A DNA stretch of 64,000 nt from Eukaryota sp. TZLM1-RC. Its lineage: Eukaryota > Protista > Metamonada: BaSk clade. The DNA is taken from NCBI GenBank assembly GCA_040285825.1, contig JAUPSS010000003.1, positions 3,162,001 through 3,226,000 of the forward strand. The letters run 5' to 3'. The notes below the pieces were generated by a model. That model saw only the letters and a program-made list of their open reading frames with translations, was not told the DNA's origin and made no database searches. The position numbers were made by a program, and so were the translations under genes. Shown piece after piece: positions 1-64,000 of the stretch (positions are counted from its first letter, which is position 1; the number at the start of each line of letters is the position of its first letter).

Positions 1-437
1 TGTGTTCACAAGGTCAACCAGTGTAGTGATCCAGATGGTTTGAGCTACACAAGGAAGGCCATGATTTTATGTGGACTCGCCTTAAATACCAATGAGTCAT
101 GGGAAGTGGAGCAGCTGAAGCCAGAACTCCAGAAAATCGTAGCAAAACACTCTGAAAAGTTCAATGGCAGAAAGCCAGAAACTTGGACAGTGATGGAGAA
201 TGATTGAGAATAGGTTATAGGTTACAATGGGTATAAAATTTAGGTCTTGAATGTTGTGTTCTAATGAAAAAAATCCCGACTTATTTACTACATGATAAAT
301 TAGTCTGGTCCAAAGTAATAGAAATAAATGGAATATAGTCGGGATTTAATTGAGTCGGGCCCACAGTAATAGTTATATGGTCGACATCAAAACTATGGAA
401 ATTAGTCGGGACCAGACTAATTAAACCGTTTACTATA
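1..437 (+). mobile_element. Right end of a probable pogo/Tc1-mariner-like DNA transposon: transposase C-terminus (1-207), subterminal repeats, TIR
   Basis: Frame 1 is open to TGA at 205-207 (GLSYTRKAMILCGLALNTNESWEVEQLKPELQKIVAKH), resembling protist pogo-like transposase tails. AGTCGGG/CCCGACT motifs repeat at 275-410. AATTAGTCTGGTCC (298-311) is the reverse complement of GGACCAGACTAATT (409-422). The end reads ...CCGTTTACTA|TA. Confidence 0.45.
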
Positions 438-509
438 CTATCTCAACATTAACCAATTTCTTTGAAGCTGTAGATCTCAGTTTCTGTATTCTCTTACCAC
501 CATTTCTGA

Positions 510-1868
510 ATGAAAGAGACACTTGATATACGTCTCTTTGGGACGATTGTCCTGACTAAGCTGATTCCAACAATATACAAAACGTTTCGTATAAACTTGT
601 TGGGCAATCTACCAAGTGATTCTGGGGTTAACATCGCGTCACAGGTTGCCTGGCTCGATGTTGCATACGAAATTGTACATGAGTGCCTCATCCTCCCACT
701 ATTCTTTTTCATTGGAAAGCTCATGAAGCAATCATCGATTGGTCAATGTACAAAGCGTAAGGTCGGAAGTCATCTCCGGTCTATCTACGTTACTGCCGGT
801 TCAATATATTCAATAATGTCGTTGCTTCTTATTCTATTTATTAGACCCATTCTGCAGATGATGGGACTAAGTGACGAACTTATTCAGGACTCTGTTTCGT
901 ACATGAGATTTGAGACCATTAGCCTGATGGTCGGAACTCTGCTCAGGATCTCGATCATCGTTCTCATGTTTCTGGACGAGATGCAGGAAAAAGCATTGGG
1001 GTCAACATACCTACTCAAGGTTCTAGTCGTCCAAATGTGCGTCACTGTCGCTGGTGACGCATTTCTCCTGAGAAAAGGAGTGGGATCACTTAATCTTGGT
1101 GTTTTGGCCATTGCTTTCACCAACATTGTTGCCACTAGTGGCTGTCTTGCACTAACGTTTCACTTCCTTCATAGGGAGTCCATCTTGATTTTTCTCAAGG
1201 AACGTTGTCCATTTAAGTGGCAGACCCAGTGGTTCAAGGCTGGCTCTCTTTCAGGAGCCGAGTCCTTTGTGCGCAATATGGCGTTTATGACCATTGTGTT
1301 GCGCTTCATGAATGAATTGAACCATCAGGGAACGTTTTGGTTGGCCAACCACTTTATCTGGTCGTGGCTCTTGTTACCTGTACTATCTCTAGGCGAAGTG
1401 ATCAAGAGAGACATTGGCAAATGTCCCTCAAATGTTTACACCTCCTTCACGTTATACTTGAGATCTACTTTATACATAATTGCTGGGTGGGCAGTCTCTC
1501 TACCTGTATGGAAATGGTTCATGAAAAATGTCATGAACGTGGAGGATGTGAACAGTGTCTTTAATGTAGTGATGCTGTCAGTATCCTTTTATCTTGTTTT
1601 TGCCATCAACAATATCATTGATTCCATGTTCTATGGCATTGGGCGTACCGATCTCATGCTGTATCAAAGTATCCTTACCAATGGAATCGTATATGGATTG
1701 ACATTCTTCCTTTATGTCAAGAACATCTATGAACCAAGCCTTTATTCTGTAGCATTTATATTCGGCATGGGTATTGCAGTAGATAGTGCCATTACCTTTG
1801 CAATGTACTGGTACCTGAAGCCACGTCAAAAGCTAGAACCTAAGTTTGAGGCTAATGTGGCTGTTTAA
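510..1868 (+). CDS. MATE-family multidrug/Na+-driven efflux transporter, intronless, bacterial-like subfamily
   Basis: 452 aa with ~12 hydrophobic segments. Motifs PTIYKTFRINLLG, NIASQVAWL..YEIVHECLILPLF, GAESFVRN, FW.AN.FIW.WLLLP, DSMFYGIGRT. Confidence 0.75.
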   Translation: MKETLDIRLFGTIVLTKLIPTIYKTFRINLLGNLPSDSGVNIASQVAWLDVAYEIVHECLILPLFFFIGKLMKQSSIGQCTKRKVGSHLRSIYVTAGSIYSIMSLLLILFIRPILQMMGLSDELIQDSVSYMRFETISLMVGTLLRISIIVLMFLDEMQEKALGSTYLLKVLVVQMCVTVAGDAFLLRKGVGSLNLGVLAIAFTNIVATSGCLALTFHFLHRESILIFLKERCPFKWQTQWFKAGSLSGAESFVRNMAFMTIVLRFMNELNHQGTFWLANHFIWSWLLLPVLSLGEVIKRDIGKCPSNVYTSFTLYLRSTLYIIAGWAVSLPVWKWFMKNVMNVEDVNSVFNVVMLSVSFYLVFAINNIIDSMFYGIGRTDLMLYQSILTNGIVYGLTFFLYVKNIYEPSLYSVAFIFGMGIAVDSAITFAMYWYLKPRQKLEPKFEANVAV

Positions 1869-1917
1869 CCAGTGTTTTTGTTGAATAAAGGCTGATTTTT
1901 CGGTTTTTGAAGAACTC

Positions 1918-2328
1918 TCAAATGATAAAGATAGAAAACTTGCTCAATATGTGCTGATTGTCATTTTCAAACTCAAACATCAGGTTTTCATTTTTCCAAA
2001 CACATTTAACTTCAATGTATGACAGGCAATTTCTATAAACACCAAGTTCTGCCACTAATTTCTTTGTTCTAAAATGCATAAAATCAGTGTTCATACAACT
2101 AATCTTTTCAACCAACCATTCAATGAAATTCTCAACATCATCATAGCCATTATCAGACACTTGTGCTTCAAACTGACTGTTACCGTTAGAAAAGAAAATA
2201 GAGAAAATGTTGACTCCAAGGGTATGTCTACTCAGACTTGACATAACCACGTGTTTATTGACACGTACCAATTTTTCATATGTGTTATTGTTGCATAAAC
2301 TCTTGTGCTTTCTGACTATATTCAACAT
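1918..2328 (-). CDS. Hypothetical protein (136 aa)
   Basis: Open frame with ATG, convergent on the MATE gene; no recognisable motif. Confidence 0.3.
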   Translation of the reverse strand: MLNIVRKHKSLCNNNTYEKLVRVNKHVVMSSLSRHTLGVNIFSIFFSNGNSQFEAQVSDNGYDDVENFIEWLVEKISCMNTDFMHFRTKKLVAELGVYRNCLSYIEVKCVWKNENLMFEFENDNQHILSKFSIFII

Positions 2329-3774
2329 ATTTATTCAGTTTATCGTCAGAAAATGCCCTTGCAGAGTTCAGGTTAGCTCCTCCGCGTTAATCGATGCCTC
2401 ACCTATCAGTGCTCAACTCCCTCCCGTGAATGTTATCCCCGCTGCATTTTCTCCGTCTTTTATACCTATGTAGCTTTATAGATTAAGTAAATTGATAGAA
2501 ACACCTCAGAGGGAGATTTGTAAATGTTGCAAGCTCAATAGTTCACGTTGATTGTTAATATAATAGGAAATACACATTTTTATTATTGGAATGTATTTTA
2601 TTTTTGCTATCAAGTAACATGGTATTCGTCCAAGTGCTATTGGCGAAGCAATTATTCGTTTCTTTGTTTCAGTTGTTTTTCATCGTGTTGTTTCTAAGGC
2701 TGTAAAGTTTTTATCGTTTTTTGAATTAAAACCATTGATGATGCTTCAGTTACAACCTAACAACTGCAATAAAAAATAAATCAATAAAATTAAAATAAAG
2801 TGAAAATTGTATTAATCAGATTTATATTTTTAATTTTGATTTAAAAAATGCTCTTAACTCTGTACACCAATATGCAGTGTAAGATGTAATCCAAAAAAGA
2901 ATTTCCTGAATTGTTTAGTATTTTATTTGAAACAAAAAATTATATCAGAAGAAATATTGGTTTTATGCTAAATCCGAACAAATGTCTCCTTTGGGTGAGA
3001 TGAATCAATTAAATTTTGATTGAAAAGTTGTTCAATAACATTAATTTACCTAAATGTCTTCTCATTACAAATATGAACAATTGTTTAATCATTGATGGTT
3101 CCGAATTTCGTTTTGTAGACTATGGCTCAAATGTTTTCTGTTGTCTAGACTGCTACCTTGAGAATTTTCCCAAAATCACAGCAGTTCCCAATGTTTTAGG
3201 ATATTTTTAAGACTCCCTGGCACTCGAGCCTGCCTGCCGACGATGAGTTCCACTCATGGGTCGCTGCAGGTGATGTTGAAGCACACATCATCATCTATGT
3301 CACATAACCCTAGCCAAAGACCAAATTGATTTTGGGAACAATCTGGTCTTGATATTATATTATATTATAAATGATATTTTGTTGTGGACATTACATTCAA
3401 TCATGAACACTGTTATGAAAAACACCGTGTTTTATTTTTAAAGGCTAAAACACAGGTTTATTTCAAAGAACCCAATGCTGTCTTTAACACTGGTGAGACT
3501 ACTGTGAATTTCACTTATCATGCATTCCCCTGTGAAATTCACTCCTGTTTTCAACTTTCTCAATGTCTACTCACAGGCTGTAAGAGACATGTAGCATCAT
3601 TTGACAAAGACAATCATGATCTTCATCAATGGGCTACCTCACTTAAATACACCTACTGCTTTCACAGAACAAAGCCTCGCGACTTGATGTATCTAAGTGG
3701 ATCTACCAAATGCTACTAGGGCATTTGTAGATCGGTCTCAAAAGTTTTAGTTTCTGTATGCTCACGTTCCCTAT

Positions 3775-5730
3775 TCATCTCCTCAGCAGAGCATCTGGGC
3801 AAATGTATCTTTCCGGCCACAATTCCGCTTTTTTCTTAATTTGAATATTTTTTGCAGCGGAAATATCTCTGTCATATACTATTTGACACTCAGTACAAAT
3901 ACGCATCTGCCATGAGCCTGCTTGAATATTCTCGGCCATGCAACAACTTGACATTTTGCTTGTATTAAATTCACTGGTTGACAAGTGCTTCACGTCCTTT
4001 TGATAACACAACCATTTTCTGAAAGTCCTTGCTGATCCATATCGATTGACTTTTCGTCAATGAGAAGGGAAATTAGCAGAACCCACAGCAAGATAGAGTT
4101 TTTCAGGATGTCCAGCCAGCCTTTGAAATTTGTTGAGACTCTCTCTGAACCGTCTCTCTTTTCGTCTGCGGTTATCAAATTTAATTATTTTCCATTTCTG
4201 GCGATTACTTTCCAAATACACTTTCCTCCTGACCAAATTCCAATGGTTCAAATATTGGTTGAAATTTTGAACGGAATATTGGTTGGGAGAGTGTTTACTG
4301 GGTGAAGGTTTTGTCATGTATCTTCTGCCAGTTGGACAAGGGATAACTCCACATTGATTATCATTTAAGAAGTAACCACATAATCTTGATTGGCCAAGAT
4401 CAACGCCGATAAGGGGGCTTTCAGGTAAAATTTCGACTGGATGTCTACGTCTTCGACGGGGCATTTTTTTAGTACCCTTCAACTGTGTTTCTCTGGTTTT
4501 GTTGGCATCAGGGTCACTTTTCATTTCATTTTTTGATCTTCTTTTCTTTTTCGGTGGTTCATCCAGCTCATCTGTGTTTTCTGAGTCATTATTTTTACCT
4601 TCAAAGGTCAAAAGCAGTTCATTACCATTAGTTTTCAATAAAATTTTTTTAAATCTATTTTTCAAACTTTTTCTGTTGATATTGAATTTTTGGTAAGGAC
4701 ATTGTTTGAATACTCGTTTCAGACATGTATTTCTGATAAACTTTGTTTTGGAAGATGATCCTTCAATAATTGGAAATTTTTTCACAGAGTGGAAAATTTG
4801 TGAAGGTACCTCAATAAATTTAGAACCTTTATGAGAAGCTAAAGGTATTATTCTAAATTTCTTCCAGCAATGCATATGAGAAAAGAAAGTGAGTAAGTAT
4901 TGTGAAATTTTAAGATTGAAGAGAAAAAGCTCACCAATTTCCTTTGATGAAAAAGTGATTTTATCATGTGAGGACAGTAGGGAGGCAGTGGTAGGAAATC
5001 TTTGGAGGAGATTCAAGATAAACCTACATGCATTCAATAAAAAAAATCTTTCTCTTGAATTATTCAAATTGAAATTGATGAAGTATTCAAGAACAGAATC
5101 AACTACTACTTCCTCGGGTTGGGCTAGTGGTTCATCTGGCAAAAGTGAAAGAATATTATTTGCAAAGACATTTGTTTTATTCAGGGCTCTACAATGAGCA
5201 CGAATAAAGTTTTTTGTCCAGGATTGACAAATTTTGGGTAAACATGTCTTAACGTTGGAGGCCAATTGACGAGCCCGACAAGCAAGGTAAGGAGAAAGCC
5301 CTTTTCTATTGATAAAATTACATTTCTGGGACTGCAGCCAATCATTGAGGAAAAGATTGAATGAATTTCTGTAAGGCACTAAAGAATTTTCCCACACAGA
5401 AACAAGAGACCTGTCTTGGGGGCATTCAGGAAGAAATCCATTGTAAAAGATATGGAGTAATTGGCGTTGGCCTTTAGATGTGGAAGGCTTAGGAAAAGAA
5501 CCAGTGGTGATGACGGTCATAAACAGATACCATACATCCTGTTCCACTAAAGCTCTAGATGCCAACGGAAAATTTAGAAGAAAAGATTGAAGTAATAAAG
5601 AAGCTTCATGACAAATCTCGGTGACCACAGGAAGGTCAGTCCGAATTTGTTGCACCGCTGCAGGGGTCAGCAGTGAGTTAAGTGCACAAGACCGAGTGAA
5701 TACACGTGATACAGAGGGGGTGTCTGACAT
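3775..5730 (-). pseudogene. Fanzor/TnpB-like RNA-guided nuclease (651 codons) with one in-frame TGA at 4057-4059
   Basis: ORFs 4057..5730 and 3775..4011 are in the same frame; the junction reads GSANFPSH*RKVNRYGSARTFRKWLCYQK. RuvC-I IGVDLG, RuvC-II TSEFNTSK, Zn ribbon CC...CTEC, RuvC-III YDRDISAAKNI. NLS PPKKKRR. Confidence 0.85.
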
Positions 5731-6030
5731 GTAGTGAGAATAAAGAGCTCATCTATCAAATTTTACACTTGTCACCCATTTTCAACTTCTGGTTGCCTAT
5801 TCTGGGAGGTTTTTAACCCTCAACTTGGTTTTGGGAGGTTTTCACTATTCTTACACTTTCCCAACTAGTGGTTCTTATATCTTTCACTCAACTTCTTTTC
5901 TGAGGTTTAGGAGTCCCTTGTAATCTTTCAACTTCTTTCTATTACTCCCTCAGTTCATGACCCCACTACTGGCCCTCCACAAACTGCAACCTATGCTGCT
6001 CTACCACCGACGCCTCAACCGGTACAGTCC

Positions 6031-6285
6031 ATGTACACACCTCCTGCTCCTCGCTCATCCGGTAATAATACCAGGAAAACTTTCCTTGAAAGCTCTGATT
6101 GGAAGTTAAACAAAACTGTTAGTCATTCATCAAACAAAAACACTTCTGTCCCTAGCGTTTCACTTGGCTTGAAGCTTTCTAATGGCATCTCGAAGGAAAA
6201 TGTTAACATTGAGCTAGACGAACGAGAGCTGGAAGCCCTTTTCAATACTGTTGAAGATATCTCTGTTCATTTAGACAATCTGTAA
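6031..6285 (+). CDS. COMM-domain (COMMD-like) protein or gene fragment
   Basis: DWKLNKTVSHSS...VPSVSLGLKLSNG..ENVNIELDERELEALFNTVEDISVHLDNL fits the COMM domain pattern (W..d...ss, P.v.l.l.l, v.fEl...el..l...l). The frame is open upstream to ~5911 (Pro/Thr-rich). Confidence 0.6.
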   Translation: MYTPPAPRSSGNNTRKTFLESSDWKLNKTVSHSSNKNTSVPSVSLGLKLSNGISKENVNIELDERELEALFNTVEDISVHLDNL

Positions 6286-6500
6286 TAAAGTAAGTTATTT
6301 TGTAAATAAATAGTTGATGTTTTTTGTTGTTTATTTGAACATTATTGGCACGTTATTATGCTAAGAAGCTCCTGAACTGTGTGTTCTAGGTTTTCTGTGT
6401 TTTATGTCTACACCATTAAGTAAAAGTTGAAAACTAAGGCCCATAGATGTCGTAGGGAGAAACCAGACGTTGGTGCATGATCAAAGATAATATTTTACAA

Positions 6501-6818
6501 TTATGCAGTGTTCTGTGACACCAATAGAAAAACTATAATTAATTTCTTGTCAACTTTCATTGTAGACTCACTAAACTGATCATAAGGTAACAAACCAGCA
6601 GCTATAATTTCATCACACAACAATAATTGAGAAGAAATAACAGCAGATGAACGAATCATATTTCTTAAAACACAATAGTTGTCCCAAATTCCAAGTTCCT
6701 TTGGATCACAGCCTTCTCCAGAAAAGACATCTAAACCAACAATGCCACCCTCTTCGGCTTCTTCTTGCAAGTTGATAATAGTCTCTTCAGCATCAAGACC
6801 AGAGTTTTGAGCAAGTGT
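6501..6818 (-). pseudogene. CCT6: 5'-truncated fragment of chaperonin CCT zeta (C-terminal ~75 aa) with an unrelated tail
   Basis: TLAQNSGLDAEETII...VGLDVFSGEGCDPKELGIWDNYCV...SQLLLCDEIIAAG matches the CCT6 C-terminus. It is preceded by an in-frame stop, and there is no room for the other ~450 aa before RER1. Confidence 0.75.
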
Positions 6819-6966
6819 TTATCTCAATAGGTCAGAAACACAAAAAAGGGATTAGGGAGGGATTAGGGAGGGAAGGGAAAAAAAGGGATTTGTATTCAAC
6901 CTAAAATTCAACCACACTAATAAAATTTATTTCTGACTCTTTGGTTCGCAGCATTCACTTCCATCA

Positions 6967-7545
6967 ATGTTATCAACACAAAATCCATCAACACGCCTCC
7001 AAAACTTCAAACTGGTAGTGGACCAAACAGCTCCCTTTATGAAACTTCGGTGGATTGTATTTACTTTCTTTCTACTGGTCTTCACTTCCAGAGTCATTGT
7101 TAAGGATGGTTACTACATCATAGCCTACGCACTGGGAATATTTCTACTCTTAACCCTTGTGACTTTCCTTACACCCAAAGCAGGTCTCCCTTCTGAAGGG
7201 CCAGACAGACTTCCCTTACATGAAGCTGAGGACGATGAGTTTAGACCATTTATAAGAAAACTCCCTGAGTTTAAAGCTTGGAAACAAGCCACACTTGCCA
7301 CACTTTCCTCTCTATTTGCTTCATTCCTGCCCTTCCTCGACATCCCAGTCTATCTCCCAATCCTTGTACTTTACTTCATTGGTATCTCTTTTGCCATGCT
7401 GCGTGTCCATGTTGAACATTGGATCAAGTATAGATACCTTCCCTTTAGTTTTGGTAAGAAACAGTATTCGAGAAGAAGGAGTGCACATTCAGAAAGTACG
7501 GGTTCCGTAGGTACACAGCCTACAATAGTTTTGCCGTCTTACTAG
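6967..7545 (+). CDS. RER1: RER1 retention-in-ER sorting receptor
   Basis: RWIV, GYYIIAYALGIFLL, FLTPK, DDEFRPFIRKLPEFKAW, DIPVYLPILVLYF, IKYRYLPFSFGKKQY. Confidence 0.95.
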   Translation: MLSTQNPSTRLQNFKLVVDQTAPFMKLRWIVFTFFLLVFTSRVIVKDGYYIIAYALGIFLLLTLVTFLTPKAGLPSEGPDRLPLHEAEDDEFRPFIRKLPEFKAWKQATLATLSSLFASFLPFLDIPVYLPILVLYFIGISFAMLRVHVEHWIKYRYLPFSFGKKQYSRRRSAHSESTGSVGTQPTIVLPSY

Positions 7546-8360
7546 AAAAATAAATGTTTTTTGAATTTAGTTGTTTTTCGCTTTTGTTTATAATTCAATT
7601 AGTGCTTCATTTCATCTTTTAATCATTACCGTTTAATCATTTTATAAACCTTCATTTTTTCAATCATTTTTCCAGATATTTCAATAAGAAACTCAAAGTG
7701 GATCATCATTATTGATCAATTATTGTTCATTGTTTTTTATTATTACTTTCAGGGCCATCTAATAAATGATCAAAATTATTACATCATACTTTATTGCTCA
7801 TTCTAATTTAGCTATTCTAAAATTTATGTGTTTAAGAAAACTGCAATCACTGAATGTTGATTCAGTAATAAGATAATCCAGTCATGAGAGCTTCAAAGGT
7901 CACATTGACCTTCGATACCAAAAGTTAACTTTACAGCAAGATGACACTCAGAAATCAGGAAATTTTTAATTAATTTAAAAATATACAGACTATTGGAATA
8001 GTGATTGGGATAACATTAAAATAAAGCAATAGACCGTAATAGTGATGATGTCTCTACAAACACATCATAACAACTTGGTTACTTCAAAAGTATTTGGACG
8101 TTTGCTTTGGAGTTTATCCCTCCTGCCTGGTTACAAGATGAACGGTAGTGTAGTGGTTATTGATGACTGCTTTTGACAGACTAGATGGTGGAATATTGAT
8201 TTATAAACTATTATAGAATAAAACTCTATTATGAATGTCAAATTAGACAATATGTATCAAAACATTCTACAACACACCAAGAAAAAGATATCTTCAATAG
8301 ATATCTGCGAATGACCCTTATTAAAACAAATCCACTGTCTGTAGTGTTCAATCTACAGCA

Positions 8361-8717
8361 ATGTCATCAAAGAAGCAACAATCTCAAAACCTCCAATTCT
8401 ACGAAGGTGGAACTATTCTTCCATTTAACCTGGGCAAATGTCCAAAGGGAGGATGTTTGATCGATATGAACAACCAGTCGATAGCCAAGCATGGTTTAAG
8501 CCCTGAAGAAAGAGAACGATACAGAGAAGTCAAGTTTGTTGGCAAAGAAGAAGGTCCTGGTCACCACGTCTATCCAGGAGGAAGGATCTTGCCCCAGAAA
8601 TATGGTGGTGGAAAAGCACCCCCTGGTGGAGTTGATGTAGATGAAGAAGGCAACATCACTATTCTAGATGCTGAGAAGGCTCGACAAGCCGGCTATGAAT
8701 TTGAAGAAGCTGAATAG
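8361..8717 (+). CDS. Hypothetical Gly-rich protein with two internal repeats (118 aa)
   Basis: Clean ORF followed by AATAAA. Repeats YEGGTILP..LGKCPKGG..ID and YPGGRILP..GGKAPPGG.DVD. Confidence 0.65.
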   Translation: MSSKKQQSQNLQFYEGGTILPFNLGKCPKGGCLIDMNNQSIAKHGLSPEERERYREVKFVGKEEGPGHHVYPGGRILPQKYGGGKAPPGGVDVDEEGNITILDAEKARQAGYEFEEAE

Positions 8718-8778
8718 ATGTAAATAAATAAATGTTGAAAGAATGAAAATTTAAAATATAGGGATTTATACAAAAACT

Positions 8779-10016
8779 TTTATTAAACTTACACATTTGA
8801 CAAAATAAACTCATAACTAATGGGACAAAATTCATTGAAACACGATTTCCTCTAAAAAATCTTGATCTGCTTGCTGTCTAGCTAAAGCTTCTCTAATTCG
8901 ATTGAAAAACCAAGGCAATCTATTAATAATGGCAAATTGAACACACGAGCGCCATAAAAAGATATCAAATCTTTTCATTGTCTTTTTTTGAACCATTTTT
9001 TGGAAGTCATTCAAAAAAGTTTCTGCTTCATCTGATAATTTTTCATTTATCGAAAATGGGAAAGCAATAAAAACTAGCTGTGTATTTCTATCAGCATTAG
9101 CCTCCTCAATATCTTTATCATATTTTCTATGTTTATCTTTTGTTTTAATATCAGGAGCACTCACAGGATTAAGTTTTCTTCTGTGAACCAAAGTATTATT
9201 TGCAACATTACATGAGACAAAGTCAACAACAGCTCCAGAATTATCAATCCAATCACAGTATACATCACCTCTATCATCAGAACCAAAATTATTCAGAGAA
9301 AGTGTTTCCTTCAGCAGAGGCTCTTTGATACACGATATTCTTGCAGTTTGTGCCATATTGAAAACAATGTCTCTAACAGCATTATGTAATGAAGAACGAT
9401 AAGTTATCAATTTAGAACAATTCAGCGCATAGCGCAAAGTGAGTTGAGGTGAATTCATACAAATACATTTTTCTTTTGATAGATTAATGGGGATATTCAA
9501 ATATAATCTCATTTTTGTTACAAATGCTTCATTAGTGGCACACAATCCAAATCTTCGTGGTACAATGGTTACAAAAAGTGAAGAATCTGATGACTTAATT
9601 TCACAAACACCCTTTTCCAATAACAATGAGTGAAGATCTTGATTTAAAACAGCCGAGCTGCATATATTATTATAAAGATCATTTTCATACATTCCAGTCA
9701 ATCGTTTCTGTAATGTTCGAAGAATGTACTTCAAATTTAAAGGATCCTATTCTGGAATATTGCCATTGAATGATTGGAGAAAACATGCACTCCATTTTTC
9801 TACACCAATTTTTGAAATTTCTTCATTTAATGCAAAAACAGTGGAACTTTGCGTTGTCATCAATAAATCTTCCCAAGCTGCAAATCTTTAGGAAACTCAA
9901 AGATGCATTTCTGCATCCACCAATAAAAGCACACGAAATAAGAATAGAAGCCTTCGTCCAACCTAAACCGCCATAATGTGGACTAAGATAAGCATGGTCT
10001 GGAATTTGGAACATTT
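8779..10016 (-). mobile_element. CRE/SLACS-like non-LTR retrotransposon family 1, copy A (5'-truncated; Zn knuckle + REL endonuclease)
   Basis: ORF 8832..9734: CIC...(H>Y)ALNC, RSSLHNAVRD, EP, DDRGDVYCD...VVD, KHRKY, FIAFPFS. Near-identical to 13137-14380. Confidence 0.85.
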
Positions 10017-10609
10017 TTGAAAATTGAAGAGAAGACAATGAAAAAGGTTGATATTTTGGATTTCACTTAAGCTGAATTCCCTTCTCAACATTCAGTTTTC
10101 CTTTTTCTTCTTTTTATGATGGATTTTATAATGGAAACGCCAGTGAAACAGGTACGTGTGGACGACAACGACATGTTTTTGCAACCCAAAGAGTTATTCA
10201 GTCCTGTTGAGAGTCCAAATGCTGTTGGGACTCCAGCTCTTTCTGAGACACCAGCTGTTTCAGCATATTGTTCTTCTACCCCTCTTGAAGGATATATTAA
10301 GACGTCTGTTACTCTGTGTTATGCTCTGTTCAAACTAATCATACCAATGGCTACTCAAGTGACCATAGCATGGGCTTTAACACCACAATTGTTATAAAAA
10401 GTGTCCCAAAATGGACTTTAAAGATTTGACCAATGATTGTAATAAACAACCATTGGTCAATATACGAAACTAGGAACTTCATACGAGCCTCAGTAAATCG
10501 TATCAAAAACGATACTCTTACACTTACAGCAATGGTTTTATTAGTATGCAACAAGCAATTGTATACTTTTTGATTTTTTACTATTTTTACAATTTAATGT
10601 TTAAAAATT

Positions 10610-10900
10610 AATAAAAAACAAACAACTCAACAATAAACTAGAACTCAATATCCTCAATACACACATCTACATCATCAAATCTCTTGGGTGCGCGATTTTC
10701 ATACTCTATTGTCCAATTTTGACTTCTTGGTTGAATCATTTCCTTTTGAAGTTTCTGCATGAGGCATAGTTGCAAAAAGTTAAATTTCATTGATGAAATG
10801 ATTACTCATTCGAAAATTTGAAAATCTGTAAAGAAAACACATTTCGAATTTCAAATGTTCAAATGGCATTTTCTGCCAACGAATGTCGTTTTTGGTTCTA
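10610..10900 (-). mobile_element. Degenerate 3' end of a CRE-like element (family 2-like)
   Basis: Minus strand ends RFDDVDVCIEDIEF*, similar to WFDGVEACSEDINF* at 15189. Confidence 0.4.
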
Positions 10901-11334
10901 TGATGGAGTTGATAGGAAAAATTGTATTTTTATACTCCGGTTAATTAAAACTATATTATTACCCAAACAGTCATCTCTTTTGAGATCACCTGTTTCCATA
11001 TCAAAAGATTGTCTTTGTCAGACAAATATATTCTTAGGATGTGTTAGATAGCTGTCCTATTGAATGCTCAAAAAGAGGAGACACTTACTTTTTTAAACTT
11101 CAAGTATGATGTGACAACAAATGGTAGGTTTTTTGGATGATGAAAGATACATCTGATTGTCAGTTATTGTTTTTTAGTCTTCGTTTTATCTACAATAGAT
11201 CTGCTCATCAATCCTAACGTGTTCTATTTTAAATAAACTCAACGACAAAGTTGCTAATGTATTAAATCATTCTCAATACAATTGAACACTTTTCCTGAAA
11301 AAATAGACACACTGTCATCTATTTTTTTCATTCA

Positions 11335-11915
11335 TCATGCGCCATTAGTGAAGCTTAGTATCGAAAACGAGAAGGAACCCTTGCTGGAAAACAACCCTGC
11401 CGTTGAAAAAGTTTGGTTCTGATGATAGAGGTTATATTTACTGTGATTGGATTGATAGCTCTGAAGTTGTTGTGTAATTTGTTTCCTGTGATGTTGCAAA
11501 CGACACTTTGGTTCAAAGAAGGAAAAATTCCCTATTATTATTAATTATATAACTAATTCAAATCAGAAGAAAATACATGGAGAATGTAAAAATAATGATC
11601 TGAAAGAAGTTCATGCTGAATAAACGGAAAAATTGAATTATTAAATTATTTAAATTGAATTATTGTTTTTCTTAAGAGAATAAAGACTAGCATTAGAAGC
11701 TGAATCTTTTTTGAAGTAAAGAGAATGAAAAATGTTGATATTTGCCTTTGCCGGTCTCGAATCCATTTTTCCTTGATTAATGGATTATACCAGTATTGTT
11801 CAATTTTTTAAGTCAAGCTATAGCAAGGAAGCAAGCAGAACAAGTTTTTGTGAAGGGAAGCTTGGTTCAATGAATTTCGTCCCATCAGTTCTCTGTTTAT
11901 TTTGTTAAGTGTTGC
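11335..11915 (+). mobile_element. Degenerate family 1 CRE-like REL fragment
   Basis: TTTGGTTCTGATGATAGAGG..ACTGTGATTGGATTGAT and a 3' end TTCAATGAATTTCGTCCCATCAGTT shared with family 1; many stops. Confidence 0.7.
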
Positions 11916-12433
11916 TGAAAATCGTATTTGCTAGCTGGATGTTAGTATATGAATTGAGTAAATGTGGTTAGGATAAAGATAATATTATCTAAACTTAAAT
12001 ATTATATAAAGGTACCCTCTAGAAAGATACCTACAATAGTAACTGATTTTTCCCAATGTTACCTTAATAACCTTATTTATTCTTTACCCCATTACTTTTA
12101 AAGTCTCAGCCATGTCGATCGTTTACGGACAGTTTTGTCTTTGGGGTAATGCATCAGATTGGCCGAATGGGTCGATCCATGAAAACCAGCAATATAAGTT
12201 GTTTTATCACCTCAAAGGTGATATGGTGAGTAATTTCCAACATTCCAAAAACTTGCACAAATCATCACTGTCTTGTTCAATCTATTGACTTTCTGCTTCC
12301 ATATATAATGAAAAAGTTGTTCTCCATCAAGTCCTTGATCAAAGTAAAGACTGAAGAGTTGCTAACCGGAGCTGTAAACAATAAGAGGACATCTTCATGA
12401 ACAGACAAGGATTTCTTTATTCACTTAACCAGC

Positions 12434-13090
12434 ATGTCTACTACACCAACCGAATGCGAAATAGATGTCGACCGCCTCTTCCAGAACAGAGAATTTGTTG
12501 AAAGACTGAAACAGTTGATTAGATCTGAAGCTGTTAGTGAAACAGCAATTGATAAGCTCATTGAAACAATGCGACAATGGCGCAAAGAAGACCATGAACA
12601 ACGACAAAGGGAACGTCAAGAAGACCATGAACAACGACAAAGGGAAAGAAACCAGGACAAGGCTCATATGGATATTCAGCTGGGAACACTTGGGGCTCGC
12701 TGGGGTCTGAAAAACGAAAGAACCTGGAGAAATGCACTGAAAACTTTACTAAGCATATCAGCTCCAGATTACACAATTCAGCGGTTTGAAGACCAGGACC
12801 CACAAAGGCTTGACAAAGATGGCCGACCAGTGCCAGTGGAATTAGACATTGTTGCACTCAATGGTGTGTCATTTATTGTGGAAATCAAAGGTCATGTAAA
12901 GAGTGAAGATGTAGATATACTAGCAAGGAAGGTCGAGTTCGTTAAAGAAAAGAAAGGATTATCCACAGTGCACGTTTATCTTATTGCTCCGATTGTGGAC
13001 GAGAAGGCAAAGAAAAATGCTCACGAATATGGCTACGAATGTGTGGATGACCCAGAACAATTTGTGGACGAGTTGTCTGAATTTGTATAG
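12434..13090 (+). CDS. Coiled-coil + PD-(D/E)XK nuclease domain protein (DUF3782/DUF1626-like, prokaryote-type)
   Basis: LGARWGLKNERTWRNAL, VELDIV, IVEIKG, LIAPIVD. A 33-nt direct repeat (12585-12646) encodes EDHEQRQRER twice. Intronless. Confidence 0.7.
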   Translation: MSTTPTECEIDVDRLFQNREFVERLKQLIRSEAVSETAIDKLIETMRQWRKEDHEQRQRERQEDHEQRQRERNQDKAHMDIQLGTLGARWGLKNERTWRNALKTLLSISAPDYTIQRFEDQDPQRLDKDGRPVPVELDIVALNGVSFIVEIKGHVKSEDVDILARKVEFVKEKKGLSTVHVYLIAPIVDEKAKKNAHEYGYECVDDPEQFVDELSEFV

Positions 13091-13136
13091 GTATTTGCAT
13101 AAAAAATTGGGTCAAAGTATCAAAAAAACATATATA

Positions 13137-15112
13137 TTTATTGAATATGCACACTGAATTAAACTATTTCATAACTAATGGGACAAAATTCATTGAAACA
13201 CGATTTCCTCTAAAAAATCTTGATCTGCTTGCTGTCTAGCTAAAGCTTCTCTAATTCGATTGAAAAACCAAGGCAATCTATTAATAATGGCAAATTGAAC
13301 ACAAGAGCGCCATAAAAAGATATCAAATCTTTTCATTGTCTTTTTTTGAACCATTTTTTGGAAGTCATTCAAAAAAGTTTCTGCTTCATCTGATAATTTT
13401 TCATTTATCGAAAATGGGAAAGCAATAAAAACTAGCTGTGTATTTCTATCAGCATTAGCCTCCTCAATATCTTTATCATATTTTCTATGTTTATCTTTTG
13501 CTTTAATATCAGGAGCACTCACAGGATTAAGTTTTCTTCTGTGAACCAAAGTATTATTTGCAACATTACATGAGACAAAGTCAACAACAGCTCCAGAATT
13601 ATCAATCCAATCACAGTATACATCACCTCTATCATCAGAACCAAAATTATTCAGAGAGAGTGTTTCCTTCAGCAGAGGCTCTTTGATACACGATATTCTT
13701 GCAGTTTGTGCCATATTGAAAACAATGTCTCTAACAGCATTATGTAATGAAGAACGATAGGTTATCAATTTAGAACAATTCAGCGCATAGCGCAAAGTGA
13801 GTTGAGGTGAATTCATACAAATACATTTTTCTTTTGATAGATTAATGGGGATATTCAAATATAATCTCATTTTTGTTACAAATGCTTCATTAGTGGCACA
13901 CAATCCAAATCTTCGTGGTACAATGGTTACAAAAAGTGAAGAATCTGATGACTTAATTTCACAAACACCCTTTTCCAATAACAATGAGTGAAGATCTTGA
14001 TTTAAAACAGCCGAGCTGCATATATTATTATAAAGATCATTTTCATACATTCCAGTCAATCGTTTCTGTAATGTTCGAAGAGTGTATTTTAAATTTAAAG
14101 GATTCTTTTCTGGAATATTGCCATTGAATGTTTGGGGAAAACATCGATCCATTTTTCTACATCAATTTTTGAAATTTCTTCATTTAATGCAAAAGCAGTG
14201 GAACTTTGCGTTATCATCAATAAATCTTCCCAAGCTGCAAACCCTTCGGAAAACTCAAAGATTGCATTTCTGCATCCAGCAATAAAAGCACACGAAGTAA
14301 GAATAGAAGCCTTCGTCCAACCTGAACCGTCATAATGTGGACTAACATAAGCATGGTCTGGAATTTGGAACATTTTACATCCCAGTAATTGTGACAAAAC
14401 TTTTGCACGTAACTCATTAAACTTCTGAGCCAAAGACCTAGTGACAAGAGAATTTGAAGATCGAAATATATGATTGAAGTTGGAACTAAAACACAGCCTT
14501 ATAATGGTAAATTTCATATGTTTCTATCTAAAGTCATCATTCGGTCAATTTTATAGGAAATTGAGTTCAACTTTTCAAACAATTTTTGGTAATTTCATCA
14601 TTATTTCCTAAAAACGAACCCAGATGACGAATAGCATCAATTGAATATAATTTGGCTTGAATTTCAATACCATCAACTATTGTAGAAACTGCAGAATTCG
14701 ATAACAAAACACATTTTAGTGAATTAAGTCGGAGACCAATTTTGGTAAATAATTCTTTAAAACATACAGTTGCTTTTTCCACAATATTTAAATCACCTAT
14801 AAGAACAACATCATCCATATATGCAATCATTTTCAGCGAAGGAAACATCTCTTGAATTTGTAATAAAATAGGATCAATGTCCAAACAAAACAAAAGAGGT
14901 CCTAACGGATCTCCTTGCTTTACACCACTTGATGAACTCAAAATGGAATTACCAAAATGTAAATTAGAATTTGTGCTATATGTTGATTGGAAATACGGCA
15001 TTAATTCCGGCTTATATTGCAACAAAGCACCATGAATACTGCAACGACTGAGTGAATTGAATGCATTACTGAAATCTAATGACATACAAACATTGGATTC
15101 ATTTTGGCGAAA
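13137..15112 (-). mobile_element. CRE/SLACS-like non-LTR retrotransposon family 1, copy B (RT + REL, frameshifted, 5'-truncated)
   Basis: RT motifs LDFSNAFNSL, GVKQGDPLGPLLF, AYMDD, GLRLN..K, RHLG (14567..15085). Linker 14095..14517. REL ORF 13190..14152. Confidence 0.9.
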
Positions 15113-15159
15113 TAACTAAATAATAAATAATGAGAAAACAAAACCAACATTTTTTTAAT

Positions 15160-15845
15160 TCTAGTCAATTTATTTTCAGAAATACAATCTAGAAATTAAT
15201 ATCTTCAGAACAAGCTTCCACACCATCAAACCATACAACAGCAATGTTTTCGTAATGTGCACTAACAAGCATCAGAGCTTTCGAAACCATTTTAGGAATT
15301 GTTTTGAAAATAGTAAAAACAATACGATTTAACCACTTACGACAATCAAAACGCTTCATTCTTCTTTTAAACATATTTTCAAAATCATTAAAAAGATTCA
15401 TGGCAGTTTTTCCAAGCCGTTTATACAATGATACAGCAAACGGGCAAATTTGGTAATCCACATGGCGAACATGTTTCAATTCTTTCAAAGGGCTTGTCTA
15501 TTTTGTCCGTTTGTACAATTCTGAATCATCAAGAGGGGGTACTTCGGATTATGCATTTCTCAAGGAATTTTCTTGCAAACATCCACTGTTCCGACATCAA
15601 GAACATTCAAGACATCATCAAATGAGGGCACAACAGCATCAGCACGTCGTTTTTTATATTTTGAATCTCTCACGCTTTCATTTATATCAAGAGACCTCAA
15701 CAACGGTTCTACAAATGATTCATCATGATAGGAACTACACATTGTATGGCTTTGATTTTTGACAGCATCATTCATAGTGGAACATACATCATACATCATT
15801 TTCATAAATTGTTTTGATTTGGATTGATTGTTCTTTAAGTCAAAA
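15160..15845 (-). mobile_element. CRE-like element family 2, REL fragment
   Basis: ESFVEPLL...KRRADAVVPSFDDVLNVLDV, then ICPFAVSLY.RLGK...WLNRIVFTIFK; frameshifted. Confidence 0.7.
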
Positions 15846-16286
15846 TATGATGTTTGTAGAGAAGACTGTGATGGAAAGGATAAGATATGGACTCGTAACA
15901 AGTTAGCATGTATCAACATCAAGGCAATTATAGATTTTTTTGTAGAGGATAGTTGCTGAGAGGCCTCCATATTTGTCTTAAGTTATAGCCTTTTACTACA
16001 GTGAATCTGTAGCATTTTTGGAATATTTCACAAAGTATTTTCATATTTTCATGCTTTTGTACCCATTTGAATCAATTTTGTTAATCAACATTGTTGATTT
16101 CGGTGAGAATAAAGTAGTCGTCTGATCAACATCGACGCTTAGTTAAATGGTGCTTATGATGACGTAACTTGATGTGGAACAAGGACTAAAGGGTAAATTA
16201 AGAGAAAACAATAATGATTTTTTCCACTTATATCAAGTTCCACTTTTTCTCCACACATTTTTACTTTGCTTTATTAGGTAATGAAG

Positions 16287-16358
16287 TCGGTCATAGTATA
16301 GTGGTGAGTATCCCCGCCTGTCACGCGGGAGGCCGGGGTTCGATTCCCCGTGACCGAG
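16287..16358 (+). tRNA. trnD-GTC: tRNA-Asp (GTC)
   Basis: Acceptor TCGGTCA/TGACCGA, anticodon arm CCCGC-CTGTCAC-GCGGG, T loop TTCGATT, discriminator G. Confidence 0.97.
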
Positions 16359-17170
16359 TAATTAATTGGTTTACACTTTTGTTTTACCCATGAATTTCAC
16401 TGCAAATATGAATACCATGTATCCCAAAATATTGGGTAGTTGTAATTGAAATTAGGTGATATTTGTGTGACCACTTTGGGAGAAACATATTTGGGAACAA
16501 TTTTATAAAGCATATCTAGACGAATGTACAGTCACAACTTGTTCATAAACAGCCAGTAGGGTCTATTTCTCATGATTTTCTAAAACAGTATCAGCTGTTC
16601 ACACTGAGTGATTATCATATTTAAATAAGAATGCATTTACCATCTGAAGGGTACTAACAGTATTAGTACCTTTGATAAGAAAAAACAACCAGATAAGACA
16701 CTTAGCTCTCTATATTATCACTTCTACAGACTCTTCTTAACTTTTTCTGGGACTTGTTTATATATTTCAAACAAAAAATTAACTTCAGGGGGTCACTCTT
16801 TGTGTATTATGACACTAGTAAGTTAGTGCTCTAAAACTAAAAATCAAAGCAATATGGTACTATTGTGATCAACTCAACTAAGCAGAAGATGTGGTTGTTT
16901 ATGTTTCATGAATATTGATGACAAACCTTGTTGAAACAACGCAAACATAAAAAAAGTTTTGACTTGTTTTGACACACTGAAATCCATGATCTTAGTGATG
17001 AGGGATGTTTAGTACAAGAAGTTGGAAGATCATTAGTCATGATGCCTGACTTTATTTTGGAATTTCACACAACATCAAGGTGTTGATACGAATCAACAAA
17101 AGACAATTCTTTTTGAGAGATGAAAAATAAACGTCTACGATATGACTAACATTTCCCTGCAACTAGCATC

Positions 17171-20017
17171 ATGATCACATCTACGTCACCACCTCAACTC
17201 AACCAATATGCACGAATTGCTGAACTTCAACTATCACCAACTGAAATGATTCCCACTACACCTCTGCGAAGAACGACAACGAACTCTTCACTAGAGGCAC
17301 TTATGTCATCAGCACGAAAAATAATGGCTGATGTTGCTGCGAGACCAAAGGTGATGGAATCGCAGTCTTGTTCTCCCTCGCCAAACGAACCTGCACTATT
17401 ACCATCTGTTTCACCGGTACAATCGCCTAACCTTACCTCACCATCAGCTACCATTAACATTACACCAACGTCAAGAGTTTTAGTACATTCACCCAGTGGT
17501 CCAGAGTTTACCCTCTATTCAACCATCGTTCCAAGCGATGCGTCTACCAGGAATGAAATAGCTCAAGTCTCTCTAGCAAGCACTATACCCCCAAAACCAA
17601 TCAAACCCCCAAAACCATCGGCGATTGTGTCGGGTAACTATGACGGAGTTGAGTATGTTGGACATGGAAACAATTTCCAAGACAAAAATTTACAATTGAA
17701 ATCATTGGAGTTTTCAAGATTTTCTGAATTAGATTTAATGCAACACCATGACTCTGCAGCTCCAATTTCAGAAATCCAAAAGGAAGTTCAGTGTAATCAA
17801 ACATTGTTTGAGTCTGCTAATGTCAATTACGCTGATACAGTATCTCCAATGGCCAATCAATTCGACGCAATCAATTCTGACACCATTGTTGATTTGAATC
17901 ATTGCTCATCTTTAGCTCAAAGTGAGTTTCAACCAAATAAACCAGCTGAATGCATTCAATCTAATCAAAGCAAAGAGATTGGTCAACTTTGCATTGGTGA
18001 ATCATGCCATAATTCACTCTCAAATAGTCAAAACTCAAATTTAGGTGCACCAATGGAGGGTGAAATGACTAACAAAGATTATTCATATCACATCACCAAT
18101 CAAGATGACGTGATGGATGATTGTGGAATTGTGGATAGTGATTTCGTCTCTGAAGCTGCGCTCAACAGTCGAAAAGCTAGTATTGATGTCACTGAAGCAA
18201 CTGATGAAACTGGTATTGAAGTAAACAACAACGAAGAAGAACTTCCTGAACACATTGAAGGCCACAGCGTGACCACTGCTGTTGAATTAGAAGAATTAGA
18301 AGAAGATAAAAGCACTATCCAGGACAACAATAGTCACAGCAATTGCCAGCAGATGGAAACTGAAATTCAACCATTTACACCAGTTCATTTCCCAGGAATC
18401 CAAGAGGAAACCAATTATAATCCAAAACTGATTGATTCTGGTGCTAGCATCGAAACTGGTTCAATTGTTGATTTCTGTTCCCGTCTGATTGATTTTGAAA
18501 CTCATTCATCTCAGGGTAAACAATTAAACCATTTAATTACTGATGAACCGTGTTTTGAATCTACAAAATTGAGAAACTCATCAGATGGTGTACCAATGGA
18601 GGACGAAAACAGGAAAACAGATCACGTTTATCACGTCACCAATCAAGATGACGTGATGGATGATTGTGGAATTGTGGATAGTGATTTCGTCTCTGAAGAT
18701 GTGTTCAACAGTCGAAAAGCTAGTATTGATGTCACTGAAGCAACTGATGAAACTGGTATTGAAGTAAACAACAACGAAGAAGAACTTCCTGAACACATTG
18801 AAGGCCACAGCGTGACCACTGCTGTTGAATTAGAAGAATTAGAAGAAGATAAAAGCACTATCCAGGACAACAATAGTCACAGCAATTGCCAGCAGATGGA
18901 AACTGAAATTCAACCATTTACACCAGTTCATTTCCCAGGAATCCAAGAGGAAACCAATTATAATCCAAAACTGATTGATTCTGGTACTAGCATCGAAACT
19001 GGTTCAATTGTTGATTTCTGTTCCCCTCTGATTGATTTTGAAACTCATTCATCTCAGGGTAAACAATTAAACCATTTAATTACTGATGAATCGTGTTTTG
19101 AATCTACAAAATTGAGAAACTCATCAGATGGTGTACCAATGGAGGACGAAAACAGGAAAACAGATCACGTTTATCACGTCACCAATCAAGATGACGTGAT
19201 GGATGATGATCAATATGTTTCCTGTCAGGCGGGGGGTGAAGAACCTGAAGACATTATGTATCCAAATGATGAACTCGCTGAAAATGCTGTTTTATATAAA
19301 ACTGACGTGTTAGTGAACACTGTTTCTTCTGATTCAAATTCAACCAAAACTACTGTGAATTGTGTTGAAAATGAATCAGTGAATGATGAATACTTGATCT
19401 ATGATGATACTGGTACACCAGTAGATAAACAATTAACAGTGTCAGAAGTTCCCAATCAGGCAATTTCTAAGGAAAATTATACAGGTAATTCCCAAGATCA
19501 AGAGTCAGGAACTATCCCCGAGGTCACATATGTATCAAGTGAACCATCACACCCCTCCCAAGAGGAAGTTCAAAGTGAAAATATTGATTCCACACTAGAA
19601 TTGGTGGATAAGGTAGTACCCAACTCTTTTGATGTGGTGAAACGTTTTCTAAATAGGGAAAAACTGTCCAGTGAGAACCACATGTCGAATTACATTTTGA
19701 ACAAAAATGAATATAATTTAATAACCAAAGTGTACTTCAACTCTAAAGAAATGAGTAAAAGAACATTTGAGCAGGAAATTGTTTTGTTATTCAAACAATG
19801 TTTTGGCGTTCCATCACCAGAAAAGTTGCCTTATAGATGGCCGGGAAGAGAAGTTCCCGTACAGAACTTGTTGCAGGGAAAGTGTTCAAGAGATGTGAAG
19901 GAGCTGGAAAGGGACTTAGTCTTTAGCTCAGATCAGAAGCCTTTTTTGAATCATCGGAAAAGAACTCAAGCAGGGTTGCATTCTGTACAAAATAAGCGTG
20001 TTAGGCTTATTTATTGA
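17171..20017 (+). CDS. Large acidic low-complexity protein (948 aa) with an internal 181-aa tandem duplication
   Basis: Long intact ORF, S/P/T-rich N-terminus, D/E-rich middle, basic C-terminal end; no known domain recognised. Confidence 0.75.
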   Translation: MITSTSPPQLNQYARIAELQLSPTEMIPTTPLRRTTTNSSLEALMSSARKIMADVAARPKVMESQSCSPSPNEPALLPSVSPVQSPNLTSPSATINITPTSRVLVHSPSGPEFTLYSTIVPSDASTRNEIAQVSLASTIPPKPIKPPKPSAIVSGNYDGVEYVGHGNNFQDKNLQLKSLEFSRFSELDLMQHHDSAAPISEIQKEVQCNQTLFESANVNYADTVSPMANQFDAINSDTIVDLNHCSSLAQSEFQPNKPAECIQSNQSKEIGQLCIGESCHNSLSNSQNSNLGAPMEGEMTNKDYSYHITNQDDVMDDCGIVDSDFVSEAALNSRKASIDVTEATDETGIEVNNNEEELPEHIEGHSVTTAVELEELEEDKSTIQDNNSHSNCQQMETEIQPFTPVHFPGIQEETNYNPKLIDSGASIETGSIVDFCSRLIDFETHSSQGKQLNHLITDEPCFESTKLRNSSDGVPMEDENRKTDHVYHVTNQDDVMDDCGIVDSDFVSEDVFNSRKASIDVTEATDETGIEVNNNEEELPEHIEGHSVTTAVELEELEEDKSTIQDNNSHSNCQQMETEIQPFTPVHFPGIQEETNYNPKLIDSGTSIETGSIVDFCSPLIDFETHSSQGKQLNHLITDESCFESTKLRNSSDGVPMEDENRKTDHVYHVTNQDDVMDDDQYVSCQAGGEEPEDIMYPNDELAENAVLYKTDVLVNTVSSDSNSTKTTVNCVENESVNDEYLIYDDTGTPVDKQLTVSEVPNQAISKENYTGNSQDQESGTIPEVTYVSSEPSHPSQEEVQSENIDSTLELVDKVVPNSFDVVKRFLNREKLSSENHMSNYILNKNEYNLITKVYFNSKEMSKRTFEQEIVLLFKQCFGVPSPEKLPYRWPGREVPVQNLLQGKCSRDVKELERDLVFSSDQKPFLNHRKRTQAGLHSVQNKRVRLIY
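18050..19207 (+). repeat. 543-bp near-perfect tandem duplication within a CDS
   Basis: ACCAATCAAGATGACGTGATGGATGA occurs at 18095, 18638 and 19181 (period 543). Confidence 0.95.
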
Positions 20018-20339
20018 CTTTTTTGATGTATTTACTAAATTTACATATATTTTAAGCATTTTTTGGTTGATATTGTTTGCTGTTGAAGAAATCTTGTGCG
20101 GCAATTCATCGACATACATAATATTATTAGAGGGTATTTTTGGTAACTGGTAATTAATGCTTTTTTAGTGATATTTTATATATTCAATATAAACAATCTC
20201 AATCAAACACTATGTTCAAGCAAAAGAAACCAGAAAGTTGCCAACGTATTATTTTCTCAATTAATCAACTATGATGGGATCAACAACGCAATTTTCAACA
20301 CTTTTCGTCACATTGGTTTTGGAAAAGTTTTCCATACAG

Positions 20340-21221
20340 GCTGTTTTAAATCAAGATCTTCACTCATTGTTGTTGGAAAAGGGTGTTTGTGAAAATCAGT
20401 CATCAGATTCTTCACTGTTTGTAACCATTGTACCACGAAGATTTGGATTGTGTGCCACTAATGAAGCATTTGTAACAAAAATGAGATTATATTTGAACAT
20501 CCCCATTAACCAATTATTATCAAAAGAAAAATGTATTTGTTCGAATTCACCACAACTCACTTTGCGCCATGCTCTGAATTGCTCTCAATTGATAACTTAT
20601 CGTTCTTCATTACATGATGCTGTTAGAGACACTGTTTTCAATATGGCACAAACTGCAAGAATATCGTGTATCAAAGAGCCCCTGCTGAAGGAAACACTTT
20701 CTCTGAATAATTTTGGTTCTGATGATAGAGGTGATGTATACTGTGATTGGATTGATAATTCTGAAGCTATTGTTGACTTTGTCTCATGTAATGTTGCAAA
20801 TGATACTTTGGTTCACAGAAGAAAACTTAATCCGGTGGCTGCTCTGGATTTCAAAGCAAAAGAGAAACATAGAAAATATGATAAAGATATTGAAGAGGCA
20901 AATGTCGATAGAAATACACAGCTGGTTTTTATTGCTTTCCCATTTTCGATAAATGGAAGATTATCAGTTGAAGCAGAAACTTTTTTGGATGACTTCCAAA
21001 AAATGGTGCAAGAAAAAACAATGAAAAAATTTGATATCTTTTTATGGCGCTCTCGTGTTCAATTTGCCATTGATTAATAGATTACCTCGGTTTTTCAATC
21101 GAATAAGAGAAGCTTTAGCTAGACAGCAAGCAGATCAAGATTTTGTAGAGGAAATCTTGGTTCAATGATAGTCGTCCCATTAGTTATGAGTTAATTTAAT
21201 TAAGTGTGTAAATTTAATAAA
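20340..21221 (+). mobile_element. CRE-like family 1, copy C (5'-truncated REL region)
   Basis: ORF 20271..21077 has an intact CCHC (CICSN..RHALNC), HDAVRD, DRGD..D, KEKHRKY, FSINGRL. A +1 G near 21072 truncates it. 3' UTR is shared with copies A and B. Confidence 0.88.
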
Positions 21222-21331
21222 TACATTATTTTTTAGACCTATTTTTTCCAAGTTACATTAATTTCACAAACGGTAATGATTATGGTAAATTATTCTTACA
21301 TACAGCTTGCTTCCAATTGAAATATCCGTTT

Positions 21332-21645
21332 CTATATCAAAATGAGTAGAGAGGCTATGTGGGCATGGGAAGAGAGGACGACAGAAGTTGTTTGAGATCC
21401 AGGTGTCCACGAGTAGACAGAATTGGATATAGAGAAGACTAAAACTCGCTTCACCCATATCATGTGACTGATCGGTCCAGGAAGAGGAGGACCAGTGTAG
21501 AGTATGTGTAATCGATCTGTGGAGTAAACAATGAAGGAATGTTCAACTGCCGCAGCAATCATAGATGAGTTGCCTTGGGTATGAAGTGCCAGTGGACCAG
21601 TGGCAACAGCCCCATGTGTTCGTAAAGGTGCATATAAAGGTTCGT
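21332..21645 (-). pseudogene. UTP21: N-terminal fragment of UTP21/WDR36
   Basis: LYAPLRTHGAVATGPLAL...IAAAVEHSFIVYSTDRLHILYTGPPLPGPISHM matches the first WD blades of Utp21 (LF.PfR.lG.vs...p...F..Yd...L). It ends after ~100 codons. Confidence 0.6.
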
Positions 21646-21975
21646 AGGTTAAACGTTTTGAAAAACTCCACAAATAATTTCGTTGGTCAAAATATGCATC
21701 CACAAAAGGAGAACAAGGATAACGAGGTTACGGACTCAGTTCCCACCTCCTTCTTCAACCTGTTGTTCAAAGAACAGCCGAGTACTTCTTCCCGAACTCC
21801 TCAGTCGGGAACAGTCATCCTGTTTTACAGGAATAAATGGAAGGTCAGAGCCTCGATTTCTTATCGAAATCGTCGTTCTGATTCTTCTGTGGGGGTAGAG
21901 TATTGCACTTTTCCGAGTCATTATGTGAGTCATGATATGGGTGCTGTTGAATCAGCAATGGTGCTAATCACCTTG

Positions 21976-22400
21976 GATATGGGATGCTCTTCTTCTTCGT
22001 GTTTTGTTTTGAATTGTTACTTTGATGTTATTGAGTTTGTTGTTTTTCATGGTTTAGCTATTTGTACTGTAGATATGGGATGTTGTTCTGGTTTGTGTTT
22101 TGTTTTACATTGTTGTTACTTTGATGTTTTTGATTTTGTTGATGTTTTTGGTTTAGGTACTTGTACTTTGAATATGGGATGTTTTTCTTGTTTGTGTTTT
22201 GTTTTGAAAGGTTGTCTTGATGTTTTTGGGTTTGTTGTTTTTCGTGGTTTACGTACTTGTACTGTGGATGTGGGATGTTTCTTTTGTATATGTTTTGTTT
22301 TACATTGTTGTTTTGATGCTTATGAGTTTGTTCATTTTTGTGGTTTAGATTCTTGCACTTAGATATGGGATGTTGTGTCTTAAATTGTTATTTTGATAAT
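21976..22400 (+). repeat. Coding minisatellite, ~96-nt unit (DMGC...CFVL.C.FD..FV.F.GL..CT), four full units plus one partial
   Basis: Units start at 21976, 22072, 22171, 22267 and 22362 (96, 99, 96, 95 nt). Confidence 0.9.
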
Positions 22401-22454
22401 GTTGAGTTTGATTATTATGTTTATAATTTATCTTTTCAATCCAGAAGCTGCCAA

Positions 22455-22526
22455 CATCTTCTATCAACAAACCCATTTACTGTTGATTTAACAATTGATG
22501 GAGATGTTGAAGCAAATCCTGGTCCC
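22455..22526 (+). other. 2A (StopGo) ribosomal-skipping peptide
   Basis: HLLSTNPFTVDLTIDGDVEANPG|P is an exact D(V/I)ExNPGP consensus with upstream DLT.DG. Skip site between 22523 and 22524. Confidence 0.85.
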
Positions 22527-22929
22527 AGAAAGAGAAGATCTAATTTTGAATCAACTCCTCCATCAAAAATTATTAGAAATGCGATTTTTGACCAACAAAC
22601 ATCAAAGCGTAAGCTGAAAAAACAACAAAATGCACTGAACCGAGAAATTTGTATGGAGAATACAATGTTGAATATTGAGAACAGGCAGATTTTGACAAAA
22701 AAACCATTGAAACCGAATAAGGTCAAAAAAAATTGAGCCAAGTCGTAGTGGTTTCAAGCCTGATCCATTGATTCAATTCAAATCAATGACCTCAAATCAA
22801 CATCTTCCCATTGTTATGTGCTTTGATCTTGAAACCTATCAGGATGGTCATCTTTATCAAAATCATGATGGCTAATTTCTCCCTCCTGACGAGATCATCA
22901 ACAAAAAGAGAAAAGAGGGTGCAAATCTT

Positions 22930-25827
22930 TTGAAAAAGAAAACTGATGAGCAAATGGGTGAGTGGATTTCAGATCAAAAAGTGTTTTTAATTTCGATTGT
23001 TATTGGTAAGTTTGATCGCCATAATTTCTTTTTGGAGAGTAAATATTCACTTTTATTGAGAATGAGTCCTCAAATCAGATTACCAGACATTGATATGGAT
23101 ATTCAGGCAGAAATATTCTCTGACGAAAAAATCTTGCTTCGTAGGTTTATAAACCTTATTGGTAATCATCAACCCCATTGTTTTCTTAATCACAATTTAA
23201 TGCAGTTTGATTTACAGGTTTTAAGAAATAGATTAAATTATTTTGATTTACCATTTCCCACTTTTCCAGATGATACAGCAATTGATGTACTCAATCAACT
23301 TTCACCAAGATGGAGAGAAGTTGTCATCAGGGAAAATGGCTTTTTTCTTTTAGATACTTGGGTTTTTGCCAAAAAATTCATAAAAATACCCTACGGACAT
23401 AGGTTAGGCAATCTGGCATATAAAATGATAAATGAAAAGAAAATCAAACTTCATCAGGAATTTTCCCATATTTTGCCAATTGATTGTTTAGCTACTTCTC
23501 CTCTGATACAAAATTCGATTCAATATGGGTTTCATGATTGTATCCTTTGTCTGAAACTTTTCGTGCTGTTTCAGAAAGACAAATTTATTTTATCATCTTA
23601 TAAAACCATTCGAGCAACCGTCAACTCAATGGTTAAACATTCGAATGTGATACTCAAATTGAGAGAAACTGCTTTAAAATTTCAACAGTTACGTATTCAC
23701 ACCACTTGTTGCTTAAAGCTGTATTTACAGTCTTGTTTTGAACGTAATTTGTCATTACCACGAATATCTGCCCACTTATATGAATCATTAATGGCCAGAA
23801 TTCGTTATATTTCAGCTGAGTATTATGGGCAAGAAATGGTGAAACCAAAGAGTGCATTTCCACAGGATTTTGAAAACTTTGTTTATGGTGAAGGAGATTG
23901 TAGATTATCGACCACCTTTGAACAACAAAAGTTGAACAAAACATTGAGTTATGTAGACCATTTGAGATATAGGCCTGAGTTTTTTCCACGATTTCCAACT
24001 GATGGATTCAGTAGACCACCTGGGTATATGGCCCCAGTAATGTTTGCCAATTTTGAGAATAACTTGAAATTGAATTATGAAAAACATATTAATCGATTTA
24101 TTAATGTTTTTTTTGACAAACCAGATGTGGAAAATGTGTTAGCAGAAATGTATAAGCTGGGTGGATACTCAACGCCATTATCTACTATAATTTCACTATA
24201 TAGATTTAGGCTTCGTCAATTCAAAAACTTGTTTCTAGTTGATGATAGAGATTGCTTGAGTTCTTTGTTTCATCATCCTGAAAATATTTCAGACCTTCTG
24301 AATGATGAATTTTTCGATTTATGTGAACATCATGATATAAGAGGTAATGAACTTAGAGACATATTTGAAGGTCTTATTGAGCCTTGTACTTGCCAAATTG
24401 AGAATTTGGTCACTGACGAGAATTTAGTTGATAACATATTTCCAGTGGATATACATTTTCTTGCAGACACTATGGAAACAGATCCTCAAATATTCCTAAA
24501 ACCAGCAATTACAATTGCCCAATATATCTCCAGTGGAGAGAAAAAACCATATCATATTTCTCCTGTTTCAACCACTGTCGGCCCTGGATATTTTCCCATT
24601 GATACAAGAACAATATGGACAATTATTAGACAAACATTGATGGACGATTTATCATCTACACAGACGCTGAAAATGTCCAATACACTAGCCCAAGTTACGA
24701 AATTCAAACCACCTCAGCAATTTGACTTTTGGTCTAATATTCTCGATTTAAATCAACCAATGTTCAAACAGAAGAGCTATAAATTCAACAACATTATCCA
24801 CACAGATGGATTTAATATTGCAGTAGAATTTGTTCGTCGGGATTTACAAGGTCAGAAATGTAAGCCAGACAACAAGGCCAGTATTTCGAATTTATATATT
24901 GATGATGTTGATGTTGATACTGTTCAAGGCAAACGAATTGTTGTTTGTGATCCTGGAAAACGTGATTTATTGTATTTTGGGAGCAGAAAGACTGATCAAG
25001 AATTAGCCATGGTACCTGAACATGAAACTGAACAGCAAAGAAATAGTCGGGTGATGAATCAAGACAAGAAGTACAAATGGTTGAGAATGACTCAGATGTC
25101 CTGGTCTTTGAAAAGTAGGATGAATGAAAAGCAAAAACGATGGGCGATAAAGTATACTGAGGTAGATTGCGACAGGAACCAAATGATCGAGTCTAACGAA
25201 ATGACAATTGAAGATGCAAACACCGAATTATCCGCGTTTGCTGCCAATTCAGCAACTGTTATAAATTTTTCCAACTTTGTGATTGCCAGACTTCGGCAAG
25301 TTTTTTTGACAATTGACTTTTATAGTCTTGACTTGTGGAGCATTCATAAAATGCAAGCTTTTATTCACAAGCAAAGGACTGAAAGTTGGTTGTTAAAAAA
25401 CCTTGTTCAGCAATTTGGCAATCCAAAAGACACTTTAATACTAATGGGTGATTATGGTAAAAAAGGTTCCAAGAATTTGAAACATCAGAGACCTACTAGA
25501 GGAATTGGATGGATTCAATTTCTGAAAAGAAATGGATTTGAAGTATTGATGATTAATGAAGCTTTCACTTCAGCAAAATGTCCTGTGTGTTTTGAAAAGG
25601 TTGCTACGTTTTTGAGAGTCGCAAATCCCAGATTCTATAGAAGAGAAAAGACTCCAGTTACTACATGTCATGGTTTATTAGCTTGTAACAGTGAGAGTTG
25701 CAAACTCAGTAACAAAGGCTCAACAAAGCTTTTCAATAGAAATAAGCTGGCTTGTCTGAATATGTTTGCAATTGCTGAAGCCAGAATGAGTGGTAATGAA
25801 AGACCTCAGTATCTGTGTAGTAGATAG
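22930..25827 (+). CDS. PolB-type 3'-5' exonuclease fused to Fanzor1 RuvC nuclease (965-aa open portion)
   Basis: ExoII HNLMQFDL and ExoIII YGFHD (ExoI FDLET lies in frame just upstream). Fanzor1 motifs YKTIRAT, NFENNLK.NYEKH, SPV.T...YFPIDT, IHTDG, RuvC-I VVCDPG, GDY, RuvC-II INEAFTSAKCPVC, CHGLLAC..C, RuvC-III FNRNKLACLN, RPQYL. Confidence 0.88.
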   Translation: MKKKTDEQMGEWISDQKVFLISIVIGKFDRHNFFLESKYSLLLRMSPQIRLPDIDMDIQAEIFSDEKILLRRFINLIGNHQPHCFLNHNLMQFDLQVLRNRLNYFDLPFPTFPDDTAIDVLNQLSPRWREVVIRENGFFLLDTWVFAKKFIKIPYGHRLGNLAYKMINEKKIKLHQEFSHILPIDCLATSPLIQNSIQYGFHDCILCLKLFVLFQKDKFILSSYKTIRATVNSMVKHSNVILKLRETALKFQQLRIHTTCCLKLYLQSCFERNLSLPRISAHLYESLMARIRYISAEYYGQEMVKPKSAFPQDFENFVYGEGDCRLSTTFEQQKLNKTLSYVDHLRYRPEFFPRFPTDGFSRPPGYMAPVMFANFENNLKLNYEKHINRFINVFFDKPDVENVLAEMYKLGGYSTPLSTIISLYRFRLRQFKNLFLVDDRDCLSSLFHHPENISDLLNDEFFDLCEHHDIRGNELRDIFEGLIEPCTCQIENLVTDENLVDNIFPVDIHFLADTMETDPQIFLKPAITIAQYISSGEKKPYHISPVSTTVGPGYFPIDTRTIWTIIRQTLMDDLSSTQTLKMSNTLAQVTKFKPPQQFDFWSNILDLNQPMFKQKSYKFNNIIHTDGFNIAVEFVRRDLQGQKCKPDNKASISNLYIDDVDVDTVQGKRIVVCDPGKRDLLYFGSRKTDQELAMVPEHETEQQRNSRVMNQDKKYKWLRMTQMSWSLKSRMNEKQKRWAIKYTEVDCDRNQMIESNEMTIEDANTELSAFAANSATVINFSNFVIARLRQVFLTIDFYSLDLWSIHKMQAFIHKQRTESWLLKNLVQQFGNPKDTLILMGDYGKKGSKNLKHQRPTRGIGWIQFLKRNGFEVLMINEAFTSAKCPVCFEKVATFLRVANPRFYRREKTPVTTCHGLLACNSESCKLSNKGSTKLFNRNKLACLNMFAIAEARMSGNERPQYLCSR

Positions 25828-25828
25828 T

Positions 25829-25955
25829 TGTAATTATTCCACACGAAAATTGATCGTGTATTTATGGGAATTTCCCACCAACGGTATCACTTTCAGGTAT
25901 CACCAAGCAACTTTGTCCTGGAAGAAAACCAGACAGAAATAAACAGGTGATTACA
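25829..25955 (+). ncRNA. Candidate Fanzor omegaRNA scaffold
   Basis: Nested hairpins directly after the stop: ACACGA/TCGTGT, TGGGA/TCCCA, ATCACC/GGTGAT enclosing TGTC(C)TGG/CCAGACA, and TGTAAT/ATTACA. Confidence 0.5.
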
Positions 25956-25968
25956 TTAAGCAAAGCTA

Positions 25969-26352
25969 ATGGAGTTGGATTTGTCTGACAACCGTCCATC
26001 TCCTTTCACAGGATGGTACGGGTATTTTCTTCCAGATGTTGACACTGCCACTGTGGGCGAGTTTCAGGCTTATGGAGGAGCAATATTGAACCAATTGCCT
26101 CAACCTGACATCAATCCCAACGTTTTGGTGTTTGGTGTTCAGTATCCAGATGACTTCCCTCCACATCTGCTCCTTGTCTTGCCTACTTTTGTTAGCCACT
26201 GTGTCCGTGTGGGAGAGGTGACCGAACTTGATCGTTTTCTTGTTCCACCTTTCAAGTATACTGATGTTGACATGAATAATTTATCAGATCTATTGTTGTT
26301 GGTACCACCAATGCCTGATGATGTTCAAATAGGAGAACCTCAACCAATTTAG
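25969..26352 (+). CDS. Small BRCT-like protein (127 aa)
   Basis: PFTGWYGYF...AYGGAIL...VLPTFVSHCVRVGEVTELDRFL resembles the BRCT pattern (F.G..f, GG.v, v.p.Wi.dc....l....y); the conserved Trp is Phe here. Confidence 0.45.
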   Translation: MELDLSDNRPSPFTGWYGYFLPDVDTATVGEFQAYGGAILNQLPQPDINPNVLVFGVQYPDDFPPHLLLVLPTFVSHCVRVGEVTELDRFLVPPFKYTDVDMNNLSDLLLLVPPMPDDVQIGEPQPI

Positions 26353-26947
26353 CATTGTTCTGTCTCATTTTTGCTTGTAAATATTTTGTAAAGTTCTTTT
26401 AAGTTTAGTTAGTTTTTTATCAAACTATAAAATACTTTTACAACCTGTTATTGACAAATAAGTTGCATTAGGCGATGAAAGATCAGATTCTTGTATTTGC
26501 TCGTATTCCCCTTCAACAGAAAGTTTTCGTTGCATTGAACAAAGAAGTTGAAAAAAACTGATCATTATATAATAGCTGATGTATATAAAGACTAACAATT
26601 TCAAGTCGCAATTTGTACTTTAAATAAATAGTATTACTGAATAAGCACAAGAGGATTGGAACCAATAAGAGATTGGAACTTTGAGTACTTATAACACAGG
26701 ATATCAAGCTTGATAAGGCCATATTAAGTCACAACAATAGAATGGAGATACAAGTTCTTAAATATTGTATTGATTCTTGAAGAATCCAATAAATGTTGTC
26801 AATAAAAACGACGATTTAAATAGGAAGAAGTACTAGAGAGAACTCACAATACAATCAAATCAACCAATCAGATTTGATTCAACATCAATTGAACTGTAGA
26901 CAAATTATTCCTCGCTGTAGATCTATTTCTTAGTCCATCTCTTTGTC

Positions 26948-27976
26948 ATGAAACCTGTCATCCTTGTTCTGCTAGCTGTAGTAGCTGTTGTCAGCGCATA
27001 CGACCCCTTTTCTCCAAATCCTGACTTATTTGGTTTCGAGCATCCCTCCATAGGGAAAGCAGAAAATATCGAAATGTTTGATGACGAAGAGCAAATTCAA
27101 TCTGACCAATTAAGTGTATTCGATGCTCAATGGTTCAATAGTCTGAAAACCTCAAGCAGCTGGCCCTTTCCTTCAGTAGATCCCCAAATGTTGGACGGCT
27201 TTTTGGAAGAAGAAGAAGACGACGAAGAAGGAACAGAAGCTCTTGAAGATAATGAAGGATGTGACGATGATAGCGAGGAATGTGATAATAATTCATGCCA
27301 ACCAATATATGAAGGACAAAGTGATGGTGTCTGTGATGAAGATGGTTATGATGATGAGGACTTTGACGATGAAGAACCCCTTCCAATGCTGGATGTGCAG
27401 ACTTTTTATCAATCCATTTACTCACAGTTTATCCACCTTCACAATAGCCAACCTACACAGAGGAAACCATCCAAGCCAACCTCTCCTCCTCCAAGTAACC
27501 CCACATCACCCCCAGTTCCTGCTTTTGATGAATGTTCCAGTAAGGATGATCCTCCGGTACTTGTAATACAGGCAAGTTCACTCCCTGAAGGAAAACTGCA
27601 CGAAAAGTCCCTTCTCCATGCCGGTATATGCTATGTAAAGTCAAAAACATCTGCTTCAGCTCCATGCGTTCTGAATGGCAAACTCACCACATGTGATTCT
27701 GATGGTAATGTAGATCAGGAATCTGCTCTTGATTTTGAACTATGTCCTGCTGTGCAAGCAATCAGTATGGATCTCACTGAAGGTTCTGATGCTATTGCAG
27801 GCGCTTGGGATATTGACGACAAACCAATAGGAGCAGTTGAATCTGCTAACGTAGAAGGGATATTTGGTATCTCTGCTAAACCATGTTCCCAGGTGAAAAG
27901 GTTTGCAGTAGCTGCAGAGGGACTGCTGATTGAGAAGATTCGAGTGTGGAAGTATTGTGATTTCTATTGTAGGTGA
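26948..27976 (+). CDS. Secreted acidic protein with Pro-rich linker and Cys-containing C-terminal domain
   Basis: Signal peptide MKPVILVLLAVVAVVSA, D/E tract, PTSPPP repeats; 342 aa. Confidence 0.8.
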   Translation: MKPVILVLLAVVAVVSAYDPFSPNPDLFGFEHPSIGKAENIEMFDDEEQIQSDQLSVFDAQWFNSLKTSSSWPFPSVDPQMLDGFLEEEEDDEEGTEALEDNEGCDDDSEECDNNSCQPIYEGQSDGVCDEDGYDDEDFDDEEPLPMLDVQTFYQSIYSQFIHLHNSQPTQRKPSKPTSPPPSNPTSPPVPAFDECSSKDDPPVLVIQASSLPEGKLHEKSLLHAGICYVKSKTSASAPCVLNGKLTTCDSDGNVDQESALDFELCPAVQAISMDLTEGSDAIAGAWDIDDKPIGAVESANVEGIFGISAKPCSQVKRFAVAAEGLLIEKIRVWKYCDFYCR

Positions 27977-28095
27977 ATGTTATAAACAGTGTTTGTCAGT
28001 TGGTCTGTGGTTTTCATACATTATCTCGAATGTCAAGTTCCAATACCATCCGGAGATGATATGCTTAGATCAAAATACCTTGGATTTGAATACTC

Positions 28096-28420
28096 TTATT
28101 GAGGTCTTTTAAAAGCTAGGGGTCTAGTGTTCAAAAAGTACTTGCTTACTGCAATCTCCCACTGGTTTCTCGATGCAGAGATATCTCTTGACCAAACCAT
28201 CCCACATTCTGGACATGCAAAATAGGCTTTAGACCTTTTCCTTTCTCCATTGTCTATGAAGTAAAGGTCTTCATGGAAAACTTTGCAACAGTTCACTTTG
28301 CCTTATGTATAGTATTCATCGCCATCCTTCACGGTTGGAAATCCAGCCTAACCAAATAGTCACTTCACAATTTTCAGTTATGCTTTTGATTTTCTGGACA
28401 AAATGGCTGAATCTCGGATA
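28096..28420 (-). pseudogene. Fanzor/TnpB C-terminal relic
   Basis: GDEYYT*GKVNCC...FACPECGMVWSRDISASRN...TRPLAF gives RuvC-II, Zn ribbon and RuvC-III; in-frame stops upstream. Confidence 0.8.
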
Positions 28421-29755
28421 AGAATGTCGAAACGATATACGTTGCTTTTTCGTAAGCTGACTCTCCATTTCGGACTGGACTGAAGAAGGTATTAACTGAT
28501 GCTGTCACTGTTATAGTCATCAGTGCAGTGGGCGTGACAGTCGAGAGAAAAGAATAGTTTCCGTTATGACAGTCAACAATAAAACTCTATGTATTTACAA
28601 CTTCTTACATCTATAAGAATGAGAAGCTTTGACAAAAAAATAGACATTTTAGTAGGTGATTGTGGAGCTGCTTTAACCATTTTCTTTCCTACAGAGTCAA
28701 ATCGGATAAAGTTGATTTTGAAGACAACAACAGTAAATTTAACCAAGCAAAAATGTAGTTTCGATGAATTCGTATAAAGTTTCAACAATTTTGACTGTGA
28801 CTTTTTACATTGATTTATTTACATTAATTAATGTGATTTCACTGTGAAGAAGATGATCAATTTTCGAAATTTTTGTTTGAGTTTAAGTTTATTTGTTCAA
28901 CATTTTGGTGACACTTGAGTGAGAATGATTGAATTCATTGGTGTGTTGTGATTTATTCATTTGAACAAACAAAACAAAAACTACTGAAATACAATTGAAC
29001 TATATTCATCACATAAATTATTTAAGGAATTATAAATTTAATAATTTGGTATAGCATCACATAGTGGTGCAATTAGTAAGAGTTTGTTGTTGGTTCTGCT
29101 TGGTGAATAACGGTTTGAGAATAAGGAAAACAATGCTGTTGTTGAGTATCGAATTTATGATGTTCATTGCTAATGAATCAAAAATCGTAAAATGTTAAAT
29201 TAAAGAAATTTTGAACTACTCATCAAAAAACCTCAACATTGAACACGCAATTTAATTGAACATCATTTGTGAAACTTCAGATTCAAACGAACTGAATATG
29301 ACCAATAATTGACTAATATCAGGCAAAAGCTCTGTACCCTACCTCCTTTCAGATTATCAACGAAAACCCATGATAGTACAGCAGCCATTGTCCAGATAAT
29401 GCCCACAGTTGTTGACGTATTATCGGGTTATTATTCAGTCAACATCTTTGCTAAATACAAACAAAGATTTGATAAAACTGTGTCGATCAATATTTAAACT
29501 TAACTAAAGTAAAAGAAAACAAAATGAAATTCAAATGAAATAAATAAAAAGAACCACCAACAACAGTTGTTAGGAGGTGGAAATGATTAGTAAAACTTTT
29601 GATTGAATATTCTTACACAGGGTTGAGAGCCCTTGACAGCTCAGCAAGGGTCATATTAAGATGTGTGCTGTGATTTGATAATTTAAGGTTAAAAAAAATT
29701 TAAGAAAAAAAAACAATTGTGTAAACAAAATGAAAAACTGAATCAGAAATAATAA

Positions 29756-30770
29756 CTAATCAGAACAAAACAAAAGACTACCAAACCTTGCCAACTCATC
29801 TATACCCCTAATTTCTTTACAAAACTGAGCTAGTCCCACCAAGTGAAAATCTTCATAAAGTTCCTGAAACTGTTTGATATACTTGTGCTGTAACTGCCTC
29901 CTGCTCTTGCAGAACGCACAATCAGAGGCTTCCTTTGGTAAGTTTCTATTATCAAAAAGGCCGGTTGTTTCAGGTCCCGGTATCAGCTGGTTGACAACAA
30001 TGTTCGATACATCGATATGCAGTTCCATTAGATCTTGTATCAGCCTTTCCGTTTCCCAAAGACTCAGAAACTCTGGTATCGCTACAGGGATGAACGTAAC
30101 CAGCGATGGATCAGAGAAGAGAGGGACAATGGAAGAAAAGGCAGAAGTAGCTGCAGTGGCACGGTCTGCAATCGAGCCCCCGCCAAACATCCCCATAACA
30201 GAGTTGAGAAGAGACATAAAACCCCCCTGTGAAGTAATCTGTTGAAGTTTCTGCGGAAACTGTAACATTTTCAAGGTATGACCTTTGATTAGTATGAAAG
30301 AAAACACAAACCTGTAGGGGCTGTATCGAAAATGACTAAAGGAAACCTAGACTCTTCAAGCTGTTTCATTAACTCAAAGATGGCAGCAGTCTCATCCATT
30401 CCTGGAAGTGACCCCATTGTTTCAGTGAGTGATGAGACCAGATCGGTGGGAAGAACGCCTCCTAAATCAGAATCGGTACCTGTATCTTTGGAAGGATCAA
30501 TCTCCATGGCATAAAGGTTAGATAAACCTTCCACTAACGTAGGTTCTGATGTAACGGCAAAAGCAAGAGCATCGCTTAAATTATGGGCAGGATCTGTAGA
30601 TACAAGTAGAACATCATGGTCTCGAAGCTTTGAAAGGTGTATAGCTAATGAACATGCTACTGAAGTCTATAGGATGAGACGTAACTCAGAAGCAAGCATA
30701 CTTTTCCGACACCCCCTTTACCCCCAACAAAGATATATTTTAAGGAATCTGCAAGATCAAGACAATTCAT
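29756..30770 (-). CDS. GET3: GET3/ASNA1 (ArsA) ATPase, 3 exons
   Basis: FVGGKGGVGK|TS, STDPAHNLSDA, AMEIDP, PGMDE, IFDTAPTGHTL, IPEFLSLWETERL, C..C. Introns at 30667-30701 and 30283-30311. Start codon tentative. Confidence 0.93.
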
Positions 30771-31569
30771 AGCAGGTACTACTGAAGTGGATTAAGGATG
30801 CAACACAAAAAACTGAGATTCTCTATGTATTGAAAGAGAGCAAATTGGCTATTAGTATTTCAAGTTTTATTCCTGGAACAGTCACATTTTACAATTCAAC
30901 AACAAACCTTAACTAATACTTTTTCTACTACGAATCCCATCAACTAAATGATGAGAGATTTTCGCTATTCACTTGTATAGCAACTCGATTGTTATAAAAC
31001 TCGGTAATATTATTCAAAATGAAGTTAATATAACGAGGAAGAGCTTTAAATAACGAAAATATGATTCTGTTCTTCCAAATCAGAAAATCAAATGTGCGAC
31101 CACTTTCTTTCAGAAGTTTCCCTAAATCATCTAAAAAATGAAAACCTTCACTTCCAGTGGCACCAAAAATTGATATAGCAATTGGAACAAATTTGATGTT
31201 TCTACCTCTTGTTCGATTAAGACCTTGAAGAAGAACTTCGTATTTTGATTTCCTGGAATATTCTGCAACTTTAAGTAAATGGTGAATGTCAGAATTAAAA
31301 CTCCTTTCCCACGGAGATATGGTGGTACAAAGTTCGGTTCCATCATACCAAGCACATTGAATGTCACCTGTTAGTATTTGGAAATTTGATGGTAGATCAT
31401 CTTGAATGAATAAATGGTTCAGTTTTCGCCCAGTGGATCATAGTGATTCAACAGATTCATGGTTCAAAATTCAAACATTCGCAAGTGAATTCCAACTACA
31501 ACACTCATAATTTATTCTGAAAAAGTAATTTTCTTCTATAAAATATCGTATGTTGTTTTGAAATAGATT

Positions 31570-31980
31570 TATTCATCAAAAGACTTATAAATCAACATCT
31601 AAATAATCCATCTCTCCCAAAACAAAACAACTAGATGCAACTCTCTCTTAGCGAGATCTACGAGAAAGCAAAGCATAAGAAACCATCTTCAACATGCTTT
31701 TGAAAATAGAAAACAGAATTCAATTTTGCCAAAAAAAACCTGATAAAAGTTTATTGGTTCTTTTCTTTTCAATGAATTGAAAAATCTGCCAAAAAACGTA
31801 GGAAGTAAGTGAACCAAATAGGGAAAATACAAATGGGTGCAAATTGTATAATGTATACTGTTGGGTATTCTTCAGCAAATTTTGTTTTGCGAAATGTTGT
31901 ATCAGAATCACAACAAATAGTGTAATTCAGTACAAATACACAATGAGCATTAAGAACGAAAAAACCAAAACCACACAATC
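31570..31980 (-). mobile_element. CRE-like family 3, degenerate 3' end
   Basis: YNLHPFVFSLFGSL...FWQN..FSIFKSMLKMVS...LGEMDYLDVDL*; homologous to 51016-51370. Confidence 0.7.
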
Positions 31981-32059
31981 CATTTTTTTGATCCAGACAA
32001 AGTAGAAACAGTTACTGAGTAAGAAAAATTAAAAAAAGTGTATTTGATCTAATACGAAA

Positions 32060-35000
32060 CTAAAATCTTAAACTCCTTAAACTAACATCTGCTAAATTCT
32101 TCACCTCTTCATCACCACTCTCTATTTTTAAAGAACCCAACACCGCTTCGATAGTCGTCCTTCTCTTTCTCAATGCTGACTCTTCCGTAGAACCCCTCCT
32201 AAGGCTTGCAGAGGATATCCAACGATACAGAAAGTTAACAAACCCTTGTTCAAAATAATTTCTTAATTGACTATCAACATGAATTAAACTTGGTGGCGCC
32301 GAGATTAATAATTCAAACGCATCTAACAGCTCAACATGTGAAATATTTGCGTCCAAAAGCAATGAGACCGGACAATAAGGATCACGAATTGAATATTGAA
32401 CGCCTGCCACTAATAGCAGACCCAAAACTAAGTGTAAAGGAAATGCAGTCCTTGAGGGATAAAGGATATTGATAAATTCTGTTAATCTGTTCGAAAAAAC
32501 CGACCAAGAAATTGAGCTCATGTATTCAGTGACTAGATCATACCAAATTTTGGAGACTAGACTGTCATCCGAAAAATTAGACACATGAATAATCTCCAAG
32601 CTTGATTCATAGACATTGTATCTACTAGAAAACTCATTAAACATCTCAGTAGGTGTTAGTAAGTTATTGGTTAGCCTGCCTTGTTCGTCTGGGGAGAGTT
32701 GACCGTTTGAGAGACGGTGCAGAAGTCTTCTTTGGACTTCAGCAACATCAAGATAATCAGAAATTACTTGAATTTCTTCAACAGTCAACGGCTTATCATT
32801 ATCGACGGAAACTGCCGCTTTTGCATTGTTAAGAGCACGTGATAAAAGGTCGACACGGTCAGAAATCGTCATATTTTGAGCAATGATTGCCTTCTCTTTT
32901 AAAATTCTTGCTGCTTCTCCATGTTTTCCAGCTCTGATATAATATTTCCAAAACAAGTTCACGTCCTGCTGCGTAGTGTAAAGTTCTTTGATAAACTGTT
33001 CCAAATAAGTGTTTGGCCTAAAAGATAATAAAACTTCAGATTCGTGATTAATAACAAAGTAGTCGTAAAATGAGTAGTGAAATTCTTGGTTTTGAATTTC
33101 GCACAAAGTGTCAATAATCTTCTTTTTGAGCTCTTGTGCATAAGTTGACGTTATTGCTGATGTGTCACCTTCCCTACCCATTCCAAACGTTCTGAAAGGA
33201 ACCGAAACCACATCCATCATTGCTTGATAGGCCGTTGCTCGTTCTTGATCGGAAAGTTTTGGGTTTTTTGAAATAAAAGTAGAAACAAGAATCAAGGGGC
33301 ATAAATAATCTCCTGCTTGTCCAAACATAGAAATTTCGTTACTGACACTTGTCACGCTCAATGTCGACAGAGAAGAGATCAAAGTATTACAAGCATCCGA
33401 TGTCAACTCAAAAGCTTGTAATTCAGCAGTAGAGTCACCATTACGTGGCTTTGGTACTGAATCAATCAATTTGATTGCCGAATTTACCCGTTCACGTGAT
33501 CTAAAACGTGATTGATCTTCTATGGAAAAGAACAAAGGTGCTTTTAACCCAAAGTGAGAAACAACTTCCGAAAACGTAAATAAAGGCTTGTCTGTAATGC
33601 CGGGTGACAGACAAGAAGAAATTATCATTGTAAGAGCTTCTTTTTGGGATTCAATCAATTTTGATAGCGTTAATGTCTCATAAATCTTGACTGTTGACGA
33701 GTCAACGTCATCACCGACTCTTGGTGACGTGGCAGCAAATTCGTTTGAAGTGTCAACAAGTTTCAAGCGCTGACCTCCCAACTTTTTATATATATAATCA
33801 AGAACAAAAACTGCCTGGCAGCAAGAATCTATGGCTTTGGCTATGGTATTGAATTGCTTTGCAGCTATTGAATCAGAAGACTTGATGGGAATCAAAGATG
33901 CCAAGTGTCTCAACGTGACTAAATTTTGGAGTTTTTGAAGTGAGCAGTAAGTAGAAGAAATCAAGTCAGGATCAACTGAAAATTTCAAAGTGACCCTTGA
34001 CTTTGATCTCTTCAGTGAGCTTCGTGTGACTTCAACATTGAATAATTTACTATTCCACAAAGGCTGCACTACATCATGAAAAACTTTCGACAATGCAATC
34101 AACCCAGAAGGCAAGTCACGTGCAGGCAGGTCTTTATTACCACAAAAGAGATCAAAAGAGCTCACTGTAGATACATGTGCGAAACGTTGAAAAATTCGTT
34201 CTGCTTCTGCCGCGTTACCCTTGCCCGACAACAATTTCATTGAGTCATTTATTAGCAACCTCAAACAAAGAAAGCAAACCTCAACAGTTCCGATTTTGGC
34301 AACAAGGGGTTCCAGGTCCAAAGAACCTACTGTTTGGGAAGCAATTTCATCAATTAGTCGGAATTGCTCAAATTTGGTTAGAGAAAGGGGAGTGAGAATC
34401 CAAACGGCATTAGGGTCATTTTTATCACGTTTATCGACTGGAACAAGGTCAAAAACATGACCTTCTAATGGAAACAGTCTTGGTTCGTCTTCTCGGCTAT
34501 CACGTGAACTGACTGGAAAATTTGTCGAAGAGGGGTAACAACTGATGAGGACTAAACTATCAAAGTTGATATCCCGTTTAGCAAATGCAAATAATTCATT
34601 CGACAAGGCAGCTTTTCTTACTTCCATGGTACCACTGGTGATATTAGGTCTCAAAGTACTGGTGACGTGATCCGACACGTGTCGAGAAGAGCTCAGTGAA
34701 ATATTGGGTACACCAGACGTTGTGACGACCTTGGCACCACTTTTACTTGTCAAAAATAGACGAATTCCACCTCTCGTAACGGCAACTGCCTCACACAAAT
34801 CGGAAACCAATGACGTGTCATGACGTGGCAAGATTCCTATCGAGCATATTTCCAGTCGAGAATCAACAGAATCATCCAAATGCACGTCCTTTATTGGGTC
34901 ATGAATCGTTCCCAGTAACTTCAAGTATCCCTCTGGAGAATCAGAAAAAGAATACACAGAAATACTTGACTTTGATTTCGGAAGGTCACGTGATATGATG

Positions 35001-35662
35001 GACCAGATTGATGACGTGAGAGGGTGAATAACCCATAGTAAATGACGGTCATGGTCCAAAAATAGACAATTTTGACCATTCTTCCAACGACTTCCCTTGA
35101 CTAATGTGATTTGTTTACACTGTGGCTTGCTACTCTTATCCATAAAAGGAAGAAAAGACAGTATACCAGGCGAAGAAGCATATGAAAACTCATGAACCGC
35201 ACCATCAGCGTAACCTATGAATAGCCTTCCCGACCTTGATGACGTCATTGATATGACAGGATGGTCAGAAACAGGGATGGCTAGGTTAGTGGAGAGGAGA
35301 CGTATGGGAGAGGAAGAGTCGTTGGGATGGTCAAAGATGATGGCGAGTAAGGTGACATAAGCAGTGGTGGCAACGGCAAGCAGATGCTTGACTTCAGGTT
35401 GAAAGACACCAGGGAAAGGAGTAATTACTGTGACATAAGTAATAAGCTGATCGAGACCATCGTACATGTTAATGTCAGTAGGAGCCACATGATGAGCAGA
35501 AGAATCGACATAACGCCAAAAAAAGACTTTGTTATCCACTGTGAGACATACACGATTTATCTCCTGGAAGAGTCTGAGATCCCACCGGGACTGAAGATTT
35601 GCTTGACATTGTTGTCGTAGTACCTCTGGAAGCTGAAGAGAAGAGGTCTTTAGGAAGCGCAT
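32060..35662 (-). CDS. NUP155: Nucleoporin Nup155/Nup170
   Basis: LFQEINRVCLTVDNKVFFWRY, YDGLDQLI..V...PGVF, LAVATT, SGRLF.G.DG.VHE..Y, FHYSFYDY, FWKYY, RVDLLSRA, VAEVQ; 1200 aa. Confidence 0.92.
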   Translation of the reverse strand: MRFLKTSSLQLPEVLRQQCQANLQSRWDLRLFQEINRVCLTVDNKVFFWRYVDSSAHHVAPTDINMYDGLDQLITYVTVITPFPGVFQPEVKHLLAVATTAYVTLLAIIFDHPNDSSSPIRLLSTNLAIPVSDHPVISMTSSRSGRLFIGYADGAVHEFSYASSPGILSFLPFMDKSSKPQCKQITLVKGSRWKNGQNCLFLDHDRHLLWVIHPLTSSIWSIISRDLPKSKSSISVYSFSDSPEGYLKLLGTIHDPIKDVHLDDSVDSRLEICSIGILPRHDTSLVSDLCEAVAVTRGGIRLFLTSKSGAKVVTTSGVPNISLSSSRHVSDHVTSTLRPNITSGTMEVRKAALSNELFAFAKRDINFDSLVLISCYPSSTNFPVSSRDSREDEPRLFPLEGHVFDLVPVDKRDKNDPNAVWILTPLSLTKFEQFRLIDEIASQTVGSLDLEPLVAKIGTVEVCFLCLRLLINDSMKLLSGKGNAAEAERIFQRFAHVSTVSSFDLFCGNKDLPARDLPSGLIALSKVFHDVVQPLWNSKLFNVEVTRSSLKRSKSRVTLKFSVDPDLISSTYCSLQKLQNLVTLRHLASLIPIKSSDSIAAKQFNTIAKAIDSCCQAVFVLDYIYKKLGGQRLKLVDTSNEFAATSPRVGDDVDSSTVKIYETLTLSKLIESQKEALTMIISSCLSPGITDKPLFTFSEVVSHFGLKAPLFFSIEDQSRFRSRERVNSAIKLIDSVPKPRNGDSTAELQAFELTSDACNTLISSLSTLSVTSVSNEISMFGQAGDYLCPLILVSTFISKNPKLSDQERATAYQAMMDVVSVPFRTFGMGREGDTSAITSTYAQELKKKIIDTLCEIQNQEFHYSFYDYFVINHESEVLLSFRPNTYLEQFIKELYTTQQDVNLFWKYYIRAGKHGEAARILKEKAIIAQNMTISDRVDLLSRALNNAKAAVSVDNDKPLTVEEIQVISDYLDVAEVQRRLLHRLSNGQLSPDEQGRLTNNLLTPTEMFNEFSSRYNVYESSLEIIHVSNFSDDSLVSKIWYDLVTEYMSSISWSVFSNRLTEFINILYPSRTAFPLHLVLGLLLVAGVQYSIRDPYCPVSLLLDANISHVELLDAFELLISAPPSLIHVDSQLRNYFEQGFVNFLYRWISSASLRRGSTEESALRKRRTTIEAVLGSLKIESGDEEVKNLADVSLRSLRF

Positions 35663-36151
35663 TTTGATGGTTAATTGAGGTGGTATTTCCCTTTATAATT
35701 TGCAATCACAATATTGTATAGCTTTCTTTTCAATTCCATGAAGATGTAATTGTAGATGCTTTACCTCTTAAAGTTGGTTGACGTGTGGTAGTTCCAGACG
35801 TAGCTGATGTATGTATAGGGGGACACAAATGTTGTGTAATAGTAAAGGAACAATTCACATTAAAAACAATGATACACATAAAGGATCAGCGAATTTGATT
35901 GGTTTTTATATTGTTCAGGAATTTGTTTGTTAAGTAGAAAAGTCTGTGTAGTTTTTTATCTTGTTTTCATGATATCACCCAAAATCATATAACCGCACAC
36001 AAACTCTCTCTAAGCTATAAATGTTACTTCGTATACATTTATTGACTAGTTAAAGGATCACCTTTTTGGATTGAAACATCTTGTTTCAATCAAGTTCAAT
36101 ATTAAATTATCTTTATCAATAATTTACTTTTTTCTAAACTCTCTTTCACAA

Positions 36152-36621
36152 ATGGCTCCCGAAGAACAAAAGATTGCTCAGCCCGAAGAAGAAGAAGACT
36201 TTGACGTCTTTGGAGAAGAAGACGAAGAAGAACAAGCCAAGCTCCTTGAGCAAAAGGCTAAGGAAGCCCAGAAGCGCATTGATGAGCGCAACAAGGCCAA
36301 GGGCAAGGATGTCATCGCCAAGTCCCTCATCGTCATGGTTTGTTTTGGTTTTTTGTTATCTTATCTCAGGACATCAAAACATGGGGTCCAGAAATTGACA
36401 TCGATGAACTTGCTAACAAACTCAAGGAAGAAGTTCAACGTGATGGTCTTGTTTGGGGATCCCACACCAAGGTTCCCATTGGTTTCGGTGTTTCTAAACT
36501 CCAACAAACTTTGGTTATCGAAGACGAAAAGATTCCATCCATGGACGAAGTTCAAGAAGCTATTGAAGAACTTGATGACTACGTTCAATCCACTGACATT
36601 GTGTCTTTCAATAAGCTTTAA
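36152..36621 (+). CDS. EEF1B: Translation elongation factor 1-beta/delta (GEF domain only), 2 exons
   Basis: DFDVFGEEDEE, AKSLIVM|DIKTWG, DGLVWG..KVPIGFGVSKLQ, DDYVQSTDIVSFNKL. Intron at 36338-36369. Confidence 0.93.
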
Positions 36622-37176
36622 TTTTGCGGGATTCTTAGCCTTTATAAACAAATATTTACACTTCTCTTATTTTTTCACTGTCGATCATAACTATGTTAAT
36701 TTTGGATTTCACTCTACTGCTGATTAAAACTGTACAAACACAACCAAACAATGATTTATAATCTATTTTATTGAGGTTGAGTTGATTTGCTCATGAATTG
36801 GAAACAGAGAACACAAAGAAACTACAATGGTTGATATAAAAGAATTGAAGATTATTAGTGGACGTAGCAGTCATTTTAGTTTATTGGTGAGGTTTATTAT
36901 GCAGTTTTCCAACAAAGGCATGTTGTTATCCATTCTGATAAAGTACAATCTGGTTAACAATCATTTCCAATAAAAATCTCAGTTGTTTCCATGGAAAATT
37001 TAATTTGAATCACTGAAGTAATGCCAAAACAATGATATATTACTTAAATAAACCAAAATAAACTTGAAGACTAATTTACAAAATCACAACACAAACACCA
37101 AAAAAAGTGTCCAAAAGATAAAGACTAGAAATAAATATAACAACCAAGATACATATTTTCAAATCCCAACCCCCTC

Positions 37177-40100
37177 TCACAGAATGACACAGCAGCTACC
37201 ACCTGAGGTGGGAACAGGGGTCCTTTCGAACCGTGAAGAAGGACGAGAGGAAGGTAAAGGAGAAGGTATCCTCAGAACCACATCTCTCAATCGCAGTTGC
37301 GAGACCAACTCCTTCGCAACATCACTGGAAATGTAATGAAAGGCAGATTTTCTTCCTTTATCAAGTCTGTATGGATCAACACCTACCGTGATAAGCAACT
37401 CACACACTTGGATTAAATGACCAGTTTTACTATTAAAGTTTCCACGATGCCGTTTGGATAGGTGCTTGAACATATCTGGGGTCATATCAGGATCAAGAAA
37501 TGATAAATCTATCGTTTCAGAATGACTTGATAGCAGATAATGAAGTGGAGTGCGACCATAGTTATCAATACTATGTTTTACCATCTCCTTGTCAATGGAA
37601 ATCAGTAGCTTCACCATGGATAAAGTGTTTTTAAAATCATCGCCTATAGCAGTCCCATCACTTGACCATTTCTTTTTACATCCACTGATACAAGCAAAAT
37701 GTAACGGAGAAACTCCATTTTTACCACTTGAAAGGGCAGAACCAGCCCTCAAAAGCTCCTTGGCAATGCTTAAATTGCTGCAAAGTAAAGCAAAATGTAG
37801 AGGTAATGTTGCCGACAAAACCACATATTCAGAAATCGCAGCAACAAAGGCAGAAACTGCTAAAGATTCTTTCTCTGTCTTGCTCATTCTTGCCTCAACG
37901 TTGAAAAAAGAAGAATCGTACTGATTACCTAAAAACTTAATGACACCATCAACATTGGTGCATCTGGACATTGCAGCTCTGTGCAGGCAGGTTAAACCTT
38001 GTTTGTCAAAGGTGATGTTGAGAGTGGAATACTCCAAAAGCTGAGTTAAGCAAGGCTCAAAACCACGTGGGATGATGACGTGACAAGGATAAGAACTGTG
38101 AAGAAATGATTGATGAGGTGGCACTTTTGAGAAAATAAACTTAATTATATCAGGATTACCCCCCAAACAAGCAAAATAACCTGTCCTCATGTAGTTATCT
38201 ACTAGAAAAGCTTCTAAGTTCGCGCCACTTCTGACTGCATGCAAGACAAACTCCAACAGACCCATATTGGCTCCACTTACGAGCGCACGATAGAAATCTG
38301 ACAAATGAGGTCTGATATTGAAAGATATCAAGAGTTTGCATATAGATAATCGCAAGGTTTGTAATGATTCTACTGACGAGGTGAAATTTTCAGCAACAGT
38401 AGCTTGATCTCTTCCTAGAATAAATGCCAAAATTTCAATATTTTGAGACAGAAAAGGACTCCAACTGAAAAGACACTCAAAGCTCTTGTCACTGCTGCCA
38501 TCTGCACCGTGAATGAGCAAAGTCCTAACAGTAGCTTCATTAAGGTGCCTCAAAGCTACATGGAGGGGAGTTTCACCTGGTCCAACCCGCTCTAAGCAAA
38601 ACCTAAAACACACAGATTTTTGAGTTTTCTTTGAACCAAGTTCTCGAGGTGTAGAAGCCGTTGGATGGAGCGTTGGTCGACGGACAACATATCTTCCCTT
38701 CTCCTTTTGTGAAAGGTCAGACGTCGTTGAATCTGATATAGAGAGAGCTACAGCAGAAGGGGATACGGGGAGGAAAAGAGAAGTTTTTAATGGTTGATGA
38801 GCATCTATAATGTACTCTGTCCTAGCGTTAATATGGACTTTCTTATTCAGCAGACACCGAACTATCTTAAAATGAGATTTTGGAAATACACAGGCCAAAT
38901 GAAGAATTGAGAGTCCCATACCACATTCAATAAGAGGAGAAGAAAACCCAAAACCAGCCCACTTGCCGATCAAAACGTTTGAATCATCAGTTGATAGCTG
39001 GGAATAAGCCAAGGATGTTAACGATTCATTAGATTTCAATATCGCTCTGAGCAAGTTTTCCATAGGGTCGCTGTTCTGACTGTGTGACACGTCCCCATCA
39101 CAAGCGGAATCGTCATAACTTGACGTTGTGGTGGTTACAGGAACTTCAAGTCTGCCAGAAGACGTTTGGTTGGACGAAGTTTGTAGTTTAGCAATGACAG
39201 AAAGCATTCGTACTGTGTTGTGACATTTTAATTCCAACCCAAATTCAATCAAATTTAGCCCCTTAAATGCTGATTCCTTGAATAATAACTTATTGAGCTT
39301 ACTATCATCATCTACAGAATCTTCAGTGACTCCATGCTCTGCCAGAACTGTTCTCAGAGTTTCACCATTGTTAGAAGCCACTGCCATGTGGAGACAAGTG
39401 AGTTTGCCAAAACATTTGGTTTTAATATCACCTCCATGAGCGATTAAAAGCTTAATGAGATCAGTGTAGCCGTAGAAACAGGCAGTGTGAAGAGGGGTTC
39501 TAGCGGCAACTATCAAATCATCTGATTGATTGATGATGTTTACAAGGTTTGATTCGACAGCACTTTCTGATGGACCCAAATTAGGACTAAAACCAACCTC
39601 TAATAAATACTTCGTGACTTGGTAGCATCTTGCTTCAACTGAATAATGTAACGGGGTATGACCTTTATCATCAGATACTTTATAAAGCTCGCAAAGCGTC
39701 GAATCTTGTTGTTTGAGGTTGTGTATGAGCATTTTGATGGTAGAGAGGCTACAGTTTTGGGCGGCTAAGTGAATTGGAGTGACACTAGAAGCGTCTCCAA
39801 TCATTGGGGAAACTAAGTTTTGTGAAAGAATCAAGTCGGTAATATTGGAATGATTACCCTTGACAGCTAGGTGTAGCACTGTTTCCCCATTTGCATTCAC
39901 CATTCCTACATCAGCTCCGTTAGCTAATAGAGACCTAAAACTGTCAAAGGAACCTTCATGAGCGGCAATGTGGAGAGGGGTGTCGAGAGAGAGGTTTTGG
40001 TGATTAACAATGATGTCACTAGTCCACGTGAAAAGGCAATCAATCAATTTTGATTGATTAGTCATTGCCGCGAATGACAGAGGTGGGTCTTGTCCTTTAT

Positions 40101-41787
40101 GCGTCGTGTTTACGTCAACACCTAATGAAAGGAAAAAAGCGGCTGTACAGATCCTTCCCCTCGCTGCCGCCATGTGCAAGGGGGTAAGTCCCTCATTATC
40201 AGCAGTTGTAAAAACCATATTACGTCTGTATAAGAAGAAAAGACATCTCAAAGCACAGACCGCAGAGGGACACCTAGCCTTCATGTAGATATTATGCTTC
40301 AATTTAATATAGTAAGGGCGTTCACTTGGCGAGGGTTTTGACACAAAAGAATGATGCTTACAGACGATACCAATAGCACCAAAATGAGCAGCAGTACATC
40401 CATTATAATCGGTTTTGTGAATATCGACATCACAATGCTCGACAAGATAACGAACCACCTCATATCTTCCATTCTCCACTGCCGCTGACAAGGCGTAGAC
40501 AGAGACTTTTGGAAGTTCGTCATGGTCTAGAGGAAGCTCAAAATACATCGGATCGACTCCTTGAGATAGCAAAAATTTTACAGATTCAATGTTACCACTA
40601 AGACAAGCGTATCTGAATATAGATGCTCCTGTAAAGTCTACTATTGCTAATAAGTTACCAGGCTCTTGTTGCAATTCCTCTTGGCTTGGTTGTGCAAAGC
40701 TAAACTTGGGAGCATCCGTGACATAAGAATCAGTAAATGACTGGGAAAGTGAGTCAGATTCCGTTATCGACACTCCTGATGACGATGCCTTACGTGATGA
40801 GGTAACATCATCAACAGACTCAGCAAAACTATCGGAAAAGACTGGCGTTTGGGGTGGCAAGTGCGCAGTTGATAACAAATTCTCGTTACTACCTTGTTGT
40901 GAAGCTATGAAAGATTCTACCAAATACTTTAACGTCGCATGGGCGTCAGGGGAGCTTGACCCGGCCGCCAAAGCTAGAGGAGTGAGCTGATTAATGTCGG
41001 GAATGTCAACCAAAGCATCAGCAGCAACCAAGAACCTACAAACTTCAACAGATCCAGACAGAGCAGCATAATGAAGAGGTTGGCGAAGATTGTTATCGGA
41101 AGAATCAACAGAAGCTCCGTGCAATAGCAAAACGCGTACAGTTGAAGGATTACCACTGGCGGAGGCGATGTGAAGAGCTGTTTGACCAAGGGTATTGACT
41201 TGATCAACGTCATGAAGGGTGAGTTCAGAGGAAAGAATTTCTGAAAGCACTCCCAAATGACCATGTCTGGCAGCTAAATGTAGAGCAGTGTCTTCAACCT
41301 CTGTGGAGTCTGTAAGTGATAAGTTGATGTCTGGGTGAGTCAGGAGGGCTCTGACAGTGGTGGTGTGGCCTTCTTGAGCGGCATAGTGGAGAGGGGAGTA
41401 ACCATCGTAATCACGGATGGAGATATTGGCATTATGCTGGAGAAGCAGATTTGTGATGTCTTCAAAGCCACGAATGCATGATATATGGATCGGTGTCATA
41501 CCAGAACTGTCAGTGGCGTCCATGATTTCTTCAGAGGATTGAGGAAATGTGGATGAAATGAAGGAGAGTACGCTTTTGAGGGCAGAAGTGTCATGTTCAA
41601 TCACAAGTGTGTGTAATATGTTGTACCCTGTCATAGACTGTTGAAAGAGCAAGTGGCGAAAGAGCTGCGCCTCTATTGGAGTCTGGATCTTGTCAGATGA
41701 GTGTAAAACAATCTCTTCCGAAGAAGCAGAGTAACGTTTCAGACATGAAAGCACTTCAAGCACAAGGGCTTGGTCAGCACATTTCAT
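37177..41787 (-). CDS. Large ankyrin-repeat protein with C-terminal CaaX box
   Basis: Many G.TPLH.A repeats over 1536 aa; ends GSCCVIL. Confidence 0.9.
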   Translation of the reverse strand: MKCADQALVLEVLSCLKRYSASSEEIVLHSSDKIQTPIEAQLFRHLLFQQSMTGYNILHTLVIEHDTSALKSVLSFISSTFPQSSEEIMDATDSSGMTPIHISCIRGFEDITNLLLQHNANISIRDYDGYSPLHYAAQEGHTTTVRALLTHPDINLSLTDSTEVEDTALHLAARHGHLGVLSEILSSELTLHDVDQVNTLGQTALHIASASGNPSTVRVLLLHGASVDSSDNNLRQPLHYAALSGSVEVCRFLVAADALVDIPDINQLTPLALAAGSSSPDAHATLKYLVESFIASQQGSNENLLSTAHLPPQTPVFSDSFAESVDDVTSSRKASSSGVSITESDSLSQSFTDSYVTDAPKFSFAQPSQEELQQEPGNLLAIVDFTGASIFRYACLSGNIESVKFLLSQGVDPMYFELPLDHDELPKVSVYALSAAVENGRYEVVRYLVEHCDVDIHKTDYNGCTAAHFGAIGIVCKHHSFVSKPSPSERPYYIKLKHNIYMKARCPSAVCALRCLFFLYRRNMVFTTADNEGLTPLHMAAARGRICTAAFFLSLGVDVNTTHKGQDPPLSFAAMTNQSKLIDCLFTWTSDIIVNHQNLSLDTPLHIAAHEGSFDSFRSLLANGADVGMVNANGETVLHLAVKGNHSNITDLILSQNLVSPMIGDASSVTPIHLAAQNCSLSTIKMLIHNLKQQDSTLCELYKVSDDKGHTPLHYSVEARCYQVTKYLLEVGFSPNLGPSESAVESNLVNIINQSDDLIVAARTPLHTACFYGYTDLIKLLIAHGGDIKTKCFGKLTCLHMAVASNNGETLRTVLAEHGVTEDSVDDDSKLNKLLFKESAFKGLNLIEFGLELKCHNTVRMLSVIAKLQTSSNQTSSGRLEVPVTTTTSSYDDSACDGDVSHSQNSDPMENLLRAILKSNESLTSLAYSQLSTDDSNVLIGKWAGFGFSSPLIECGMGLSILHLACVFPKSHFKIVRCLLNKKVHINARTEYIIDAHQPLKTSLFLPVSPSAVALSISDSTTSDLSQKEKGRYVVRRPTLHPTASTPRELGSKKTQKSVCFRFCLERVGPGETPLHVALRHLNEATVRTLLIHGADGSSDKSFECLFSWSPFLSQNIEILAFILGRDQATVAENFTSSVESLQTLRLSICKLLISFNIRPHLSDFYRALVSGANMGLLEFVLHAVRSGANLEAFLVDNYMRTGYFACLGGNPDIIKFIFSKVPPHQSFLHSSYPCHVIIPRGFEPCLTQLLEYSTLNITFDKQGLTCLHRAAMSRCTNVDGVIKFLGNQYDSSFFNVEARMSKTEKESLAVSAFVAAISEYVVLSATLPLHFALLCSNLSIAKELLRAGSALSSGKNGVSPLHFACISGCKKKWSSDGTAIGDDFKNTLSMVKLLISIDKEMVKHSIDNYGRTPLHYLLSSHSETIDLSFLDPDMTPDMFKHLSKRHRGNFNSKTGHLIQVCELLITVGVDPYRLDKGRKSAFHYISSDVAKELVSQLRLRDVVLRIPSPLPSSRPSSRFERTPVPTSGGSCCVIL

Positions 41788-42199
41788 CGAAGATAACTCG
41801 AAACTATGATTGTGAAACTGTTTGTGAAAAGAATGTGATGTTTCTTATTTTGGTAACAGGCAAGAATGCTTGTGACGTTGCCTAGTGAATCTGATTTAAC
41901 TTGCAACAAGACATCACATATATGTAAGAAAATCGCATTTCATCCACAGCTTGTGGGTTCAGGGCTTCACTTATTGTACTTTTCAAATACTTGATTTATT
42001 TAGAAATATTACACTGTTTAATATAATGGTTTATTAGTTTCATTTTAACATAATTTGGAATTTAAAATTAAACTGTTCAGTACACCAAAAAAATTGAGTT
42101 GTATGTAACACATTCGTCACTGTGACGTCTCTGCGATCTGGTGACGGTTTTGACGTATAACCTCTGTTCAAATCATTTTTGATTGAAATTTGTTTGCAG

Positions 42200-42930
42200 G
42201 ATTTTTCATTCGGAGTTAAGTATCTGGTTTACAATTATTCTTCATTCAGAAAACAAAAAGCTTTTCAGTTTTTATCAGAAGTTTCTGGTCATTGCTGAAT
42301 TTCAGCTAGTTCATATTTTATTGATCATCCTCCACCATTATTTGGATTGTGGGTAGGAGAACATATTTGGAGATTCATTAAGAAAATGCGTTTGAAAGTA
42401 CCTGTTAACGTTGGTCATACAGGTTTGAGGTGTAGATGTGGACAATTTGCTACTTTGCACGAAATTTTCAATTGCAACAAATTTGGAAAATTTCGGTCAA
42501 CTAATCGGATGTTTCCTCGTTTAAAGAAACAGTTCATTTCATATCTTTAGATACCAAATACTTAAAGAAATACTTGAAGAATTCCAGCAATAATGGAATT
42601 CAAAGGAATGTTTGATTTATTGATTGATGCTGCGACAGTTAAGATAACTAATGATACAAGGACAGCAAGATGTGGAGCAAATATTAGCTTGAAAAGAATA
42701 GATCAAGCATAATCAATGTGATTTTTTTTCAGATTAATGCGTTTTTCAATTCTAAACGAAGATAACTGGGATGTTTAATGATTTTGCTATTGCTGTTAAT
42801 GGACGTTTAAGTTCTGCAGCAAGTTTGCAATTGAATGATTTTATTGTCTTAATACCTAAAAGGTGGTTTTTCGTTAAGTATACATATCTGGACCAATCGA
42901 ATTGTTGTCAGCTTGGATAAAGACATTGTA
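42200..42930 (+). mobile_element. Highly degenerate CRE-like REL fragment (another family)
   Basis: FIKKMRLKVP...CRCGQFATLHEIFNC..FRS (CCHC knuckle) and a downstream FAIAVNGRL-like motif. Confidence 0.5.
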
Positions 42931-43114
42931 ATATTAGTTGACACTGTGAAACTTGTTCTCGCTCAAAGAGTGTCTAAGAATGTGGGTTGAGATTCGTTCC
43001 CTTCCCTTCTGAGGAAGTAATTGGTGGAAAAGCTTTGGATCCAAATTCTGTTTATACAAAAAGGCTTCAGGAATACAATATTTTGATTTTTCCACTATTC
43101 TTGGCACCAATGCT

Positions 43115-44389
43115 ATGAGCAAGCGGGCCCGTCCTCACCGTAGGCTCACAATCAAGCCTCACATATCTTTACCCATACGTTGGAAGTCATTATTCACCAA
43201 CAACACAATCTATGACGTTCTCAAGAACAGGCCTAACTGGGAAGAGTGCTCGGATGACGTAGATAACTTCTCTCTGTCAGACATTGATTTCCTGTGGGCT
43301 GATATTCATTTCATCAGAACCAAACTACCTTCCAATTCAACCAAGTGTTACTGCAACCATTATAGAAACCATTACGAACTAACACGCAAAGATTTACTCG
43401 TCAAAAATCTCAAACGTACTCTCAAAGTTGTGCAAAAAACCTCTCCAGAATCAGCCTACCGCTATGAGTTCTTCCCATCTACTTTCGTCCTTCCTGGTGA
43501 GTACGCGCTCTTCCTTGAGGCCTTTCGCAAGGAACAAGGTACTTGGATCATGAAACCATCTGCCAGAGCGCAGGGAAGAGGCATTTTTCTTATTTCCAAA
43601 CCTAGCGAAGTTTTGGAGTGGAAAAGATCGTTGGGTGATTCAAAAGAAAAGAACCTGTACATTATTCAAAAATACATTCAAAATCCTTTTCTAATTGGAG
43701 GTCGAAAGTTTGATATTCGGTTCTACGTCCTCGTTCTTTCTTACTCTCCACTATTGGTTTACCTCTATCGGGAAGGTTTTGCCAGATTCTCATCAAGTAG
43801 GTTTTCAATGAGCCAGGAGAGCATAGGTGATTCGTTTGTTCATCTCACCAATGTTGCCATTCAGAAGAAGTCAAATCAATCAAATCATGTGGGTGTTGAC
43901 GATATTGGGGGTCACTATTCGTCATTGAAATGGTCGCTCAATAGTCTACTTTTGTATCTGACCAGTCTTGACCCAATTAAATCAAATAATTGTTTCCTAG
44001 CTATTCAAGACTTGGTATTTCGTTCTCTTTCTTCTGTTTGCAGGAACATTATTGTTGATCCTCTTTGTTTTGAACTTTACGGGTTTGATGTTTTGATTGA
44101 CGAAAATTTCAAACCTTGGTTGATTGAGATTAATGCAAGTCCTTCACTTTCGGCAAGTGATTCTGCTGATTATGAGCTAAAGAGTAAAGTTTTGACAGAT
44201 ATGTTGAATTTGCTTGACCTTGAGGGTCAGTTTCCGATTAATTCTGACCGGGTTGGGGGGTTTGAAAAGATTGTAGACGGGGATTATGTTTGTCCACGTG
44301 TTGTACTAGGATGTAGTATTAGTGATAGAGAAGATCAACTTGAAAATTTAAAAAATTCCACACTAAGTGGTTGTGCAGCTAGCAAATGA
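43115..44389 (+). CDS. TTLL9: Tubulin polyglutamylase TTLL9-like
   Basis: NHYRNHYELTRKDLLVKNLKR, WIMKP..RAQGRGIFL, IQKYIQNPFLIGGRKFDIR, HLTNVAIQK, CFELYGFDVLID, WLIEINASPSL. Confidence 0.88.
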   Translation: MSKRARPHRRLTIKPHISLPIRWKSLFTNNTIYDVLKNRPNWEECSDDVDNFSLSDIDFLWADIHFIRTKLPSNSTKCYCNHYRNHYELTRKDLLVKNLKRTLKVVQKTSPESAYRYEFFPSTFVLPGEYALFLEAFRKEQGTWIMKPSARAQGRGIFLISKPSEVLEWKRSLGDSKEKNLYIIQKYIQNPFLIGGRKFDIRFYVLVLSYSPLLVYLYREGFARFSSSRFSMSQESIGDSFVHLTNVAIQKKSNQSNHVGVDDIGGHYSSLKWSLNSLLLYLTSLDPIKSNNCFLAIQDLVFRSLSSVCRNIIVDPLCFELYGFDVLIDENFKPWLIEINASPSLSASDSADYELKSKVLTDMLNLLDLEGQFPINSDRVGGFEKIVDGDYVCPRVVLGCSISDREDQLENLKNSTLSGCAASK

Positions 44390-44855
44390 TTAACAATTTT
44401 AATATAATAACATTATTTTTATTTTATTTTGTTGATTTAGATTTGCTTTTCATTTATATATATTTTTTTGGTCAAATTCAGAACTTTTAGTACAATCTTC
44501 TTTAAATTAATTAAATTATTAAATTATTAAATTACAATCTTCGTGGTGATTCGGTCATATTTGATTATATTCAATTTGTTGTATTGATAAAGAATCTCTT
44601 AGTTTAAATTTACAAAAAAACAATTGGGTATTATTATAATTGATAAAAGAGAAGAATGAATCAATATATTCTTGATAATTGTCTTGATTAGGAAACTAGA
44701 GAAGAGATTTCAAAATTGAAAACAGCTACCATTCAAAAAAATCAAATAAGGTGAAAAACAATTGAAACCCAAACCTGTTTTTTCTGTACAAAAAAATGAT
44801 TGATGATTGAAGAAGGAATACCCGTAAAGTTGGGGTTAGGGTCATGGTTAAGCGA

Positions 44856-45401
44856 TCAACTCAAATAAGGCATCTCAGCTTCCCTTTCAATAGAGAGTAG
44901 TTCCTCAGTCTCATCCCTGAAACCAAAGTAAAAAGGATCTGCAATCCGACTCAACTCGCTCCTAGTAGAGAGTTTAGTGACTGCAGCCTCCTCCTCCTTC
45001 TTTGGGAGGTACTTCTTGGCTGTTCCAAAATAATACTTTCCTTCAGAAGGGGCGTAAGTGGCCTCTTGAAGCATTCTTTGGGAGATCATGGAATAATCAG
45101 GTCCTCCAAGCTGTTTTATCCTTGATTCCCACCTTCCACGTTCGACAAGAAGATCGTTAATATCCGTGTTGAGATCCATGGCGTCTTGCTCTGTTAATGC
45201 AAGGTTTTGAATTTTGACGATACGTTGTGCGAGTTCAGCAAGTACTTGCTTTCTCCATTTTTCACAAGCAGAGACAGAACGTACAGAGGAGGGATTTTCC
45301 GGCCGTTCATAATCTTCCTTGTGCTTGAGAAAATGTTCTTTGGTCTTTATGGCGACCCACCTATTCATCATGGAAAGTGCTTTTTCTGAATTTCTTGCCA
45401 T
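44856..45401 (-). CDS. ISY1: Pre-mRNA splicing factor ISY1
   Basis: MARNSEKA.SM.NRW, CEKWRKQV, KIQN, LN.DIN.L..E..RWE.RI..LGGPDY, YFG.AK.LP, YFGFRDE. Confidence 0.95.
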   Translation of the reverse strand: MARNSEKALSMMNRWVAIKTKEHFLKHKEDYERPENPSSVRSVSACEKWRKQVLAELAQRIVKIQNLALTEQDAMDLNTDINDLLVERGRWESRIKQLGGPDYSMISQRMLQEATYAPSEGKYYFGTAKKYLPKKEEEAAVTKLSTRSELSRIADPFYFGFRDETEELLSIEREAEMPYLS

Positions 45402-46599
45402 GTGGAAACTGATACAATGAAGTGAATGTTATAAGATGTGGGATGTACGTTTTGATCTGCAAATTTGATGCCATTTCCCTTCAATCCGAATTCTGTACCA
45501 CACATGAACAGATGACTTCAGCAATGAGTAGATGGTGTTTACAACGAAATAAATGCATGATCCGTTTTTCAATAGATGATGCTGATGTAATTTCTGGTTC
45601 CATAAATATTACACATATCGTTATTTATGTCACCTGTGATGTTCTATAAATTTTGCCAATCCCAAAACACAGTCAATCGTGGACAATATAATATAGGTAG
45701 CAAAGATGATTTATGTGACGGAAGGAGGCGATTTGCTATCATTGCTGACTTATTTTCTATAAATGTATTATCAGTAAAAGCGAATTAATTAATCAGCAAC
45801 TTTTTGAGTGATTAAAATAACATCAAGAATAACATTGAGGAGACTTGGTATTCTTTGATGATGCTCCTCAAACTTACAAAATTAGTGGATGTAATATTCA
45901 ATTCTGTCAAAATTTGATAGTCTTCATTTAACGATTCAGATATGATATAGTAAAGTAGGTTTTGTTTATCATCAGAAGATCATGGTTCACTAAACTTCGT
46001 CTCATTAGTGCTACGCTACTTTTGTCAAATGTAAATAATGTTTATATTCATTAATACTACTGTGAGGACCCCATTAAAGCAACTCTATGTGTGGGAATGA
46101 GATTTGATAGAGAAAATTGTGCTTTGAATCAAGATAAAAATACATCAATGGCTTTTCTTAATTCATGAGAAATTCGTGAAATAACAAGACATCATGTTGA
46201 AAATTTCGACTGACTTGAATGTTCTTCAAAGTACAAATGGTTAGAGCAAAATCTTAACACTCAACTCCAAATCCAATATTTGCTCAAAAAATTGAGGATA
46301 AAAAACGAGGAATTTGATCAACTTATTAAGGAATTTGATAGAATATTCCAGTCGAATATTGACTCTGATTGACTCCACATACAGACATGAAGGCTCAGTT
46401 GTAATTCGAACCACATCAATTTTAGCTGCTTCTTTCACGAAAAACTAATGTGTGCAATTGTTGTTTTACAGAATAGTATTGATAGTTGAAATTCAAAGTA
46501 CTTAAAGCGCCAAAAGAACAAAATTCAAAAACGGATGGTCGTGTCAATGGTGTTCAGTGATAGATTTCAAAAATTTGTAGTCTCCATTTGTTTGGAGTG

Positions 46600-47830
46600 T
46601 GTTATCCTCCTTATTCGCTAAATACAAGTTTATTAATTCAATTAGTATAAATTTTTTTATTTACAGATTTTAAAACAGTGGTACCAAAAAATGTTCAGTT
46701 CAATGAGACTTACACAAACATTATAATTGGTCTCTCACAGCATCGTGGACTTTGCTTCTAAAAGTAATACAGGGTTTACAATTTAACAAATGGATGATTG
46801 TAAATTTTTCGAGAACATTTACAAATTGGATTATGAGGTAAATTATCAGGCCAGAAAAAGGAACGAATTCTCATGTTCAAAGTGCAAGTATAATCAGTTA
46901 AGAGAGTACCATAAACTTGAGGAATTGTTGTTACTAAGGCAGAAGATGTACTATCACACATATCTTGTAAAAGACTTGCAAAAGCGGGATTCTTTTTCTT
47001 GGCCAAGCCAAGTCTAACGTCAAAATCCAACTTTTTCAACAATCTTTGACAATTTTTGTTGAAGCTTTTTACAGCAAAACTGCAAATTAAAAAGAGGTCG
47101 GTTCGGAATGTCTTGAATTGATGGTGAAAGCACTTGATCCAGATTTATGGTGGCAATTTTTCGAGTCCACAAGATAACTCATTCAAATATGGACTGCAAC
47201 TGGGAACAAATGGGAATCTTCAGGAAATCTACGAAAACATCATAAGTACAATTCTTGCCTCCACCCAATAATAACTGATTGGCACAAAATAGAGGATTTT
47301 GTATCGAACACGTCCAAAGTTTGCTGCGCAAAATGACTCTTCAAGATTCCTGAATCTTCATCCAGTAAATCAATTAATTACTATTATCAATGAATCAAAA
47401 CATCGAAATAAATTTAATGCTATAGAAGGAGCCAGATCTCAGATTGTTGTTCTCCCCATGCAACCTAAAGGATCTTTTTGTTTCACACCAAAAGATGATT
47501 TTAATGCAAATGGAGTAAATATTAAGTCTGAGTCATTACCATAAAAGTGATAGAAGAAACTGGAAAGCTCAGGAAAATTAAATTTCATTACAACAAAAAT
47601 TGCTTTTAGCTTCACAGAATTGAAAGCATTTTGAAGTCAAAATTAAAAGTAAAATTATTATTTGCTGGTTGGAAAAAGGTGTCAGAGGCAAGAGAAGCAA
47701 CAGAAGCACCATCAATTGTTGTTATTCCAAATTGATGAGGATTTACAAATTTAGAAGTTTCAATTTTCAAAACAGTTAATTGTTGAAAATAGTTGGCAAG
47801 ATCATCAGCAATTTCAGGATCACTGAAACA
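46600..47830 (-). mobile_element. Degenerate CRE-like element (RT start + Zn knuckle), internally deleted
   Basis: HQFGITTIDGA...FNFDFK/NAFNSV and LNMRIRS...ICKCS...HLLNC...FRSKVHDAVRD, spread across frames. Confidence 0.65.
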
Positions 47831-48499
47831 CTCTATTTTCAACCGATCGAAAGAAATTGAAGATGGGCCCGTAGCTTTTCCTTTTGGTAATTTTGAAATG
47901 GTCGTGGAAACTTTTTTTTTGGCAAAAATGGATTTTTAATCCAAAAAAGATAACCAACAGGCTTGCGACACTTAAGGCTTTCTTGAAGATGCAAATTCCA
48001 AAGTTTCTATAGTGTTTCAGAAAATGCATCAGCCACAGAGAATGAAAGCAAAGACTGTTTTGCCGCTTCATAACGACCACGTAAGCACAACTTTCGGATA
48101 ACTTATATTTTTTCAATATTTTCATTCCCAAATGTTTTTTCTTGCAAAATATTTCCAAAAAGGTCAAATATTTTTACTTATTGTACGTTAATTCAGAAGT
48201 GAACGTTTTTATTTCCATTGAAAAAGGAATTGTACTGGTGGGACTAATTTTTACTGGAATCTGAATTGGTGGCCGAACAGTGTCAACAGCTTCATTTTCA
48301 ACAGGGTAAGAAGAGTCAGCACTATGAGCATTTGAACCAAAGATCAGTGGAACCACCATTTTCAGCAAAATTCAAATCGTCATTGACTGGAACGGAACAC
48401 TTTAGAATCAAAATGTGTTTGTCCCAAAGATTTATTTCGTCTTTATTGAATAGGATTCTTAAAGGGTGACTTCTATTTGACGTACCATACTGTTAGCCG

Positions 48500-49615
48500 A
48501 TGTCTCCACCTCTCAAAAAGTTCAAAATTGAAGACCCTGAACTTCAACAGCTTCTCAATGAACATGAACAGATGTTATCAGAACAACAACAGCACATGGC
48601 CTTTCAACCACCATTACATGTTGAACCGCCAATATCAACATCTCCTCCAATTGACAGCTCGTTACTCAATTCAATGGTGGAATCTCTACGCCGTATGGAG
48701 AAGAGTTTTTTGAAGCAGGTCACATCATTAAATATCAAAATGGACAATATACTCAAACGATACCCAGCGTCTCACTCGGCTGACCCAACAACCACAACCA
48801 CAACAACAACGTCAACTATATCAACACGATCAAAGAACACCACAAACAAAACCATTAAAGAGGCCTCTCCTCCACCAGAGAGTTCCAAACAAAGAGTAGT
48901 AAAGGACAAAAAGCCAAGCCGTCGTCCTTCACCACAACCTGAGCACGAAGCCACGGCAACTACCACCACGGATACAGACATACGAAGCTTACCCCGTCAT
49001 TTGATATTCAAAGCGTATCTCCCGCCTCAATGGTTCTTCCTCTCTTACGCTGATCTTGCCTTCTCCTGTCTTCGTTTCTATGATAGTCCCATTACAGTTG
49101 ACTTTCTGTACGAGGCAGTTAAGCATGTTCCTCTGATCAACAGGGCAACAATGACGCCAAAGCCTTGTTGTGAACTAACCCCTAGCTGGCAGCATTGCAT
49201 TAACCAAACTTTGGATCATAATAGTAACATTGTACGGAAAAAAGGCAAACATTTGTCCCTGACACCATATGGTTTGGAGGCTTTCACTTCTATTGGGGTT
49301 AACTTTGGGACTGAGGAAGGACAGGCGTTTATGAATTCTTGTCGAAGGATGAAAAAGTCTGAGTATCCCAGTCGGAATCTACCTTCTGATTTTGAGTTTT
49401 TAACTGTTTATGACGTTTTGAATCCTGAAACATCTTCTCAACATTCTGAAGATCAAACCTCCTCAAGAGCCACTCCCGAGTTTGTCATGCATGGGCGACC
49501 TTCTGTGAAGAAAGAAGCACCAGAATTAAACCAACCTGACGCTTTCTTATCAGATAATTTGGAACCTATTTCGAAGGTTTCAGTTGATGAGATTTCTAAA
49601 AGATTTAGGCAATAG
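48500..49615 (+). CDS. Nuclear protein with forkhead-like winged-helix domain
   Basis: NLS PPLKKFK, coiled coil, Thr tract, then SYADLAFSCL...ITVDFLYEAV...SWQHCINQTLDHNSNIVRK (cf. FOX SY..LI..AI...lTL..IY.WI...WqnSIRHnLS.N..F.K). Confidence 0.55.
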   Translation: MSPPLKKFKIEDPELQQLLNEHEQMLSEQQQHMAFQPPLHVEPPISTSPPIDSSLLNSMVESLRRMEKSFLKQVTSLNIKMDNILKRYPASHSADPTTTTTTTTSTISTRSKNTTNKTIKEASPPPESSKQRVVKDKKPSRRPSPQPEHEATATTTTDTDIRSLPRHLIFKAYLPPQWFFLSYADLAFSCLRFYDSPITVDFLYEAVKHVPLINRATMTPKPCCELTPSWQHCINQTLDHNSNIVRKKGKHLSLTPYGLEAFTSIGVNFGTEEGQAFMNSCRRMKKSEYPSRNLPSDFEFLTVYDVLNPETSSQHSEDQTSSRATPEFVMHGRPSVKKEAPELNQPDAFLSDNLEPISKVSVDEISKRFRQ

Positions 49616-50049
49616 TCTAGTGTATTTTAGACTTTTGTTATTTAGTTTTTCAATTATTTTATTTGTTGTTTATTTAATATTCTGTGTATTTCCTCTAGTT
49701 TTGCAGATAAATATTTTATTTTACTCTTGCATTTGTCATTCTTAATTGATTCTGAACATATTTATTGGTTTGAATTTCTTCTCAATGACGACATAACTGA
49801 TTTTGTTCATTTGCCTTCTGTAGATGTCAATGGTATTCACAACCTACACTATCCATGACAAGGGGCGATTAATTCAGGCAATAAAGCTTTTCTCCACAAT
49901 CGTTGTTTAAGAAAATACTCAATCAAAGAGCGAATTTTGTAAATGGAAACTAGAATTCTATAAACAGACATCTTAAACATTTGTTAAGAATTACAAATGA
50001 ATTAAAATAAATTTTTTTGAATTCTGCAAAATGACTATTGTTGATGCTA

Positions 50050-51985
50050 TGTTTATGAGTGACAGAGGAAACTGATTTTAGTGAAATTTTCGGATGAAGT
50101 GCAGTGTAAGTTTATTAGCAATAATCTTAAAATTGACATTTCACAGTGAAGTTTATTCATGAACTTACAGTGGTTGCAGTATTCATGGTGCTTTGTTACA
50201 ATATTTGCCAGAATTAATGCCTTATTTCCAACAACATATTGCACAAATTCTAATTTACATTTTGGTGATTCTGTTTTGAAATCATCAAGTGGTGGTAAGC
50301 ACGGAGATCCCTTAGGACCTCTTTTGTTTTGTTTGGCCATTCATCCCATTTTATTTCAAATTCAAGAGATGTTGCCTTCACTCAAAATGAATGCTTATGA
50401 GAATGACGTTGTTCGTATAGAGGACTTAAAGATTGTCACAGAAGCAACTGAATATTTTGAAGAATTTGTTAACAAAATTGGAATCCGACTTAATTCACTG
50501 AAATGTGTTCTACTTTTGAATGTTACTTTTTTTGGTTCCTCTCTTCTTTCTAGTTCTCTCTCTTTATTTTCATCAACAAAACTTTTTACCTCAGGAATGA
50601 CGAAAAGACCCAGAACCATAATTATTTTTAACAAGTGGTCAAGGACTTTAATAAAATTAGTATAGAGGGGAGACTGTCGATCCAAGTCATATGGAATTCT
50701 CAATGTGTGATTAATAGTTATGAAAAAGCCAAATGAAATTAACAATTTCACAATTCCAACTAAGATTTTTATGGTAAATTCCTTCATTTTATTTATTGTA
50801 ATAATATTAATTTATTTATTCTTAATGAGACTTGATTATTACGCTACGTTGATAATGGCTACTTTTGACATGATTGGTTCTGATGATAGAGGTGATGTAT
50901 ACTGTGATTGGATTGATAATTCTGAAGCTATTGTTGACTTTGTTTCATGTAGTGTTGCAAATGATACTTTGGTTCACAGAAGAAAACTTAAATTTAAATT
51001 TAATTTTATTCTAAACCTATAAATCAACATCTAAAAAATCCATCTCTCCCAAAACAAAAACACTAGATGCAACTCTCTCATAGTGAGATCCAAGAGAAAG
51101 CAAAGCATCAGAAACCATCTTCAACATCCCCTTAAAAACAGAAAACACAATTCTATTTTGCCAATTTTGTAATGCCTCAAATGAAAGGCTTGCTAATTCT
51201 GAAATTCATAATCCCCTTTCAAATGCTGAAAATTTTAAATTCAAAAAATACAATGAACCTTTGTCCAAATTGGCCAGTCTACAGCATGCAAAATACAATT
51301 TGTATCCATTTGTATTTTCCCTTTTTGGTTCACTTGCACCAACTGCTTTACGTTTTTTGGATGATTTTGATTAATAGATTGCCTCGGTTTTTCAATCGAA
51401 TTTGAGAAGCTTTAGCTAGACAGCAAGCAGATCAAGATTTTGTAGAGGAAATCTTGGTTCAATGATAGTCATCCCATTAGTTATGAGTTAATTCAATTAA
51501 GTGTGCAAATTCAATAAATACGAGTTATACTTTCGTATTCTCCAGTTTCTTCAACAGTTTATGGTTTTAAAATTCAAGCCAATTTGTATTCAATTGATGC
51601 TATTCATCATTAAGGTTCGTTTTTAGGAAATAATGATGAAGTTACCAAAGAATTGTTTGAAAAGTTGAACTCAATTTCTGACCACTTGTTTTTATTGCTT
51701 TCCCATTTTCTATAAACAAAAGACTATCAGTTGAAGCAGGAACTTGTTTGAGTGATTTCCAAAAAATGGTTTAAGAAAAATCAATGAAAAGATTTGATAT
51801 TTTTTTATGGCGCTCTTGGATTCAATTTGCCATTATTAATAGATTACCTCGGTTTTTCAATCGAATAAGAGAAGCTTTAGCTAGACAGCAAGCAGATCAA
51901 GATTTTGTAGAGGAAATCTTGGTTCAATGAATTTCGTCCCATTAGTTATGAGTTAATTTTGTTAAGTGTGCAAGATCAATAAAGA
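50050..51985 (+). mobile_element. Mosaic of CRE-like fragments: family 1 RT piece, REL piece, inverted family 3 insert, two family 1 3' ends
   Basis: GGKHGDPLGPLLF/AYEND (50159..50520), DDRGDVYCDW (50874-50990), family 3 at 51016-51370, family 1 3' ends at 51369-51520 and 51690-51985. Confidence 0.8.
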
Positions 51986-52341
51986 AAATAACATGAAAAC
52001 TAATAAAAACACATCATCACGAGAACTTACAACCACACTTCGTTGATGATTCCAATTAAGAGGAATATTAATTCCAAAAAGGACTAGATTCTACATAAGA
52101 GCATTCTCCAACTAATAGTTCCCATGAACTCCAACTCTCAATAAATTCATTGTTTAGTCCATTAGGAAAGATCTATTTGAGTTAGAGTTAGCAGGAACAG
52201 AATCGTCCATGTTTTGGTTACCTTAAGTAGGAGAATTGGAATAAAGTTGATTTCTTTTCTATTCATATTATATAAAAATTGTAAAAAGAGGAATAAATAA
52301 AACAATCCAGGACCATGACAAACGTACTATGATTTCTAAGT

Positions 52342-53687
52342 ATGTTCACCATAACCACCCAGCTACTGTCAAAGGAACATCCTTCCTTAAATCTTTTGCC
52401 GTGTCAATATGAAAATACTGAGTGTAGGAAGTTAGACATTGATTTGACGGTTGGTTGTGATTTTGATGCCCTTCACATTAAAACAACATTTTCCCCAATC
52501 GAGACTGCGTATTCAATGCATAAAAACGACTATGATGCGTATTTAGATTTTGATGATTTTTATATTCAACTACCAAATTTAAGCAAAAAAATAAATTAGA
52601 ATCATATAAATTAGAATCAATTAAATTAATTTTAAGGCGTATGTTTGTTGCGAAGTCAAACGAAATATTTCAGATTTGGAACTATCAAAGATTGAGGCCA
52701 AAAAAGTAATTGAAGCTATGGATATTTCGAATTACACTTTGAAGCAGAAAATTAGGTTCAATTACCTGAATTTCTCTTATCCAATTCTACAAAATCTTGA
52801 TAATGAGCTTAGTAAAAGAAGGATGCAATTTCCAGATTATACATCAATGAATTGAGTTTTCCACTACATAGCCAAACAAATTGCCATTAATTATGGAAAT
52901 AATGTCAGCAAACACTTTCATGAATAATTTTTGTGCTGGTTCAACATTATCACCTTGAAGAAGCTCAGACTAGAACAAATTCAGGAAGATCATTTGAAGA
53001 AAGAATTATTGACTAAACTCAACAAAGTCAGGGAAGCCATTATCAGTGGAAACTTTGATGAACTCCCTATCAATGATCACATTGTTTTTCCCTTTCCCCA
53101 GTCAGAGTTGACTTTGAAGTTTTTGCTTATGTGAAACATTGTTTAATTTCAACTTAGATTAAGGGTAAAAATCTTTATTATACTCAATCAGCCACTCCAT
53201 GGAAATTTTTCTCCCATACAATAAAATAACAGAACAATTCAATCATTTTGTTCCCAAGACGGCAAACCTTCGCCAGTCAACAATCCTTTTCCATTGACAA
53301 CTACATTGATTCCACAGCATATAAGACTCGATACTCATTGGCTCAATGAAAGATTTAGCAAGTCCAAAGGGAGAGCAAATGACATAAAATCGTCAGTTTT
53401 TACCGAAATACTAACAGATAAGGTATTAGATTCTTACAAACGTGAGATTAAAGGTTGCTTTTAATTGAAGTTTCTTCTCAATTGTAACAGACGGGATTGC
53501 TTGTTCACTAATCTTAATTCGTAAAGACCTGGTTGATGAAAATACAAATGTTTTCAGAAATTTTACTTCCAAGACGTACCCAGAGCGATACAAACATTCC
53601 TTGTCTGCTGAAAATGTCGAAAAGTTGAAGTTAAAGGTAAATAGAATATTTGTTATTGATCCTAACGAGTACGACTTAATGCTATAA
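52342..53687 (+). pseudogene. Fanzor1 relic of the same family as the 22930 protein, truncated just after RuvC-I
   Basis: Across frames: FKAYVCCEVKRN, YIAKQIAINYGNNVSKHF (52865), NPFPLTTTLIPQHIRLDT (53282), IVTDGIACSLILIRKDL (53481), RIFVIDPNEYDLML* (53643). Several stops and frameshifts. Confidence 0.8.
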
Positions 53688-53789
53688 ATCTATAACTTTT
53701 ACTACAGCCTTTTACTACAGTGAATCTGTAGCATTTTTGGATTTTTCCATCTCAAAAGGTTACCATCAAAATTTGTTTCATTTTATCAG

Positions 53790-55067
53790 ATGCCCGAACT
53801 CCACCAACAAGTCTTAAATCGCCTTCGCTTCAGCTACATTGGCCTCGCTCTTGCATGTGTCGCACAATACTTACTTGCCATATACATTACCAATGATCTT
53901 CACTACGACATTGTATCGATCTCTCTTATTCCTCTTGCTGCTCTCTTCAATACTCTCATGATGGCTTTCATTCACCTTCGCCTCCCTGTCCAATGGCTCA
54001 GACTCACCTACTTCCTCTACCTCTTCTTGGTCGTAACTGAACTCGGAATTCTCATTTACGCCACCATTCGTTACTTTACTGTGAGCACCTTTTACGTGAC
54101 TCTGTCTGCGTTCATATTCTTTTCTATTCTCTTTTATACTGTATATACACTCTTATGGTCACCTCTTCTCAATTCTATCTTTGAAAAACTCTACACTGGC
54201 AAACAGCAGCTGGCATCACTTTTGATTGATGATGATCAGGTCACGTCATGGACTTTCTTAACCGGGTCGGCAAAAAGAAAGGAAAAAGAAAGTAGTATTA
54301 TACTTTTGTCAATGATGTTACCCTATGTCTTTATTGGTGGCTTAATCTTTAGTGTTTCTTCTCAGTTTTCAATCAATCAACACGTGACTCTATCACTTTT
54401 GATTGGACTAGGATTGGGATCAATTATTGTTTATAAAGGAGATCTTATCCCTTGTGCTCTTGGTGCTTTTCTTTTAGATATTCATGAAAAAAAGAATATT
54501 TTTAAAACGAATTTGCCCCGTTTTGTCAAGCAAATCATTTATAAGGATTATTTATTTAGATTTCCTTTCTTTTCCATTTTATTAATTGTTATTCAAACCT
54601 CTGTTATTATCAAATTAGCAAAGATCTTTTCGTCCAATAATACTGCTTTACTTTTAATTCAATCGTATGCTGAGCAGTTTTTAATTGTTGATGATGTAAA
54701 GGAATTCGTCAACATCTTTGCTTCATCAGTTCTTGCTGGAGTTTTGATTTTCACTATTGTTATGGCTTGTAGGAGTGATCAACTGACCAGAATTGTTAAA
54801 ATTTTAACTGTGTCAGTAGTTGTCATGATCTCTTTTCTAATTGGCTTCCACATTTTTGAGCTGAGTGTCTTGATGTCTTGTGCTTATTTATTGACCATGC
54901 CTTATGAATTTGGTAGCATTGTAGCTTTAGTTGTTGAAGTTTTTGTTGTTTTCATTGGTAATCTCATTGGAATATTAGTAGCAATGTATTTACTGGTAGA
55001 TAGAACTGTCGACATCACTGCTGAAGAACAACAACAAGAAGAAGAGGATGATGGTTGTGAGGTTTAA
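53790..55067 (+). CDS. Multi-pass membrane protein, unknown function
   Basis: 425 aa with ~10-11 hydrophobic segments and an acidic tail. Confidence 0.75.
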   Translation: MPELHQQVLNRLRFSYIGLALACVAQYLLAIYITNDLHYDIVSISLIPLAALFNTLMMAFIHLRLPVQWLRLTYFLYLFLVVTELGILIYATIRYFTVSTFYVTLSAFIFFSILFYTVYTLLWSPLLNSIFEKLYTGKQQLASLLIDDDQVTSWTFLTGSAKRKEKESSIILLSMMLPYVFIGGLIFSVSSQFSINQHVTLSLLIGLGLGSIIVYKGDLIPCALGAFLLDIHEKKNIFKTNLPRFVKQIIYKDYLFRFPFFSILLIVIQTSVIIKLAKIFSSNNTALLLIQSYAEQFLIVDDVKEFVNIFASSVLAGVLIFTIVMACRSDQLTRIVKILTVSVVVMISFLIGFHIFELSVLMSCAYLLTMPYEFGSIVALVVEVFVVFIGNLIGILVAMYLLVDRTVDITAEEQQQEEEDDGCEV

Positions 55068-55196
55068 TATTTTATTGTAAATTTAATAAATTATTGTAAC
55101 ATTTTCCGTTGCCAGCAACATACAGGAGCCCAGTGGTTTAGATTGCTAATAACCAGCTTTGAACTTTGTTGATTTGATCTGTGGTCTCCAGTCAAG

Positions 55197-55889
55197 ATGG
55201 TTCGTACTCTACCTGATTGGTGGATGAACAAACAACAACGTCCCGTTGCACAATCTTTGGTACCCTCAACATCAGCACAATCAGCCACATCCAATTCCAA
55301 AAGAAAGAAACCTTCATCAATTAAACCAAAACCTGTTTCAACACCAACATCTTCAACGCCTGTAGCAAATGTTTCAAGAGCAACATCATCTCAATCTTCG
55401 CAAACCAGAATTACTAAACCAGGGAACCATGCCCCAAATATCCCAGTATCATCCCCTTCGCGATCTCCACACTCTTTGGTTCCCTCAACATCCCGATCCT
55501 CTGTTTCACCATCTACCCCCGCTAGACCATTGTCACATGTACTGTTTGCTATCTCGGCTATTCAGAATCCAGAGCGGGCTGAACTCCGATCTAAAGCAAT
55601 GTCTCTCGGTGCCAGGTACTCTCCAACGGTTACTTCCCAAGTGACCCACCTCTTGTGTCCAATATCAAATACCCCAAAGATCAGGGAGGCACAAAGGTTA
55701 AACGTAGACTTTGTCCTTAAACCAGAATGGATAGATGCTTGTCTAGAGCAGCAACTGAAGGTTTCAGAATATAGGTACTTGGTTGATCAGAATGTTGGTT
55801 ATTCTTCTGATTCTTCAACGGCTTCCAGTCCTTTGTTCGACTCTGGGAGTGAGGAAGATCGCGATTTGAGTGATTTTGTTGTGGATTGA
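55197..55889 (+). CDS. XRCC1: XRCC1-like single-BRCT protein
   Basis: ISAIQNPERAELRSKAMSLGARY...THLLCPISNTPK...PEWIDAC matches XRCC1 BRCT1 (SGFQNP.RSELR.KA..LGAKY...THLICAFANTPK). Confidence 0.8.
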   Translation: MVRTLPDWWMNKQQRPVAQSLVPSTSAQSATSNSKRKKPSSIKPKPVSTPTSSTPVANVSRATSSQSSQTRITKPGNHAPNIPVSSPSRSPHSLVPSTSRSSVSPSTPARPLSHVLFAISAIQNPERAELRSKAMSLGARYSPTVTSQVTHLLCPISNTPKIREAQRLNVDFVLKPEWIDACLEQQLKVSEYRYLVDQNVGYSSDSSTASSPLFDSGSEEDRDLSDFVVD

Positions 55890-56485
55890 GGTTATCTTGG
55901 TACGACACAAACTGAAACTTCTTATTGATTCACGGATTGCAAATCAATATTTTCTGAAGGGGAATAAATTCTCTTTTCGCTTTTTGTTACAATGTTTCTT
56001 TGATCAAACAGCCCATGTACTCTTGGTTAGGATTTGATTGTAGTCTTGAATTAGATTTTGTATGAAACATTACTGTGAAGTATGCCAATCTTCTTCGTTC
56101 TTGTGCAGATATCCAATTGTGACTCATCACTATTTAATTGATAAGCAAAGATTGTACATTTACGATTGTAATATATTATTTTTTCAGTTATGTAATTGGT
56201 TAAATTTGTTTAATTTTTTCTTCTGCAGTCTCATTTGCTTTGCTGATGGTACGGAGAAGCTTAGTGTAAATCATATTGACAAAGTTATTCCAGAGTTACG
56301 ACTTGAATGTTACAACTTCTTTTACCACATCAGTTAGGGAAAAGAATGACTATAATCAAAAATTCTATATGTTTTTGCTCCCTCATCATCCACAAAACAG
56401 CATAAACTAAATTGATTTAGTTTGTAGATTTTTTTGGATTAACCATATGTGACCCCTCCTTTGATTGTTTTACTTCCCGACCAGA

Positions 56486-56558
56486 GGGGGTGTAGCTCAA
56501 TTGGTAGAGCGCACGCTTAGCATGCGTGAGGTACGGGGATCGAAACCCTGCATCTCCA
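56486..56558 (+). tRNA. trnA-AGC: tRNA-Ala (AGC)
   Basis: Acceptor GGGGGTG/CATCTCC with G3:U70, anticodon arm CACGC-TTAGCAT-GCGTG, eukaryotic Ala T loop ATCGAAA, followed by TTTT. Confidence 0.97.
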
Positions 56559-56915
56559 ATTTTGTTCATCATTATCTTGGCCTGATTCCTTCTTCCTTTT
56601 TATATCTACTCGATTAAATCTTGAACACTGATGGTAACCATAATGGCAGTTCCGATCCGACCACGTCACAGAAAGACATCGATTCTCTTCCTTGTTTTTC
56701 AATTGTTGAAAACCGATGCGGAGGTTTTTTCGACCGAACTTTCTGGTAACATAGCAGTGTATCTTTATTATTTAAGGAAATAGCCTTGTTGTGCTTTCTG
56801 AACAACCATTTTCAACCCAAAATTAAAGTGAAGTAGAAATCCATTTTATAAATTCTATATGTTGGTTTTTCTCAATGTCAATAAACCTCTTTATGATAAC
56901 ACATGCTACCACAAA

Positions 56916-59638
56916 CTAATAAGGTGTACCACTGGGAGTCCCCTGTCCAGACATTGCAGAAAGCGTAGAAACCAATTTGTTGACGTGAGCAACATCAGGC
57001 AAGCAATACCTAGCAAGAGTGGCCTCTCTAATTCCAACAAGAATTGTATAAATCTTATCAGGAAGATACTCAGCGTCAATGCTACCTTTTGAGCCAGCTC
57101 TTGGCCTAACAGTAGTTTCGTTGATTTGGTCTAACAAGCGTTCTACAATTAAACAAAGGAAAACACAAACTGACTCGAACATCACTCTGATCAGCTTCCA
57201 GGGAAATTTCTGACTCAACTTCAGATTCACTTTTCGTCTTTGAAAAAACGGAAAACATATCTTCATCGGTCTGGCTGAAATGAGAAACAATATTTACACA
57301 AACTCATCTCCGACACACATTATAAAATCAAAGTCTAAAGTTAGAGGATAAAGCAAAACATACATCCATGAAAACTTACAATCTTTTGAACAGCAGCTCC
57401 TTTGTCAGCACCTTTACAGCGAACTTCAAACACATTATTGCCAAAGCAGAAATCCACGTCAGTATTGCTTCCAATTGCATCGAGAATATTTGAGTGAAGC
57501 TCACGGACTTGGTATTGAGCAAAGTCCCTGTCTGTTACTGTTCTGTAATGAAAGCAAATGGAAGCAGGTTTTGTTTCAATTAAGGAACCAGGAGTTGACT
57601 TTTGCACATTCTCCATGATTGGCAGCACCTCATCCATCCAGTCAACGTTGAATTCATCTGCGTGAACAGGTGACCATTCAGATGAATCTGGTGGTTGAAA
57701 GACGGTTCCGTGTTCAGCGATTAAGCCAATGGCACTGCTGTCTCCAAACCATTGAGCAAGGTCGGTCCTCTTCCGTCCACTTATGATGTAAAGCGTGCTG
57801 TTAGGAGAGGAGGCGATTACATTCAAACAATCCACCAAGCTTTTGGTTGGAACTGCAAGCTCTGGTCTACGTTGGAACTCCACAAGTGTACCATCATAAT
57901 CAAGGAGCAAAAGCCTTCGTTTTGATTCCAGATAATCACTAGCGAGGGAGAGGAGATCCAAGGAAACACATTTCTCTATCGGCTTAATAGAGGTGAACAT
58001 CAAGCTAACATTGAGAAAGTTCTCTGCCCATTTCTCTGCAGTGTTGGAAACCGCAATAAATGAATAGTTGAGGCCATGTCTCTCTATTCTGTCTTCTTTA
58101 GACATGGTCAATGCCTCATAGATCGCATCAGCAGTACCATCGACATCCCAGGGATTAATACGTATTGCCCCTGACAACGAAGACGAGCAGCCAGCAAACT
58201 CACTTAATACAAGCACTCCTGGAGTTTCGTTCAGCTTTTGAGTAACACAATACTCAAGAGCAACTAGGTTCATTCCATCACGGATGGAGGTGATCATCAT
58301 GACATCAGAGACTGTGTAGAGAGCAATAAGTTCAGAGAAAGCTACAGATGAATGAACATAGTACACAGGCACCCAATCTAAACTAGCGTGGTCTCCAATG
58401 ATTTCACCAACTAATTGATTGGTTTCGCTAACCAATTCCTGATATTGAAAGACGTTTTCTCTTGTAGGAACTCCCACTTGAATCAACACTACCTTGGTAC
58501 GGAACTCGGGGTATTTTTGGAGAAACTTTCTGTATCCATGAAGCTTGAAAGGAATTCCCTTGATGTAATCTAAAGTCAATAGCTGAATCCCCATTCATAC
58601 CTAATCGATCTACACCACAGATCACGATTTTATCCTTATGGCGTTTGCGAAGCTTCTCAAGCTCTTCAAAAGTCTGCTTAGCCTTCTCTTCCTCAAAGTG
58701 ACGAACATCGAACATTTGAGGATCAATACCAATAGGAAATGCACTGACTAATGTTGTCCTTCCCTTATATTTGCAAACAGTGGCACCAACAGTCGCTCCC
58801 AAAAGTCTTGTACACGTTGACAGAAAGTGTCGGACATAGCTGAACTGGAGTTAGGAACTGTAAAACCCAAACACACAGTATGAAATCCAATAACATCACA
58901 AGCAACCATACCTTCTAAAATATCATGGCGAACGGGGAGAGTTCTGAAAATCTCCGAAGAAGGCCAAACAATATGAAAGAACAGTCCAATCCGACAACCA
59001 GGGATTTTATCACGAATCATCTTTGGTACTGAGGTGAAAGAACAAGCGACAAGACAAACATGTAAGCAAATGGTAATCGTGAACCCAGATCAGACAGTCA
59101 TCAGTATAATGTTCAATAACAGCGTCAGCAAACTGTTGGTTAATGTGCTGGTAAGCTTGCCAGAGCTTTGGGCTGAACGTTGGTCGTTCTGTGGAGCTCA
59201 TATAATGGCTGGGGTCAGCACAAGACAAATGACGATACCATAAAGGCTAAGTTGAGTAAATGTTACATTACTATACCCATAAAACAGAGTTGGCGAATCC
59301 AGTGTAGAAAAGTTCATAGTACTTGGGATCACAATCGATTGGTACATAGCCCTCAGCAAGAACCATATCTCTAGCTTGTTGAGTAAGTGGTTCTGTGTTC
59401 CCTGCCCATCCTAGCCAGATCATATCCTTTTATGAACAAAGAGTAAGTATCATACATGGAGATGGGTTCCAGTCAGCGCAGTGACTAGACCTCCAGATGA
59501 CTTTTTGATCTGTGGAACGCCATCTTTATACGAAAGTGTAATGGGTAGTCTATTTGAAACAACAATCAGGGTTGCTTGTCCGATACTAGACGGTCGTCGC
59601 TTGAGAGTCAGATCAACTTCTGAAGGAGTTCTTGACAT
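56916..59638 (-). CDS. TPS: Trehalose-6-phosphate synthase/phosphatase (TPS-TPP fusion), multi-exon
   Basis: VVSNRLP, SSGGLVTAL, WLGWAG, IWVHDYHL, FFHIVWPSSEIFR, FPIGID, GVDRL|DYIKG, RDGMNLV..EY, LSEFAG, INPWD, LLDYDGTL, AEHG. Several ~30-nt GT-AG introns. Confidence 0.92.
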
Positions 59639-60470
59639 TTATTGTAGTTGGGAAGATTAGAAGAAAATGTAGTGCAAAACAGGATATCATATTGTGTTTA
59701 CAGCTGATCAAATGGATCATTGGGGTGACAAAGGTAGAAAAGATTGTGATCACACAACATAACTCTATAAACGATACTCAAGAGATTGGATGATCCTGAT
59801 GTGATGTTCCAATCTCAGTGTACCTATTTGATTTTGAAATATTTTTTACCATAATTCTGTGATATTGCTTAAATTTAGTTGGCTCAGCGATGTTTTGTGA
59901 ACTATGACCAATCCACCGTTGTTGAACACCAATAATACATCACTGCTGAATGATTTAGTTAACACAAGAAATTACAAAACGAAAACAAAACAAATACATT
60001 AATAAGTTTATACGCACATATGCACAAACCAAACCTCCATTGACAGGAACAAGAACATCAACCCGCATAGTTGGATACTCCAGCTACGTGATAATATCTG
60101 TTATTGATGTTTGGTGATTGTAGTATCAGTTGAAAAAGTGCTGGTTTTTGGAACATTAAAAGTAAAACGCCTTCCCAACATTGTGGTAAAACAATGACAG
60201 TACACAGAACATCATTATGTATAAGAATAATGAATGTTGCATTTTGTGATGGTCAATTGCTGTAAACTACAGCTATACAATTGAATCCAGTATACCACTC
60301 TTCTTATTGTCCAAATATTGTGTTTAAATCTAGGAACATTTCCAGCTAAAAGTACTACCAGTTAGTTGAATTACTCTTACAATTTGTTTAATTACAGTAA
60401 GCAAAAGTTTTTAAAAACTAAACTATACATTAACAATTTATAAACAAACAAATAAATAAATAAGACAAAT

Positions 60471-63400
60471 CTACATTCTAAAAAACATCTTGGAAACATC
60501 CATTGCAAGTTCGACAATACTGAATTGCTTGAGCTTAGACTCTAATGACTGCTTTAATGCAATTGCTGAGTCCCCCTTGCTCTTCAGTTCGCCCTCTAAT
60601 TGCCTCCTTACAGAATTAAAAAAGTGTAAACTAGAAAAGAACTCATGTTGGTTCAAAACCATCAAAACAAAGACAAGACCCAACGAAAAACCATCTTCTA
60701 CAAATAAACCTCTCGTTACCGTTCTTGCACGACCCTTCTTCATCATGAGTTTTTCAGTCTCTACTTGCATGTGTTCAACATGGGAGAGAACGAGAGCTGG
60801 GGCGAGTAGGTAAAAGTTTTTCAAATGGATATTTTTATCACTTTGAAGTTCTGATTGGAAAACTTGTGATAATAATCCCAGGTAATTGGCAGCAGAAGTG
60901 AAATTTTCAGATAAGTTACTTATACAAGTAACCAAGAGGTCGGAAGCGGCCTTTGAGAATTCATTGTTTGGAATTTCCTTTGATTTCTCGATAAAATCTT
61001 CTATATCCTCTAAATTTGGAAGGAATTGAACAGCCGATGCGGTCTGAGATAGAGCTCCAGACCTCAAAAGACGAACAAAACCAAGAGCATTGCCCAGTTC
61101 GGTAATTAATCCCCTAAACTTATCGAAATAGGAAACACCATCGTTGGTTCTTCCAAGAGCTCTAACGTCTTTTAAAATAGCTTCAGCATTCGCGAGATCA
61201 AATTCAGCTTCCAAAGTACCCTTTTCTGTTAGCAAGTTTTGCCAATTCTTACTCGTTCGTAATAATCTAGACTTAATATGGTCATCATAAAGAAATTGAG
61301 AAACAAGCAAAAGCTTCTTTGCCATAAACGTATAAGTGAAATTGACTGTTGAATGGGTAATTCCGGTCCCATGAGTTTTAATCGAGTTACTTACATGTTC
61401 AATGGTTATGATATTGACATTTCTTTTCGAAGAATCGATTCTTTCAATGAAATTCTGCTGATGCAAATCATAATGGAACTTCCGAACAAAAACGTGTAAG
61501 TGACGGACCACTTCCAAAATGTCAATACCATGGCCAAGGGTTCCATATGGCAAGAAAGAGGGAGTGATTTCAATTCCGAACTTTTGGAGGGCAAAGCTTG
61601 ACATTTGATTATAAATCTTGAAATCATGAAGACTAATGGCAACCAGATCATAAAACACTCGAGACAAGTGGAATTCTACTGATTTCTTGATTGAGAAAGT
61701 TTCTCCAAAGAGAATCAGATCAGAATTACTAGTCAAAGTCTCAAAGATAGATTCCATTGAAAATTCCTTATTTGAGACTTGCTGTTGGACAGCTGAGCGA
61801 TGGCCTACAAGAGTAGAGTTAAGGGTCGCAATTCTGATACGAAGGTTCTCTTCAATAATTGATGAAATAGGATTGACAACATGTTCAATAAGACATTCCT
61901 TGATTGATGTTTTGATTTCTTCAATCAATTTTGATTGGCTGACGTCATCTAAATGGGGGGACAATTTGACAAGGTCGGCCATTTGGGAAATGCTTAGTAA
62001 AAAGGCCTTTAAGGAAGTCAAATTAGGAATTAAAGACTGAACAATAGGGCTAATTAATTCCCGAACAAATAAGAAGAAATTCAAATTCGAGAAAAGATCT
62101 AAATTATGTCCAAAATTAACCAAACAGCTCAAAATTGAACAGGACTTTGAGAGACCAGATGTGTCAGACACTTGTTTAGAGATCACGTCAGATAGAAAAG
62201 AGATCACCAAAACCTCCCTATTGGAAAGTTTACCATTCAAACTATTCTCAAATATTTTGGTAACACCGTACAGCTCTTCCTTGCCAGCAGGAGGTTTTAA
62301 ACCCTTTCCTCTTGCGGACTTCATAACAGGCATGATTAATTCCCTCAAAACATAATCACCAGCAATACACTCGACTAGGAAAGGGTAAACAGACATTATT
62401 TGAGGTAAACTCCTGGCAAAGACTGAATATACCTTGGAGACAAACATAGCGAAATAAGAGGTTAAGGGTAAAACCGTGGCGCTCATAGGTTCATTAAGTA
62501 GAGGAAAAATCAAGACTGATGACGTGATCAGAGTTTGAAATGAATAGAGGTAAGAGAATCCTTGAATAATTAAAGATTCAATCTTTGAAAGAGCAGGAGT
62601 CTTGGAGCCTAACTCACTTGAGAGGGAACAGGCCCATTTGGCTAAAACAACATTGTACCTACTGAGGGAAGCGACTGTTGAGCCTGTGACACGTGTCACA
62701 TGAGCTCTAATGATCCCTTCTGATTCCATTACAAGTGGGTGATCTGACTCTGAGCTCTGAGTCAAAATTTGGTAAATATAACTTACTGGATTGAGAGCAC
62801 ATTTACCATAAACGTGGACAAGAGGGATTTTCTTCATGAACTCAAGTAAAAGTCTAATAAATCTCTTTTCACTGTCAAAATCGGCTTTGGAAAGCCTAAT
62901 CATAAGAGCAATCAAACAAGTAAATCCCATCAAATCACGACCTCCAATCAAATCATCAACACAATCAATAATAGTTAGACGGTCACTTAAAGAAGTCAAG
63001 TTTCCATCCAATAAATCACCCAAAGAGACAGTCTTGTCGATGGTTTCTTCCAATAAGGATTTCAAAATTTTAACAAAGTCAGAAATAAACTTTGAACTTA
63101 GTACATTATTATTCAAGTCAAAACATCTATTCAAAAACATTTGAAAACATTTACCGCCCAAAATTTCCCCTTCAAACATTGTTATCAAATTTCCAACAGC
63201 CATAAGCTTTGAAATGGCTTTTTCTTTTAGTTCGGCTTCTTCAAGCTGATGTCCATCGGTAGGTTGAGGTTGTTTTAAATCATCAACAAAAGAGATAGGG
63301 TTAGTTGAGTGCAGGGCAAGTCGTAAAACTTTCTTGATTGCAATCAAATCATCAGCAATCACGTCATCAAGCGTTACTAAACTGTCGATGGAGGTCAGAA

Positions 63401-63986
63401 TAGACAGGACTTTCCCCAACAGTCTAATAGGATACTTTTGTGTACTTTTGGCAAAAAGGGGACAAGACTTTGGATTTTGGTAAAAAGAGGACATGTACTG
63501 CACAATTGACGTGGCATTGGTTGTCACTTCCCCCACAAAGTCCAATAATTCCTTATAAAAAGGAAGAGTTCGGGAAAAGTCAATGGCAGCTTCTCCTTCA
63601 TAGAGGTTAGACTTGGTGGAGAGTTCAGAAGGGATGCGTTCGTTCAGGAGGGAGAGACGTGGGTAGAAGTAGGAGGAGGATCTCTCGAGGAGGCTGTGGG
63701 CGGTCTCAGCAAGAGTAGCAAACTCGGAGGTAGCACGATCAACAGTAAGGGTATCAGTGGCACACAAATCCTCTATGGATTTGGAGGGGATAGGGGTGGG
63801 AGCAAAGTTCACGGAGAGGAGGTCGTGGGGTCTCAGAGAAGTTCTAGTGCTAGATTCAAAGTGTAGTTTTTGAAACTCAAGAAGCTGAGAGGCGTGATTT
63901 TCAAGGAAAGTAGTGTATTCCTCGCGTTTGACTTGATGAGGGACCTCGTGGACACCCTCATTGAAATCTGAGTATTCCCAGTCCAT
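60471..63986 (-). CDS. WASHC4: WASH complex subunit 4 (SWIP/KIAA1033)
   Basis: FYDLVAISLHD...Y.QM, LP..TL.HGIDILEVVR.LH.FV, YDLHQQ.FIE, NSIKTHGTGI..STVNFTY, SQFLYDDHIKSRL, GNALGFVRLLRSG, DGF.LG; 1171 aa. Confidence 0.92.
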   Translation of the reverse strand: MDWEYSDFNEGVHEVPHQVKREEYTTFLENHASQLLEFQKLHFESSTRTSLRPHDLLSVNFAPTPIPSKSIEDLCATDTLTVDRATSEFATLAETAHSLLERSSSYFYPRLSLLNERIPSELSTKSNLYEGEAAIDFSRTLPFYKELLDFVGEVTTNATSIVQYMSSFYQNPKSCPLFAKSTQKYPIRLLGKVLSILTSIDSLVTLDDVIADDLIAIKKVLRLALHSTNPISFVDDLKQPQPTDGHQLEEAELKEKAISKLMAVGNLITMFEGEILGGKCFQMFLNRCFDLNNNVLSSKFISDFVKILKSLLEETIDKTVSLGDLLDGNLTSLSDRLTIIDCVDDLIGGRDLMGFTCLIALMIRLSKADFDSEKRFIRLLLEFMKKIPLVHVYGKCALNPVSYIYQILTQSSESDHPLVMESEGIIRAHVTRVTGSTVASLSRYNVVLAKWACSLSSELGSKTPALSKIESLIIQGFSYLYSFQTLITSSVLIFPLLNEPMSATVLPLTSYFAMFVSKVYSVFARSLPQIMSVYPFLVECIAGDYVLRELIMPVMKSARGKGLKPPAGKEELYGVTKIFENSLNGKLSNREVLVISFLSDVISKQVSDTSGLSKSCSILSCLVNFGHNLDLFSNLNFFLFVRELISPIVQSLIPNLTSLKAFLLSISQMADLVKLSPHLDDVSQSKLIEEIKTSIKECLIEHVVNPISSIIEENLRIRIATLNSTLVGHRSAVQQQVSNKEFSMESIFETLTSNSDLILFGETFSIKKSVEFHLSRVFYDLVAISLHDFKIYNQMSSFALQKFGIEITPSFLPYGTLGHGIDILEVVRHLHVFVRKFHYDLHQQNFIERIDSSKRNVNIITIEHVSNSIKTHGTGITHSTVNFTYTFMAKKLLLVSQFLYDDHIKSRLLRTSKNWQNLLTEKGTLEAEFDLANAEAILKDVRALGRTNDGVSYFDKFRGLITELGNALGFVRLLRSGALSQTASAVQFLPNLEDIEDFIEKSKEIPNNEFSKAASDLLVTCISNLSENFTSAANYLGLLSQVFQSELQSDKNIHLKNFYLLAPALVLSHVEHMQVETEKLMMKKGRARTVTRGLFVEDGFSLGLVFVLMVLNQHEFFSSLHFFNSVRRQLEGELKSKGDSAIALKQSLESKLKQFSIVELAMDVSKMFFRM

Positions 63987-64000
63987 TAGTTACAGATATT

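What the first reader, a model, noticed from the sequence alone, without database searches (positions are those of the whole stretch)
21694..26352. Candidate new system: 2A-processed polyprotein releasing an NLS-exonuclease-Fanzor fusion, with omegaRNA candidate and BRCT-like neighbour
Seen: three consecutive + strand ORF pieces form one ~1,377-codon frame from ATG 21694. This needs a 1-nt loss at ~22360 (shown by one 95-nt repeat unit among 96/99-nt units), a compensating extra A in the A8 run 22725-22732, and read-through of TAA 22873. Domain order is Cys-rich hydrophobic repeats, 2A (DVEANPG|P), basic NLS (PRKRR...SKRKLKK), PolB-type DEDDy exonuclease, full Fanzor1, then a hairpin cluster and a BRCT-like ORF. 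Known: Fanzors are omegaRNA-guided RuvC nucleases of eukaryotic transposons and giant viruses; 2A peptides occur in RNA viruses and some non-LTR elements. I know of no described Fanzor carrying both a proofreading-type exonuclease and a 2A leader. Inference: 2A skipping would release a ~1,100-aa nuclear RNA-guided 'cut and trim' enzyme, a natural counterpart of engineered Cas-exonuclease fusions. This copy looks decayed, or carries read errors.
Basis: partly seen in the sequence, partly recalled or inferred. Interest (0 to 1): 0.95.

Follow-up and report, generated by a model that had tools for sequence, protein, structure and literature searches.

The report
Fanzor nuclease fused to proofreading exonuclease
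The window holds a broken copy of a mobile element from the protist Skoliomonas whose single long gene joins a ribosome-skipping 2A peptide, a nuclear import signal, a DNA-polymerase-type proofreading exonuclease and an RNA-guided Fanzor nuclease; I found this natural combination in none of the Fanzor papers I checked.

Summary
Window 21694-25877 (+) is one copy of a multicopy element of Skoliomonas litria TZLM1-RC. The order is leader, 2A (DVEANPG|P), basic NLS, family-B DEDDy exonuclease, full Fanzor1. It is supported by Pfam, PDB profile and fold searches.

This is not chance nesting. The same architecture recurs in several families about 30-35% identical, across three Skoliomonas isolates, with uninterrupted ORFs in TZLM3-RCL. 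The Exo I-III and RuvC motifs are conserved. The RuvC triad is D-E-N, as in active GtFz1. dN/dS among copies is 0.2-0.5.

Two parts of the reading fail. The BRCT-like ORF lies outside the repeat unit, which ends at 25877. Any omegaRNA scaffold must also end there; a two-hairpin 3' tail is conserved in structure across three families.

Relatives add Ulp1-like proteases or a DEAH helicase after the 2A. No exonuclease-Fanzor fusion appears in the papers checked or in non-skoliomonad hits. Activity, omegaRNA and mode of mobility are untested.

Verdict: a real new variant of Fanzor1; this copy is dead.

The parts
21694..25877 (+). One copy of the repeat unit (mobile element), about 4.2 kb, carrying three reading-frame lesions
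   Evidence: blastn against paralogous loci L001-L005: all copies end at window 25877 and their 5' ends vary (21705, 22572, 22671, 23116, 23437). The 3' flanks are unrelated. Only L003 reaches the 5' end; homology starts at about the ATG.
21694..22484 (+). Pre-2A leader: Cys-rich hydrophobic coding repeats, with a 96-nt tandem array at 21976-22381. It contains the 1-nt deletion at about 22360.
   Evidence: TRF reports period 96, 4.2 copies, 78% matches. L003 has fewer units. Leaders of relatives are unrelated in sequence and range from 28 to about 235 aa.
22485..22526 (+). 2A/StopGo-like motif DLTIDGDVEANPG|P; the predicted skip lies between codons 22521-23 and 22524-26
   Evidence: Read from the sequence. 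The same motif sits at the same relative place in P0177 (LLTEHGDVEANPGP), P0167 (DLTVDGDVEANPGP), P0182 (LVLDGDVEANPGP), P0164 and P0030 (DLTADGDVHKNPGP) and P0028.
22524..22785 (+). Basic linker with NLS-like clusters (PRKRR 22524-38; KRKLKK 22605-22). It contains the A8 run 22725-22732, which has one extra A.
   Evidence: Translation. P0177 has the homologous PKKRKSSVESTPPSK. N-terminal NLSs are known in Fanzors (PMC10530073).
22786..23586 (+). Family-B DNA-polymerase-type 3'-5' exonuclease domain (DEDDy): ExoI FDLET 22822-36 (D 22825-27, E 22831-33), in-frame TAA 22873-75, ExoII NHNLMQFDL 23188-23214, ExoIII YGFHDC 23524-41
   Evidence: Pfam PF03104, E 8.5e-7, 29.1 bits against a cut-off of 23. 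The family profile A6 hits Pol delta 3iay at 2.7e-11 and Pol II at 2e-9 in the PDB. In Foldseek, all top 50 hits of the exonuclease model are family-B polymerases. The motifs are conserved in the family alignment.
23587..25827 (+). Full Fanzor1 moiety: RuvC-I CDPGKRD 24946-66, RuvC-II INEAFTS 25552-72, zinc-ribbon cysteines 25579-90 and 25684-701, RuvC-III NRNKLACLN 25735-61, stop TAG 25825-27
   Evidence: PDB phmmer gives PpFz1 3e-24, SpuFz1 4e-21 and GtFz1 3e-4. The AF2 model has pLDDT 80 and pTM 0.73. Foldseek gives SpuFz1 E 5e-26 with target TM 0.76, then PpFz1 and GtFz1. The D-E-N triad matches active GtFz1 (PMC11423790).
25828..25877 (+). Non-coding 3' tail with two terminal hairpins (25841-46/25854-59 and 25865-69/25873-77), ending ...TTTCCCA. 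It is a candidate 3' part of an omegaRNA scaffold or a DNA-level end signal.
   Evidence: The MFE fold shows two hairpins. The same stop / hairpin 1 / hairpin 2 / end layout, with different sequences, occurs in L006/L012 and L010. There the hairpin-defined ends coincide with the homology ends.

Best explanation
Window 21694-25877 is a degenerate copy of a Skoliomonas-specific Fanzor1 mobile element. The element has one long gene encoding a polyprotein: a variable leader, a 2A StopGo site, a basic NLS linker, a DNA-polymerase-delta-like DEDDy 3'-5' exonuclease, and a complete Fanzor1 RNA-guided RuvC nuclease.

Shown:
- The domain order.
- Its recurrence in diverged families of three isolates.
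- Conservation of all exonuclease and RuvC catalytic motifs.
- Purifying selection among copies.
- A sharp common 3' end carrying a structurally conserved two-hairpin tail.

Inferred:
- The ribosome skips at NPG|P, so the fast-evolving, repeat-expanding leader is shed. The mature enzyme then starts with Pro followed by the NLS and enters the nucleus.
- It loads an omegaRNA transcribed from the element's 3' end, with the guide read from the flank beyond 25877, and cuts matching DNA with the D-E-N RuvC site.
- The tethered exonuclease then chews the 3' ends at the break. This could block faithful re-ligation. It could also remove the short 3' tail that has no match in an element-bearing template, a job the Pol delta proofreading exonuclease does in yeast break repair (from my own knowledge). 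Repair would then copy the element.

This copy itself is dead: two frameshifts and one stop lie upstream of an otherwise open 965-codon ORF.
For: Lesions and frames.

Exonuclease; motifs.

Fanzor1. The N at the third RuvC position is active in GtFz1, and SpuFz1 D606N is more active than wild type (PMC11423790).

Linkage in relatives:
- P0009 covers query residues 3-963 at 35% identity.
- The L007 ORF 7986-11876 is continuous, 1296 codons.
- The L009 and L008 genes are continuous.
- The L006 ORF 7899-9707 carries 2A, NLS and ExoI-III in one frame.
- L010 has 2A and Fanzor in one continuous ORF.
- P0182 has 2A, two C48 domains, exonuclease and Fanzor.

Selection: dN/dS is 0.22-0.48 over 23437-25824 and 0.31 over the exonuclease between the window and L001.

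Element ends. 3' hairpins.

Host and spread: Skoliomonas litria, with TZLM3-RCL the deepest branch of the genus.
Against: - No activity, RNA or protein data exist for any part.
- The 238-nt 3' region does not fold better than shuffles (z -0.79). The tail is no better conserved than the ORF among copies.
- No transposase, TIR or TSD was found, and many copies are 5'-truncated, so how the element moves is unknown.
- One family (P0009) has SPDP where the others have NPGP, so 2A is not universal.
- I did not verify an uninterrupted full-length ORF in the window's own genome. L006 has one frameshift hidden by an annotated 25-nt intron.
- A 3'-5' exonuclease does not by itself make the 3' overhangs that recombination needs.
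Confidence: 0.75

Rival explanations
1. The architecture is real, but the exonuclease works on RNA rather than on the cut DNA. For example it could trim the 3' end of the omegaRNA or guide to length, or degrade transcripts. DEDDy enzymes such as RNase D act on RNA (from my own knowledge).
For: The domain is conserved with an intact DEDDy set, but nothing shows its substrate. Fanzor guides are cut out of read-through transcripts of the flank, and only about 15 nt of the guide is protected by the protein (PMC11423790). A trimming activity would therefore have a use.
Against: Every sequence and fold match is to the DNA-proofreading domain of family-B polymerases (Pol delta, Pol II, Pol epsilon, RB69). 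None is to RNase D or other RNA exonucleases.
Confidence: 0.12
2. The unit is spread by reverse transcription: either passively, by the abundant RT elements of this genome, or as part of a retroelement. On this reading the 2A leader and the 5'-truncated copies are LINE-style hallmarks rather than features of a DNA transposon.
For: The 3' end is constant while the 5' ends vary. 2A leaders are otherwise known from non-LTR retrotransposons (L1Tc and APE-type elements, cited in PMC12338488). An RT-element 3' fragment lies next to or inside Fanzor copies in the window, L005, L006 and L012. P0005 and the L012 gene carry RVT_1.
Against: The unit has no RT. There is no poly(A) or simple-repeat tail, and no target-site duplications were found around the six copies. 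The RT fragment is very abundant, with six or more pieces in this 64-kb window, so adjacency may be chance. Its orientation relative to the Fanzor gene also differs between loci.
Confidence: 0.1
3. The two terminal hairpins are DNA-level recognition or termination signals for a Rep/HUH-type (Helitron-like or IS200/605-like) transposase encoded elsewhere. They are not omegaRNA structure, and the element is a non-autonomous passenger.
For: The element has no TIRs and no TSDs, is orientation-specific, and carries a hairpin at the 3' end. Fanzor1 genes are often carried by Helitrons (PMC3627910). Hairpins at the ends are typical of Rep transposons (PMC10288648).
Against: No Rep/Hel gene was seen in the unit or in the loci read. 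The ends are ...CCCA...GCCA(TA)...TTCCA and ...TTTCA, not CTRR (the CTRR Helitron end is from my own knowledge). This reading does not exclude an omegaRNA, because in known Fanzor and TnpB loci the scaffold overlaps the transposon's right end (PMC10432273).
Confidence: 0.25
4. Chance nesting or an annotation artefact: an exonuclease gene fragment, a 2A-bearing element and a Fanzor element merely lie next to each other in this window.
For: The window copy needs three repairs to read as one frame. TE nesting is common in this genome.
Against: The same order occurs in families only 27-37% identical, in three isolates, in continuous ORFs, with catalytic motifs kept and dN/dS well below 1.
Confidence: 0.02

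Closest known systems
Fanzor1 RNA-guided nucleases (SpuFz1, PpFz1, GtFz1)
   Same: The whole WED/REC/RuvC/zinc-ribbon fold matches (Foldseek E 5e-26, target TM 0.76). The RuvC D-E-N triad is identical in type to GtFz1. It has an N-terminal NLS and a multicopy genomic element with a short conserved tail after the stop codon.
   Different: About 250 aa of family-B proofreading exonuclease is fused in front, and a 2A leader lies in front of that. No inverted repeats like the 30-nt IRs of Spu-1 are present. Described Fanzors are about 600-700 aa, and the closest non-skoliomonad hits (650-790 aa) have no exonuclease domain.
Engineered Cas9/Cas12/Fanzor-exonuclease fusions (TREX2, T5 exonuclease)
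   Same: A programmable nuclease is tethered to an exonuclease so that cut ends are processed at once. The 'Fanzor AND exonuclease' papers whose titles and abstracts I saw (15 of 28) concerned genome-editing engineering and reviews, not natural fusions.
   Different: This one is natural and conserved by selection. Its exonuclease is a Pol-delta-like DEDDy domain rather than the DEDDh TREX2 or the 5'-3' T5 exonuclease (that classification is from my own knowledge). Its effect on repair outcome is unknown.
2A/StopGo leaders of non-LTR retrotransposons (L1Tc, APE-type elements) and RNA viruses
   Same: It has the D(V/I)ExNPGP motif near the N-terminus of a mobile-element ORF. This would separate a leader from the enzymes downstream (references in PMC12338488).
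   Different: It is attached to a TnpB-family nuclease gene with no reverse transcriptase in the unit. No paper in the library combined Fanzor with 2A terms.
Family-B DNA polymerase proofreading domains (Pol delta, Pol II, Pol epsilon)
   Same: Exo I/II/III motifs, a profile match (2.7e-11 to yeast Pol3) and the fold.
   Different: No polymerase palm, fingers or thumb follow. The domain is an isolated module, joined to Fanzor through a conserved LKLFxLFQ...LRxHTS linker.
[quoted passage not shown]
   Same: These are non-transposase DNA-processing enzymes carried by mobile elements (PMC3627910). Relatives of this element also carry DEAH helicase or Ulp1-like protease modules.
   Different: Here the accessory enzymes are fused in one polyprotein with an RNA-guided nuclease.

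Membership tests
Fanzor1 (eukaryotic TnpB-like RNA-guided nuclease) | Split RuvC triad: D, E, and D (or N as in GtFz1) in the conserved motifs | tested here: met
   DPGKRD, INEAFTS and NRNKLACLN are present and conserved across the family. The N variant is active in GtFz1.
Fanzor1 (eukaryotic TnpB-like RNA-guided nuclease) | Zinc-ribbon (TNB) between RuvC-II and RuvC-III | tested here: met
   CPVC...C..C is aligned to PpFz1 and SpuFz1. The Pfam Cas12f1-like_TNB hit is only weak, E 0.033.
Fanzor1 (eukaryotic TnpB-like RNA-guided nuclease) | Overall WED/REC/RuvC fold of solved Fanzor1 structures | tested here: met
   AF2 pLDDT 80. Foldseek gives SpuFz1 E 5e-26 with TM 0.76 (target-normalised), PpFz1 0.62-0.65 and GtFz1 0.65.
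Fanzor1 (eukaryotic TnpB-like RNA-guided nuclease) | omegaRNA encoded at the 3' end of the ORF and the right end of the element, with the guide from the flank | tested here: inconclusive
   A two-hairpin tail is conserved in structure in three families. However, there is no Rfam hit, no stability signal over 238 nt and no expression data.
Fanzor1 (eukaryotic TnpB-like RNA-guided nuclease) | RNA-guided, TAM-dependent DNA cleavage | not testable with these tools
   Needs biochemistry.
Family-B DNA polymerase 3'-5' exonuclease domain (DEDDy) | Exo I (DxE), Exo II (Nx2-3[F/Y]D) and Exo III (Yx3D) motifs | tested here: met
   FDLET, NHNLMQFDL and YGFHDC in the window, conserved in all relatives that cover them.
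Family-B DNA polymerase 3'-5' exonuclease domain (DEDDy) | Profile and fold match to PolB exonuclease domains | tested here: met
   PF03104 matches above its cut-off in the window and in seven relatives. The PDB profile hit to Pol delta is 2.7e-11. Foldseek top 50 are all PolB.
Family-B DNA polymerase (whole enzyme) | Polymerase palm/fingers/thumb after the exonuclease domain | tested here: not met
   The sequence after ExoIII is Fanzor1, and there is no polymerase-domain Pfam hit. It is therefore an exonuclease module, not a polymerase.
2A / StopGo peptide | C-terminal D(V/I)ExNPGP motif in frame between two coding parts | tested here: met
   DVEANPGP at 22503-22526. It is in frame with the exonuclease in L006 (one ORF) and in the annotated proteins P0028, P0030, P0164 and P0182. 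In the window itself the frame is broken downstream, by the extra A.
2A / StopGo peptide | Co-translational peptide-bond skipping | not testable with these tools
   Needs a reporter assay.
BRCT domain (for the neighbour ORF 25969-26352) | Significant profile or sequence match to BRCT | tested here: not met
   No Pfam hit at E up to 0.1. The best relevant PDB hit is Rap1 BRCT at E 0.85. The ORF lies outside the repeat unit.
Non-LTR retrotransposon (considered for the carrier) | Reverse transcriptase in the unit; poly(A) or simple-repeat tail; TSDs | tested here: not met
   No RT in 21694-25877. There is no tail repeat and no TSDs. Only the 5'-truncation pattern fits.
TIR DNA transposon such as Spu-1 (considered for the carrier) | Terminal inverted repeats and TSDs | tested here: not met
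   No inverted match of the 3' end anywhere in the window.

The most novel reading that the evidence does not exclude
Skoliomonads carry a self-contained class of RNA-guided mobile element. Its Fanzor is one module of a 2A-initiated polyprotein that can also include Ulp1-like proteases or a DEAH helicase. Its fused Pol-delta-like proofreading exonuclease is what makes RNA-guided cutting lead to copying: it removes the short non-homologous 3' tail left by the distal RuvC cut, so that the broken end can prime on an element-bearing template. The 5'-truncated copies would then be aborted copying events that started from the 3' end.
Probability: 0.2. Interest if true: 0.9.

Novelty: new variant of a known kind. 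Interest (0 to 1): 0.8.

Why it matters
Fanzors are the only known eukaryotic RNA-guided DNA nucleases, and what they do for their elements is still unclear. A lineage in which selection has kept a proofreading-type exonuclease welded to Fanzor points to end processing after the cut as a functional step. It offers a natural experiment on how the cut is turned into element spread.

It is also a ready-made, compact 'nuclease plus exonuclease' design. Genome engineers build this artificially to bias repair outcomes.

The 2A leader, with protease or helicase modules in relatives, shows that TnpB-family genes can sit inside virus-like polyproteins. This widens the known contexts of both 2A and Fanzor.

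Tried and rejected
- TIRs and TSDs: none were found for the window copy or its five paralogs.
- Stability of the 238-nt 3' region: not different from shuffles.
- Extra conservation of the tail among copies: none.
- Rfam on 21000-27000: no hit.
- MAFFT alignment of the 3' tails across families (A9) is out of structural register by two columns. I therefore did no pair counting and rely on the separate folds.
With A8 it found no relatives in viral or JGI metagenome contigs. This test is weak because only one peptide pattern was scanned.
- The second AF2 job used P0009:335-660, which by my mistake starts after ExoI (residue 324). That model is mediocre (pLDDT 64) but still matches only PolB exonuclease domains.
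- One empty align_proteins call and one badly posed paper search gave nothing.
- P0177 at first looked intact. It is two ORFs bridged by an annotated 25-nt intron, which I read as a frameshift because L012 has 24 nt there, in frame.
- Chance nesting was considered and rejected.
Full report
Where the window comes from. The window is an intron-poor eukaryotic chromosome piece with ordinary host genes, including a Nup133/155-like nucleoporin, WASH complex subunit, tubulin-tyrosine ligase, ankyrin protein and trehalose-phosphate synthase. The closest proteins to the long ORF are all from 'Eukaryota sp. TZLM1-RC'. An exact look-up places the window on JAUPSS010000003.1 of GCA_040285825.1. TZLM1-RC is Skoliomonas litria, a free-living anaerobic metamonad from soda lakes (PMC11603281). 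Nothing here is human or from a pathogen.

The observation.
- Frame 1 is open from ATG 21694 to TAG 22360.
- Frame 0 then carries ...DLTIDGDVEANPGPRKRRSNF...SKRKLKK...KPNKVKKN* up to 22736.
- Frame 1 resumes with KKIEPSRSGFKPDPLIQFKSMTSNQHLPIVMCFDLETYQDGHLYQNHDG, stops at TAA 22873, and continues in the same frame into the 965-codon ORF 22930-25827.

All three lesions are supported.
- The tandem 96-nt units read ACT GTA GAT ATG GGA at their junctions. The last junction reads ACT-TAGATATGGGA, so one base is missing at about 22360.
- The A run 22725-32 is one base shorter in L005 and L003, while L001 shares A8. The annotated paralog proteins P0028 and P0048 read through it as VKKIEP / VKIIDP.
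- TAA 22873 is CAA in three paralogous loci, and Q in P0003 and P0008.

Domains. The 965-aa ORF matches Pfam DNA_pol_B_exo1 above its curated cut-off (29.1 bits against 23). Relatives score up to 58 bits. A profile of the family's exonuclease region hits yeast and human Pol delta (2.7e-11), E. coli Pol II (2e-9), and archaeal, phage and herpesvirus PolBs in the PDB. The alignment runs from Exo II to Exo III. A structure model of that region matches only family-B polymerases among its top 50 Foldseek hits. Exo I (FDLET), Exo II (NHNLMQFDL) and Exo III (YGFHDC) are all present, and they are conserved in relatives that share only about 30% identity. No polymerase domain follows.

From about residue 220 the protein is a complete Fanzor1.
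- phmmer finds PpFz1 (3e-24), SpuFz1 (4e-21) and GtFz1.
- The AlphaFold model (pLDDT 80, pTM 0.73) superposes on SpuFz1 with E 5e-26 and target-normalised TM 0.76. PpFz1 and GtFz1 come next, and Cas12f-type proteins rank far below.
- The RuvC motifs are DPGKRD, INEAFTS and NRNKLACLN.
- The third catalytic position is N in every family member. That looked like an inactivating change. However, GtFz1 has the same N658 and is active, and SpuFz1 D606N is more active than wild type (PMC11423790).

Is the fusion real? An exhaustive phmmer search of 1.84 billion representatives gave 1242 hits.
- The only hits that cover the exonuclease part are from Skoliomonas isolates TZLM1-RC, TZLM3-RCL and GEM-RC.
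- P0009 (1281 aa, 35% identity) aligns to residues 3-963 in one stretch.
- Several families 27-37% identical to the window protein keep the order exonuclease then Fanzor.
- Uninterrupted ORFs exist in TZLM3-RCL: L007 7986-11876 (1296 codons), L008, L009 (2065 codons) and L010.
- In the window's own genome, the P0177 locus (L006) carries MLTET...LLTEHGDVEANPGPYCQPKKRK..., ExoI-III and the start of Fanzor in one ORF (7899-9707). The rest lies in a second ORF.
- The annotated 25-nt 'intron' that joins those two ORFs is 24 nt and in frame in the 98%-identical copy L012. I therefore read it as one frameshift.

The 2A motif sits at the same relative position in the following proteins.

| Protein | 2A motif |
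|---|---|
| window | DLTIDGDVEANPGP |
| P0177 | LLTEHGDVEANPGP |
| P0167 | DLTVDGDVEANPGP |
| P0182 | LVLDGDVEANPGP |
| P0164, P0030 | DLTADGDVHKNPGP |
| P0028 (same family as the window) | (E)DVEANPGP |

In the P0009 family the aligned position reads EFTASPDP followed by AKKKK, which looks like a decayed 2A. The stretch after the 2A is basic and partly homologous between families (RKRRSNFESTPPSK against KKRKSSVESTPPSK). N-terminal NLSs are an established Fanzor feature (PMC10530073).

Among six copies of the window's family, pairwise dN/dS is 0.22-0.48 over the Fanzor part. It is 0.31 over the exonuclease between the window and L001. So most of the divergence arose while the protein was under selection. 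Chance nesting is excluded.

The element and its ends. blastn against five paralogous loci shows one sharp common 3' end at window 25877 (...TATGGGAATTTCCCA), 50 nt after the stop. The flanks beyond it are unrelated. The 5' ends differ: 21705, 22572, 22671, 23116 and 23437. The single copy that reaches the 5' region (L003) becomes alignable at about the ATG 21694, and a host gene lies about 100-150 bp beyond.

The BRCT-like ORF 25969-26352 is therefore outside the unit, and no other copy has it as a neighbour. Its BRCT character is also not significant. I found no terminal inverted repeats, no target-site duplications and no poly(A), and no transposase inside the unit. How the element moves is open. 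The pattern of a constant 3' end with ragged 5' ends fits target-primed reverse transcription in trans, abortive copying from the 3' end, or rolling-circle-type elements. I could not discriminate between these.

omegaRNA question. In known Fanzor loci the scaffold overlaps the ORF's 3' end and the element's right end, and the guide is the flank (PMC10432273). Here the guide would start at 25878.

The 50-nt tail folds into two hairpins (25841-59 and 25865-77). The tails of two other families, L006/L012 and L010, have quite different sequences but the same layout:
- stop codon;
- 11-14 nt;
- a 6-7-bp hairpin;
- 4-5 nt;
- a 4-5-bp hairpin that ends at, or within two bases of, the element's end.

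In those families the hairpin-defined ends coincide with the independent homology boundaries. The differences between L006 and L012 fall in a loop or turn G-C into G-U. The P0009 family also ends in an 8-bp hairpin.

This is good evidence for a functional terminal structure, but not for whether it acts as RNA or as DNA. The longer 238-nt region is not unusually stable, the tail is not extra-conserved among copies, and Rfam has nothing.

Mechanism. The following is shown:
- a conserved coding unit with intact catalytic motifs for two nucleases;
- a canonical 2A;
- a basic N-terminus after the 2A;
- a structured 3' end.

The following is inferred. StopGo skipping sheds the leader, which is hypervariable, often hydrophobic and carries expanding tandem repeats in two families. 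The Pro-initiated NLS-exonuclease-Fanzor protein enters the nucleus. It binds an omegaRNA from the 3' end, cuts guide-matching DNA and processes the 3' ends in cis.

The exonuclease is most like that of Pol delta. Pol delta's proofreading activity removes short non-homologous 3' tails during yeast break repair (from my own knowledge). One attractive reading is therefore that the fusion adapts a distal RuvC cut for copying of the element from a homologous template. A simpler reading is that it prevents faithful re-ligation. Action on RNA is a minor rival.

Relatives show that the polyprotein is modular. P0182 has two Ulp1-like C48 protease domains between the 2A and the basic linker (Pfam 2e-17). 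P0167 has one, at E 0.0018, below Pfam's cut-off. P0158 (L009) has a divergent DEAH helicase joined in frame at the same junction (EFTEAVFPSITKR...). That helicase is multicopy in the genome and only about 30% identical, over a quarter of its length, to cellular DEAH helicases.

Novelty. I searched the paper library for Fanzor together with exonuclease, 2A, NPGP and Skoliomonas. I also read six key papers for these terms:
- Bao and Jurka 2013 (PMC3627910);
- Saito 2023 (PMC10432273);
- Jiang 2023 (PMC10530073);
- the Yoon 2023 preprint;
- Xu 2024 (PMC11423790);
- Altae-Tran 2023 (PMC10691335).

None mentions an exonuclease domain in a Fanzor or TnpB, or a 2A leader. 'Exonuclease' occurs there only in engineered fusions. 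The longest non-skoliomonad Fanzor1 hits (650-790 aa) have no exonuclease domain. Pattern scans of IMG/VR and JGI metagenomes found no relatives. Pfam's DUF8286 already covers part of the Fanzor moiety in these proteins but assigns no function.

I therefore rate this a new variant of a known kind. It is a Fanzor1 by every testable criterion, with a new conserved domain architecture and a lineage-restricted distribution.

Limits.
- The eukaryotic assemblies themselves could not be searched, so copy numbers, full 5' ends and possible partner transposases are unknown.
- All functional statements are inferences from sequence.
- The window copy itself is non-functional unless the two indels are assembly errors. 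Even then the TAA remains.

Noticed in passing
window 20026-21226 (+); also 8779-9531, 13136-13889, 11375-11912, 50874-51983: An abundant repeat carries a 268-aa ORF (20271-21077). The ORF resembles the C-terminal CxC...H...C / RHD...D...D part of the RT-bearing proteins P0005 and L012 1433-4390 (RVT_1). Twenty-nt inverted repeats lie at 20026-45 and 21207-26. A piece of this repeat lies next to or inside Fanzor copies in the window, L005, L006 and L012, in differing orientations. This could be chance, given its density, or an insertion preference.
   Followed up: partly
window 28096-28296 (-): A second TnpB/Fanzor-like remnant (FACPECGMVWSRDISASRNQW) lies 2.2 kb downstream on the other strand. 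Its Cas12f1-like TNB hit is weak (E 1e-4, below the cut-off). It belongs to a different family, with the canonical RD motif.
   Followed up: partly
L009 3816-12084 (TZLM3-RCL): This is a long form of a related element. A 695-aa ORF1 has 87-nt tandem repeats and Cys/His knuckles. It is followed by a 2065-codon ORF with a divergent DEAH helicase fused in frame to the basic linker, exonuclease and Fanzor. The helicase is multicopy (P0185 cluster, 4 members). L007 and L008 look like internally deleted derivatives.
   Followed up: partly
P0182, P0167 (L010 6001-9579), TZLM3-RCL: Ulp1-like C48 cysteine protease domains lie directly after the 2A: two in P0182 and one in P0167. In P0167 the protease replaces the Exo I segment. 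A protease inside the polyprotein suggests further processing.
   Followed up: partly
P0009 residues about 145-160 (L007): Where the other families have DVEANPGP, this family reads EFTASPDP followed by AKKKK. This looks like a decayed 2A kept in place.
   Followed up: no
L006 9669-9693 against L012: The annotated 25-nt GT-AG 'intron' in the P0177 gene model is a near-palindrome. It is 24 nt and in frame in the 98%-identical copy L012. The gene model probably hides a frameshift.
   Followed up: yes
window 17171-20017 (+): A 948-aa ORF with no Pfam match contains a long internal duplication of roughly 180 aa, with two near-identical blocks (...TDHVYHVTNQDDVMDDCGIVDSDFVSE...). It lies upstream on the same strand as the two repeats and the BRCT-like ORF.
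   Followed up: no
window 25969-26352 (+): A 127-aa ORF, annotated as a gene at NCBI, starts 92 nt after the element's end. It has no Pfam hit and only a non-significant similarity to the Rap1 BRCT domain. It is not linked to other copies of the element.
   Followed up: partly
window 21681-21687 and 25877-25883: CGTTGGT just upstream of the ATG is the reverse complement of ACCAACG across the 3' junction. It is a 7-nt match with E about 2.7, so probably chance.
   Followed up: no

Follow-up and report, generated by a model that had tools for sequence, protein, structure and literature searches.

Fanzor1 proteins share the motif D-X(125,275)-[TS]-[TS]-X-X-[C4 zinc finger]-X(5,50)-RD (Bao and Jurka 2013). 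SpuFz1 cuts after base 16–17 on the non-target strand and after base 20–21 on the target strand (PMC10432273). According to PMC11423790, GtFz1 is active with N at the RuvC-III position, and the D606N form of SpuFz1 is more active. Restorative homing is presented in the available text of PMC13565253 as shown for TnpB and IscB and as proposed for the OMEGA group; Fanzor does not figure among the demonstrated cases listed there. We found no description in print of a natural exonuclease–Fanzor fusion of this kind, and the available text of the Fanzor surveys mentions none.

The locus analyzed here, the only one of its kind in a 64-kb stretch of DNA (the window), is a defective copy of a mobile gene that occurs in protists in multiple copies and joins an exonuclease directly to a Fanzor. 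Judged from its sequence, it represents a Fanzor1 lineage that carries its own proofreading-type exonuclease on a single chain. The reading frame leads from a hydrophobic leader through a 2A-like peptide and a basic linker to the exonuclease and the Fanzor1 (table 1). In the preliminary description, the frame began at 22801. The original frame reaches about 1.1 kb farther upstream, to about 21700, and the protein would begin instead behind the 2A-like site. The frame open from 22876 to the final TAG encodes 983 aa; the 965 aa given previously presuppose a start at codon 19, which encodes Leu and is not an ATG.

Table 1. Features of the exonuclease–Fanzor1 locus, in window positions.
Feature	Position	Strand	Evidence or remark
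Leader reading frame, hydrophobic, Cys-rich	21703..22460	+	Runs on into the 2A motif in P0009, P0186, P0192
One-base slip breaking the leader frame (mutation or assembly error)	22358..22358	+	X1 and X2 contigs carry one extra T
2A/StopGo-like peptide ending DVEANPGP, predicted skip site between G and P	22461..22526	+	D22503, G22521, P22524
Basic linker beginning PRKRR, putatively NLS-like	22524..22803	+	P0009 reads straight through
Family-B-type DEDDy 3'-5' exonuclease domain	22804..23577	+	Profile, structure, motif alignment
In-frame TAA, nonsense lesion	22873..22875	+	Gln in P0003, P0007, P0009, P0011, P0029; His in P0041
Fanzor1 nuclease with C4 zinc finger, stop TAG 25825-25827	23587..25827	+	Profile, structure, motifs
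Non-coding tail, candidate omega-RNA scaffold	25828..25878	+	Role suggested by position
Copy-specific flank, candidate guide	25879..25893	+	By analogy with SpuFz1; two contigs have other sequences here

A DEDDy exonuclease fused in frame to Fanzor1 had been proposed previously, and Pfam, the PDB profile search, the atlas search, and superposition agree on it. Pfam DNA_pol_B_exo1 (PF03104) passes its cut-off at 31.4 bits (E 1.6e-7) with ExoI and at 29 bits (E 8.9e-7) without it. The lack of a significant exonuclease profile match, named at the outset as grounds for giving up the fusion, thus did not occur; RNase_H_2, the second profile suggested, gave nothing at E ≤ 0.05. The best PDB matches are to yeast Pol delta (E 9e-12) and the nearest atlas clusters are PF03104 (score 0.94). 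The five catalytic codons named in the preliminary description all lie where it placed them (ExoI D22825/E22831, ExoII D23209, ExoIII Y23524/D23536), as does Y23599; ExoII also includes N23194. The domain has the DEDDy motifs (ExoI D-x-E, ExoII D, ExoIII Y-x3-D) and a DnaQ-type fold in addition to PF03104, and a family-specific helical insert of ~30 residues follows ExoI. It is a family-B proofreading-type 3'-5' exonuclease, whose activity is predicted.

We built an alignment-based structure model of the fused protein (pLDDT 78.6) and set aside the single-sequence fold (pLDDT 32). Residues 4–264 superpose on family-B exonuclease domains (Z 11–12), this half of the model being weak, with pLDDT <50 over much of 199–267. 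Residues 268–1013 superpose on SpuFz1 and PpFz1 (Z 24–26) and are fully explained by Fanzor. As previously claimed, no DNA_pol_B palm model matched: PF00136 was found neither in the window protein nor in 20 relatives, and the protein is not a whole family B polymerase. The earlier proposal of a capture from a viral, Polinton, or host family B polymerase holds for the family-B origin, and a Polinton-type donor appears weakly disfavored. Protein-primed polymerases of that type are absent among the best 60 of 111 PDB sequences and the top 50 BFVD rows. Host Pol delta and giant-virus PolB are the candidate donors, the profile being closest to Pol delta. Fold Z-scores are tied for Pol alpha, delta, zeta, and Pol II, and NCBIfam and PHROGs (prokaryotic and phage families) returned generic PolB matches only.

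The C-terminal part matches PpFz1 (E 1.2e-25) and SpuFz1 (E 3.8e-21). From its first strand, the Fanzor fold aligns with SpuFz1, PpFz1, and GtFz1 over 524–592 residues (Z 22.8–25.9), including the REC and RuvC extensions; TM to target is 0.77–0.79 for SpuFz1, and the best Cas12 reaches Z 12.5. The Fanzor1 motif reads D722...T928 S929 A K C932-x2-C935...C968...C973, and its final residue is N (RN), a variant also present in GtFz1, which is an accepted Fanzor1. In E925-AFTSAK-C932, the rearranged RuvC-II Glu stands directly before the zinc finger, as in Fanzor1. The RuvC triad D24949, E25558, N25741 is D-E-N, and the RuvC-III residue is N in 32 of the 33 family proteins showing the motif. This part is a Fanzor1, for which guided cleavage is predicted from sequence and model. 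Two DNA contigs, X1 record 5 (23279–23849, 5 differences) and X2 record 13 (23274–23648, 60 differences), span the exonuclease–Fanzor junction, which rules out a gene-model artifact as the origin of the join. By superposition, only ~5 residues link the two domains, and this spacing is kept across subfamilies.

Upstream, the leader carries four to five repeats of 96–99 bp (21970–22408) and matched no Pfam family. Similarity to relatives starts at about 21703, so the true left end is either absent from the window copy or not recognizable. DVEANPGP, at 22503–22526, fits the 2A/StopGo motif D(V/I)ExNPGP as defined in the literature. The motif is matched nowhere else in the six-frame translation of the window, for which residue frequencies predict 4e-5 matches. 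The motif occurs in four of the six subfamilies whose models extend upstream of the exonuclease domain, that of the window copy and three others with a similar sequence; one has H for E.

The window copy is, on its sequence, a pseudogene, with a TAA where relatives have Gln and two frameshifts. The TAA separates ExoI from the rest of the exonuclease, which, as the preliminary description had seen, is complete only if this stop is read through. Five of the six close relatives covering the position have Gln. An 8-A run (22725–22732) shifts the linker frame, with no shift in P0009. Since relatives simply continue the frame with a Gln codon, no intron need be invoked to remove the TAA. Some diplomonads decode TAA as Gln. 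The relatives, which carry Gln at this codon, come from metamonads (PMC11316075), as would suit a living copy that decodes its TAA as Gln, reads past it, or removes it by splicing. We nevertheless regard a living copy as extremely improbable. Gln is encoded by CAA or CAG 337 times in fifteen long neighboring frames, which terminate at TAA, TAG, or TGA; three of the frames span 1,172–1,555 codons, and since frames were picked as stop-free, it is length that carries the argument. Furthermore, the Fanzor frame ends in TAG where relatives end, both frameshifts lie upstream of the TAA, and a single C-to-T change accounts for this codon.

Downstream of the stop codon, the tail has two small hairpins (25841–25859 and 25865–25877) and ends at the right end of the element near 25878. 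Two contigs match the window to 25874 and 25878 and then enter different flanks; with the window, three flanks follow a conserved 3' region, the arrangement of a Fanzor1 with a variable guide. The tail folds no better than shuffles (four windows, z −0.3 to −1.0; tail z −0.95), and Rfam gave 0 matches at E ≤ 1 over 21200–26400. Allowing up to 2 mismatches, the candidate guide matches nowhere else in the window. The locus showed neither a left end nor a TAM, TSD, or transposase. As regards a Helitron2 or TIR DNA transposon as carrier, repeats between the right end and 21000–22000 do not exceed chance-level 12-mers, in a copy whose left end is apparently missing. The sequence TTCCCACC, present at 21740 and 25872, was ruled out as a TSD, as relatives share sequence upstream of 21740. 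None of the family models scanned encodes a transposase; an IS1 transposase match on P0174 (E 0.023) is weak and was treated as noise.

Two possible roles of the exonuclease concern the guide RNA and transposition. RNases are found in the DEDD superfamily. The guide, taken from flanking sequence without a fixed length, lies beyond the end of the element and has to be shortened to 14–15 nt (PMC13565253), so a domain trimming the omega-RNA 3' end and setting guide length could be useful. We consider this role doubtful, as all profile and fold matches are to DNA polymerase exonucleases and none to an RNase, and Fanzors outside this family, in which the exonuclease profile had no match among the 150 best representatives, mature their RNA all the same. 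Alternatively, the exonuclease might serve the element's own transposition, for example by one-ended Helitron2-like copying with a transposase in trans, and be merely carried with the Fanzor. The terminal hairpin at the right end, the lack of a detected inverted repeat, and the variable leaders fit this idea, as do Fanzor-only Helitron2 elements and DEDDh nucleases in P and piggyBac elements, reported in PMC3627910. It is nonetheless improbable. In the four subfamilies having it, the 2A-like site parts the leader from the exonuclease and never the exonuclease from the Fanzor; the short linker and the lack of a transposase in the models scanned also argue against it.

Five subfamilies that are 25–36% identical (27–36% within the exonuclease domain) keep ExoI D/E, ExoII D, and ExoIII Y/D. 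The catalytic D14, E16, D142, Y247, and D251 are among the 28 of 258 exonuclease positions invariant across them. Homologs consistently starting past ExoI, the other finding that was to count against the fusion, were not seen either. Two gene models do lack ExoI, P0186 and P0170, the latter with a Fanzor otherwise complete; P0012, P0162, and P0179 are full-length models with both active sites. Many copies are fragmentary, and the gene models P0005, P0006, P0161, and P0019 join unrelated host or retroelement domains. Fragments and joined models of this kind would suit a chance passenger or annotation artifact without function in the element, a reading that is scarcely credible given the raw-DNA continuity, the contigs across the junction, and catalytic residues invariant at ~30% identity.

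The Fanzor parts form one clade in a quick tree (14 rows vs 49 other Fanzors, SH-aLRT 98), a clade so far seen in three named metamonad assemblies only. The two domains diverged to similar depth, and their trees (7 rows each) have one resolved group, common to both, and otherwise mostly no support. These data are consistent with one old fusion, conserved since. Of the 150 best Fanzor representatives, eight gave a match to the exonuclease profile, all of them from the fusion family; a profile search among longer proteins retained 9 of 7,989 scored candidates, seven family members and two whole PolBs. Pattern searches, which find close relatives only, returned none in viral or metagenome contigs. 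No atlas cluster, among those of at least 50, carries both domains, the best score of 0.75 being a lead at most.

For the intact relatives, we see about an even chance of a two-nuclease enzyme that cuts the guide-matched empty site and then trims the 3' end left by the cut, letting repair copy the element into the site. Ribosome skipping between the last two residues of NPGP would release a protein of ~1,100 aa with an NLS-like start, whatever leader precedes it. By analogy with other Fanzor1s, the 3' end would yield an omega-RNA whose guide is the flank, and this RNA would direct a cut 14–21 nt beyond the TAM. The TAM-side end would keep a displaced single-stranded 3' tail of ~16–17 nt, not matching the donor left junction, which the tethered exonuclease would chew back toward the junction. 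Trimming would block simple re-ligation, and the 3' end could then prime synthesis into the element. The Pol delta exonuclease is reported to chew invading 3' ends back up to ~40 nt and to be able to excise a non-homologous 3' tail in yeast gene conversion (PMC9477423, PMC10868807). The invariant catalytic residues, the shared divergence, the models with both sites, the RuvC-III N known from active GtFz1, the SpuFz1 cut positions, the homing of TnpB and IscB, and the best match to Pol delta argue for cutting followed by trimming. Conversely, the exonuclease half of the model is too weak to place this domain relative to the R-loop, no left end, TSD, or transposase was detected, editing in human cells dropped when MmeFz2 (TREX1, TREX2, T5) or SpuFz1 (T5) was fused to an exonuclease, P0170 and P0186 lack ExoI, though both are gene models, and only four of six subfamilies have the 2A motif. 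In addition, host Pol delta or Rad1-Rad10 could already remove the tail, making the benefit not obvious. That the lineage captured a Pol delta-like proofreading domain to remove the tail of its own TAM-distal cut, with the 2A skip freeing the enzyme from the leader, seems to us slightly short of an even chance.

TREX2-SpCas9 fusions have been used to raise editing efficiency (PMC13370227), and the same conserved two-site architecture could widen the Fanzor break into deletions, removing or killing empty sites, rival elements, or viral DNA. Such a destructive role is unlikely, as the predicted guide, taken simply from the sequence flanking the element, varies from copy to copy, and no array or fixed guide was seen. 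Moreover, palm-less proofreading-type domains are usually distributive.

With two conserved active sites in one protein, point mutations in the exonuclease or in RuvC would separate end processing from cutting. The D-E-N triad occurs here in a second deep lineage, and the family places a 2A-like site in a Fanzor element.

Several known systems resemble parts of this locus. As in 2A-bearing non-LTR retrotransposons (L1Tc, Ingi, and APE-type LINEs, as described in PMC3708506), a class A-type GDVExNPGP follows a leader near the ORF start; here, however, the product downstream is an exonuclease–Fanzor without reverse transcriptase. With the proofreading domains of family B polymerases (Pol delta, Escherichia coli Pol II, herpes, RB69), the exonuclease shares ExoI DxE, ExoII NxxxFD, ExoIII YxxxD, and the intervening motifs, and several PolBs superpose equally well. 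In contrast to these polymerases, it lacks N-terminal, palm, fingers, and thumb domains, has the helical insert, and is attached to an RNA-guided nuclease. TREX2-SpCas9 and the TREX and T5 fusions on MmeFz2 and SpuFz1 likewise tether an end-trimming enzyme to an RNA-guided cutter, whereas the present fusion is a natural, long co-evolved form of what engineers tried and failed with on Fanzors. Like Spu-1, the element is multi-copy without its own transposase. The whole fold and the RuvC-II Glu before the zinc finger are those of SpuFz1 (PDB 8GKH, 9CEU-9CEZ), PpFz1 (9CF0, 9CF1), and GtFz1 (9CER), the last sharing the D-E-N triad, and a non-coding 3' tail common to copies with a sharp right end is also typical of Fanzor1s. 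However, known Fanzor1s measure 600–750 aa vs ~1,100 aa here, where a 260-residue N-terminal exonuclease, a 2A-like site, and a leader are added.

The preliminary description had proposed that a family-B exonuclease is joined in frame to a Fanzor1. Every catalytic codon that it named lies at its position, and the frame is stop-free over 983 codons downstream of the TAA. The exonuclease domain was matched by Pfam DNA_pol_B_exo1 above its cut-off; RNase_H_2, the second profile suggested for this domain, was not matched. No palm model matched in Pfam, as expected from the description of a protein lacking a polymerase palm. The C-terminal part matches the known Fanzor1 proteins PpFz1 and SpuFz1. 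A structure was modelled with the TAA taken as Gln; the input alignment had 116 rows, and the model reached pLDDT 78.6, with the exonuclease half weaker than the Fanzor half. In this model, residues 4–264 superpose on family-B exonuclease domains (Z 11–12), and residues 268–1013 superpose on SpuFz1 starting at residue 18 of the latter (Z 24–26). We conclude that the fusion is real and is a form of Fanzor1. No natural Fanzor–exonuclease fusion appears in the listed titles and abstract openings of literature on Fanzor with exonucleases, fused domains, TnpB, or DEDD nucleases, and no paper was listed that pairs Fanzor with metamonads. The word "exonuclease" is absent from the available text of Jiang 2023, Yoon 2023, Saito 2023, Altae-Tran 2023, and one 2026 review, as is the string "fus" from that of Bao and Jurka 2013. 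The fusion could still be listed in Repbase or in domain tables among the supplements to such papers.

Coordinates of features in the window
Feature	Position	Strand	Remark
DNA fragments of non-LTR retroelement	2600-2980	+	
	~13190-15115	-	
	20265-21223	+	
	46800-48060	-	
	50200-50515	+	
DUF3782 + PD-(D/E)XK nuclease gene	12401-13090	+	Prokaryote-like family in a eukaryotic host
Acidic low-complexity frame, 955 aa	17150-20017	+	Near-exact internal duplication ~543 nt apart; no Pfam match above cut-off
Utp21-like short frame	21335-21727	-	
Exonuclease–Fanzor1 element	~21703 (where likeness to relatives begins) to ~25878	+	
Missing base	22358		
8-A run	22725-22732		
In-frame TAA	22873-22875		
RuvC triad	D24949, E25558, N25741		
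Downstream frame	25960-26352	+	No Pfam match
Downstream frame	26921-27976	+	No Pfam match; N-terminal signal-peptide-like stretch, acidic tract

As judged by sequence comparison, the fusion is old and conserved. Searching 1.84 billion representatives, we found a 1,281-aa protein, P0012, covering residues 9–981 as one stretch at 36% identity, and more relatives with the exonuclease at 29–34%. Cluster look-ups added the full or near-full models P0162, P0179, P0167, P0163, and P0170. Among the five subfamilies with a whole exonuclease, pairwise identity is 27–36% in this domain and 25–36% in the Fanzor; 28 of 258 exonuclease positions are invariant, among them D14, E16, D142, Y247, and D251. A quick tree was built on the C-terminal region of Fanzor, from family rows that include fragments which may or may not have carried the exonuclease and from 50 of the non-family representatives of alignment A2; P0032 was left out as too gappy. 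One branch of this tree, with SH-aLRT 98, has 14 family rows on one side and 49 other Fanzors on the other. The exonuclease profile matched 8 of the best 150 of 1,231 representatives, all from this family. Against conservation stand two relatives, both of them gene models: P0170 has a Ulp1-like segment (residues 237–318, E 0.0018) in place of ExoI, and P0186 skips ExoI. One 90% cluster has 42 members, with fragments predominating among the 15 listed; the family is thus multi-copy and largely decayed. In four gene models (P0161, P0005, P0006, and P0019), pieces of the element are fused with other domains, namely a DEAH helicase, two reverse transcriptases, and DM10; these are probably insertions or modelling joins.

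The third RuvC residue is N in 32 of the 33 family proteins showing the motif and D in most other Fanzor representatives. Since GtFz1 is active with N, and D606N raises SpuFz1 activity (PMC11423790), by analogy the N need not mean a dead nuclease.

A profile built from seven exonuclease domains ranked yeast and human Pol delta first in the PDB (E 9e-12 to 7e-11), followed by E. coli Pol II, herpes, T4/RB69, Pol alpha, and archaeal PolB. The best 60 of 111 matches contain no protein-primed polymerase. The nearest two atlas clusters are eukaryotic PF03104. Giant-virus PolBs resemble Pol delta and are scarce in the PDB, so this ranking does not separate a host from a virus donor. Further fused domains may be present in two long Fanzor-like viral structures of BFVD: the 876-aa A0A3G4ZYF5 of Gaeavirus and the 826-aa A0A2H4UTM1 of Bodo saltans virus, which bears the label Hsp70.

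At the TAA, five of the six close relatives covering the position have Gln and one His. A genetic code reading this stop as Gln is unlikely, because 15 long neighbouring frames (337 CAA/CAG codons) end in TAA, TAG, and TGA, and because the Fanzor frame stops at TAG where its relatives stop. The TAA is damage in the window copy. In the relative P0009, one unbroken frame encodes a hydrophobic repeat leader, DVEANPGP, a basic linker, and ExoI, in this order, and P0186 and P0192 also show the leader–2A join. This frame is broken twice in the window, by a missing base that contigs of runs X1 and X2 both have, and at an 8-A run. Both slips could be assembly errors; whether or not they are, the TAA leaves the window copy disabled.

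DVEANPGP is the sole match across six frames (4e-5 expected). In P0179/P0182 and in P0170 this motif also occurs, each time followed by an unrelated linker, and P0167/P0032/P0166 have a variant with H replacing E. No 2A-like motif was seen in models of the subfamilies of P0012 and P0163. Leaders differ wholly from one subfamily to another. Skipping at this site would yield a product of ~1,100 aa with the N terminus PRKRR. The Ulp1-like protease segment of P0170 lies downstream of its 2A site, and P0182 has a DCG-type motif at its N terminus, upstream of the site; some subfamilies may thus carry an extra polyprotein module. "Fanzor" is absent from the available main text of two 2A surveys (PMC12338488; 10.64898/2026.06.17.732966).

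On the right, multi-copy cover ends near 25878, and two contigs match the window to 25874 and 25878 before diverging into different flanks. The 51 nt 3' of the stop occupy the expected position of the omega-RNA scaffold; their folding is not better than chance. On the left, likeness to relatives begins near 21703. Two relatives resemble each other for a few residues beyond that point, farther upstream, so the window copy seems to be without its true left end. A 3' piece of the non-LTR retroelement lies just to the left of the window copy. Fragments of this very high-copy retroelement (X1 contig depth up to ~1,000) were mapped by tblastn with P0005. Head to head with the element, a frame weakly resembling the Utp21 N terminus (E 0.097; all four PDB matches are Utp21) is truncated by a retroelement fragment; a whole gene cannot fit. 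The host is an intron-poor eukaryote, with nucleoporin, WASH-7, tubulin-tyrosine ligase, trehalose synthase, and Rer1 genes (Pfam) in the window. The nearest proteins (75–100% identity) come from gene models under the name Eukaryota sp. TZLM1-RC, and remoter relatives carry the labels TZLM3-RCL and GEM-RC1. GEM-RC and TZLM3-RCL are free-living soda-lake metamonads, and "Fanzor" is absent from the available text of their genome paper (PMC11316075).

SpuFz1 cuts the non-target strand after base 16–17 and the target strand after base 20–21 (PMC10432273), so the end of an empty site on the side of the target-adjacent motif would bear a 3' tail of right-flank sequence. This tail would not continue the donor's left junction, and the far end would be tail-free. 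Yeast Pol delta exonuclease degrades invading 3' ends, up to ~40 nt, and can remove a non-homologous tail during gene conversion (PMC9477423, PMC10868807). An exonuclease tethered to Fanzor would meet the tail as a single strand within the R-loop. That it removes this tail for homing repair is, in our judgment, an evenly balanced proposition, the rival explanations being that the exonuclease destroys the target, trims the omega-RNA, or acts in transposition. Intron homing in phage T4 depends on 3'-5' exonucleases for a reason similar to tail removal.
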